Positions 1 to 64,000 of a stretch of 64,000 bases of DNA are shown here, one piece after another (position 1 is the first letter of the stretch; each line of letters starts with the position of its first letter). The DNA comes from Anaeramoeba ignava BMAN (taxonomy: Eukaryota; Protista; Anaeramoebae). Location of the stretch: the NCBI GenBank assembly GCA_028826165.1, contig JAPDFW010000132.1:1-64000 (forward strand). Direction: 5' to 3'. The notes beneath the pieces are model-generated. The model saw nothing but the letters and a program-made list of their open reading frames with translations, was not told where the DNA came from and searched no databases. A program made the translations under genes and the position numbers.

Positions 1-59
1 AATTTATATTTAATGAAAGTATTACATTTTAAATCAATTTTATAATTACCTTCCTTTTA

Positions 60-2606
60 TAACAATTTTAAATCAATTTTTATATCAATTTTTAAATCAA
101 TTTTAAATCAATTTTCATATATTAATTTTATAGCTAATTTTTATATATTAATTTTAAATCAAATTTTATATCAATTACATATCAATTTTTATATCACTTT
201 TATACACTTATATCAATTTTAAGTAATTAATTTTTAAATTAATTTTATATTAATTTTATATTAATTTTTATAATAATTTTATATCAATTTTATATTAATT
301 TTATATCAATTTTTATATTAATTTTTAAATTTTAATTTTTGATATCAATTTTATGTCATTTTTATATTAATTTTTTATATTAATTTTTATATTAATTTTT
401 ATATTATATTAATTTTATATCAATTTTATATTAATTTTTATATTAATTTTATATCAATTTTAAATTAATTTTATATTAATTTTATACACTTATATTCAAT
501 TTTTATATCAATTTTTATTATTTTATATCAATTTTAAATTAATTTTATATTTTTTATATTAATTTTAAATTAATTTATATCCAATTTAAAATTAATTTTA
601 TATTAATTTTAAAATTATTTTTAAATTAATTTATATTAATTTTAAATCAATTTTATATCAATTTTAAATCAATTTTATATCAATTTTTAAATCAATTTTA
701 TATTAATTTTAAATCAATTTTAAATTAATTTTATATCAATTTTAAATTAATTTTATATCAATTTTAATTAATTTTATATCAATTTTATATTAATTTTATA
801 TTAATTTTTATATTAATTTTATATTAATTTTATATTAATTTTATATTAATTTTATATTAATTTTATATCAATTTTTATATTAATTTTTATATTAATTTTA
901 AATCAATTTTATATCAATTTTATATTAATTTTATATTAATTTTATATTAATTCTTTTATATTAATTTTATATTAATTTTATATTAATTTTATATTAATTT
1001 TATATTAATTTTATATTTATTTAATTTTTATATTAATTTTTATTAATTTTATATTAATTTTATATAATTTTATATCAATTTTATATTAAATTTTAAATCA
1101 ATTTTATATTAATTTTATATTAATTTTATATTAATTTTATATTACTTTTTATATTAATTTTATATTAATTTTTATATTAATTTTATATTAATTTTAAATT
1201 AATTTTATATATTAATTTTTATTTTAATTAATTTTAAATTAATTTAAATATTAATTTTAAATTAATTTTATATTAATTTTATATCAATTTTAAAATTAAT
1301 TTTATATTAATTTTTATATTAATTTTATATTAATTTTATATTAATTTTATATTAATTTTATATTAATTTTATATCAATTTTAAATCAATTTTAAATTAAT
1401 TTTATATTAATTTTAAATTAATTTTATATCAATTTTATATCAATTTTATATTAATTTTAAATCAATTTTATATTAATTTTATATTAATTTTTATATTAAT
1501 TTTTAAATTAATTTTAAATTAATTTTATATTAATTTTTAAATTAATTTTATATCAATTTTAAATCAATTTTATATCAATTTTAAATCAATTTTTATATCA
1601 ATTTTATATTAATTTTATATTAATTTTATATTAATTTTAAATTAATTTATATCAATTACATATCAATTTTATATTAATTTTTATATTTTTATATTATTTT
1701 TTATATTTTTTATATTAATTTTATATCAATTTTAAAATTAATTTTATATTAATTTTATATCAATTTTAAATTAATTTTATATCAATTTTAAAATTAATTT
1801 TATATCAATTTTAAAATTAATTTTATATTAATTTTATATTAATTTTATATTAATTTTATATTAATTTTTTATATTAATTTTATATCAATTTTATATCAAT
1901 TTTATATTAATTTTTATATTAATTTTATATTAATTTTATATCAATTTTATATTAATTTTATATCAATTTTATATTAATTTTTATATCAATTTTTATATTA
2001 ATTTTTAAATTAATTTTATATTAATTTCATATTAATTTTATATTAATTTTATATTAATTTTATATTAATTTTATATTAATTTTATATCAATTTTATATTA
2101 ATTTTATATTAATTTTATATTAATTTTAAATCAATTTTTAAATTAATTTTAAATCAATTTTATATTAATTTTATATTAATTTTATATTAATTTTATATTA
2201 ATTTTATATTAATTTTATATTAATTTTATATTAATTTTTAAATCAATTTTATATCAATTTTATATTAATTTTATATTAATTTTATATTAATTTTATGTTA
2301 ATTTTATATTAATTTTATATTAATTTTATATCAATTTTATATTAATTTTATATTAATTTTATATTAATTTTAAATCAATTTTATATTAATTTTATATTAA
2401 TTTTATATCAATTTTAAATTAATTTTAAATCAATTTTATATTAATTTTATATTAATTTTATATCAATTTTATATTAATTTTATATTAATTTTATATTAAT
2501 TTTATATCAATTTTAAATCAATTTTATATTAATTTTATATTAATTTTAAATCAATTTTATATTAATTTCAAATTAATTTTATATTAATTTTAAATCAATT
2601 TTAATT
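60..2606. repeat. ~11-bp AT minisatellite (atattaatttt / atatcaatttt / aaatcaatttt) filling intron 1 of the BABAM1-like gene
   Basis: Continuous degenerate 11-mer array directly after the minus-strand GT donor at 2621-2620. Confidence 0.9.
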
Positions 2607-2621
2607 TCAAAATAAAAATAC

Positions 2622-3062
2622 TTTGAAAGAATTTTGAAGATTTAAAGAAACATGAGGTCTTCCATAAATTAAAATAACATGAACAAAAAACTCTGGATCA
2701 GGAAGAGTAGGAATAGGAGTAGATTCCTTAATAAGATCACAAATTGACATGATATCAAATTTTTTAAATTTTTCAGTAGGTTCTAATTGATCAAGAAAAG
2801 AAACTAATTCATTAGTATCAGTTGAAAAACCTTTAAGAATAACTGGTTTTTCAGAAATTATTGATAATGCATATTCATGTACATTCGAAAGTCTTGATTT
2901 AGATTCTACATACATTTTTATCCCATTTTTTGCTGTTTGAAATAATGTTTCGGAAAATTTATCTCCTTCTATTTCTTCTCTTAATTCTTTGTTTAAATCA
3001 AGACAAATTAATACTTTTTCTTTTGTAAATGTTTTTTTATAATTTGTGTTTTCGTTATCCAT
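2622..3062 (-). CDS. BABAM1: BRISC/BRCA1-A complex member 1 (MERIT40/NBA1)-like VWA protein, exon 1; remainder lies left of the window
   Basis: KEKVLICLDL...KSRLSNVHEYAL...FVHVILIYGRP parallels the MERIT40 pattern EKVIICLDL...KHKIDKSHEFAL...VVRTILVYSRP. Donor TTCAAA|GTATTT at 2621; four TTCATTTT motifs upstream of the ATG. Confidence 0.8.
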
Positions 3063-3290
3063 TTATTAAAAAGAAATAAAAAAATGAAAAAATGAAAAAA
3101 TGAAAAAATGAAAAAATAAAAAAATTTTGTTGTTTTTTGTTTTGTTTCAATTTTTTATTTTGAAATTTGAAATCCAAAATAAATTTGTGTGTTTTTTTCT
3201 TTTCTTTTTCTGCTTTTTTTAAAAAAAAAAAGGATATCGAAAAAAGAAAAAAGAAGAATTAGGGAAAATGAAAAAATTTCAAAGAATCAA

Positions 3291-3410
3291 TCATTTCTTC
3301 TTGACTGGTTCTTCCTTCTTAACTGGTTCCTCCTTCTTGACTGGTTCCTTCTTAACTGGTTCTTGTTTCTTAACTGGTTCTTTCTTAACTGGTTGCTTCT
3401 TTGGTGGCAT
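3291..3410 (-). CDS. 39-aa Lys/Glu/Pro-rich micro-protein MPPKKQPVKKEPVKKQEPVKKEPVKKEEPVKKEEPVKKK (absent from the ORF track)
   Basis: ATG at 3410 in A-rich context, TGA at 3293-3291. Six PVKK repeats vary mainly at synonymous positions (gtt/gtc, aag/aaa, gaa/gag). GC is well above the flanks and a TCACTT motif lies upstream. Confidence 0.7.
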   Translation of the reverse strand: MPPKKQPVKKEPVKKQEPVKKEPVKKEEPVKKEEPVKKK

Positions 3411-3697
3411 TTTGTTTTTTTTGTTTTTGTTTTTAAAAAAAATAAACTTTTTAAAAGAAAAAAGTGAAATTTGTGAAAAAGAATTTTTTGCTTTTAAACT
3501 TTGAAAAATTAATTGGGGGCAATTTCGTGATTTGGGATTTTCACGGCTCTTTATTTTTTGTTCTCATGTCTCTATATAAAAATCTATATTGAAAAATAAT
3601 ATGTAAATATTTTTTAAATACTTTATAAATATATTTTCATTTTAAAATTTTCCCTAATTCTTCTTTTTTTTTTCATTTTTTAATTTATAATTTATTT

Positions 3698-5402
3698 TCA
3701 ATTTAAAATTAATAAAATAAACAAAAATAAAGAAAATTTAAAATGAAAATTTGGAGCTTGATTAGGTTTTTTGCAAATATTTTGAAAAGTTCCATTTGGT
3801 TCATGAATTAATTGATATTCTTTTTCTCCTTGAGAATTTCTAATATAAGTTTCAAATTCTCTTTCATTTTCTTTAACTCTAATAATTCTGGCTCCTTTGA
3901 CAAAATCAATAAAAAATAAGCAAAAATTTTATTTTGATTAGTTCAAAAAAATAAAACAAACAAAAACAAACCTGGAATTGTAGGAGGAATTGGATTATAA
4001 GAACCAAAACCAGATTTTCTTCCATAAACAAGAAAGATTCCTTGATAATTTCCAATATAATCATTTTGATGATCATGACCAACAAAAATAGCATAAACAT
4101 CTTCTTGATCGATAAATGCTTGTAAAAGTTGTGTATTTATTGACCAACAACAAACAGATTCTCCTTTGATTCCTTGATAATTTTTTTTTTTGATTGATTT
4201 TATTTATTTTTAAAAAAAAAAGCAAAAAAAAAGGGAATTTGGAATTAAGGAAAAATTACCATAACAAGAATTATTATCCCAAACAAACATAAATTCAGGA
4301 AGAGGAATATGAAAAAAAGCCATAGCAGGTTTTGTTCCATTATTTTTGGTTTTTAAATAATTTGAGACATTTTTATACCATTCAATTTGATTATAAGAAA
4401 CACAACTCCAACCAGAAACACCTTCACAATCTTTATCTCCTTTACAATTAAAAAAAATTTGAAATTTCAAAAAAACTGTTAAAATTTAATTTGAACTGGC
4501 AAACAAAAACAAAAACAACCAAAACAAAAACAACCAAAACAAAAACAACCAAAACAAAAACAAAAACAAACAAAAAACAAAACAAACAAAACAAAACAAA
4601 CAAAAACAACAACACAAAACAAAACAACAAAAACAAACCGCTGTCAAAAAAATAAAGAATTAATTTGGTTTCATTTGAATTTGATCCAAGAACTTCAAGA
4701 TAATAATTTGAAATTCCATTTATATTTTCTGGACCTTTTTGAGTATAACTTAATTCATTTTCCATTTCAATTTGGATTAAATCATTTTTATTCAAATCCC
4801 TTTAATTTTATTTTTAGATTAATTTTTTCTGAATGAAACTTTTATTTTAAACACAACTAACCCTTCTCCATCATGATTTCCAAATGTAACAGAATATTTT
4901 TTTTTGAAAAAATTTGTCCAATAAATAGCTTTTTTCCAAGAATTTCTTGAATCTGTTTCATATGGATAAAGTAGATCACCTTTTAAAAATCAATTCAAAA
5001 TTAAAATTAAAATCAATTTAAAAATTAAAATTAAAATTAAAATTAAAAAGTGGAACAAAATTAAAATTAAAATTAAATTTAAAATTAAAATTAAAATCAA
5101 AATTAAAATTTAAAAATTAAAATTAAAATTAAAATTAAAATTAAAATTAAAATTAAAATTTAAATTAAAAAACCTGTAAAAATAACAAAATCAAGATTAT
5201 AATTTTCTAATTCAAAATATTTTATTTGAGCAAGATCTGATTCAGTATTTGTGGATTGTAAATTTCCATAATGTAAATCAGTTAATTGCATAATTTGAAA
5301 AATTTCATTATTTCTAAATCTAAGATTTTCTTTTGTTTGAATAAATTGAAGAAAAGAAAAAAGAAGAAAGAAAATGAAAAATAAAAGAAATTTTAGAAAC
5401 AT
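3698..5402 (-). CDS. Calcineurin-like metallophosphoesterase (DCR2/PAP28-29-like) with signal peptide and hydrophobic C-terminus; 6 exons (5402-5174, 4979-4862, 4799-4639, 4439-4260, 4172-3972, 3894-3698)
   Basis: Spliced product carries DLHY, TGDL, FGNHD, FFHIPL and VGHDH motifs. All junctions are GT-AG and in phase. Confidence 0.88.
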
Positions 5403-5658
5403 TTAAAAGAAAAAAAATGAAAAAACAAAATCCAATTTTTCGAAATTTTTTAAATTAATTTTTATAAATAAATTTTATAAATCAATTTTTTAAATCAATT
5501 TGTAATTAAGTTTATAAATTAATTAGTAATTAAGTTTATAAATAAATTGTAAATCAAATTGTAAATTAATGTCAGAAGAAAAATAATCAAAAAGAAAAAT
5601 GGTGATTTGGTTCAAAAAAAAAAATAAATTCATTTTTTCATTTTTTTTATCGCTTCAA

Positions 5659-6729
5659 ATGAGTTCTTCAATTAGTAAAAAAAACAGTTACATACTTGTT
5701 TTAACATATATTACATTATTTGTTATAATAACATTAGTCATCAAATGGAGTCAGACAAACGGTGAATACACTTACAATTTCACAGCAGCTGTCATTGTCA
5801 CTGAGATATTCAAACTAATTGTGTCAACGACAACATATTTTCTATTTGCAAATCAAGAAGAAAAATTGATGACAAAAGTCAAAAATCTGATTGAGTTGAA
5901 AAAACATCATTTGTATTATTCAATTCCGACATTGATTTACGCAATTTATAACAACTTGATATTCATAAACTTGCAGAATTTCAATCCAGCAATTTATCAA
6001 ATCATGATGAACACAAGAATAATTTTCACTGCAATTTTATCAGTTTATCTTCTTAAAAGAACAATAGTGAAAAAACAATGGATTTCTGTTGTGATTTTAT
6101 TTTTCGGTTGTGTTATTGCTCAACCGTTAAAAGGAGCAGAAAAAAATCAACAAGAAAATGAGAACCAAAATTTCCTTTATTTATTTTTCGCTTTTTTACT
6201 TCTTCCCTTTCAAGCGTTTTTATCAAGTCTTGGATCAATAACAAATGAGTTATTATTTAAAAAAGATCTTCAAGAATCAATTTTCATTCAAAATTTTTGG
6301 TTTTATCTTTGGGGTATTTTGTTCAATTCCATTTTCTTTGTGTTTCGAGAAGAAGGTCTCCCAAATCTATTCCAGTACTTTTCACAGAATGGTTTCAAAT
6401 CGATTGCTGTTCCGTTTATGTCGGGACTTGGAGGTCTTGCTTCTGCTTTTTTCTTGAAGTATTTGAGTGCACTTTCAAAGGCTTATGCAACTTCTGTCGA
6501 GTTACTGTTCGTTGTTATCTTTTCAAAAATATGGTTCAAAACAGATATTTCTTTCTTGTTTGTTTTTGCTGTGATGATGGTTTGTTTTGCTATTATTCTT
6601 TATAATTCCGCAAAGTCAGATCATGTTGATGAAAAAAAGAAGAATTTCCCAAAAGATGATTTTAGTGAATTTTCTAAATTAAGAATTGATGATGATGATG
6701 ATGATTATGATGAATTGAAGAATGTTTGA
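5659..6729 (+). CDS. Nucleotide-sugar transporter, SLC35A family (CMP-sialic acid/UDP-Gal-like), intronless
   Basis: About 10 hydrophobic segments; motifs TEIFKL, YSIPTLIYAIYNNL, YQIMMNTRIIFTA, QNFWFYLWG. Start placed at 5659, downstream of TTCATTTT motifs, rather than 5599. Confidence 0.88.
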   Translation: MSSSISKKNSYILVLTYITLFVIITLVIKWSQTNGEYTYNFTAAVIVTEIFKLIVSTTTYFLFANQEEKLMTKVKNLIELKKHHLYYSIPTLIYAIYNNLIFINLQNFNPAIYQIMMNTRIIFTAILSVYLLKRTIVKKQWISVVILFFGCVIAQPLKGAEKNQQENENQNFLYLFFAFLLLPFQAFLSSLGSITNELLFKKDLQESIFIQNFWFYLWGILFNSIFFVFREEGLPNLFQYFSQNGFKSIAVPFMSGLGGLASAFFLKYLSALSKAYATSVELLFVVIFSKIWFKTDISFLFVFAVMMVCFAIILYNSAKSDHVDEKKKNFPKDDFSEFSKLRIDDDDDDYDELKNV

Positions 6730-6829
6730 TCTAAGATTTTTTGTTATTAAAATTCAAAGCAAAACAAAAATAATCTTTTTTTTATTGATTTTTAAATTTA
6801 AAAATTTAAATCTAAATAAACAACATTTT

Positions 6830-8310
6830 TAAATTTAATTTAATTATTATTTTAAATTAATTATAATTAAAATTATTTAAATAAAATTAATTAAAATATT
6901 TATTCTTAATTTTATAATATTTCTTAATTAAAATTATTTTAAATTTAATTATAAATTTATTTAAATTTTAATTTTAAATATAATTTAATTATTATTTTAT
7001 ATTAATTATTATTAAAATTATTTAAATAAAATTAATTAAAATATTTATTCTTAATTTTATAATATTTCTTAATTAAAATTATTTTAAATTTAATTATAAA
7101 TTTATTTAAATTTTAATTTTAAATTTAAATTTTATTATTATTTTATATTAATTATAATTTAAAATAATTTAAATAAAATTAATTAAAAATATTTATTCTT
7201 AATTTTATAACATTTCTTAATTAAAATAATTATAAATTTAATTATAAATTTATTTAAATTTTAATTTTAAATTTAATTTAATTATTATTTTATATTAATT
7301 ATAATTAAAATTATTTAAATAAAATTAATTAAAATATTTATTCTTAATTTTATAATATTTCTTAATTAAAATTTATTTAAATTTAATTATAAATTTATTT
7401 AAATTTTAATTTTAAATATAATTTTATTATTATTTTATATTAATTATTATTAAAAATTATTTAAATAAAATTAATTAAAATATTTATTCTTAATTTTTTT
7501 ATAATATTTTTTCTTAATTAAAATTATTTTTTTAAATTTAATTATAAATTTATTTTAAATTTTAATTTTAAATTTAATTTAATTATTATTTTTATATTAA
7601 TTATAATTAAAATAATTTTTAAATAAAATTAATTAAAATATTTATTCTTAATTTTATAATATTTCTTAATTAAAATAATTATAAATTTAATTATAAATTT
7701 ATTTAAAATTTTAATTTTAAATTTAATTTAATTATTATTTTTATATTAATTATAATTAAAATTATTTAAATAAAATTAATTAAAATATTTATTCTTAATT
7801 TTTTATAATATTTCATAATTAAAATTTATTTAAATTTAATTATAAATCTAAAATAAATTTTAATTTTAAATTTAATTTTAATTATTATTTTATATTAATT
7901 ATTATTAAAATAATTTAAATAAAATTAATTAAAATATTTATTCTTAATTTTATAATATTTCTTAATTAAAATTTATTTTAAATTTAATTATAAATTTATT
8001 TAATTTTTAATTTTAAATTTAATTTAATTATTATTTTATATTAATTATTATTAAAATTATTTAAATAAAATTAATTAAAATATTTATTCTTAATTTTGTA
8101 ACATTTCTTAATTAAAATAATTTTAAATTTAATTATAAATTTAAATAAATTTTAATTTTAAATATAATTTTATTATTATTTTATATTAATTATTATTAAA
8201 ATTATTTAAATAAAATTAATTAAAATATTTGGACTTAATTGTGACATTTTTATTAAATAAAAATAATTATAAAAATAATTATAAATTTAAATAAATTTTA
8301 ATTCTAAATT
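6830..8310. repeat. ~146-bp-unit tandem satellite, about 10 copies, nearly all A/T
   Basis: Marker 'tattc' recurs at 6901, 7046, 7194, 7339, 7485, 7643, 7790, 7939 and 8085, with a degenerate copy near 8230. Confidence 0.9.
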
Positions 8311-8463
8311 TAATTCAATGTGGATCCAATAAAGAAATATGAGTCAACAAATCCAAATAAAAAAAGAAAAAAAAAAGAAAAAAAAAAAAAAAATTTTTAA
8401 TTAAAAAAAAAAAAAAGTTCACAAAAAGAGAAATCATTTTTTTTTTTCAAATTAAAAACAAAA

Positions 8464-9960
8464 ATGCTTTCAATAATAGGAGCAAAAAATTATAAAAAAC
8501 AAATTCCATTAACACCATTAGTAAAATTTACAGCATATGCACAAAAAGAACCAAGTTTTCTTGAACAAGTAGAAATCTACTTTGATCGAGCAGCAAAAAT
8601 GACAGATCATCCAAAAGGATTATTAGAATACATTAAGAAATGCAAATTGACACTTTGTGTTTCTTTTCCTTTTGAAGTCAAAACTGACAAGGGAAAAGAT
8701 TGGAAAACGATTGAAGGGTTCCGCGCTCAGCACTCCCACCACAGATTACCCACGAAGGGCGGAATTCGATACAGTGAAGATGTCAATCTCCAAGAAGTTC
8801 AAGCACTTGCTTCTTTGATGACTTTCAAATGTGCTTGTGTTGACGTGCCTTTCGGGGGCGGAAAAGGAGGGATCAAAATTAATCATAAGAAATTTACCGA
8901 GTTAGAACTTGAGAAGATCACAAGGCGCTTTACCGTTGAGCTTCTCAAGAAGAAGTTCATTGGACCTGCAATTGATGTTCCTGCGCCTGACTATGGCACA
9001 GGACCGAGGGAGATGGGCTGGATCATGGACACCTATTCCACTTTCAGTCCCGATGACATCAATTATCAAGGAATCGTGACTGGGAAACAGGTCGGTCAAG
9101 GCGGGATCCGTGGTCGTACCCAGGCCACAGGTCTCGGAGTGTTTTTTGCCGTGAGAGAAGCCATGAAGGATGAGAAAGAGATGTTGAGACTTGGTTTGAC
9201 AGCAGGAGTTGCCGGAAAAACCGTTATTGTGACAGGTTTTGGAAATGTCGGTTATTGGTCTGCAAAGTCGTTTTTCGAGCGCGGAAAGTGCAAAATTGTC
9301 GGTATTTCTGAGTGGAATGGTGCTGTCTATAATCCTAACGGTCTTGATATTGATGAGCTTTTTAAATGGTGGAAACAGAACGGAACTCTTCTCAATTTCC
9401 CCGGCGCTGAAAGCATCCCCAATCCGGATGATCTCATGGCACGCGATGCCGACATCTTGATCCCAGCCTGTCTCGAAGGGCAGATCAATAAAGAAACCGC
9501 TCCCACAATCAAGGCGAAGATCATCGGAGAAGGTGCTAATGGTCCTTGCACTGCTGGAGGTGAGGAAATTCTCGAGAAGAGAGGCGTGATGATAGTCCCA
9601 GACCTATACGCTAATGCTGGTGGTGTGACCGTCAGTTATTTTGAATGGCTCAAGAATCTCTCTCATGTTCGATTTGGTCGAATGACCCAAAGATATGAAG
9701 AATACTCAAAAGAAATTCTTCTTGATTTTCTTGAGAAAAAATTCGATAAGAAATTCACTTTGCAAGAGAAAGAAGCTATTATTAAAGGTGCTGATGAGGA
9801 GGACTTGGTTGTTAGTGGTCTTGAACACACAATGATTGCTTCTTTGAAACAAATTAAACAAACTGCTGCCAAATATCGAACTACTTTGAGAACTGCTGCT
9901 TATATTAATTCTATTAATAAGATTGCTTTTACTTACACTGATTTGGGTGTTTGGCCTTAA
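8464..9960 (+). CDS. gdh: NAD(P)-dependent glutamate dehydrogenase, GLUD1-like with antenna region; probable organellar presequence; intronless
   Basis: PTKGGIRY, PFGGGKGG, DVPAPD, GFGNVG, EGANGP and NAGGVTVSYFEW motifs. Confidence 0.96.
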   Translation: MLSIIGAKNYKKQIPLTPLVKFTAYAQKEPSFLEQVEIYFDRAAKMTDHPKGLLEYIKKCKLTLCVSFPFEVKTDKGKDWKTIEGFRAQHSHHRLPTKGGIRYSEDVNLQEVQALASLMTFKCACVDVPFGGGKGGIKINHKKFTELELEKITRRFTVELLKKKFIGPAIDVPAPDYGTGPREMGWIMDTYSTFSPDDINYQGIVTGKQVGQGGIRGRTQATGLGVFFAVREAMKDEKEMLRLGLTAGVAGKTVIVTGFGNVGYWSAKSFFERGKCKIVGISEWNGAVYNPNGLDIDELFKWWKQNGTLLNFPGAESIPNPDDLMARDADILIPACLEGQINKETAPTIKAKIIGEGANGPCTAGGEEILEKRGVMIVPDLYANAGGVTVSYFEWLKNLSHVRFGRMTQRYEEYSKEILLDFLEKKFDKKFTLQEKEAIIKGADEEDLVVSGLEHTMIASLKQIKQTAAKYRTTLRTAAYINSINKIAFTYTDLGVWP

Positions 9961-10152
9961 TTCCTCTTTTATTCTCTTTTTCTCTTTTTCTTTTTTCTTT
10001 TTCTTTTTTTTCTTCAATGAGTTCAAATCAATTTTAAAATAAAAACTCAATCAATTTTCTAGTTAATCTAAAATTAAAAAATTAAATTAAAATTTAAAAC
10101 TTTTTTTATTTAAAATTTAATTAAAATTAAAATTTAATTATTAAAATTTCTT

Positions 10153-13100
10153 TCATAAATTTTCTTTGAATTCATTTGTTTCTTTAATTGAATTAAATTT
10201 AAATATCCATTTTTCATTTGATTTAATTATTCGAATTATTTTTTCTCTTTGAATATGAAATTGAAAAACTAATTTATTTTTTTCCATTTTGAAAATTTCT
10301 TTTCCACTAATAGAACTAATTACTAATTCTTGAAAACTATTGAAGTAAATATCTGCAAAAAAATTTTCTTTATCTTTAACAATATTAACACGAAATTTTT
10401 TTTGATTTTGATTTTGATTTTGATTTTGATTTTGATTTTGATTTTGGTTTTGATTTTGATTTTGATTTTGATTTTGATTTTGATTTGAATTTTCATTTTG
10501 ATTTTCATTTTGATTTTGATTTTGATTTTGATTTTGATTTTGATTTGAATTTTCATTTTGATTTGAATTTTGATTTTGATTTTGATTTTGATTTTGATTT
10601 TGATTTTCATTTTGATTTTGATTTTGATTTAAATTTTGATTTTGATTTTGATTTTGATTTTGATTTTGATTTTGATTTTGATTTTGATTTTGATTTTGAT
10701 TTAGATTTAGATTTTGATTTTGATTTTGATTTGAATTTTGATTTTGATTTTCTTGTAAATCTTCTTGTAAATCTTCTTGTAAATTTTGTTGTAAATTTTG
10801 TTGTAAATCTTCTTTTAAATCTTGTGAATATTCCTCCTTATTATTAATCAACTTCAAAAAATTTTCAAATCCTTCTTTCTCAAAAATAACCTTCCATCTC
10901 TTCTTTTTCAAAATCATTCCAACTTCTCTCTTTTCCTGATCCACAAACTCAACAAAAACTTCATCTGCTTTATACAAAGAAATCCGCTTATCACCACTTA
11001 AAACAACTCCTGCTTTATTGAAATGTATTCTCGCTTCAAAACAAACACTTGATTTCAAATCAATCATCTTGACATCAAAAAAATTACCTTTCAAATTCAA
11101 CTGCCGAAATATTCTCTCTTTCATCTCAAAAACCTTTTTCAAAAATTGCGCCTTTTGCTCAACATTCCCAAACTTGAAAATCAAAGAAGAAGCCATTCTA
11201 TCCATTGAATTCCAATAAAACACAATAATTGATTTCCCTTTTGAAATTTCCTCAATCCAAAAATCTTGCTCTTTCAAACAAATTGTAATAGATAAATGCG
11301 CCAAATCAAATCTCACACTTGTTTCCTCAAGAAATAAAACTGCTTTGCTCGTTGTTTTATAAAGTTTCTCATTGATTTTCTTCAATACTCGAACATCAAA
11401 CGATTTTTTCACTTCATTTGGTTGCTTATTCTCGTTATTCTCTTCTTTATTTATTAATTCTCGTTTTTTCTCATCTTTGTTCCAAATTTTCTCGCGAATT
11501 TCATCACTTTTGATTCGGAATAATAGAACAAAATTATCTAAACTTTTCTTGTCTTTGAAACTAATCACAAATTTTTGTTTGGGTTTTTCAAAATTCAATT
11601 GACATACTAAAGGGAAAATTGTGCTTAAAAAAAGTTTGCAATTCAGAAAATCAAACGATTTTTTTTCATCTCCAAAAATGCAAATCCTCTCATTTTCAAA
11701 TGCAATTCTTGCCTTTTTTTTGTTTTTCTCGTTTCTTTTCCCAATCAAAATTTCATAACTTTCAGGGATCTTCTTTTCCATCTTGATATTCTTTTTCCGA
11801 TTTTCTTTCGCAGACTTCTCTTGATATATTTTGTAATTCTCAACAAAACCATTTCTTTCCTTCAAATCCAAAAACTCAACATCAATTTGTTCTTGATTTG
11901 CAAATAGAATTTTGACAGCCAAATCATTATCAGAATAACTCAAAATTTGTGGTTGAAAATCGAAGCAAAACCGTTTTCTTCGGGTTAATAGAACAAGTCT
12001 ATAAGGAGTAAGTACAAAATAACAAAAAGGTGTTTTCTTTTTTGAATCAAGAAGACGAATATTATAAACATGAGCATCATTTCCCAATTTAAATTCAAGT
12101 CCAAGTCCAAGTGAAAGTATCTGAAAATTCTCAAAATTTTTCTTAAATTCATCCATTGTTTCAGTGTTGTGAAAACGAAGCACAAGCGAAAACTGTATGT
12201 TAATATGAATCTTCAATAATTTCATATTCGAAAAATACTCGACATGATTCTGAACGGAATACTCACTCTCAAGAGAACTCCACTTTGTTGTTACAATGAA
12301 ACGATCATATTCCAACCTGATATTGCATCCTAAACTGCCATTCGGTGATATTATTGTGCAGACATACTTCAAAGGCTTGGGAATCGCATTTTGTATGCTC
12401 TTCTTTTTTCTCAACTCAAAATCTTGCTCAAAAACTCGTCCAAATTCAGGATTTGGATAAATCACTTGAATATAATTAAACTCATCGTAATTTAATTGCG
12501 AACTTAATTCGTCATTTTGATCACAAAACAGACTTGAATACAAACTGTATTTTCGTCTGATTTGTTCGTTTTTCGTTGTGATTACAAAATGATCTGTTTT
12601 CAATTCAAATTGTGCAATTCCGCAAAATTCTCCAAATGAATTCAAAACGCAAAATTGATAATAACTATCAACCATTTTTTCTCTTGATTTATTCTCAAAA
12701 TCTCCATCATCAAAAGAAATATCAATATCAGAATCAGAATCATTGTTATCACCATCAATAAACTCATCCTCAACATTGTAATCAAACGAACTGCTTAATT
12801 TTTGCGGAATCTTCTCTAAAATTTGATGTATTTTTTCTTCATGTTTTGAATTTTCCCATTCCATCACTATATTTTCTGGTATATTTGCTAACTTCCGATC
12901 CTCAAAAACAAATCCTTGATTGAAGATTCGGAAAGTGTTCAAAATGAGAACACGATCTTCTGGGTTTTGTGTGGAAAATAATATGCTTGTATTTGAATTT
13001 AACTGGAAAATTACAAATTCCGAATTTGAAACATGAAGAAAAATTGCTTGATCTTCACAATAAGGAATTGAAATATTCGACTGAGAATATGTCAAAAGCC

Positions 13101-15034
13101 TCATTTCATAAAGAGAAAACTCAAGAACAGCTTTTTGAGGTTCTTTCCCATGAAGAATAATTGAGAATTGCACCCGTTTTTTCTTAACAAGATCAACCAC
13201 TTTTTTCCATAGTTTTTTGCTCATGTTTTCATTTTCTCGTGTAAAAAAAGTTGGATCGAGAATTTGGAAACTTGTTCTCGATTGGAGAATAGGGGAAGAA
13301 CCAGAATATGTGTTAAAATCTGCGAAAAATCTGTTCTGAAATCTTGTTCTCTTGAAAGCTTTTTTAATGATTTGAAAATCTCCTTTTAATTTCAATTTAC
13401 GAATTTGTGCTGTTATTGCTTTTGATTCATTCACATCTTGATCAAGTCTTTGATCCACTAAGATCACATAAGGAACAAAACTTTCCTCTTCGCTTTTTAT
13501 TGCTCGCTCATTTTTCTCGGAAGATTTTTTGATCATATTTTCTGGAGAAACATCTTTCAACCACATAATTGGATTGTTAAAAGCAAGAAGACATCGAAAA
13601 ATCAAATCGCGATGAACAGATGAGCCGCAATCAAAAAGAATTGCCAAAGACTCTTCTTCTCGATCGTTTGCATACTCACTGATGCGAATCTTAATAAGAT
13701 TCTTTTTGGAATGTGCAAAAACGTGGACGACTTGATCTTGGAAATTAATGATTAAAGGATCGTTTTTCTCAAAACTAATTGTAAGATTTTCTTTCCCTAA
13801 AAAAAGAACAGCATTTTCTGTTTTGAGTTCCCGATTAAAAACACTTATAGGAAAGGTAAAACTATTTTTGACCCAACACCTTAAAACAACTGAATTAATT
13901 TCTTTTTGATCTCCCAAAATATCCCCTTTGATCTCAATTCCCTCAACAAATTCACCATGATACCATCTGTACATCTCAAAACTTTTCCAGATTACAAAGC
14001 GCTCGGCTTCGTTTGTGGTTTTAATCATGAATGAGTAATTCCTATCAAGTTTGAAAAGCAAAATTGAAGAATCTTTTGCACTTAAAAGTACTTTTATTTT
14101 TTTGGATGGTTCATATTCACGAATCATTTTCCATCCTCCATAAAAATTGATTCCAAACTCATTTACAGAAAGACGAAGTATTCCTGGTATTAAAATGCCG
14201 TTATTACTCACATATGCAATGTGGAAAGTGGATATTCCTTTTGCAAAATTTCTTTGAATTAATTTTTCCAATGCGTTTTTTGCATAAATTTTTTCATCTT
14301 GATTTTTCCCAATTTCATTAAATTCATTTCCATTTTGATTTTCTATTGTTTTGTTAAAAAATATTATTGGATTTGGAAATTCTTGATCATTATCAATCCA
14401 TTGATTTATGTTATTTTTTGGTTTTTCTGAAGAAAATTCATTTGAATTTTGATTTTGATTTTGATTTTGATTTTGATTTTGATTTTGATTTTGATTTTGA
14501 TTTAAATTTTGATTAGAATTCGAAATTGAAATTGAAGAAGTTTCTTTTCCAATATCATCAAAAATACTTGATTGGTTTTCATTTTCGTTTTCATTTTTAA
14601 TTTGATTTTCATTTTTAATTTGATTTTCATTTTTAATTTGATTTTCATTTTCAATTTGATTTTCATTTTCATTTTCATTTTGATTTTGATTTTCATTTTC
14701 AATTTGATTTTCATTTTCAATAAAATTTGGAGATATTTGTGTTTTTAATTTGGTTAAAAATTCTCCTAAAATTCGATTTTTTTGACTTTTTTATTTTAAA
14801 TTTTTATTTTAAATTTTTAATTGAGAATTTTTTATTAATAAAAAATAAGGGGATAAATTTTTTTATTTAAAATTTTAAACTAAAAAAATACTTTAATTTA
14901 GTTTGAATATCACTTGGTTTTGTTTCTTTTAAATTTCCAGTTAATTTTTGTGAATTTTCTTTTATAGATTCTTTTGATCTTTTATCATTTTTTAAAGGAT
15001 AAAACATTTTTTGTTTAATTTCAACTTGATTCAT
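10153..15034 (-). CDS. Large protein (~1500+ aa) with about 10 tandem PH-like modules and N/Q tracts; long exon 14765-10153, probable first exon from ATG 15034 (junction phase uncertain)
   Basis: The reading frame stays open upstream of 14271 to an AG acceptor at 14767-14766. Repeating beta-rich ~90-aa units end in an amphipathic helix. The obvious donor at 14891 is one base out of phase; a weaker donor at 14913 fits. Confidence 0.6.
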
Positions 15035-15299
15035 TAAAAACTATTTTTATTTGTTATTATTATTATTAAGAAAAAAAAATATCACAACGAAATCTTAAAA
15101 AAAAAAAAGGTGAAAAACAACAAATTTTTGTTATTAAAAAAAGAAAGAAAAAAAATGAAAAAAAAATTTTTTTATTCTTTTCATTTTTTAAACAAAAAAA
15201 AAAAAATTCCCAATTAACACAAATCAAATAAAAATAGGAAAATTAAACAATACTTCAATAATTCAACTTAATTCAAATCCAAAAAAAACAATCCAAAAA

Positions 15300-15965
15300 T
15301 AATTTAAATTTAATTTTAATTTTATTTTGATTTTAATTTTAATTTTGATTTAATTTTGATTTAATTTTGATTTAATTTTAATTTAATTTTGATTTAATTT
15401 TGATTTAATTTGGAAATGATTTAATTTTATTTTGATTTGGAAATGATTTAATTTTGATTTAATTTTAATTTTATTTTGATTTTAATTTTGATTTAATTTT
15501 GATTTTGATTTTGATTTAATTTGATTTTGATTTAATTTTGATTTAATTTTGATTTTGATTTAATTTTGATTTAATTTTGATTTAATTTTGATTTTGATTT
15601 TGATTTGATTTTGATTTGATTTGGATTTAATTTTGATTTAATTTTAATTTTAATTTTGATTTTGATTTAATTTAATTTTGATTTATTTTGATTTAATTTT
15701 GATTTAATTTTAAATTTAATTTTAATTTTGATTTAAATTTAATTTTGATTTAATTTTGATTTAATTTTGATTTAATTTTGATTTAATTTTGATTTAATTT
15801 TGATTTTGATTTAATTTTGATTTAATTTTGATTTTAATTTTAATTTTGATTTTGATTTAAATTTGATTTGATTTGGAAATGATTTAATTTTGATTTAATT
15901 TTGATTTAATTTTGATTTAATTTTGATTTAATTTTGATTTAATTTTGATTTAATTTTGATTTAAT
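15300..15965. repeat. (ttttgatttaa)n 11-bp minisatellite between divergent genes
   Basis: Direct inspection. Confidence 0.85.
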
Positions 15966-16002
15966 TTTCATTTTTTTCATTTTTTTTTTTTCAAATATAA
16001 AA

Positions 16003-19000
16003 ATGTCAAAAGAAATTAATTATTTAATTATTCGCAAAACTTTTCATCAATTCTGTTCAGTTACTTATGATTTCTTTATTAAAAACCTTCAAAAAGTTTT
16101 TTTAAAAAAACAAAACTTTGTTTAAAAAAAAAAATTAATTATAAATTTTTTAAAAGAAAATAAATATTCCAATTTCTCAATTACAAGAAAATATTGAAGT
16201 TAAAGGAGCTATTCTAACTCTTGTAAAGATTTCAAAACATTGTAGTAGTATTATTTTAAAAGCACTTATTGATTGGAGAGAACAATTTTTAGGAACACAC
16301 TTTGAATTTTTAAAATTAAAAAAATTAAAAAAGAAAATGAAAAGGAAAAATATTGCAATGTAAATAAAAAAATGATAAGAAAATAATTACACTTTAGAAT
16401 GTAATATTTTCTATTTATTAAATAATTAAATTAATTAATAAATAAAATTAGGAATAAAAGAACATTTCCTCAATATCTTAACACAATATCTCAATTTGAT
16501 TTAGAGCAAACATTGGTAATAATATAACAATCAAAACAAGCAAAACTTCTACTCAACAAAAAAAAATTAATTCCGATTTTTTATGCAAAAAATTTTTGAT
16601 TAATTTATTGATTAACAAAAAAAAAAGCTTTTTAGAGAAGCAATTTTTTTAATCGCAATTTCTAGCGTTTTACATAAAATAAAAAAACCTATTGACACAA
16701 AACAAATGGAACAACTTTTTGATATCTCAAAGAAAACCTTAATGGGACTTGAAACAAGAGTATCAGGATTTGGAAACGATCATGCAAATTCAAATCGAAC
16801 AGCAGTTCAGCGTTTATGCGGAAACGTAATTGAAGAATTATCCAAAAACAACTTTGAAATGCTTGCTGATCATATCCTGAAAGAGGCTACATCCGCCTTA
16901 TCAGACTCTACTGTTGTCTCAATCCAATTTCTTCGATTAAAAGACGGACAAAATCTAGAAAACTTTGGAAAAATGCTCAATTTCATAACAGCATTGCTCT
17001 CCAAAATGCACCGCAAAAATAAGAAAAACATTGCGGAATCATTAGCAGCAATTTTGGAGAGTTTTCTTATTCACACAACAGAATTTGTTCCCTTTACCAA
17101 TGAACAAATACTTGAACAAATTCACGAAATTTTCCGCAAACTTGTTTCAGTTTCGAAAAAATCAAAACCACAATTAGCAACAACAAGGTTACTTTGTGCC
17201 CTTCTATGTTGTTCAGACACAACATTCTTCCAAGAAAAACATGGGCAGATGGCACTTGCTTTATTGAAATTGGTTCAAAATAAACATACAAAATTTTATG
17301 CAATTTTATCCATTACAAATTTTGTTCATTATTATATCGTTAATTTTATTGAAAAAAATCCTGATTGGATGCGCAAACAAATAGAACTTTTTGTCTCCAA
17401 TATTTTCACTTCATTAAAAAAGAATATTCCTGATTCATATTCAAATATTCTTTGTGAATTTATTTTCACACTTTCACTTTGGGATATTTTATTTTCAATT
17501 GATTATATAATTTTCCCCCTAATGGAATCTGATCATCCAGACCGTGTTCTTCTTGGTCTGCGCACATTTATCAAACTTATCAAAAATGCTGGTTCTGAAA
17601 TCATGAATAAGTTTCTATTTTCATTCCAGAAAAAACTGGACAAAATGATTTCAAGAATTGATCCTCAATTTGGAAATTGTTTAAAAATTAATCAAACAAA
17701 ATCTTTAACGGAAATTGTCCCTAAAGAGAAAATGAAGGAAATTGTGATCCTTAAACTTTTTGTTGAAATTCTTCCTAATATTCTTCCATTCAATCAAAAT
17801 TTATTTCGTTTAATTTCAAAATATACACTTCATCTTGATTATGGATTGTCTTCTCAATCTTATCAATCAATCAAGCATATTATCATTAAATTTCCTCAAC
17901 ATAGAATGAATCTTCTTAAAGATTTTGCAAAGTTTATTACTGAGATTCCTGATTCTTATTTTCAGGAAATTTTAAATTCTTTACAAAAATTTTCAGATTT
18001 TTTATCTTTATGGATTTCAATTTCAAATTCAAATTCAAATTCAAATTCAAATCCAAATTTAAATTCAGATTCACTTTCAAATGAATTTACAAATCAAATT
18101 GAAAATAGAGAAGAAAAGAAGCAAATTATTGAATCTCGTTTTCGTAAATTTGGATTAACAAGAAAATTCCACTCCATTCTAAATTCAATTCTAAATTCAA
18201 TTCTAAATTCAATATTCAATTCAAATCAATTCAATATTTAATTCAATATTCAATTCAATATTCAATTTAATTCAATATTCAATTTAATTCAATATTCAAT
18301 TCAATATTCAATTCAAATCAATATTCAATTCAATTCAATATTCAATTCAATTCAATATTCAATTCAATTCAATATTCAATTCAATTCAATATTCAATATT
18401 CAATATTCAATTTAATTTAATTTAATATTCAATTCAAAAATCAATTCAATATTCAATTCAATATTCAAATCAATATTTAATTTAATATTTAATTCAATAT
18501 TCAATTCAATATTCAATTCAATATTCAATTCAAATCAAATCAATATTCAATTCAATTCAAATCAATATTCAATTCAATTCAATTCAATTCAATATTCAAT
18601 TCAATATTCAATTCAATTCAATATTCAATTTAATTCAATATTCAATTCAATATTCAATTTAATTCAATATTCAATTCAATATTCAATTTAATTCAAATCA
18701 ATATTCAATTTAATTCAATTCAATATTCAATTCAAAAATTTATTTCAATTCAAAAATTTATTCCAAAAATTTGAAAATCTAAATCTAGAAAATCATATTC
18801 AATTACAAGAACAAAAATTAAACCAAAAAGATTCTCCACATTTAATAGAACAACAAAATAAAGATTTATTACAATCAAATGACCCACAAAATAAAGAAAT
18901 AAAGCAAACACAATTTCAAGAAAGTCAAATTATTTTCGAAATCAAACAATTAGATACAATTTCTCCAAAACAAGATGAAAAAGATAAAAATCAAGATCAA

Positions 19001-22000
19001 CAAATTCAAGAAATAAAATCATCAGAAAATTCTCCACTTAATGATTTTTTAGAATTAGAATCTTTTGGTATTTTATTTCTTTGTTCAGATGAACCTCAAA
19101 TTAGAATTCAAGCTCTTGAAATTTTAAAGAAAATTAAAGAATTATCAATTATAATTTTATCTGGTATTAAAAAGATATATTTTTAATCAAAAAAAAAAAT
19201 ATTTCAAATTAAATTCTCAAAAAAACATTTAGAAAAATCACTTAGAATTATTGATATATTTAATCATAATTTCCAAGAATGTAGAAAACATCTTCATCAT
19301 AGAATTAATAAATTACTTTCAGTTGAAGATGTAATTTAATTTAATTTAATTTAATTTAATTTAAGAATGAAAGAAATTATAAATAAATTATAAATAAAAT
19401 ATTTATCATTTAAAGCAATCAAAAGAAGATCATTTTAAAGATACAGAAATTTCAATTGAACAAATTATAATTGGAAAAGATCCTACAGAAAAATTTCAAC
19501 GTTTAATCTTTTTAGGACATTTATTCAAAAATATATTAAAAAATTTTCCAAATTTAATTTCACATTTATTTCCTCAAGTAAAAAAACAAAAATAATCAAA
19601 AAAAAACAACAAGGATTAATTCGTTTTAAATTATGGATCAATTTTTTTCTTGAAAAATAATTTAGTTGGTTGATAGATTTAATAAATTGAATCAAGGATT
19701 TCCAAATAAAATATTACCAAATAAATCATCACAAAGTTATATTTCCAAAATTGAAAAATGGACTTGTTATTCAAATGTTATTACTCCTGTTCTTACTCCT
19801 GAATTAAGTATATCAAAAATACTTTTTATTGATTCAAATTGAAATGAATTATTTTTCTTTTATTTATCTTGAATTATTAAATTATTCAATTATCAAATTT
19901 ACTAATAGTTTCAAATGAACCAATAAGAAATATTGTGAAAAGCATTGTTTCATTGATTAAACTTCAAATTGATTCTCTTAGAAGTGGAGTAGTGATGGTA
20001 TTTGAATTTTTCAACAAGAAAGAAAATAATTTTAATTCCAATCAATTTTATTATTTAGGCACTTTCACAAATTAATGTTACTTCATTTTCAATTTTATTT
20101 CATGAGGTTACACCAATTTTAGAACAAATAGTTTCGGAAAAAGAAAAAACAAAAGAAAGAAAACATAATAACCGAGAAATTTCACAAATTTCAAGTAAAT
20201 TCCAAAACAAAAAAATCAAAATCAAAATCAAAATTTAAAAATATTTTCATTGATAGTTTTTTTCAGAATATTCTTAGAATTAACAAGCAATTCAACTTTC
20301 CAACAAACCAAAATTGTTCAAACTTCTTTTCCAAAAATTATCACATATTTTTTTCAATATTTATCAACACCATTATTATTAGATTCAATAGATCTTCTTC
20401 TTTTCCGTTATAATTTTGCCTTAATTATAAATCGTTTATGTCAATTATCAAAATATCAACAACCTCCAATTTTAGATAAATCAACAAGAAAAACATATTT
20501 TTTATTTCTTAATAATTATTGTGGAATTGGAAATAATAGTATTCAGCCTCAAATGGAGAAAAGATTAATAGAATTTATTCGGGATCGAATTAAAGATCCT
20601 AATCAAAAAGAAGTTATTCAATCTGGATTTTTTGAACAATTATATTCAATGCAATTTGCATCTTTAAAAGTAGATTCCAAATTCAAATCAATATTTAAAT
20701 TCAAATAAATATTTAAATTCAAATAAATATTTAAATTCAAATATTAATTTAAATTCAAATTAATATTTAAATCCAAATTAATATTTAAATTCAAATAAAT
20801 ATTTAAATCCAAATTAATATTTAAATTCAAATAAATATTTAAATCCAAATTAATATTTAAATTCAAATTAATATTTAAATTCAAATTAATATTTAAATTC
20901 AAATAAATATTTAAATCCAAATTAATATTTAAATTCAAATTAATATTTAAATCCAAATTAATATTTAAATTCAAATAAATATTTAAATTCAAATTAATAT
21001 TTAAATTCAAATTAATATTTAAATTCAAATTAATATTTAAATTCAAATAAATATTTAAATTCAAATTAATATTTAAATTCAAATTAATATTTAAATTCAA
21101 ATTAATATTTAAATTCAAATAAATATTTAAATTCAAATAAATATTTAAATTCAAATAAATATTTAAATTCAAATAAATATTTAAATTCAAATTAATATTT
21201 AAATTCAAATTAATATTTAAATTCAAATTAATATTTAAATCCAAATAAATATTTAAATTCAAATTAATATTTAAATTCAAATAAATATTTAAATTCAAAT
21301 TCAAATTCAAATTCAAATTCATATTTAAATCCAAATAAATATTTAAATTCAAATAAATATTTAAATTCAAATAAATATTTAAATCCAAATAAATATTTAA
21401 ATTCAAATAAATATTTAAATTCAAATTCAAATTCAAATTCAAATTAATATTTAAATCCAAATTAATATTTAAATTCAAATTAATATTTAAATCCAAATTA
21501 ATATTTAAATTCAAATTAATATTTAAATTCAAATTAATATTTAAATTCAAATTCAAATTCAAATTCAAATTCAAATTCAAATTCAAATTTAAATTCAAAT
21601 TCAAATGCAAATTCAAATTCAAATGCAAATTCAAATGCAAATTCAAATTCAAATTCAAATTCAAATTCAAATTAATATTTAAATTCAAATCAATATTTAA
21701 ATTCAAATTAATATTTAAATTCAAATTAATATTTAAATCCAAATTCAAATTCAAATTCAAATTCAAATTCAAACTCAAATTCAAATTCAAATTCAAATTC
21801 AAATTCAAATTCAAATTAATATTTAAATTCAAATTAATATTTAAATTCAAATTAATATTTAAATTCAAATTAATATTTAAATTCAAATAAATATTTAAAT
21901 TCAAATTAATATTTAAATTTAAATAAATATTTAAATTCAAATTAATATTTAAATTCAAATTAATATTTAAATTCAAATTAATATTTAAATTCAAATTAAT

Positions 22001-25000
22001 ATTTAAATTCAAATTAATATTTAAATCCAAATAAATATTTTAAATCCAAATAAATATTTAAATTCAAATTAATATTTAAATTCAAATTAATATTTAAATT
22101 CAAATTAATATTTAAATTCAAATTAATATTTAAATTCAAATTAATATTTAAATTCAAATTAATATTCAAATTCAAATTAATATTTAAATTCAAATAAATA
22201 TTTAAATTCAAATAAATATTTAAATTCAAATTAATATTCAAATTCAAATTAATATTTAAATTCAAATCAATATTTAAATTCAAATTAATATTTAAATTCA
22301 AATTAATATTTAAATTCAAATTAATATTTAAATTCAAATTAATATTTAAATTTAAATAAATATTTAAATTCAAATCAATATTTAAATCCAAATTAATATT
22401 TAAATTCAAATCAATATTTAAATTCAAATTAATATTTAAATTCAAATTAATATTTAAATTCAAATTAATATTTAAATTCAAATTAATATTTAAATTCAAA
22501 TTAATATTTAAATTCAAATTAATATTTAAATTCAAATTAATATTTAAATTCAAATAAATATTTAAATTCAAATTAATATTCAAAATCAAATTAATATTTA
22601 AATTCAAATTAATATTTAAATTCAAATTAATATTTAAATTCAAATAAATATTTAAATTCAAATTAATATTTAAATTCAAATTAATATTTAAATTTAAATA
22701 AATATTTAAATTCAAATTAATATTTAAATTCAAATAAATATTTAAATTCAAATTAATATTTAAATTCAAATTAATATTTAAATTCAAATTAATATTTAAA
22801 TTCAAATTAATATTTAAATTCAAATTAATATTTAAATCCAAATTAATATTTAAATTCAAATTAATATTTAAATTCAAATAAATATTTAAATTCAAATAAA
22901 TATTTAAATTCAAATTAATATTTAAATTCAAATTAATATTTAAAATTTGTTTTTATAAAAAAAAAAAGGCAATGTCTTCTTTACTTATTGGAGAATTCTT
23001 TGATGAAGAATCAACAAAAATTGATGGATCTATTTTTAATTGGATTTTTCAAGTTATGGAATCTTCAAATGAAAATATTCGTAGATTAGGATCAACTGCT
23101 TTATCAAATTTTGTTTCAGAAAATTCAAAAACTTTTTGTCAAACTCTTTTAGATATTTCATACACTACAAATAATATTCATAAAAAAAATGCAATTATTT
23201 GTTCAATTGTGGAATGCTTTTTACAAAACAAAATTGAAATTCCTTTACAAACTTTAATTTGTTTCATTTGTTTTCATTTTGGAACAAATGATGAAATCAC
23301 TTTTTCTAAATTGATGAAATTACTTTCATTTTCAAAACCAAAAATATCCAAAATTTTATTACTTCCAAAACCTCAATTTAGAACTTCATTTGAATCTTAT
23401 GAAATACTTCAAGTTTGTTATTCACAAAACAAAAAAAAAGCAATTGATTGTTTCTAATCATTTCAAATTTGGAAATTATTATTTTAGGTTCAAATTAGTT
23501 ATAATATTGCTCAAAAAAGACCAGATCTTTGTTTACCAATTTTTCAAGAATTTCAAAGAAGATATTTTTCAATTTCTAAATCATTAAATTCAGAAAGAAG
23601 TTCAAATCAAGTAAAAAAATGCAACAATAACAATAATTTTGGATTGTTATTTATATTTATATTCATCTTTATATTTGTCATTTATTTATATTTATATTTA
23701 TATTATTTATTAAGTATCCAAAAATTTTAGTGCTAAAATTGCTTATTCCATGGCTTCAAAAAATTGTTGTGGATTCAAATAATAAGGAATCAATTTTCCA
23801 AGTTTATCAATTATTTTCATTTTTATTACAAATTACAAAAGAATATGAAACAAATAATTTTTCAATAACTCAAGAATTATGGCAAGCACTTTCACAGAAT
23901 CAAACAAATTTATCATTAGTTGCAGATTTTCTAATTTCAGTTATAATATCAAATGTAAAATTGAAAAATCAAATTCAAAATCAAATTAAATTTGAATTTG
24001 ATTTTAAATTTGAATTTCTTTTATAAAAAAATTTAGCCAAATAATGAAATTATTGATACAAGTAAAAGAATTGTGATATTCTTATCAAAAGATTTAAAAA
24101 ATCAGATCACATATCAATTAATTCATTACTTAAGATTATTTTCAGATCGAACAAATTTAGTTTTTTCATCATTTCCACAAATGTATTTTTCTTTTGAAAT
24201 TTCAAAACAAAACAAAATTTAATGGAATTCCCATCTTATTCTGATTATTTATTATTTTAAACTGTAGAAACTTAAATCTATCCAAAAATATGAAAGAAAA
24301 AGAAGAAAATCCAATTAAATTTTCTGAGAAAACAAATTTAACAGCAAAAAATTCATTTGAAATTAAATTTTCACCGTCACAAGTTGCATTAATATTATTA
24401 ACAGAAATAATCAAAGAAGGAGATGAAGTTATCCAAAAAAATTTGCAAACACTACTTAGTTCTATATTTTTAAATATTGATTCACAAGAAATTGTATCAA
24501 ATCACTGCAAATATCTTCTTGTCAATTTAATATTTTCAACCAATTTAGATTCAAAAAGTGAGAAAAAGGCAACAGATTTTCTTTCTCAATTTTTTTCTGA
24601 TGAACTTTATCGAAAAGTATCTGAGAAAAAAATTATATTTACAGAAGAAAAAATTGAAAATGATTTAGTTCAAATTTTGGGGATTTTTCAACATGTTGAT
24701 TCAAGTTTAAGATCAAAATGGTGTAAAGAAATATTTAAATGGACAGTGAAATTCAATGAATCAACAGAAGAAACAATTTCGGAATCTGATTTAAAACTAT
24801 ATATTCGTTCACATCAAATTTATCGTGTTGTTGTTGATAATGTTGTTAATATCGAATTGGATTCAATGCTTAACCTTCTTTTTAGAATTGTTCCGGTTAT
24901 TTTACAAGAAGAAAACAAAATTTCAAATGAAACTTCTGATTTGAGACATTTTGCAAGTCAAATTTTTATCACAATCACTAAAATGATCACAAAAATTAAA

Positions 25001-27556
25001 TCTTTATTGATTCATCCTGATTTATTTTGGAATGTTGTTTTTCTCCTTCAAAGAGAAAACATGTTTGTTTTTGAACATGCTTTGAAATTATTTGATATTA
25101 TTCTTGGAATAGGAATCAATAATAATGAAATTATTCAGGTTCTTTCTGCCTCAATGCCTTTAAAATGGTATAATAGAAAAGAACAATGAAAATAAAAATA
25201 ATAATAATAATAACGAAAATAATAATGAAAATAATCTATATATTATTTAAACAGGGAAATTCCATTTTTGGGAATACAACAACTTATTTTACGTGGATTG
25301 GCTTCTTCTTTCTCTCTTAATACAACAAAATTAATATTCCGTGTATTAAAACAAATGATAATGATTGAATCAGATAAAATTATTGAAAAAAATAGCAAAA
25401 GAATATTATCAAATCTTATTGGAACTCTTCCTTGGATTTGCAAATCAATTGATAACCAAAACCAACATAAAATTCTGGATTATGTGAAAAATTTATCAAT
25501 TCAATTGAAAAAATATGGATTTAATAATCTTTCCCAATTTTTTGAAAGCTTTCCTGAATTTAATTTTGGGAATTCTAAAGAATTTTTACAAAAAATGGAA
25601 CCAATATTTTGCAAAACATTTTTTCCTGAAAATTATCCAATTGTGATGAAATTTTATCTTAATTTAATTTCAAATGGAAATGAAGATTACAAAATTGAAT
25701 ACATTAGAATTTTATACCATTTGATTGCTAACCAAAACATGAATAATTTTGATTTCCAAATATCCTATTTAAATTCAATTATGGAATTATCAAAAAAGAA
25801 ATGCGCAAAGGAAATATCAAAATTACTTGATTTATTAATGAAATTAACAAATGAAAATTCAACAACACCAACAAATCTTCATCTTGAAGTTAATCCAACA
25901 ATTGAAAATGAACCAAGTATTTCTTTAAAAGAAAATGAAAAGGAAAAAGAAAAGGAAAAGGAAAAAGAAAAAGAAAAAGAAAATAATCAAAATATTACTT
26001 CATTTCGTTCAGTTTCAAACGATGATGCAATTTTAAGAGAATGGGTTATCCCAGATTCACAATCAATTCAAATTCCAAACAATTTTTTCACTGCTAAAAC
26101 CAAACAAAGTCCCAAAAGAGACGAAAAAACCAAAGTGAATATTGTTGATGATACAAGTTTGGGAGAAATGAGTTCAACAAATTCTGAACTTGTTTCTGTT
26201 GTTGAAGGACATATTACATCAGAAGCATTTGATCCAAATGATCTTTCTGATTTGATTACAAATTCAGACTATTTTAGCAATATTCTTTCTGGAAATGATA
26301 CACAAACATCAGATAATGAAGTTGCAGATATTTTGTTTACTTCAAGAGAAAAAGAAAAACAAGAAAGAACAATCCAAGCATTTGAAAAGCATCTCCAAAA
26401 ACAAATTGAAAATGAAGCTCAACAAACAACTGATGAAACTACTTTAACTGAAGAAAATATTGTTTATACATCTTCTCCATATTTTATATCAAGTAAAAAA
26501 GATCGTTTTGTTTCTTTTGAGGATTTAGAACGTGAACTTTCTTTTTCTAATATTGAAGATTTTGAAATTCCAACAAAATTCCAAAATGAATCAAATTCAA
26601 ATTCAAATTCAAATCCAAATTTGAAACAAAAATCCAATTTAGATTCAAATTTAGATCAAAATTTAAATTCAAATTTAAATTTAAATTTAAAATTAAATGA
26701 AGAAGATGATAGAAAATTCATTGAAGATTTAAGATTCATTGAGAATTTAATTGAAAATGAGAATGGAAATGAAAACGAAATTGAAAATGAAAATGAAAAT
26801 CAAAATCAAAATCAAAAATTAGATGATCCAGAAATAATTGAAATTATAAAAGAAGACACAAAAATAAAATTGAATGAAAAAAAAAATCAAAACAAAAATT
26901 ACAAAAAAAATGGAAATTTTAATGATTTACCTTCTTTATTGAAAATTTTCAATTCAATTACAAAATTTTTGAAAGCAAAAATCAAAGAATACACAATACA
27001 ATATCAGAAAACAATTGAAATTATTAAGAATGAAAATTTCAAACAATTAATTCAAGAAAAAGTTATCAATCCAGTATTTTTTGCAACTTGTTTTCTGAAA
27101 AAATTACAATTAGATCCATTAACAGATGAATATAAAAAAATATGTGAAATAATGAATAAAATACAAGTCAAAACACCAACAAAAATGGAAAATTTTAAAT
27201 TACAAAGAAAAAAGCATTTGAAATTAGTTAAAGAAAGTTTATTTAATTACAATTCAAAATCAAGACAAACTGAAGAATTTATTTTCTTTATATCTGCAAA
27301 TTCTGATATGAAAGAAAAGCAAAATTTAGTTGAATTTTCTTTATGTAATTCTATTTTAAATCAACATTATCAGTTAATGATACTTTATCGTTCTTATTTA
27401 GATTTTTATAATGTTTTGTTTCAAATTCTTGAACCTGATTTATCTTTATCTCATTCTGAAGGTTTATGTCATGAAAATATTCAAATGAATAGAGTTTTAG
27501 TAAAAAAGCTTGAATTAATTCAGATGAAAATGCAATCAAAAAACGAGAAAAATTAA
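16003..27556 (+). CDS. FRY: Furry/Tao3/Mor2 (PAG1) cell-morphogenesis scaffold, ~17 exons, ~2480 aa
   Basis: LKALIDWRE, RLCGNVIEELSK, HPDRVLLGLRTF and FPFLGIQQLILRGLASS resemble conserved Furry blocks. The ORFs at 16706, 20250, 22972, 23730, 24290 and 25268 join through in-phase GT-AG introns. Confidence 0.82.
18200..18745. repeat. (aattcaatattc/aattc)n satellite in Furry intron 18144-18788
   Basis: Direct inspection; flanked by TTTC|GTAAAT and TCTAG|AA. Confidence 0.85.
20690..22945. repeat. 18-bp minisatellite (aaattaatatttaaattc)n filling the 2.3-kb Furry intron 20670-22968
   Basis: More than 100 near-perfect units; source of the spurious LNINLN ORFs. Confidence 0.92.
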
Positions 27557-28220
27557 AATTATAATTAAAATTAAAATCTAAATCAAAATCTAAATCAAAA
27601 TCAAAATCAAAATCTAAATTAAAATTGAAATCAAAATCAAAATCAAAATTAAAATTAAAATTAAAATTAAAATCAAAATTAAAATCAAAATTAAAATCAA
27701 ATTCCAAATCAAAATCAAAATCAAAATCAAAATCAAAATCAAAATCAAAATCAAAATTAAAATTAAAATTAAAATCAAAATTAAAATCAAAAATTAAAAT
27801 CAAAATTAAAATCAAAATTAAAATTAAAATCAAAATCAAAATTATAATTATAATTAAAATTAAAATTAAAATTAAATGAAAATTAAAATTTTTCTTCTCT
27901 TTTCATTTTTAAAAATTTAAAATTAAAATTAAAATCAAAATCAAAAATCAATTCAAAAAATCAAAAATTAAAATCAAAATCAAAAATAAATTAAAAATAA
28001 ATCAAAATTAAAATCAAAATTAAAATTAAAAATCAAAATCAAAATTCAGGAAAAATCAAAATCAAAATGAAAAATGAAAAATTAAAAATCAAAATCAAAA
28101 TCAAAATCAAAATCAAATTAAAATCAAAATCTAAATCTAATTTTAATAATGAAAATCTAATTCTAAATCTAAATCTAAATCTAATTCTATTTTTAATTCC
28201 AAATCTAAATCTAAATTAAA
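27555..28220. repeat. (aaaatt/aaaatc)n hexamer array, intergenic
   Basis: Direct inspection. Confidence 0.85.
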
Positions 28221-28337
28221 TTTTGTTTTTATTCAATTTGTTTTCATTTAAATAAAATTTTTCCAAATTTTTCATTTTTCTTAATTTTTCATTTTTAAAA
28301 ATTTAAATTGAATTAAATCAAATTAAAAAAAAAAAAG

Positions 28338-31300
28338 ATGCAACGTCCTTATTCAAAAGTTCAACTTGAATTTGAAGGAGAGTTTGTTTTTAAAATAAAT
28401 AAAATAATTAAAATTGAAATTATTTTTTTTTTGCTTTCAATTTTTTAAAATAGTCAACTTGGTGGAAGATTTTCAGGAGATAATTTAATAAGTTTTGTTA
28501 TTGTTTTTGTTGAAGATTATGAAAAAAAATCATGGAAAGAAGCTGCAAGAACAGAAAAGCAAAAGTTGAAATTCAATTTAATAATAATTTTAATAATAAT
28601 TTTAATAATAATTTTAATAATAAATTTAATAATAAATTTAATAATAATTTTAATAATAATTTTAATAATAATTTTAATAATAATTTTAATAATAATTTTA
28701 ATAATAATTTTAATAATAATTTTAATAATAAATTTTAATAATAATTTTATTTATAATTTTAATAATAATTTTATTTATAATTTTAATAATAATTTTAATA
28801 ATAAATTTAATAATAATTTTAATAATAATTTTAATAATAAATTTAATAATAAATTAATAATAAATTTAATAATAAATTTAATAATAATTTTAATAATAAT
28901 TTTAATAATAAATTTTAATAAATTTTAATAATAAATTTAATAATAATTTTAATAATAAATTTAATAATAAATTTAATAATAATTTTAATAATAATTTTTA
29001 ATAATTTAATAATAATAATAAATTTTAATAATAAATTTTAATAATAATTTTAATAATAATTTTAATAATAATTTTTAATAATAAATTTAATAATAAATTT
29101 TAATAATAATTTTAATAATAATTTTAATAATAATTTTAATAATAATTTTAATAATAAATTTTAATAATAATTTTAATAATAATTTTAATAATAATTTTAA
29201 TAATAATTTAATAATAATTTTAATAATAATTTTAATTTAATAATAATTTTAATAATAAATTTAATAATAATTTTATTTATAATTTTAATAATAAATTTTA
29301 ATAATAAATTTAATAATAATTTTAATAATAATTTTAATAATAAATTTAATAATAATTTTAATAATAAATTTAATAATAATTTTATTTATAATTTTAATAA
29401 TAAATTTAATAATAATTTTTAATAATAATTTTATTTTTTTATTCATTTTTAAAAAGAGGTCTTCATCCAAAATGGACAAAAAAAATTTTAGTTAACTTTT
29501 ATCTAACTTGTACTCAAAGAATTAAAATTGTTGTCTTTCAAAATGATGGAAAATCCCAACAAGATTATATTGGAGAAGTAGATATTTTTTTTTAAAAAAA
29601 ATAATTCAAATTAATTTCATTTAAAAAAAAATTTTTAGAAAAAAATTAAAATTGTTCAATTAATTTGTTCACAAACAAAAGAAAGAGTTTTTGAATTACA
29701 AAATGCAAAAGATCCACAAAATCAAAGAGGAAGTATTAAAGTTAAAGCTGAAGAAGTAAGTTATTCTATTAAAAAAAAACAAAAACAAAAAGAATAATTT
29801 TTATTAATTTTTTGATTTAAATTATTTTAGATTCAAGAAAATTTACTTTTAAAAATGGAATGGAACGGGTAAATTCAAATAATTTAATTTTAATTTTAAT
29901 TTTAAATTTAAATAATTTTAATTTTTCTTTTTTTTTTAGATCGAAACTTGATAAGAGAGTAAAAAAAATATTCTAATTTTTTTGAATGAAAAAAAAAATG
30001 TTTAATTTAAAAATTACTTTTTTTTTATATTAGGGTGTTTTTGGAAAGGCTGTAAATAATTTATATAATTTTTTTTTTGATATAATTTTAATTATTGATA
30101 TTTTATTGAAAAATTATAGAATCCTTATTTATTTTTTTCAAGATGCACAAATCCAACAACAAATGAATTTTTAAAAGTTGCGCAAACTGAAGTTGTACAA
30201 AAAAATATTAATCCCAAATGGAATAAAATTGAAATATCAAGTTTTTCTTTATGTCAAAATGATTATCAAAATCCAATTAAAATTGAATGCTGGGATCTTG
30301 TAATCAAAAATGATAATTAAAAGAATTTTATTTGAATTTTATTTAAATTTTATTTAAATTTTATTTTATTATTTATTATTTTATTATTTATAGGTTTCAA
30401 AATCTGATAAAAAGCAAATTGGAAGTTTTACTGTAAATTTCGAAAACATGAAATTTAAAAAAATTATTAAAAAAAAATTTACAAACATGAAATTTAAAAA
30501 AATTATTTAAAAAAAATTTACAAACATGAAATTTAAAAAAATTATTTAAAAACAAAAATTCAAAAGACAACTCTTGATGAAATTCAAAACCAAAAAAGAA
30601 GAGAATTTGCTTTAATTAACCCACGTTTACAGAAAAAAAAGAAGAAATATAAAAATAGTGGGATTATCCAATTAAAAAGCATTGAAACACAAAGACAATC
30701 ATCAATAGTGGATTTTTTATCAGATAAATTTGATTTCCGATTAGTAATTGGAATTGATTTCACTATTTCAAATGGAAAACCAAATTTTCCAGAATCTTTA
30801 CATTTTATTACATCAGAAGTACACAATCCATATGAAAAAATCATCAAGTCTGTTGGAGGAAGTGTAACTCAAATTTCACCCAATCAAGGAATTCCTGTTT
30901 TTGGATTTGGAGCAAAAATTAATATAAATAAAGAACTTCGTCTTTCTCATTGTTTTCCAGTGAATGGAAATATTCAAAACCCAGAATGCAATGGAATTGA
31001 GGAAGTTCTCAGATCTTATAAAAATGCTTTAGGGCATATTTCTCTTGCTGGTCCAACAAATGTTTCTTTAATAATTCAAGTTGCTTGTAAAATTATGATG
31101 CAAGAACCAAAAAATACAAGTATTTATTAATTTTAAAACAAATTTAAAACAAATTTAAATCAATTTTAAAACAAATTTAAATCAAATTTAAAACAAATTT
31201 AAATCAAATTTAAATCAAATTTAAAACAAATTTAAATCAAATTTAAATCAATTTTAAATCAAATTTAAATCAAATTTAAATCAAATTTAAATCAAATTTA

Positions 31301-32581
31301 AAACAAATTTAAAACAAATTTAAAACAAATTTAAAACAAATTTAAAACAAATTTAAAACAAATTTAAAACAAATTTAAAACAAATTTAAAACAAATTTAA
31401 AACAAATTTAAAACAAATTTAAAACAAATTTAAAACAAATTTAAAACAAATTTAAATCAAATTTAAAACAATTTTAAAACAAATTTAAATCAAATTTAAA
31501 TCAAATTTAAATCAAATTTAAAACAAATTTAAATCAAATTTAAAACAAATTTAAATCAAATTTATATCAAATTTAAATCAATTTTAAATCAATTTTAAAT
31601 CAAATTTAAAACAAATTTAAAACAAATTTAAATCAAATTTAAAACAAATTTAAATCAAATTTAAATCAAATTTAAATCAAATTTAAATCAAATTTAAAAC
31701 AAATTTAAATCAATTTTAAATCAATTTTAAATTAAATTTAAATCAAATTTAAATCAAATTTAAATCAAATTTAAATCAAATTTAAATCAAATTTAAATCA
31801 ATTTTAAATCAAATTTAAATTAAATTTAAATCAAATTTAAATCAAATTTAAATCAAATTTAAATCAAATTTATATCAAATTTAAAACAATTTAAAACAAA
31901 TTTAAATCAAATTTAAAACAAATTTAAAACAAATTTAAATCAAATTTAAATCAAATTTAAATCAAATTTAATCAAATTTAAATCAAATTTAAATCAAATT
32001 TAAAACAAATTTAAATCAATTTTATCAAAAAATGTTTCTTATTTATTCTATAAATTTAGATTATTATGTCGTTTTAATTATGATTGATGGTGATATTACT
32101 GATTTTGAAGAAACTAAAGAAGCTCTTTTAGATGCATCTTATTGGCCAATAATGGTTGTTTTTGTTGGTATTGGAGATAATGAATTTACTCAAATGGATT
32201 ATTTTAATCATTTAAAAGAAGATCCAATTATTATTGGAGAAAAGAAATTACAATTTGATAACGCTGTATTTATTCGTTATCTTGATTATCAAACACAACA
32301 TCCAAATATTTTTACAATGAAAGCACTTGAAAAAGTTAGTTATTAAAAAAAATTTTCAATTTAATTTAAAAAAAATTTTCAATTTAATTTAAAAAAAATT
32401 TTCAATTTAATTTAAAACAAATTTTCAATTTAATTTATAAAAAATTTTCAATTTAATTTTAAAAACAAATTTTCAATTTAATTTAAAACAAATTTTCCTT
32501 TCTTTTTTTGTAATTTAGATTACAGACCATTTTATTCCTTCTTTTCAAAGCAGAGATAAAATTCCAAAAACTAAAAATTAA
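28338..32581 (+). CDS. Copine (C2-C2-VWA), ~12 exons including 19-nt and 18-nt microexons
   Basis: VIGIDFTISNG, IPVFGFGAK, SHCFPVNGN, LAGPTN, IDGDITD and VFVGIGD in the VWA domain; RTE..K..LHPKW and QTEVVQKNINPKW in the C2 domains. Confidence 0.9.
28575..29430. repeat. 12-bp (aataataatttt/aataataaattt)n satellite in copine intron 28565-29456
   Basis: Direct inspection. Confidence 0.9.
31130..32025. repeat. 11-bp (aaatttaaaac/aaatttaaatc)n satellite in copine intron 31120-32059
   Basis: Direct inspection. Confidence 0.9.
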
Positions 32582-32922
32582 CAAAATCATTCACTATTTT
32601 ATTTTCTTATTATTTTCTTATTATTTTCTTATTGAACAAAAAAACAAACGAACAAAAATCGAAAATCCAAAAAAAAATCGAAAAAAAAAAATTTATTTTC
32701 CAAAAAGAAAAAGATTATTTTTTTTAATTTGATTTCTCTTTTTTATTATTTTTTTTAACTAAAAAAAATTCATTTATTGAATTGATTAAGAAATTTCCAA
32801 AAAATCAAAAACAAAAAATTCAAAATTTTTAATTAAAAAAAAACCAAAAAAAAATTTATTTTTATTTTTATTTTTCATTTTTTTCATTTTTTTCATTTTT
32901 TCATTTTCTCTTTTTATTTTAA

Positions 32923-35900
32923 ATGGTTGTTGATACAAAAGTTGGGAAACTTTATTCAAATTGTTCTGCATTTATTTTTACATTTAATCTTATTGTTGGA
33001 ATTGGTTCTTTAACTCTTCCTAATGGATTTCGTGAAGCTGGTTTATTATTATCAACTTTATTTATAATTTTTCTTGCTCTTTTATCGTAATTTTTGCTTT
33101 TTTATTTTTAATTCAAATTTTTAATTCAAATTCATTTTTTATTTATTAGTTATATTTGTGTTACTTTTATGGTTGAAGCTCAAGCAATTGTTAATTTAGT
33201 TTTTAATGAACAAAATGTGAAAATCTTTTTTTATCATTTTATTATATAATTCTTTATCAGATTTTAAATGAAAATTCATTTATAAAATTAAAATTAAAAT
33301 TAAAATTAAAATTAAAATTAAAATTAAAATTAAAATTAAAATTCATTTATAAAATTAAAATTAAAATTAAAATTAAAATTAAAATTAAAATTAAAATTAA
33401 AATTAAAATTAAAATTAAAATTAAAATTAAAATTAAAATTAAAATTAAAATTCATTTATAAAATTAAAATTAAAATTAAAATTAAAATTAATTTAGTTTC
33501 AAAATGAAGAAGAACAAGAACAAGAAAAAAAAGAATTTGAAATTACACCATTATTAGGTAAAGAAATATATTCAGAATCTGATCAAATATTAGATGGAGA
33601 TAATTTAAATCTTTCACCGAAACAAGAAATAAAAGAGATACTTAAATCAACCAGTAGTGAAAAAGAACAAGAAAAAATGGAAGATAATGATTATTTAAGT
33701 AATTCGGAAGATGATTTAAAAGGAGAATCAGATCAACCAGAAGATACAACACTTGTATTTATAATAATATTGATAATAAAACAAGAATTTATTTTAATTT
33801 AATTTATTTGAAAAGAAGAATTGAAAATTGAATTGAATATTGAATATTGAATTGAATTGAATATTAAATATTGAATTGAATATTGAATTGAATATTGAAT
33901 TGAATATTGAATTGAATATTGAATTGAATATTGAATTAAATATTAAATATTGAATTGAAAATTGAATTGAATTGAATTGAATATTGAATTGTATTGAATT
34001 GAATATTAAATTGAATATTGAATATTGAATATTGAATTGAATTGAATATTGAATTGTATTGAATTGAATATTAAATTGAATATTGAATATTGAATATTGA
34101 ATTGTATTGAATTGAATATTAAATTGAATATTGAATATTGAATATTGAATTGAATTGAATATTAAATACTGAATTGAATTGAATATTGAATTGAATATTG
34201 AATTAAATATTGAATTGAATATTGAATTGAATTGAATTGAATATTGAATTGAATTGAATTAAATATTAAATTGAATTGAATTGAATTGAATTAAATTGAA
34301 TTGAATTGAATTGAATTGAATATTGAATATTGAATTAAATTTATTTGGAAAAAAGAATTAAATTTATTAATTTATCTCTTTTATCTTTTTTCAATTTAAG
34401 TTTTTGGATAAAAAAAGTCCAATTCTTAAATCAGAAAATATTAATACTGAAATACAAGAAGAACCTAAAATTTTAAAAATGTCACAAACAAGAAAACTTG
34501 ATTTAAAACATGAAAATCCACCTGAACTTGAAATTACAAAAAGAGTAGAAATGAGTACAATGTCAGAAATGCTTTTAGGAAAAGGTGGAAGAATTGCTTT
34601 TTATATTGTTATTATTGTTTATTTATATGGAGATTTATCTATTTATGCTGCAACAATTCCAGTTTCACTTTCCAAAACAATTGGAGGTTTTGGTTCAATT
34701 TCTGAAGATAATTCTTATTATTTTTATTTGTAAATTTTTAAATTAAATTTTTAAATTGATTTTTTAAATTAACTTTAAATTAATTTTAAATTGATTTTAA
34801 ATTAAATTTTTAAATTAACTTTAAATTCATTTTTTAAATTAATTTAGGTTACTTTTTGGAGTTGTTGTTCTTCCTTTTTGTTTTTTTAATTTTCAGGTAA
34901 ATTCAAATTATAATTTTCTTTTTAAAATTAATTAATTTTTTATTTTTCAAAAAATTATTCTCAAATTTAAAATAGAAATCAAAATGGCTTCAAATTTTCA
35001 CTTTAACTACAAGAAACATTGCATTTATTATGTAAATTTAACTTAAAAACTTTTAAAATTTAATTTAAAAAATTTTTTAATTTAAAAAAATAAAATAATA
35101 GAATGATTATTTTATCAATAATTTATATTGGAGAAAATAAACCATCTCCAAAAGGTTTACCAATATTTCGTTTACAAGGACTTCCTTTATTATATGGAGT
35201 TGTAAATAATGAAAAAAAATTTATTGAAATGGAAAATATTTTTTTTTTTCCGATTTTGAAAAATTTTTTTCCGATTTTTGATTTTTTTTTTTCTAAATAA
35301 AAATAGTCTGTTTATTCTTTTATGTCACATCATTCAATTCCAGGAATTATTTCACCAGTTCGAAAAAAAAACAAAATTAAATTAATTTTAGGACTTGATT
35401 ATTTTAGTATTATGCTTGCTTATCTTTTCTTTTGTTATGTTGCTGTTTTTGCTTTTGGAAATGTAAAAGAAGATGATTGCAAACATTATCCATCATCTCC
35501 TTGCAAAATTCAACGTTTATACACATTAAATTTTGAATCTTATGGTATGAAATTAATTCAGAAATAATTATGATTTTAATTTTAATTATTAATTTTGATA
35601 TTAATTTTAATTTTAATTTTAATTTTAATTTTAATTTTAATTTTAATTTTAATTTTAATTTTAATTTTAATTTTAATTTTAATTTTAATTTTAATTTTAA
35701 TAATTTTAATTTTAATTTTAATTTTAATTTTAATTTTAATTTTAATTTTAATTTTAATTTTTGATTTTAATTTTAATTTTGATTTTGATTTTAATTTTGA
35801 TTTTAATTTTGATATTAATTTTAATTTTAATTTTGATATTAATTTTAATTTTAATTTTAATTTTAAATTTTAAATTTAATTTTAATTTTAATTTTAATTT

Positions 35901-36932
35901 TAATTTAATTTTAAATTTTAATTTTAATTTAAATTTAATTTTTAATTTTAATTTTAATTTTAATTTTAATTTTGATTTTAATTTTAATTTTAATTTTAAT
36001 TTTAATTTTAATTTTAATTTTAATTTTGATTTTAATTTTAATTTTAAATTAAAAAGGTGTTCCATTTATTGCAAAATATGTTGCTCTTTTTCCTGTTATG
36101 ATTTGTTCAAATTATCCTTTAATTTCAATTACTTTAAGAAATAATCTTCAAGCTGTTTTTCGTATTAAACCTACTTCTAGATTTTATAGATATCAAAGAG
36201 TAGTTTTTACAATTGTAGGATCATTTCCACCACTTTTAATAGCATTTTTTATTCGGGATGTTTCCTTATTAGTTGATTTTACAGGATCTTATGCTGGAAT
36301 TTGTATTATGTAATTTTTATCCGATTTTTAATTTAATTTAATTTAATTTAATTAATTTTAATTTAATTTAATTTGATTTTGATTTAATTTGATTTAATTT
36401 AATTTGATTTAATTTGATTTAATTTAATTTGATTTAATTTAATTTGATTTAATTTAATTTAATTTTTATCCGATTTTTAATTTAATTTAATTTAATTTAA
36501 TTTAATTTAATTTAATTTTTATCCGATTTTTAATTTAATTTAATTTTGATTTAATTTAATTTAATTTTGATTTAATTTAAATTTAAATTTTATCCGATTT
36601 TTAATTTAATTTGTTTTTAATTTTAATTTAATTTAATTTAATTTAATTTAATTTAATTTAATTTTAATTTAATTTAATTAATTTTGATTTAATTTTAATT
36701 TAATTTAATTTAATTTAATTTTGATTTAATTTTTAGGTTTCTTTTCCCAACTTTATTTGTTCTTTTTGGTCGTAAACAAATACATAAAAAATATGGAAAA
36801 ATTCATTTTACTCAACAATCTCCTTTTCAATCAAAATTTTGGCTTTATCTTATTATTGGTTGGTCAATATTTGCTTTGGTTTTTAATACAGTTATTCAAA
36901 TTTTACAATTTTGTGGCAAAAAAATTAAATAA
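32923..36932 (+). CDS. TMEM104: TMEM104 (SLC38-like amino-acid transporter family), ~10 exons
   Basis: N-terminus GKLYSNCSAFIFTFNLIVGIGSLTLP, plus YLYGDLSIYA, YSFMSHHSIPGIISPV, NYPLISITLRNNL and FTGSYAG, match TMEM104 blocks. Confidence 0.88.
33830..34340. repeat. (attga/attgaat)n satellite in TMEM104 intron 33756-34400
   Basis: Direct inspection; reverse complement of the 18.2-kb repeat. Confidence 0.85.
35570..36050. repeat. (ttttaa)n hexamer array in a TMEM104 intron
   Basis: Direct inspection. Confidence 0.88.
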
Positions 36933-37267
36933 TTAAATAATTAAATAATTAAATTCAATTTTACTTTTTTTTTTGAAATAAACTTCTTTTTTCTTCATTT
37001 GTTTTTATTCATTCAATTTTCTTTTTTTTTTTTTAATAATGAATTGAATAAAAAAGGAAGTAAAATTAAAAGAATAAAATTTAAAAAGAATTTAAAAGAA
37101 TGTTTTGATTTTTTGTTTTGTTTTAATGATAAAAAAAGGTTTTTTTTTTTTGAGAATTTCAATTTGAATTTAAATTTGAAAATTTTTTTTTTTTGAGAAA
37201 ACAATTTTGAAAAGAATTTCAAGAAAAGTAAGTAATTAAAAGAAAAAAAGAAGAAGGAAATTTTGAA

Positions 37268-40254
37268 TTATTTTTTAGCTAAAATAAAATCTTTAAATTC
37301 TAAAGAAAATAAAAATAAAAATAAAAATTTAAATTTAAATTATTATTTAAAATTATTTAAAATTTATTTTTTACCATCAAGTGTAATTCTTCCATCATTA
37401 TTCTTATCAGCTGCTTGAATCATTTGTTGTATTTCTTCTTGTCCAAAATTTTCACCAAGAGATTTTGCAAAATTATCTAATTTATTTGCATCAATCCAAC
37501 CATCACCATCCTAATTAAAAATTTAATTTAAAAAATTTAATTGAAAAAATTTAATTGAAAAAATTTAATTGAAAAAATTTAATTTAAAAAATTTAATTTA
37601 AAAAATTTAATTTAAAAAATTTTTTACTTGATCAAAAACTTCAAATGCATCTTTTAAATCATCTTCTGGTGTGTCTTGATCATAAAGTTGTCTTGCGAGA
37701 TAACTTAAAAATTCTGGGAAATCAATTACACTGATTTTTTTTTATAAATTATTAATATAAATTAATCAAAAAAAATTTTGTTCATTTCAAAAAGGAAATT
37801 TGATGAAGAAAAAACAAACCCATTTCCATCAATATCAACTTCATTAATCTAAGAAAATTATTAAAATTATTATTATAATTATTATTAAAATTATTATTAA
37901 AATTATTATTAAAATTATTATTAAAATTATTATTAAAATTATTATTAAAATTATTATTAAAATTATTATTAAATTTATTATTAAATTTATTATTAAAATT
38001 ATTATTAAAATTATTATTAAATTTATTATAAAATTTATTATTATATTTATTATTAAAATTATTATTAAAATTATTATTAAAATTATTATTAAAATTATTA
38101 TTAAAATTATTATTAAATTATTATTAAAATTATTATTAAAATTATTATTAAAATTATTATTAAATTTATTATTAAAATTATTATTAAAATTATTATTAAA
38201 TTTATTATTAAATTTATTATTAAAATTATTATTAAAATTATTATTAAAATTATTATTAAATTTATTATTAAATTTATTATTAAATTTATTATTAAAATTA
38301 TTATTATAATTATTATTAAAATTATTATTAAAATTATTATTAAAATTATTATTAAAATTTTATTATTAAATTTATTATTATTAAAATTATTATTAAAATT
38401 ATTAAATTATTATTATTAAAATTATTATTAAAATTTATTATTAAAATTATTATTAAAATTATTATTATTAAAATTATTATTAAAATTATTATTATTAAAA
38501 TTATTATTAAAATTATTATTAAATTTATTATTAAATTTATTATTAAAAATTATTAAAATTATTATTAAAATTATTATTAAAATTATTATTAAAAATTTAT
38601 TATTAAATTTATTATTAAAATTATTATTAAATTTATTATTAAAATTATTATTAAAATTATTATTAAAATTATTATTAAATTTATTATTAAATTTATTTTA
38701 TTAAATTTATTATTAAAATTATATTATAATTATTATTATTAAAATTATTATTAAATTTATTATTAAATTTATTATTAAAATTTATTATTAAAATTATTAT
38801 TAAAATTATTATTATTAAAATTATTATTAAAATTATTATTAAAATTATTATTAAAATTTATTATTAAAATTATTATTAAAAATTATTATTATTAAAATTA
38901 TTATTAAAATTATTATTAAAAATATTAAATTTATTATTAAATTTATTATTAAAAAATTATTATTATTATTAAATTTATTATTAAATTTTATTAAATTTAT
39001 TATTAAATTTATTATTAATTTTTATTATTAAATTTATTATTAATTATTATTATTAAAAATTATTATTATAATTATTAAAAATTATTATTAAAATTATTAT
39101 TAAAATTATTATTAAATTTATTATTAAATTTATTATTAAAATTTATTATTAAAATTATTATTAAAATTATTATTAAAATTATTATTAAAATTATTATTAA
39201 AATTATTATTAAAATTATTATTAAAATTATTATTAAATTTATTATTAAAATTATTATTAAATTTATTATTAAATTTATTATTAAATTTATTATTAAATTT
39301 ATTATTAAATTTATTATTAAATTATTATTAAAATTATTATTAAATTATTATTAAAAAATTATTATTAAAATTATTATTAAATTTATTATTAAATTTATTA
39401 TTAAATTTATTTATTAAATTTATTATTAAATTTATTATTAAATTTATTATTAAAATTTATTATTAAATTTATTATATATTAAATTATTAAAATTATTATT
39501 TATTATTAAAATTATTATTAAATTATTATTATTAAAATTTATTATTAAATTTATTATTAAATTTATTTATAAATTTTTATTATTTAATTATTATTATTAT
39601 TAAATTTATTATTAAATTTATTATTAAATTTATTATTAAAATTATTATTAAAATTATTATTAAAATTATTATTAAAAAATTATTAAAATTATTATTAAAA
39701 TTATTATTAAAATTATTATTAAAAATTATTATTAAATTTATTATTAAATTTATTATTAAATTTATTATTAAATTTATTATTAAAATTTATTAAATTATTA
39801 TTAAATTTATTATTAAAATTATTATTAAATTTATTATTAAATTTATTATTAAAATTATTATTAAATTTATTATTAAAATTATTATTAAAATTATTATTAA
39901 ATTTATTATAAAATTTATTATTAAATTTATTATTAAATTTATTATTAAATTTATTATTAAAATTATTATTAAATTTATTATTAAATTTGTTCTGTTTATC
40001 AATACCATATCTTTGATTTCTGATTCTGTTGGATTTTGTCCTAAACTTCTCATTACTGTTCTTAATTCTTTAGCATCAATAACTCCCTTTTATTTTTAAT
40101 AAACAAAAAAAAAATTTAATTTAATTTAAAAGTGGACAAATTAAAAATTAAAAATTAAAAATTATTTAGATTAATTTACATCATTATTTTTATCAATTAA
40201 ACGGAAAGCTTCACGAAATTCTGCAAGTTGAACGTTAGTTAAAGCATCTGCCAT
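37268..40254 (-). CDS. Calmodulin-like EF-hand protein, 151 aa, 6 exons (40254-40180, 40086-40006, 37848-37820, 37730-37628, 37510-37375, 37299-37268)
   Basis: Spliced product [70 protein letters not shown]...[21 protein letters not shown]; exon lengths sum to 456 nt. Confidence 0.92.
37860..39985. repeat. 12-bp (attattattaaa/tttattattaaa)n satellite filling the ~2.15-kb intron 2 of the calmodulin-like gene
   Basis: Direct inspection; essentially A/T only. Confidence 0.92.
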
Positions 40255-40735
40255 TATAAAAAAAAAATAAAAATAAAAAAGGAAAAATGAAAAAAAATAT
40301 TAAAAAAAAAATAAAAATAAAAAAGGAGAAAAATTTAAATTTTTTATCTTTTTCTCCTTTTTTTTTAATTAATTTAATTAAAAAGAATTAAAGTCAAATT
40401 TCTTCAATTTTCTTCAATTAAAAAAATTAAAAAATTTTAAAAGAAAGATGGTTAATTTCTTGTTTTTATTTTAAATATTTAAAATATTTTGAATTAAGTT
40501 CATTTGCTTTTTTTGGTTTTTTTTTTTGATTATTTTTTTCTTTGCTTTCCAAAATGAAAAAATTTTTTTTAAAAAAGATCAAATTGATGAATCAACTTCA
40601 TTTTCAATTTAAAAAACATAAAAATAAAAATAAAAATTAAAATAAAATTTAAATTCCATTTGTTTTTTTTTTCAATTTAAATTTTTCATTTTTTTCATTT
40701 TTTTTCATTTTTAATTTTTATAGTTTGTTAGAAAA

Positions 40736-43596
<2,861 letters not shown>

Positions 43597-43767
43597 ATTT
43601 TTTTTTCATTCTTAATTTTTTAATTCGTTTTTTTTTTTTCAACAATTTTTTTCTTTTTTTTCTTTTAAAAAAAAAACACATTCCAAATTTTGAAATAAAA
43701 GAAAACACAATTAAAATTCTAAAAAAGAAATTATTTAATAAATTGAACTAAAATTTTAAAAAAGAAT

Positions 43768-45216
43768 TTAAATGAAGAAAGTTTCAAGTTCTTCAACTTT
43801 CCATGAAGAATAAGAACCAGCTAAATAATTTTTAGTTTCATTTGAAAATAATTCAATTTCATTAGGAATATTATAAGAATATCCAAAACTAGAATAACCA
43901 GATTTTAAATCAGAATCTAAACTGAAATCATGTCCAGCTCCAAAACTTGGACCTTTTCGAGAATAATTATAATAAATTGAATGTTCTTCTTTTCCTTTTT
44001 TAATTGTAAATTTTTCAGGTTTTCTATTATTCTTATCATTTCTTAATGAAAAAATAAATGCATTTTTATCTGGAATAAATCCATTATTATATCTTCTATC
44101 ATTTTCTTTCCATTTTGATTTATCATTTGTAAATCCAATTTGTGTAAATCCTCCAAAAATAAAATTATCTTTTGTTTTAATAATAATTAGTGTTTTTCCT
44201 TTATTATCACAAATTGAATGCCATTTTTGAGAATCAAATCCATCTTTTTTTGCTGAAAATCCTTTTTTCATTTTGTAAAAGAATTCATTATCATTTATCC
44301 ATTCTTTTAATTTCTTGAAATGTTTAATTTCTTCAATAATTATTGATTTAAATTTAAATCTTGATTTGAAAATAAATAAATTTTCATTTTGAATAAATTT
44401 ATCTAATTCTTTTTCATCTTCTTGAAGTTTTTGGAATTGAATTAATTTTTGTGAAATTTGATTTGGAATTAAATCTTGTTTCAAAGTATCTTCAAGTTCT
44501 TCTTTTGAAAAATCAATAAATCTGATTTTTTCAATAATATTTGAAATTTGTTTTTGTAATTGTTCTTCTTCTTCATTTTCTTTTTCTTGATTAATATTTA
44601 ATTTATGTTTTCCCCATTTTATTATTGATTGGAAAAGTTCAAATTCATTTGTTAAAAGGATATCATTTGATAATATTAAATTTAAATGATTTTCTTCAAG
44701 TTCAAGAAAAAATGAAGTTTTGATAAATTTTGTAAAATTTTCAAAAATAAATTGATAAGAAAAATCCAATAAATGATTTAAGTTCATTGATTCAGATAAT
44801 TTAAGAACATCAATAATAGTTTCAATTTGTAAATTCTTTTTGATAAAATTTGAAGAAATTTCAATTAATTCATCAATTAAATATTTTGATGAAAAAATTA
44901 AAATTTCAATAACATTTTCTGAATTAATTTCAATTTTTCCTGAATAAAAATAATTCAAAATTGAAAATAGAATTGAACTTGAAACATCTTTTAGAATTAA
45001 TTTATTTTCTTGATATTCTTTCATTTTGGATTTGAAAAGAGTTTTAAAATATTCACTTCTTGAAGAAAGAATTGATTTATGAGTTTTAAATGAAATTTGA
45101 TTTTGTTCACAATTTATTTCAAAATCAAAATAACTTTCTTCTTGATTTTGATTTTGATTTTGAAATAAATTTTTTAAATCATTTGAAAGTTTTTCTAAAT
45201 TTAAATAATTTTCCAT
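43768..45216 (-). CDS. BTB-BACK-TLDc protein, copy 1
   Basis: BTB motif FKTHKSILSSRSEYF...YFYSG; BACK motif EFELFQSIIKW...IRF; TLDc motif KDGFDSQKWHSICDNKGKTL...FGGFT...AFIFSL...GPSFG...LETF. Confidence 0.9.
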   Translation of the reverse strand: MENYLNLEKLSNDLKNLFQNQNQNQEESYFDFEINCEQNQISFKTHKSILSSRSEYFKTLFKSKMKEYQENKLILKDVSSSILFSILNYFYSGKIEINSENVIEILIFSSKYLIDELIEISSNFIKKNLQIETIIDVLKLSESMNLNHLLDFSYQFIFENFTKFIKTSFFLELEENHLNLILSNDILLTNEFELFQSIIKWGKHKLNINQEKENEEEEQLQKQISNIIEKIRFIDFSKEELEDTLKQDLIPNQISQKLIQFQKLQEDEKELDKFIQNENLFIFKSRFKFKSIIIEEIKHFKKLKEWINDNEFFYKMKKGFSAKKDGFDSQKWHSICDNKGKTLIIIKTKDNFIFGGFTQIGFTNDKSKWKENDRRYNNGFIPDKNAFIFSLRNDKNNRKPEKFTIKKGKEEHSIYYNYSRKGPSFGAGHDFSLDSDLKSGYSSFGYSYNIPNEIELFSNETKNYLAGSYSSWKVEELETFFI

Positions 45217-45810
45217 TTTTAAAATAAAAATGAAAAAAATAAAAAAAATGAAAAAAAATGGATTTTAAATTTTTTTTGCTTTTGATTTTTGCTTTTGTTT
45301 TTTGTTTTTTGTTTGATCATTGATTTTAAAACTGATTTTAAAATTGATTTTAAAACTGATTTTTGTTTGATCATTGATTTTAAAACTGATTTTAATTTTC
45401 AAATTGAATAATTGAAAAAAATTGAAAAAAAATTGAAAAAAAAATTAAATTTAAAATCAACAAGATCATTTTTTTCTCATTTTTTCTAATTTTTTCTAAT
45501 TTTTTTTCTTTTCTTTTGTTTCTTTTGTTTCTTTCAGCATTAATTTGTAATTTTACCAATTCAAAAAACAATCCCAATAATCCAAATAACTCAAAAAACA
45601 AACCAAATAACAATCCAAAAAACAATCCAAAATAAATAAAAAATAATTAAAAAACAATTTAAAAATAACTCAAAAACAATTCAAAAAATAATTAAAAAAT
45701 AATTTAAAAATAAATCAAAAAACAACTCAAAAAACAAATTCAAAATAAATTTAAAAATAAATTTGTTTCTTTTTCTTTTATTTAATTAAAAAAAAAAAAG
45801 CAAAAAAAAA

Positions 45811-47898
45811 ATGAACAAAACTTCCTTCTTTTTAATCCTTTTAATAATTTTAACAACACAAATTGGGAAAGTATCAACAAAATTATTCGAAACTATTCCA
45901 GGAAACTTTACACAATTAGATATACTTACAGAACCATCAACTCAAGATTATGGAAGAAGTTCTTCAGTTTTCAATGATGTAATTATAGTTGGAGATTCAT
46001 TTACAATGCAAGTTTTTATCTACAGATGCAACGGATCAACATTTATTTTAGAACAAACATTAAGTGAACCAAGTGCGAAATTTGGATTTAGTTCATCAAT
46101 TTCAGGAAATGTAATTGTTGTTGGTTCAAATGAATCACAAGAAGTATTCGTTTACAGATATAATGGATCATATTGGAATCTTGAAGAGAATTTTTCAGGT
46201 TCGATTGGATATGGATTTAGTGTTTCAGTTGATGAAGATGTTATTGTTGTTGGAGCTTGTGGTTCAAAACAAGCATTTATTTACAGATATAATGGATCTA
46301 ATTGGAATCTTGAAGAGAACTTGTCTCAAAATTTAGATGGTTATGGAAATGCTGTTGCAGTTTCAGGTGATGTTAGTGTTATTTCAGCAAATTTATCCAA
46401 ACAAGCATTTATTTACAGATATAATGGATCTAATTGGTTTATTGAACAAAATTTTACTGGTGGTTCTTATGGGTATTTGGGAACTGATGTTGCAACTTCA
46501 GGTGATGTTGTTCTTATTTCAGATATTTGGAATGATATAGTATGGGCTTATCGATATTCTGAAGGAAATTGGACTTTGGAGCAAACAATTATTTATACAG
46601 GAGTTGGTGGATCAGGATTAGAAAATCAAAATCAAAATCAAAATCAAAATCAAAATCAAAATCAAAATCAAAATCAAATTCCAACATTATCAGGAGAATT
46701 TGATTTTGGTTCATCCCTTTCAATTTCAGGTGATTTTATTGCTGTTGGAGCTGATGCCACATGTATATTTTTTTACCAATATTATTCAGATCAATGGAAT
46801 AAAACATTTGGATACAAGATAATTCAAACAAATGAACATGTGACTGCAGGAATTTCGGGAATTATTGGTGTTTGGGGAGTTACATTCTCAAATCAAGCAT
46901 TTGTTTATGCAATGGTTCCACCAACAATTAATTTGATAAATTGTAGTTCACTTTATTCTTCATTTGAATGTTATTGGAATGAAACTGATTATCCATTTCC
47001 ACTTTATTATCAAATAGATTATGGAGTTGGATGGCAAATTATGGAAGAACCAATTATTTTAGAAGGAAATATTTCTTATCAAATATTCAATTCATTTTAT
47101 CCAAATATAACTGGAAATGCGAATTATTCAATAATAATTCAAGCTTGTGAACCTGTTTCAAAATTATGTGGAACTCAATCTTCACAAATTGATTTAACAA
47201 CAAGAATTCCTGTTGTTCAAAATTTAACTTTTGTTTCAACAAATGAATCAATCAATGTTACTTGGAATCCACCAAATGTTACAATGGATGGAGAAATTCC
47301 AGATCTTGATCATTATTTGATTACTTATTATCAAGAGAATGAATTAAGTATTACAAATATCACAGTTGACAATACAACAACTTCATTTGAAATGACTTCA
47401 TTAGATTGTGGAACAACTTATTATTTTGCAATTTATGCTTGTAGAACATTAGCATGTTTAGGAGATGATATGGGAGCATTATTTTCAACAACAATAGATA
47501 CAATGTTTGGCCCAGTTTATTTACTTCAATGCTCAAGTCATCCTTTATCAATTTCATGTAGTTGGCTTATTCCAGTTAATTGCGCTAATAATCCATTTTT
47601 TTACTCATTCAGTTTTCAATCAAGTTCAGGAATAGATTCAGGTTCATTTTTAGTTAATGGAACATCTACTTCTTTTAATACACAATATGATGATGAAGAT
47701 TATTTCATTCAAGTTTCTGCTTGTGATGATTATTTTAGTTGTGGAGAAAGTAGTTTATCATCTGCACAACCTGGAACATTAACAAGTAGTAATTCTACTT
47801 CAAAAAGTATAATTACTATTTCGGTATTGTTTCTTGTTTTAGGATTTATCTTTTTGGTTGGAGCATTTTGCATTGTTAACAAACACCTTCATTTTTAA
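45811..47898 (+). CDS. Type I membrane protein, copy 1: signal peptide, ~7 FG-GAP-like propeller blades, 3 Cys-containing FN3-like domains, TM helix, 7-aa tail
   Basis: Repeats of (F/Y)GxSvsisGdvivvG...vfIYRYnGs.W.lEq; FN3-like motifs (INVTWNPP, Y.I.Y, L.CGTTY.F.I.AC); hydrophobic N- and C-terminal segments. Confidence 0.8.
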   Translation: MNKTSFFLILLIILTTQIGKVSTKLFETIPGNFTQLDILTEPSTQDYGRSSSVFNDVIIVGDSFTMQVFIYRCNGSTFILEQTLSEPSAKFGFSSSISGNVIVVGSNESQEVFVYRYNGSYWNLEENFSGSIGYGFSVSVDEDVIVVGACGSKQAFIYRYNGSNWNLEENLSQNLDGYGNAVAVSGDVSVISANLSKQAFIYRYNGSNWFIEQNFTGGSYGYLGTDVATSGDVVLISDIWNDIVWAYRYSEGNWTLEQTIIYTGVGGSGLENQNQNQNQNQNQNQNQNQIPTLSGEFDFGSSLSISGDFIAVGADATCIFFYQYYSDQWNKTFGYKIIQTNEHVTAGISGIIGVWGVTFSNQAFVYAMVPPTINLINCSSLYSSFECYWNETDYPFPLYYQIDYGVGWQIMEEPIILEGNISYQIFNSFYPNITGNANYSIIIQACEPVSKLCGTQSSQIDLTTRIPVVQNLTFVSTNESINVTWNPPNVTMDGEIPDLDHYLITYYQENELSITNITVDNTTTSFEMTSLDCGTTYYFAIYACRTLACLGDDMGALFSTTIDTMFGPVYLLQCSSHPLSISCSWLIPVNCANNPFFYSFSFQSSSGIDSGSFLVNGTSTSFNTQYDDEDYFIQVSACDDYFSCGESSLSSAQPGTLTSSNSTSKSIITISVLFLVLGFIFLVGAFCIVNKHLHF

Positions 47899-48010
47899 AA
47901 TCTTTCTTTTTCCAAAAAATTCAAATCAAAATCAAAATCAAATTCAAAATCAAAATCAAAATTCAAATCAAAATCAAATAAAATTCAAAATCAAATTTTA
48001 TTTTTAATTT

Positions 48011-49456
48011 TTAAATGAAAAAAGTTTCAACTTCATCAACAAACCATTGATTAAAAGAACCAGCTAAATAATTTTTAGCTTCATTTGAAAATAATTCAAT
48101 TCCATTAGGAGTATTATAAGTATGACCAAAATTTGAGCATCCAGTTTGTAAATCTTGTTTCAAATAAAAATCTGAACCAGCTCCAAAATTTGGTCCTCTT
48201 AAAAAATGAAAATAGATAGCATATTGAGAAAATTCTTTTTTAATTGTAAATTTCTCAGGTTTTCTATCATTTTTATCATTTCTTAATGAAAAAATAAATG
48301 CATTTTTATCTGGAATAAATCCATTATTATATCTTCTATCATTTTCTTTCCATTTTGATTTATCATTTGTAAATCCAATTTGTGTAAACCCTCCAAAAAT
48401 GTAATTATCTTTTGTTTTGATAATAATTAGTGTTTTTCCTTTATTATCACAAATTGAATGCCATTTTTGAGAATCAAATCCATCTTTTTTTGCTGAAAAT
48501 CCTAGTCGCATTTTGTAAAAGAATTCATTATCATTTATCCATTCTTTTAATTTCTTGAAATGTTTAATTTCTTCAATAATTATTGATTTAAATTTAAATC
48601 TTGTTTTGAAAATAAATAAATTTTCATTTTGAATAAATTTATCTAATTCTTTTTCATCTTCTTGAAGTTTTTGGAATTGAATTAACTTTTGTGAAATTTG
48701 ATTTGGAATTAAATCTTGTTTTAAAGTATCTTCAAGTTCTTCTTTTGAAAAATCAATAAATCTTATTTTATCAATAATATTTGAAATTTGTTTTTTTAAT
48801 TGTTCTTCTTCTTCATTTTCTTTTTCTTGATTAATATTTAATTTATGTTTTCCCCATTTTATTATTGATTGGAAAAGTTCAAATTCATTTGTTAAAAGGA
48901 TATCATTTGATAATATTGAATTTAAATGATTTTCTTCAAGTTCAAGAAAAAATGAAGTTTTGATAAATTTTGTAAAATTTTGATAAATAAATTGATAAGA
49001 AAAATCCAATAAATGATTTAAGTTCATTGATTCAGATAATTTAAGAACATCAACAATAGTTTCAATTTGTAAATTCTTTTTGATAAAATTTGAAGAAATT
49101 TCAATTAATTCATCAATTAAATATTTTGATGAAAAAATTAAAATTTCAATAACATTTTCTAAATTAATTTCAATTTTTCCTGAATAAAAATAATTCAAAA
49201 TTGAAAATAGAATTGAACTTGAAACATCTTTTAGAATTAATTTATTTTCTTGATATTCTTTCATTTTGGATTTGAAAAGAGTTTTAAAATATTCACTTCT
49301 TGAAGAAAGAATTGATTTATGAGTTTTAAATGAAATTTGATTTTGTTCACAAATTATTTCAAAATCAAAATAATTTTCTTCTTGATTTTGATTTTGATTT
49401 TGAAATAAATTTTTTAAATCATTTGAAAGTTTTTCTAAATTTAAATAATTTTCCAT
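48011..49456 (-). CDS. BTB-BACK-TLDc protein, copy 2
   Basis: Near-identical to copy 1 except for the last ~75 aa. Confidence 0.9.
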   Translation of the reverse strand: MENYLNLEKLSNDLKNLFQNQNQNQEENYFDFEIICEQNQISFKTHKSILSSRSEYFKTLFKSKMKEYQENKLILKDVSSSILFSILNYFYSGKIEINLENVIEILIFSSKYLIDELIEISSNFIKKNLQIETIVDVLKLSESMNLNHLLDFSYQFIYQNFTKFIKTSFFLELEENHLNSILSNDILLTNEFELFQSIIKWGKHKLNINQEKENEEEEQLKKQISNIIDKIRFIDFSKEELEDTLKQDLIPNQISQKLIQFQKLQEDEKELDKFIQNENLFIFKTRFKFKSIIIEEIKHFKKLKEWINDNEFFYKMRLGFSAKKDGFDSQKWHSICDNKGKTLIIIKTKDNYIFGGFTQIGFTNDKSKWKENDRRYNNGFIPDKNAFIFSLRNDKNDRKPEKFTIKKEFSQYAIYFHFLRGPNFGAGSDFYLKQDLQTGCSNFGHTYNTPNGIELFSNEAKNYLAGSFNQWFVDEVETFFI

Positions 49457-49508
49457 TTTTAAAATAAAAAAAATGAATTTTAAATTTTCATTTTTTTCAT
49501 TTCAAAAA
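49457..49508. promoter_or_regulatory. 52-bp bidirectional promoter with back-to-back TTCATTTT motifs
   Basis: Entire space between divergent ATGs at 49456 and 49509; near-identical to 55917-55967. Confidence 0.6.
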
Positions 49509-51332
49509 ATGAATGACTGTTTATTTTTTGGTTCAAATCAATATCCAAAACTTATCAAAAATAAACTACAAAAAATAACAAAACCAACTCAATTTAAATT
49601 TGAAAATGAAAATGAAAATGAAAATGAAAAACAAATTAAGCAAATTTCAACAGGAAATTTTTCAATAATTTTCCTTTTTAAAAATGGAAAAGCAATAGAA
49701 TATTTAAAATATTCAAATCAAAATCCTGAAAAAATCCAAATTGAAGAAAATATTCAAAAAGTAACTGCAGGCTCTTATAATGAAGCTATTTTAACAATAG
49801 AAGGAAATGTATTTGCCAAAGGAGAAAATATTAATCCAGAAAAGGCAAATAAATTTATCAATATTTCATCATTAATTGAAGATAAAAAAGATAGAATAAT
49901 TGAAGATATTATTTCTGGTTATAGTTCAATTTACTTATTAACTTCAAATCAAAATGCTTATGGAATTGGTTCAAATCAATATGGTCAACTTGGTTTTGAT
50001 TCTGAAACACTTAAAAGAAAAGAAAAGCCAATTTTAATGATGAAAAATGTTTCTAAAATATTTTCAGGAATTTCTTCAAATCATGTTTTTCTTTTAAATT
50101 CAAATCAAGAATTATTTGTATGCGGATATAACGAATATGGTCAACTTGGATTAGGAGAATCAAGAAAAGAAGAAACAAAAATCAAAAAATTAACCAAAAT
50201 CCAAAATATTCCAAAAGGTAAAATAATTGATATTCAATGTGGATATCTTCATTCAATAATGTTGATTGAAAATGAAGATGGGAAAAGAAAACTTTATTCA
50301 TGTGGATATTATTCATTTAATGGACTTGGCAAAAATCGTGATGAACATACTTATGGATTTACTGAAATCAAATCATCTTTATTTGAAAATAATGATAATA
50401 TTCTTGAATTTTCTTGTGGAAATTCACATACTTTGATTTTAACTTCAAATGCGAAGTTAATAGGATTTGGAAGTAATTATTATGGTCAATTAGGAACTGG
50501 AAATACAGAAGATCAATCAATTCCAATTCAAATTGAACTTCCTAAATTAAGATTTAATGAAAATATTTCTAATTATCATATTTCTTGTGGATTGAACAAA
50601 TCATTCTTTTATTATTCTTCTCCTTCCTTTTCCAATCTTGAAGAAGATTTGATAAAATTATTTAGAAGAAAAGAATTTTGCGATATTTCATTTAAAACAA
50701 AAAATGGAGAAATAATTGAAGCTCATAAATTAATATTGAAATATAGATTAAATCAAAATCAAAATGAAATTGAAAAACTTCAAGAAATTATTTCAAAAAA
50801 ATCAATTAAAGAATCAAATCAAATATTTGAAATGATTTATTCAAACAATTCCAAAATAAATCCAAAATTATATTCTGAAATTAAAGAAATTATAAATTTA
50901 AATGAAAAAATTGAAGAAACAATTAAAAGAATTTATTTAAATAAAAATGAAAATGAAAAAGATTTTATAATTGAAAGAAAAGAAAAACAATATAAATTTC
51001 CAAAATTAATATTAATAATGAGAAGTGAATTATATCGAGGAATGTTTTTATCTGTTATAAATGATAAATCTAATAAAGTTACAGATTATAGTGAATTAAG
51101 TAATAAATCATTTCAAATATTTGAATATTGGATTTATTCAAATCAAATTAAAGATGAAATTCAAATTACACAAGAAATAATTGATGAAATTCAAATTGGA
51201 ATTGATTATTTTCAATTAAATCAAACAAATCCAAATTTATTTGATTTATTAATTAACAAATTTAATAATCAAAATTACAAGAAGAAAGAAGAAAAGAAAG
51301 AAGAAAAGAAAGAAAAATGTTTAATTTTTTAA
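49509..51332 (+). CDS. RCC1-repeat propeller + two BTB-like domains + charged tail ending in CaaX (KCLIF), copy 1
   Basis: GxNxYGQLG and CGxxHS/T RCC1 motifs; FCDISF...AHKLIL and KDFII...FPKLILIMRSELYR BTB motifs. Start MNDCLFFG is shared with paralogs. Confidence 0.88.
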   Translation: MNDCLFFGSNQYPKLIKNKLQKITKPTQFKFENENENENEKQIKQISTGNFSIIFLFKNGKAIEYLKYSNQNPEKIQIEENIQKVTAGSYNEAILTIEGNVFAKGENINPEKANKFINISSLIEDKKDRIIEDIISGYSSIYLLTSNQNAYGIGSNQYGQLGFDSETLKRKEKPILMMKNVSKIFSGISSNHVFLLNSNQELFVCGYNEYGQLGLGESRKEETKIKKLTKIQNIPKGKIIDIQCGYLHSIMLIENEDGKRKLYSCGYYSFNGLGKNRDEHTYGFTEIKSSLFENNDNILEFSCGNSHTLILTSNAKLIGFGSNYYGQLGTGNTEDQSIPIQIELPKLRFNENISNYHISCGLNKSFFYYSSPSFSNLEEDLIKLFRRKEFCDISFKTKNGEIIEAHKLILKYRLNQNQNEIEKLQEIISKKSIKESNQIFEMIYSNNSKINPKLYSEIKEIINLNEKIEETIKRIYLNKNENEKDFIIERKEKQYKFPKLILIMRSELYRGMFLSVINDKSNKVTDYSELSNKSFQIFEYWIYSNQIKDEIQITQEIIDEIQIGIDYFQLNQTNPNLFDLLINKFNNQNYKKKEEKKEEKKEKCLIF

Positions 51333-51359
51333 ATTAAAATTAAAATTAAAATCAAAACA

Positions 51360-51930
51360 AAATTAAAAGAGGAATTGATTATTTTCAATTAAATCAAACA
51401 AATCTAAATTTATTTGATTTATTAATTATTAAATTTAATAATCAAAATTTAAAGAAAAGAAAGAAGAAAAGAAAGAAAAATGTTTAATTTTTTAAAAAGA
51501 AATTTAAATTAAAATTAAAATTGGAATTGATTATTTTCAATTAAATCAAACAAATCCAAATTTATTTGATTTAATAATTAAAATTTAAAGAAAAGAAAGA
51601 AGAAAAGAAAGGAAAATGTTTAATTTTTAAAATTAAAATTAAAAACAAAATTAAAAGAGGAATTGATTATTTTCAATTAAATCAAACAAATCCAAATTTA
51701 TTTGATTTATTAATTAATAAATTCAATAATCAAAATTACAAAAAGAAAGAAGAGAAGAAAGAAGAAAAGAAAGGAAAATGTTTAATTTTTTAAAAAGAAA
51801 TTTAAATTAAAATTAAAATTGGAATTGATTATTTTCAATTAAATCAAACAAATCCAAATTTATTTGATTTAATAATCAAAATTTAAAGAAAAGAAAGAAG
51901 AAAAGAAAGAAAAATGTTTAATTTTTTAAA
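51360..51930 (+). repeat. Four tandem copies of the 3' end (GIDYFQLN...KCLIF*) of the RCC1-BTB gene
   Basis: ggaattgattattttcaattaaatcaaacaaat begins at 51371, 51523, 51659 and 51821; each copy ends in aaatgtttaattttt(t)aa. Confidence 0.9.
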
Positions 51931-52179
51931 AAGAAATTATTAATGAAATTGGAGAATGATGAGCTGTAAAAGTATCAAAAAAAAACTAATTTATTTAATT
52001 TTTTATTTTTTCATTTTTTCATTTTTTGCTTTTTTAAAATTTTATTTTACAAATTAAAGAAAAAAAAAGTAAGAAAAAAAATAAAAAAGAAAAAAAATTT
52101 TTTGTTTTATTGATTACTTATTAATTTTTGAATTAATTTTATAAAACAAAAAAATAGTTTAAAAAAAAAAACACTCAAA

Positions 52180-54366
52180 ATGAAAAAACATACAATCTTT
52201 TTAATTATTTTGATAATTTTAATTGAACAAATTGGAAAAGTATCATCTCAATATGCAGATTCATCACCAGTTTCATTTACTTTTATTGATGAAATGACGG
52301 ATCAACTTGCGGGATTTGGACAAACTGTATCAGTTTCAAATGATGTAATGATAGTTGGAAGTCCATATTTTGGAGTTTTGATTTATAGATTTGATGGAAT
52401 AACATTTGTTTTAGAACAATCTATAAATGAACTAAGTATACAATTTGGATATAATGTTGCACTTGATGAAGAAGTATTTGTTGTTTCAGCTTATGATACA
52501 CATGAAATATTTATTTATAGATATAATGGATCATATTGGGATTTTGAAGCAAATTTTAGTGAAAATGTTGATGGTTATGGAAATGATGTTTCAATTTCAG
52601 GAAATGTTATTGTTGTTTCATCTTATAATAATCAACAAATATTCATTTATAGATATGATGGAAATAATTGGTTTTTTGAAGATGATTTTTTTGAACCAAC
52701 ACCTGGTTATGGAAATTGTGTTGCAGTTTCTGGAGATGTTATTGTTGTTTGTGCTTATGATAGTACTCAAGTATTCACTTATAGATATAGTAATTTAATT
52801 TGGGTTTTCGAACAAAATATTGTTGAATCAAATGGATTTGGATATTGTGCTGCAATTGAAAATAATCTTATGCTTATTGGTTCATTTGATAATGATACTG
52901 TTCAAGTTTATAGATATTATAATGGAAATTGGAATTACAATGATTACATTGAAGTTACTCCACTCCCTCAAGAAAATCAAATTCAAAATCAAAATCAAAA
53001 TCAAAATTCAAATCAAAACCAAAATCAAAATTCAAATCAAAATTCAAATCAAAATCAAAATCAAATTCAAATTCAAATTCAAAATCAAAATTCAAATCAA
53101 AATCAAAATCAAAATCAAATTCAAAAATCAAATTCAAAATCAAATTCAAATTCAAAATTGGGAATATTTCAATTTGGTTCATCCGTTTCAATTTCAGGTG
53201 ATATTATTGCTATTGGACAAAATTCAATAACCGCAATTTATTTGTACCAATATTATTCTAATGACTGGCATTTACAATATGCCAACACTTCACTTTGTTC
53301 ACCTGCACCAGTAAGTGTTTCAATTTCAAGAAATATTGGTGTTCTTGGAGTAGGAAATTGTATGGAAGTTGATGTTTATACAGCTTTTCCACCAACAATT
53401 AATTTGATAAATTGTAGTTCACTTTATTCTTCATTTGAATGTTATTGGAATAAAATTGATTATCCATTTCCAGTTGAGTATCAAATAGATTATGGAATTG
53501 GATGGCAAATTATGGAAGAACCAATTATTTTAGAAGGAAATATTTCTTATCAAATATTCAATTCATCTTATCCAAATATAACTGGAAATGCAAATTATTC
53601 AATAATAATTAAAGCTTGTGAACCTGTTTCAAAATTATGTGGAACTCAATCTTCACAAGTTGATTTAACAACAAGAATTCCTGTTGTTCAAAATTTAACT
53701 TTTGTTTCAACAAACAATTCAATCAATGTTACTTGGAATCCACCAAATGTTACAATGGATGGAGAAATTCCAGATCTTGATCATTATTTAATTACTTATT
53801 ATCAAGATAATGAATTAAGTATTACAAATATCACAGTTGACAATACAACAACTTCATTTGAAATGACTTCATTAGATTGTGGAACAACTTATCATTTTTC
53901 AATTTATGCTTGTAGAACATTAGAATGTTTAGCTGATGATATGGGACAAGTTTTTGAAACAACAATAGAAACAGTTTTTGATGAAGTTTATTTACTTCAA
54001 TGTTCAATGCTTTATGTTCTTGTGGTTTCATGTAGTTGGATTTCCCCAATTACTTGTTCTAACAATGCAACATCTTATATTTTCAGTTATCAATCAAGTT
54101 CAGGAACAGATTCAGGTTCATTTTTAGTTAATGGAACATCTACTACTTTTCTTGCTAAAATTGAAGATGAAAATTATAATGTTCAAGTTTCTGCTTGTAA
54201 TCGTGATCTTAATTGTGGAGAAGTTACTTTATCATCTAGTAAATCTGGATTAGAACCTTCACAAACTACTAAAAATTTAATGATAACTTCAGCAATTTTT
54301 CTTATTTTTGGATTTGTCTTTTTAATTGGATCTTTTATTTTTGTCAGAATAAGATTTCCTTTTTAA
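52180..54366 (+). CDS. FG-GAP-propeller/FN3/TM surface protein, copy 2
   Basis: Same architecture as 45811-47898; central FN3 region almost identical. Confidence 0.8.
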   Translation: MKKHTIFLIILIILIEQIGKVSSQYADSSPVSFTFIDEMTDQLAGFGQTVSVSNDVMIVGSPYFGVLIYRFDGITFVLEQSINELSIQFGYNVALDEEVFVVSAYDTHEIFIYRYNGSYWDFEANFSENVDGYGNDVSISGNVIVVSSYNNQQIFIYRYDGNNWFFEDDFFEPTPGYGNCVAVSGDVIVVCAYDSTQVFTYRYSNLIWVFEQNIVESNGFGYCAAIENNLMLIGSFDNDTVQVYRYYNGNWNYNDYIEVTPLPQENQIQNQNQNQNSNQNQNQNSNQNSNQNQNQIQIQIQNQNSNQNQNQNQIQKSNSKSNSNSKLGIFQFGSSVSISGDIIAIGQNSITAIYLYQYYSNDWHLQYANTSLCSPAPVSVSISRNIGVLGVGNCMEVDVYTAFPPTINLINCSSLYSSFECYWNKIDYPFPVEYQIDYGIGWQIMEEPIILEGNISYQIFNSSYPNITGNANYSIIIKACEPVSKLCGTQSSQVDLTTRIPVVQNLTFVSTNNSINVTWNPPNVTMDGEIPDLDHYLITYYQDNELSITNITVDNTTTSFEMTSLDCGTTYHFSIYACRTLECLADDMGQVFETTIETVFDEVYLLQCSMLYVLVVSCSWISPITCSNNATSYIFSYQSSSGTDSGSFLVNGTSTTFLAKIEDENYNVQVSACNRDLNCGEVTLSSSKSGLEPSQTTKNLMITSAIFLIFGFVFLIGSFIFVRIRFPF

Positions 54367-54463
54367 TCTTTTTTTTTCCAAATTTCTTTTTTTCTTTTTC
54401 CAAATTTCTTTTTCTTTTTCAAAATTCAAATTCAAATTCAAAATCAAATTTTATTTTTAATTT

Positions 54464-55916
54464 TTAAATGAAAAAAGTTTCAAGTTCATCAACAATCCAT
54501 TTATCATAAGAACCAGCTAAATAACTTTTAGCTTCATTTGTATCATATTTAATTCCATTAGGAGTATTATAAGAATATCCAAAATTTGTATAACCACCTT
54601 GTAATTTAGAATTTAATCGAAGATCACTTCCTGATCCAAAAAATGGACCCTCAGTTAAATCAGATAAAATTGCATAATTTGTTTGATTTTTGTTAATTGT
54701 AAATTTTTCAGGTTTTCTATTATTCTTATCATTTCTTAATGAAAAAATAAATGCATTTGGATCTGGAATATATCCCCAATTACTTCTTCTATCATTTTGT
54801 CTCCATTTTGATTTATTCATTGTAAATCCAATTTGAGTAAATCCTCCAAAAATAAAATTATCTTTTGTTTTGATAATAACTAATGTTTTTCCTTTATCAT
54901 CACAAATTGAATGCCATTTTTGAGAATCAAATCCATCTTTTTTTGCTGAAAATCCTTTTTTCATTTTGGAAAAGAATTCATCATCATTTATCCATTCTTT
55001 TAATTTCTTAAAGTATTCACTTTTTTGAATAATTTCTGAAGAATTCAAACTAACTCTTGTTTTGAAAATGAATAAATTTTCATTTTGAATAAATTTATCT
55101 AATTCTTTTTCATCTTCTTCTTGAATTTTTTGGAATTGAATTAACTTTTGTGAAATTTGATTTGGAATTAAATCTTCTTTTAAAGTATCTTCAAGTTCTT
55201 CTTTTGAAAAATCAATAAATCTTATTTTATCAATAATATTTGAAATTTGTTTTTGTAATTTTTTCTTTTTTTCATTTTCTTTTTCTTGATTAATATTTGA
55301 TTTATGTTTTCCCCATTTTATTATTGATTGGAAAATTTCAAATTCTTTTATTAAAATTTTCCCATTTAATAAAATTGAATTTAAATGATTTTCTTCAAGT
55401 TCAAGAAAAAATGAAGTTTTGATAAATTCTTGAAAATTATCAAAAATAAATTGATAAGAAAAATCCAATAATTGATTTAAGTTCATTGATTCAGATAATT
55501 TAAGAACATCAATAATAGTTTCAATTTGTAAATTATTTTTGATAAAATTTGAAGAAATTTCAATTAATTCATCAATTAAATATTTTGATGAAAAAATTAA
55601 AATTTCAATAACATTTTCTGAATTAATTTCAATTTTTCCTGAATAAAAATAATTCAAAATTGAAAATAGAATTGAACTTGAAACATCTTGAAGAATTAAT
55701 TTATTTTCTTGATATTCTTTCATTTTTGATTTAAAAAGATTTTTAAAATATTCACTTCTTGAAGAAAGAATTGATTTATGAGTTTTAAATGAAATTTGAT
55801 TTTGTTCACAAATTTATTTCAAAATCAAAATAATTTTCTTCTTGATTTTGGTTTTGATTTTGAAATAAATTTTTTAAATCATTTGAAAGTTTTTCTAAAT
55901 TTAAATAATTTTCCAT
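54464..55916 (-). CDS. BTB-BACK-TLDc protein, copy 3, with an apparent +1 frameshift near 55810-55815 (sequencing error or pseudogene)
   Basis: MENYLNLEKL start at 55916 matches the paralogs. Plus strand reads 'cacaaatttatttc' versus 'cacaatttatttc' and 'cacaaattatttc' in copies 1 and 2. Confidence 0.8.
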
Positions 55917-55967
55917 TTTTAAAATAAAAAAAATGAATTTTAAATTTTCATTTTTTTCATTTCAAAA
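55917..55967. promoter_or_regulatory. 51-bp bidirectional promoter, second copy
   Basis: Matches 49457-49508 except for A-run length. Confidence 0.6.
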
Positions 55968-57808
55968 ATGAATGAAATTTTATTTTTTGGTTCAAATAAA
56001 TATCCAAAACTTTTCAAAAATGAACTAGATTCAATAAGAAAACCAACTCAATTTAAATTTGAAAATGAAAATGAAAATCAAATTAAAGAAATTGTTTCAT
56101 CAGGTTTTGCAACAATTTTCCTTTTTAAAAATGGAAAAGCAATAGAATATTTAAATGAAAATGATTCAAATGAACCTCAAAAAATCCAAATTGAAAATAT
56201 TCAAAAAGTAACTGTTGATAATTCAAATGAAGCTATTTTAACAAAAGAAGGAAATGTATTTGCAAAAGGAATGAATATTAATCCAAAAAATCCAAATAAA
56301 TTTATCAATTTGTCTGAATTAATTGAAGATACAAATGATAGAATAATTGAAGATATTATTTGCACAGCAGGTTCAGTTTATTTATTAACTTCAAATCAAA
56401 ATGTTTATCAAAATTTATCAAAGGATTCTGATTCATTTCGTTTTGGATTTGGATCATTTAAAGATTTTCCTGTTTTATTGGCTCCAAAATTAATTGATCC
56501 AAATCAAAACCCTTTGATTGATAAAAACAATGAATTAAATGATTCTGAAACAGATAAAGAGAAGAAAAAGCACATAATGGTTTTAATGATGAAAAATGTT
56601 TCTAAAATGTTTCCAGGAAATACTTCAACTTTAATTTTTCTTTTAAATTCAAATCAAGAATTATTTGAATACAAAAGTGGTGGCTTTGTTGATTTAGGAT
56701 TAACTCAATCAACTGAAATCAAAAAACCAACCAAAATCCAAAATATTCCAAAAGTAAAATAATTGATATTCAATGTGGAGCTTATCATTCAGTAATGATG
56801 ATTGAAGAAGAAGATGAAAATGAAAATGAAAATCCAAAAAGAAAACTTTATTCATGTGGAGATTATCTATATAATGGACTTGGCATAGATTATCCTGTTT
56901 ATGAATTTACTGAAATTAAATCATCTTTATTTGAAAATGATAATATTCGTGATTTTTCTGTTGGAGAAACTCATACTTTGATTTTAACTGAAAAAGGAAA
57001 ACTTCTTGGATTTGGTTCTAATTCTTTTTTCCAATTAGCTATTGAAAGGACTTCTTATGACCAAAGAATTCCAATCCAAATTGAACTTCCTAAATTGAAA
57101 TATGATATTTCCAATTATCATATTTCTTGTGGAGTGATTAAATCATTTCTTTATTATTCCCCTTTTCTTTCCAATCTTGAAGAAGATTTGATAAAACTAT
57201 TTAGAAGAAAAGAATTTTGCAATATTTCATTTAAAACCAAAAATGGAGAAATAATTGAAGCTCATAAATTAATATTGAAATATAGATTAAATCAAAATCA
57301 AAATGAAATTGAAAAACTTAAAGAAATTATTTCAAATAAATCAATTAAAGAATCAAATCAAATATTTGAAATGATTTATTCAAATAGAATTATAAATTCA
57401 ATATTATATTCTGAAATTAAAGAAATTATAAATTCAAATGAAAAAATTGAAGAAACAATTAAAAGAATTTATTTAAATGAAAATGAAAATGAAAAAGATT
57501 TTATAATTGAAAGAAAAGAAAACCAATATAAATTTCCTAAATTAATATTAATAATGAGAAGTGAATTATATCGAGGAATGTTTTTATCTGTTATAAATGA
57601 TAAATCTAATAAAGTTACAGATTATAGTGAATTAAGTAATAAATCATTTCAAATATTTGAATATTGGATTTATTCAAATCAAATTAAAGATGAAATTAAA
57701 ATTACACAACAAATTATTGATGAAATTAAAATTGGGATTGATTATTTTCAATTAAATCAAACAAATCCAAATTTATTTGATTTATTAATTAACAAATTTA
57801 ATAATTAA
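55968..57808 (+). CDS. RCC1-BTB-BTB protein, copy 2, no CaaX; apparent -1 frameshift near 56754
   Basis: 'ccaaaagtaaaat' versus 'ccaaaaggtaaaat' in paralogs joins the ORFs at 55968 and 56795. Confidence 0.78.
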
Positions 57809-58225
57809 AATTAAAATTAAAATCAAAATCAAAATTAAAATTAAAATTAAAATCAAAATTAAAATTAAAATTAAAATTAAAATTAAAATCAAAATCAATA
57901 TTAAAATTAAAATTAAAATTAAAATTAAAATTAAAATTAAAATTAAAATTAAAATTAAAATTAAAATTAAAATTAAAATCAAAATTAAAATCAAAATTAA
58001 AATCAAAATTAAAATTAAAATTAAAATTAAAATTAAAATTAAAATTAAAATTAAAATTAAAATTAAAATTAAAATTAAAATTAAAATTAAAATTAAAATT
58101 AAAATTAAAATTAAAATTAAAATTAAAATTAAAATTAAAATTAAAATTAAAATTAAAATTAAAATTAAAATCAAAATTAAAATTAAAATTAAAATTAAAA
58201 TCAAAATTAAAATTAAAATTAAAAA
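57805..58225. repeat. (aaaatt)n hexamer array between RCC1 paralogs
   Basis: About 70 units. Confidence 0.92.
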
Positions 58226-58271
58226 TCCAAAAAACATTTTTTCATTTTTTTCATTTTTTTCTTTTTTAAAA

Positions 58272-60143
58272 ATGAATGATTGTTTATTTTTTGGTGAAAA
58301 TAATTATCCAAAATTTTTCAAAAATAAACCAAATAAAATAATAAAACCAATTCAATTTAAATTTGAAAATGAAAATGAAAATGAAAATGAAAATGAAAAT
58401 GAAGATCCAATTCTTATCAAAAATGAACCAGATAAAATAAAAAAACCAATTCAATTTAAATTTGAAAATGAAAATGAAAATGAAAATGAAAAACAAATTA
58501 AACAAATTTCAATAGGTTGTTTTTCAATAACTTTCCTTTTTAAAAATGGAAAAGCAATAGAATATTTACCATTTTCAAATCAAAATCCTCATAAAATCCA
58601 AATTGAAGAAAATATTCAAAAAGTAACTGTTGGTTCTGGAAATGAAGCTATTTTAACAATAGAAGGAAATGTATTTGCCAAAGGAAAATATATTAATCCA
58701 AAAAATAAAAAAAATTTTATCAATATTTCATCATTAATTGAAGATACAAATGATAGAATAATTCAAGATATTGTTTCTGGAGCTAATTCAATTTACTTAT
58801 TAACTTTAAATCAAAATGTTTATGGAATTGGTTTAAATGATTTTGGTCAGGTTGGTTCTGATTCTGAAACACTTTATAAAACAGAAAAACCAATTTTAAT
58901 GATGAAAAATGTTTCTAAAATATTTTCAGGAAATTCTTCAATTCATGTTTTTCTTTTAAATCCAAATCAAGAATTATTTGGATGCGGATATAATCGATTT
59001 GGTCAACTTGGATTAGGAGAATCAAAAAAAGAAACAATAAAAATCCAAAAATTAACCAAAATCCAAAATATTCCAAAAGGTAAAATAATTGATATTCAAT
59101 GTGGATATATTCATTCAGTAATGCTGATTGAAAATGAAAATGAAAATCCAAAAAGAAAACTTTATTCATGTGGTTATTATGAATATAATGGACTTGGCAA
59201 AGATGAAGACATTTACGAATTTACTGAAATCAAATCATCTTTATTTGAAAATGATGATAATATTCTTGATTTTTCTTGTGGAAATGGTTATACTTTGATT
59301 TTAACTTCCAAATCAAAATTAATAGTATTTGGAAGTAATGAATTAGGACAACTAGGAACTGGAGATACAAAAAATCAATTAATTCCAATTCAAATTGAAC
59401 TTCCTAAATTAAGATTTAATGAAGATATTTATAATTATCATATTTCTTGTGGAAATTACAAATCATTTCTTTATTATTCTCCTTTCCTTTCTCCTTTTCT
59501 TTCTAATCTTGAAGAAGATTTGATAAAATTATTTAGAAGAAAAGAATTTTGTGATATTTCATTTAAAACAGAAAATGGAGAAATAATTGAAGCTCATAAA
59601 TTAATATTGAAATATAGATTAAATCAAAATCAAAATCAAATTGAAAAACTTCAAGAAATTATTTCAAAAAAATCAATTAAAGAATCAAATCAAATATTTG
59701 AAATGATTTATTCAAACAATTCCAAAATAAATCCAAAATTATATTATGAAATTAAAGAAATTATAAATTCAAATGAAAAAATTGAAGAAACAATGAAAAG
59801 AATTTATTTAAATGAAAATGAAAATGAAAAAGATTTTATAATTGAAAGAAAAGAAAAACAATATAAATTCCCTAAATTAATATTAATAATGAGAAGTGAA
59901 TTATATCGAGGAATGTTTTTATCTGTTACAAATGATACTTCTAATAAAGTTACAGATTATAGTGAATTAAGTAATAAATCATTCCAAATATTAGAATATT
60001 GGATTTATTCAAATCAAATTAAAGATGAAATTCAAATTACACAAGAAGTAATTAATGAAATTCAAATTGGAATTGATTATTTTCAATTAAATGAAACATA
60101 TCCAAATTTATTGGATTTATTAACTAACAAATTTAATAATTAA
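58272..60143 (+). CDS. RCC1-BTB-BTB protein, copy 3, intact, no CaaX, duplicated N-terminal segment
   Basis: 623-aa ORF collinear with copy 1. Confidence 0.88.
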   Translation: MNDCLFFGENNYPKFFKNKPNKIIKPIQFKFENENENENENENEDPILIKNEPDKIKKPIQFKFENENENENEKQIKQISIGCFSITFLFKNGKAIEYLPFSNQNPHKIQIEENIQKVTVGSGNEAILTIEGNVFAKGKYINPKNKKNFINISSLIEDTNDRIIQDIVSGANSIYLLTLNQNVYGIGLNDFGQVGSDSETLYKTEKPILMMKNVSKIFSGNSSIHVFLLNPNQELFGCGYNRFGQLGLGESKKETIKIQKLTKIQNIPKGKIIDIQCGYIHSVMLIENENENPKRKLYSCGYYEYNGLGKDEDIYEFTEIKSSLFENDDNILDFSCGNGYTLILTSKSKLIVFGSNELGQLGTGDTKNQLIPIQIELPKLRFNEDIYNYHISCGNYKSFLYYSPFLSPFLSNLEEDLIKLFRRKEFCDISFKTENGEIIEAHKLILKYRLNQNQNQIEKLQEIISKKSIKESNQIFEMIYSNNSKINPKLYYEIKEIINSNEKIEETMKRIYLNENENEKDFIIERKEKQYKFPKLILIMRSELYRGMFLSVTNDTSNKVTDYSELSNKSFQILEYWIYSNQIKDEIQITQEVINEIQIGIDYFQLNETYPNLLDLLTNKFNN

Positions 60144-60268
60144 AATCAAAATTAAAATTAAAATCAAAATTAAAATTAAAATTAAAATTAAAATTAAAAT
60201 CAATTGGAGTAGCAAATAATAATTAAAAAAACATTTTTACTTTTTTTTTTCATTTTTTTATTTGGCAA

Positions 60269-61641
60269 ATGAATGATTGTTTATTTTTTGGTGAGAACCA
60301 AGATCCAATTCTTATAAAAAATAAACCAGATAAAATAACAAAACCAATTCAATTTAAATTTGAAAATGAAAATGAAAATGAAAATGAAAATGAAAATGAA
60401 AATGAAAATGAAAATGAAAAACAAATTAAACAAATTGCATCAGGTTTGTTTGGAACAATTTTCCTTTTTAAAAATGGAAAAGCAATAGAATACCTAAGAG
60501 AAAATGATTCAAATCAAAATCCTCAAAAATCCAAATTGAAGAAAATATTCAAAAAGTAACTGTTGGTGTTGGAAATGAAGCTATTTTAACAATAGAAGAA
60601 AATGTATTTGCTAAAGGGAAAGATATTAATCCAGAAAATACAAAAGAATTTATCAATATTTCATCATTAATTGAAGATACAAATGATAGAATAATTCAAG
60701 ATGTTTTTTCTGGAGCTCATTCAATTTACTTATTAACTTCAAATCATAATGTTTATGGATTTGGTGATAATGAATATGGTCAACTTGGTTCTTATTTTGA
60801 AACACTTGAAAGAACAGAAAAACCAATTTTAATGATGAAAAATGTTTCTAAAATTTTTACAGGAAGTAATTCAAATCATGTTTTTCTTTTAAATTCAAAT
60901 CAAGAATTATTTGGATGCGGATTAAATAGGCATGGTCAATTTGGATTAGGAGAATCAATAAAAGAAAAAAAAATCGAAAAATTAACTCAAATCCAAAATA
61001 TTCCAAAAGGTAAAATAATTGATATTCAATGTGGACAATTTCATTCAATAATGTTGATTGAAAATCAAAATGAAAATCCAAAAAGAAAACTTTATTCATG
61101 TGGGAATTATGAATATAATGGACTTGGCAAAAATAAAAATATTTATGAATTTACTGAAATCAAATCATCTTTATTTGAAAATGATAATATTCTTGATTTT
61201 TCTGTTGGATTTGAACATTTTTTGATTTTAACTTCTAAAGCAAAAATGATTGGGTTTGGTATAAGTGATTATTGTGAATTAGGAAATGGAAATACAGAAT
61301 ATGCACCAATTCCAATTCAAATTGATCTTCCTAAATTGAAATATGATATTTCCAATTATCATATTCTTTGTGGAGTTTATAAATCATTTCTTTATTATTC
61401 TCCTTTTTTATTTAATAATCAAAACCAAATTGAAAATCAAAATCAAAACAATCAAAACAACCAAAATCAAAACAATCAAAACAACCAAAACAACCAAAAC
61501 AATCAAAACCAAAACCAAAACCAAAACCAAAACCAAAACCAAAACCAAAACAATCAAAACAATCAAAACAATCAAAACAACCAAAACAACCAAAACAATC
61601 AAAACCCGAAAAAAGGAAAAAAAAAGTGTTCAATTTTTTAA
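60269..61641 (+). CDS. RCC1-repeat protein, copy 4: no BTB domains, N/Q linker, polybasic CaaX (KKGKKKCSIF); apparent frameshift in an A-run near 60526-60530
   Basis: 'cctcaaaaatcc' versus 'cctcaaaaaatcc' in copy 2. The sequence downstream stays collinear with the paralogs. Confidence 0.78.
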
Positions 61642-61664
61642 AAAGAGGAATTGATTATTTTCAA

Positions 61665-62250
61665 TCAAAATCAAAATCAAAATTAATATTAAATTAAAAT
61701 TAAAATCAAAATTAAAATTAAAATTAAAATTAAAATCAAAATCAAAATCAAAATCAAAATTAAAATCAAAATTAAAATTAAAATTAAAATTAAAATCAAA
61801 ATCAAAATTAAAATTAAAATTAAAATTCAAAATTAAAACAAAATCCAAATCCAAATTAAAATTAAAATCAAAATCAAAATCAAATTCTAAATCAAAATTA
61901 AAATCAAAATCAAAATCAAAATTAAAATTCAAAATTAAAACAAAATCCAAATCCAAATTAAAATTAAAATTAAAATCAAAATCAAAATCAAAATCAAAAT
62001 CAAAATCAAATTCAAAATCAAATTCAAAATTAAAATCAAAATCAAAATTAAAATAAAAATCAAAATCAAAATCAAAATCAAAATCAAAATCAAAATCAAA
62101 ATCAAAATCAAAATTAAAATTAAAATCAAAATTAAAATCAAAATCAAAATTAAAATTAAAATTAAAATCAAAATCAAAAATTAAAATTAAAATTAAAATC
62201 AAAATCAAAATTAAAATTAAAATTAAAATTCAAAATTAAAATTAAAATCC
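61665..62250. repeat. (aaaatc/aaaatt)n hexamer array
   Basis: Direct inspection. Confidence 0.88.
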
Positions 62251-62418
62251 AAAAAGTGGAATAAACAATTTATCATCAAAATGATTCATTTTTTAAATTT
62301 TTTGAATAATTTTATAACTTGATTACGTCATTTAAATTTTTTTTTTTAATTTTTTTTAATTTTTTTTTTTTTCATTTTTTCCTTCAATTTAAATCTAAAT
62401 AAAATTTCTTAAAAAAAA

Positions 62419-63662
62419 ATGTCAAATAATCAAGAAGAAATAAAAAAACAAGAAGAAATAAAAAAGCAAGAAGAAACAAATAAACAAGAAGAAATAAAAA
62501 AACAAGAAGAAATAAAAAAACAAGAAGAAATAAAAAAACAAGAAGAAACAACAGAACCAAAATTAACAAAAGGGTTTCTCATTCAAAAAAAATCTCAATC
62601 CAAATTAAAATTTTAAATAATTTTTTTCCTTTTTAAATTTCAATTCAATTTTCCATTAAAATTAGTCAATTAAAAAAACTTAAAAGAGAAGAATTTCGAA
62701 GACAAAAAAAACTTCAACAACAACAAGCAAAACAACAACAGCAACAACAACAAAACAAAAATCAAAATCAAAATCAAAACAAACAACAACAAAAACCATT
62801 AAATCCAAATCGAGTAAAAATTCATTTCAGAATTAATATTAATTTTAATTTTTAATTTTAATTTTATAAATGAATTTTAATTTGAATTTTAATTTTAATT
62901 TGATTTTAATTTTAATTTTAATTTTGATTTTAATTTTAATTTTAATTTTATTTTTAATATTAATTTTAATTTTAATTTTAATTTAAATTTTAATTTATAA
63001 ATGAATTTTAATTTTAATTTTAATATTAATTTTAATTTTAATTTAAATTTTAATTTATAAATGAATTTTAATTTTAATTTTATAAATGAATTTTAATTTT
63101 AATTTGAATATTAATTTTAATTTGAATATTAATTTTAATTTTAATTTTAATTTTATAAATGAATTTTAATTTTAATTTGAATATTAATTTTAATTTTAAT
63201 TTTAATTTTAATATTAATTTTAATTTCAAAATGAATTTTAATTTTAATTTTTGATTTTAATTTTTATTTTAAAAATTTAATTGGAAAAAAAGGGATATCA
63301 AGAAATTGGGATGATTGAACCTTTTGGAGATTTGCCAATGATTCAATCTAAATATCAAACAAAAAGAAATTGGACAAAACTTATTGAAATTGATGAATCA
63401 AAAGCAGGACAAGAAGTTTGGATTCGAGCCCAAGTTCATAATTCACGCCCAAAAGGTTTATTTTAATTTTTAATTTTAATTTTAATTTTTAATTTTTAAT
63501 TTTTAATTTTAATTTTTATTTTAATTTTAATTTTTAATTTTTAATTTTTATTTTTTAAGGTCGACTTTGCTTTTTAGTTTTAAGAGATCAAACAATTCTT
63601 CTTCAAGCAGTTTTATTTCCAGGTGGAGATGTTACAAATCCAATGATTAAATATGCTGCCAA
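62419..63662 (+). CDS. DARS1: Cytosolic aspartyl-tRNA synthetase, first four exons (62419-62573, 62666-62814, 63293-63454, 63560-63662); continues beyond the window
   Basis: FGDLPMIQS...GQEVWIRAQVHNSRPKGRLCFLVLRDQ...MIKYAAK matches the eukaryotic AspRS anticodon-binding OB fold. N-terminal (EEIKKQ)n extension. Confidence 0.85.
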
Positions 63663-64000
63663 GTAAACGGATTTAGAATGAAATTCTTAATATTAAAATT
63701 CATTTATAAAATTAAAATCAAAATTAAAATTAATATTAAAATTCATTTATAAAATTAAAATTTAAATTGAAATTCATTTATAAAATTAAAATTAAAATTA
63801 AAATTAAAATTAAAATTAAAATTAAAATTCATTTATAAAATTAAAATTAAAATTAAAATTAATATTAATTTATAAAATTAAAATTAAAATTAAAATTCAT
63901 TTATAAAATTAAAATTAAAATTAATATTAAAATTAAAATTCATTTATAAAATTAAAATTAAAATTAAAATTAAAATTAAAATTAAAATTAAAATTAAAAA

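Follow-up and report, generated by a model that had tools for sequence, protein, structure and literature searches.

Is a run of neighbouring genes from three families, which recurs along a short stretch of DNA, a dedicated recognition cassette or the product of passive local duplication? This question is raised by a locus of Anaeramoeba ignava, an anaerobic metamonad amoeba with bacterial symbionts, the genome assembly of which is based on Nanopore reads polished with Illumina data (PMC11550330). The assembly is AT-rich and encompasses 42.8 Mb in 147 contigs, and the whole stretch of DNA analyzed here, 64,000 nucleotides in length, is referred to as the window (C133:1-64000). The initial annotation proposed a tandemly amplified cassette composed of a surface receptor, a BTB-BACK-TLDc protein and an RCC1-BTB-CaaX protein, acting together as a coupled recognition system.

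Organization of the locus

Nine gene-sized units were confirmed by open reading frames and Pfam, in the order, orientation and domain composition originally given. The Pfam domains at the locus are BTB, BACK and TLD in the TLDc genes, FG-GAP_2 and fn3 in the receptors and RCC1 and BTB in the RCC1 genes. The features are as follows:

43768-45216, minus strand: TLDc1, intact BTB-BACK-TLDc gene, 482 aa; gene-sized additional copy
45811-47898, plus strand: Rec1, receptor with signal peptide, FG-GAP propeller, FN3 stalk, one transmembrane helix and a 7-aa tail
48011-49456, minus strand: TLDc2, intact BTB-BACK-TLDc gene, 481 aa; M-K-E at the phi-x-E position
49457-49508, no strand: TLDc2/RCC1a head-to-head spacer, 52 bp; contains TTTTCATTTT, the upstream motif of both genes; repeat at 55917-55967
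49509-51332, plus strand: RCC1a, 7-blade RCC1 propeller, two BTB-like domains, lysine/glutamate-rich tail and CaaX box CLIF
51345-51931, plus strand: RCC1a tail copies, four extra non-coding tandem copies of the last ~45 RCC1a codons including the CaaX end
52180-54366, plus strand: Rec2, second FG-GAP/FN3 receptor, 6-aa tail
54464-55916, minus strand: TLDc3, BTB-BACK-TLDc copy; +1 frameshift near 55811 (pseudogene or assembly error)
55968-57808, plus strand: RCC1b, RCC1-BTB copy; frameshift (-1) near 56753; no CaaX box
57794-58224, no strand: AAAATT tandem array, ~72 copies
58272-60143, plus strand: RCC1c, intact RCC1-BTB gene; internal 99-bp duplication near the start; no CaaX box
60269-61641, plus strand: RCC1d, propeller joined directly to an Asn/Gln tail with CaaX box CSIF; BTB pair absent; frameshift (-1) near 60527

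TLDc1 lies tail-to-tail with a V-ATPase B gene, and the tail copies behind RCC1a are spaced 136-163 bp apart. Three of the nine genes (TLDc3, RCC1b and RCC1d) carry frameshifts, and as all three are situated inside short homopolymers of a Nanopore-based assembly they may be assembly errors. The assignment of the third gene as RCC1-BTB-CaaX holds for RCC1a, the only one of the four RCC1 genes of the locus that combines propeller, BTB and CaaX box, but not for RCC1b and RCC1c, which lack the CaaX box, or for RCC1d, which lacks the BTB.

Duplication history of the block

Self-alignment of the window revealed one duplicated block (46623-49961 versus 53094-56408, 86%) that spans the 3' half of the receptor, the TLDc gene and the start of the RCC1 gene, so local co-duplication of neighbouring genes did happen, as had been proposed. 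TLDc1 and TLDc2 are similar from 14 bp upstream of the ATG up to the stop codon, and no further. As TLDc1 is a gene-sized copy and RCC1c and RCC1d are additional tandem genes, the full triplet is present twice and not three times, although the described period of ~6.4 kb is real (offsets of 6369, 6460 and 6459 bp). Regarding the intergenic junctions, which were described as kept, the 52-bp TLDc/RCC1 spacer is identical except for one base, and the tail-to-tail Rec/TLDc junction is kept in part.

The two units are mosaics and not uniform duplicates. The dS amounts to 0.02-0.10 in the BTB, BACK and FN3 segments, to 0.13-0.26 in the TLDc domains and to 0.2-0.5 in the propellers, and these shifts from segment to segment indicate segment exchange after the duplication. 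TLDc1 and TLDc2 share 96% amino acid identity in BTB-BACK and 83% in TLDc, with a dS of 0.02 versus 0.22, and Rec1 and Rec2 are 45% identical in the propeller and 79% in the stalk. The propellers of RCC1a and RCC1b are ~70% identical and dispersed copies reach 71-81%, so that the position-matched pair is no closer than copies from elsewhere in the genome.

The block is quite probably the result of passive local duplication of neighbours from three independent dispersed families, and not a dedicated cassette. The receptor-TLDc pair arose once and has been copied, twice in the window and once to C135, the block at the window locus also carrying the start of the RCC1-BTB gene next to it. Duplicates of single TLDc and RCC1 genes were added, and later segment exchange with paralogues turned the units into mosaics. 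Unequal crossing-over and gene conversion could, we infer, copy neighbours passively because the genes are compact, with their core upstream motif within ~50 bp, and because the >1,200 near-identical RCC1-BTB copies provide homology all over the genome.

Family sizes, linkage and phylogeny

The three families are intronless and dispersed, have expanded independently and adjoin at this locus. Motif counts over the genome, each with zero control matches, yielded at least 1,259 RCC1-BTB loci (30-base motif) and at least 189 BTB-BACK-TLDc loci (start motif), both counts being lower bounds that include fragments. For the FG-GAP/FN3 receptors ~63 loci were listed, resulting in a copy ratio of RCC1-BTB to TLDc to receptor of ~1259:189:63. 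As locus tags reach ~14,800, RCC1-BTB genes would account for ~8% of genes, i.e., about one in twelve. RCC1 copies form short head-to-tail runs on many contigs, and the RCC1b-c-d run is therefore ordinary. Many fragments and frameshifts exist among the family copies, and since 5'-truncated RCC1 fragments are found, RCC1 copies might have originated by retrocopying. A retrocopy origin of the TLDc genes was rejected, as 30 TLDc flanks showed neither poly(A) tails nor common boundaries. No transposon was seen beside RCC1-BTB, TLDc or receptor genes among the loci read.

Linkage was assessed from coordinates and from the loci L001-L060 with 1.5-kb flanks. The full-length tail-to-tail receptor-TLDc junction occurs at three sites of the genome, two in the window and one at C135, where the closest paralogue of Rec1 is located (C135:93593-95771, 82%). 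There, no RCC1 gene is present within 1.5 kb upstream of the TLDc gene. C135 was considered as an allele of the window locus and rejected, its receptor being 82% identical and its upstream flank different. By comparison of coordinates by eye, three of 61 other receptor loci (C135, C55 and C75) have a TLDc gene within 2 kb and 58 have no mapped one, and at C100 a further receptor follows a TLDc gene. Receptor-TLDc adjacency was observed 3-4 times versus 1.6 expected (P 0.08-0.21). At C86, a TLDc gene (minus strand), a 1.9-kb unread gap, an RCC1-CaaX gene (plus) and a receptor (plus) follow each other in the order of the middle of the array; this receptor is 43% identical to Rec1 and falls in the main receptor clade. 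The triplet order was not found at independent loci, as the exact Rec-TLDc junction at three sites has one origin, C135 has no adjacent RCC1 gene and C86 is a loose match.

The families appear to cluster somewhat above chance, by 2-6 fold. RCC1 genes were found beside receptors at 9 of 26 loci (3-6 fold enriched) and on 8 of 54 TLDc sides (2-3 fold enriched), the enrichment depending on the null and the orientations being mixed; tandem and tail-to-tail arrangements of TLDc and RCC1 genes are also present. Further TLDc neighbours are ankyrin-BTB genes (4 of 27 loci), F-box genes (2), other TLDc genes, actin, Ras, NMT, Med6 and Tim44. We read this as co-residence of expanded intronless genes with no fixed cassette. 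The outcome named in the initial annotation as speaking against a cassette, a purely local passive duplication with random linkage elsewhere, describes most of these data, apart from the 2-6 fold co-clustering and the similar order at C86.

Quick trees gave ((Rec1,C135),Rec2) for the receptors, the three of which form one divergent subclade (SH-aLRT 96), versus ((T1,T2),T3) for the TLDc genes, which group locally and without the C135 TLDc gene. Co-phylogeny of the partners was not found, since the receptor and TLDc trees disagree and the RCC1 family shows no tree-like linkage. Neither was the cassette found to be conserved in related species: a length-limited search returned no A. flamelloides receptor among 104 matches, and the RCC1-BTB relative found in that species has 1590 aa and 34% identity.

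The receptors most likely constitute a separate surface-binding family. Close homologues were found in A. ignava only, and the next matches are distant bacterial or metagenomic FG-GAP proteins. Typical members possess a cytoplasmic tail with a median of 29 aa that often ends in a common acidic motif. Rec1 and Rec2, with tails of 7 and 6 aa, have lost this typical tail, making a direct connection with cytosolic adaptors less likely.

Most likely, each of the linked genes functions independently, as part of the repertoire of its own family. Counting against this, the 52-bp spacer, which is conserved in both units, could force co-transcription of TLDc2 and RCC1a. That the TLDc/RCC1 head-to-head pair is co-regulated by a minimal bidirectional promoter, with the receptor as a passenger, is nevertheless unlikely. 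The head-to-head junction recurs at 10 true sites in 6 loci (one more match is not a TLDc start), including an array of four tandem pairs at C24, but for 189 TLDc genes 4-8 such sites would be expected, which is close to the 10 observed, the spacer is made up of the upstream motif of all TLDc and RCC1 genes, present twice, and spacer lengths differ at other loci.

A coupled cassette, with the receptor as ligand sensor, linked RCC1-BTB-CaaX and BTB-TLDc proteins acting downstream of it and the linkage under selection, is very unlikely. Two triplet units with kept junctions, the third receptor-TLDc pair at C135, the similar order at C86 and the co-clustering above chance would be in line with it. 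However, the family sizes are unequal, no TLDc gene was mapped within 2 kb for 58 of the 61 other receptor loci, the receptor and TLDc trees are discordant, RCC1b is no closer to RCC1a than dispersed copies are, the receptor tails are reduced to 6-7 aa and the second unit carries, in the assembly, two frameshifts and no CaaX box. With unequal copy numbers, discordant trees, lost receptor tails and a TLDc-RCC1 junction near chance, it is highly improbable that the three families form a coupled recognition system.

Variable and constant domains of the RCC1-BTB and BTB-BACK-TLDc families

An AlphaFold model predicts a seven-bladed RCC1 propeller (pLDDT mostly 85-97) and a BTB region with pLDDT <50; the best Foldseek matches are RCC1, the HERC2 RLD, RPGR and UVR8. 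Among 113 RCC1-BTB proteins, picked by similarity to RCC1a, 33 of 287 propeller sites versus 0 of 218 BTB sites show an entropy of at least 2 bits, in agreement with the earlier suggestion of diversification at binding surfaces; the surface is a probable one, and the BTB part is conserved. In every blade, most of the variable sites fall into two places, the A-B strand turn (GxxH) and the beginning of the loop that follows strand C (GxNxxG). The same two loop positions vary in all seven blades, and the other loops on the surface are fixed. These sites align with the W-R of the UVR8 GWRHT motifs, on the side of the propeller that we take, from its topology and from UVR8, to be one partner-binding face. 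The variable sites hold 10-17 residues each, with Tyr, Phe, Trp, Ser and GC-rich codons enriched (Tyr 21%, Ser 14%, Asn 10%, Phe 10%, Asp 7%); the combination is distinct in 112 of the 113 proteins. To our knowledge, the RCC1 propeller scaffold is not known as a variable receptor.

The uncorrected pN/pS of RCC1, which is near saturation and based on few DNA copies, is 1.3-1.4 at the variable sites versus 0.8-0.9 elsewhere, with a variable-site pN of 0.51 versus a background pS of 0.15. For 54 intermediate-frequency biallelic sites, many of which are E/K, D/N or Q/K, an r-squared of ~0.01 and 99% four-gamete pairs were obtained beyond 3 codons. This missing linkage fits pervasive short-tract conversion, and recurrent mutation toward A could contribute. 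A diversity-generating retroelement, which would be expected to vary adenines only and to yield NNY codons, was considered as well and rejected, as the variable sites include E, Q, K, W and M and 42% of codons end in A or G; neither a template repeat nor a reverse transcriptase was seen in the window.

The BTB-BACK-TLDc family also proved to be diversified at a probable binding surface, with 63 of 197 TLDc sites versus 1 of 130 BTB sites at an entropy of at least 2 bits. Here, pN/pS is 1.5 at the top sites, and elsewhere across the families 0.5-0.9 (uncorrected, near saturation and from few DNA copies). Both families show the pattern of an adaptor repertoire, a variable substrate domain combined with a conserved BTB. 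Selfish or neutral amplification driven by retro- or recombination processes, with variable sites due to relaxed constraint and AT-biased recurrent mutation, is most improbable, because, for all the fragments and frameshifts, the whole-gene pN/pS of 0.5-0.9 outside the variable sites and the E/K, D/N and Q/K sites that could come from recurrent change to A, the variability recurs at two loop positions in seven blades with other loops fixed, the residue range, codon enrichment and pN excess described above do not fit it, and the 30 TLDc flanks lack poly(A) tails and common boundaries.

The motif M-K-E is present in 89-90 of 95 TLDc-family members and aligns with L-K-E of KLHL22/KBTBD4, and the BACK domain is matched with an E-value of 2e-12. 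Given this canonical phi-x-E motif and BACK, the BTB-BACK-TLDc proteins likely bind Cul3; the genome contains about nine cullin loci. In the RCC1-BTB family, the phi-x-E register reads T-x-D, with D in 113 of 113 proteins (I-N-D in RCC1a), and no BACK match was found; as judged by sequence, these BTB domains appear degenerate. A CaaX box occurs in 19 of 120 RCC1-BTB members, about one in six, which makes these candidates for prenylation.

The RCC1-BTB and BTB-BACK-TLDc proteins most likely serve as adaptors that recognise substrates in the cytosol. Their constant BTB end would engage a cullin or self-assemble, and their variable end would bind foreign or fast-changing ligands.

Comparison with known systems

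Expansions of F-box and MATH-BTB adaptors in nematodes and plants were proposed to serve as detectors of foreign proteins (Thomas, 2006, PMID 16825662, as summarized in PMC4334554). The A. ignava families resemble these in their large size, birth-death turnover, conserved cullin-side domain and diversified substrate-side domain. They differ in that the variable domain is an RCC1 propeller or TLDc, that some members carry a CaaX box, that the cullin side is predicted, and that copies are 80-86% identical, yet unlinked beyond 3 codons. In the symbiosis-associated microbial eukaryote Rhizophagus irregularis, BTB/POZ, Kelch, Sel1 and kinase families are high-copy, with Mutator-like elements near these classes (PMC8647823). 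The likeness lies in high-copy BTB genes that are partly in tandem arrays and unevenly spread (PMC8647823), whereas in A. ignava the partner domains are other ones and no transposon was seen beside the genes in the loci read.

An RCC1 propeller followed by two BTB domains is also found in the Cul3 adaptors RCBTB1/RCBTB2 and IBTK (PMC4447969 for IBTK). These are low-copy conserved genes, in contrast to which the A. ignava BTB domains appear degenerate, with T-x-D for phi-x-E and nothing BACK-like after them. The BTB-BACK part of the TLDc family can be aligned with KLHL22 and KBTBD4 across the L/M-K-E motif, but unlike in KLHL/KBTBD proteins a hypervariable TLDc domain takes the place of the Kelch propeller. 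The Pfam TLD domain is shared with TLDc interactors of the V-ATPase (PMC8608904); as the TLDc domain is hypervariable, one conserved target such as V-ATPase is unlikely. No PDB TLDc match, sought for mapping V-ATPase-binding residues, was obtained by sequence. The receptors are similar to integrin-alpha-like and bacterial FG-GAP surface proteins in having a signal peptide, FG-GAP_2 repeats, an extracellular stalk and a single transmembrane helix, and differ in that the stalk is FN3.

The RCC1-BTB repertoire resembles known adaptor repertoires, and our literature search found no paper describing it. A description of these families in Anaeramoeba was not found in the literature either, the main text of the genome paper (PMC11550330) containing no mention of BTB or RCC1.

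Biological meaning

For the adaptors we lean, slightly, toward a role in defence or symbiont control, an assignment made by analogy; proteins of prey, symbionts or invaders are our best guess for the ligands, in analogy to the nematode adaptors. More tentatively, and with some doubt, about a tenth of the genes of this free-living, symbiont-bearing protist may encode intracellular binders that form an antibody-like repertoire under continual reshuffling, for innate immunity or symbiont control. Such a repertoire would comprise ~30 randomised positions on one face of the RCC1 propeller and a constant BTB scaffold, and short-tract gene conversion would diversify it. This reading can do without the triplet cassette.

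The triplet itself is what passive duplication yields in a genome in which about one gene in twelve would be RCC1-BTB. The RCC1-BTB family would represent a natural binder library, and it is a candidate for the means by which a single-celled host may recognise prey, symbionts and intracellular invaders.

Arrangements on other contigs and gene packing

Two contigs of the A. ignava assembly carry related arrangements, and the locus on C86 is the independent one that most resembles the gene order of the window:

G000:C86:269190-275212, TLDc (-), then a 1.9-kb gap, RCC1-BTB-CaaX (+) and receptor (+)
G000:C24:629421-649650, TLDc/RCC1 head-to-head pairs, four in tandem

Among loci L031-L060, genes are densely packed, with spacings of 50-60 bp, and nearly all TLDc and RCC1 genes carry the motif TTTTCATTTT 10-50 bp 5' of the ATG, which is similar to the Trichomonas initiator.

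Receptor C-termini and RCC1-BTB fragments

Most receptors (P0006-P0068) have a C-terminal tail that is basic and then acidic, with a common EKEL..DLD(I/L) motif as a possible sorting signal; compared with these C-termini, the window receptors Rec1 and Rec2 lack the motif. Lone RCC1-BTB 3' fragments adjoin TLDc or receptor genes, a pattern that fits recombination having occurred at their conserved BTB end:

L050:1149-1450
L051:1151-1408
L021:3664-3820
L022:3260-3883

The RCC1-BTB protein P0185 is annotated as a fusion to a Rho/Rac GTPase domain.

Neighbouring genes

The window further contains:

5599-6729, nucleotide-sugar transporter
8464-9960, glutamate dehydrogenase-family gene
10153-14271, 1372-aa ORF with no match in the Pfam comparison
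16706-27556, pieces of a MOR2-PAG1 (Furry-like) gene
42916-43596, last exon of V-ATPase subunit B, tail-to-tail with TLDc1 (ending at 43768)

Proteins with a TLDc domain are known to interact with the V-ATPase (PMC8608904). As the genome has at least 189 TLDc copies, this adjacency is probably due to chance. Elsewhere, two actin genes flank a TLDc gene (L034). An ankyrin-BTB family often adjoins TLDc genes (L039, L040, L045, L056) and may constitute a further expanded adaptor repertoire.
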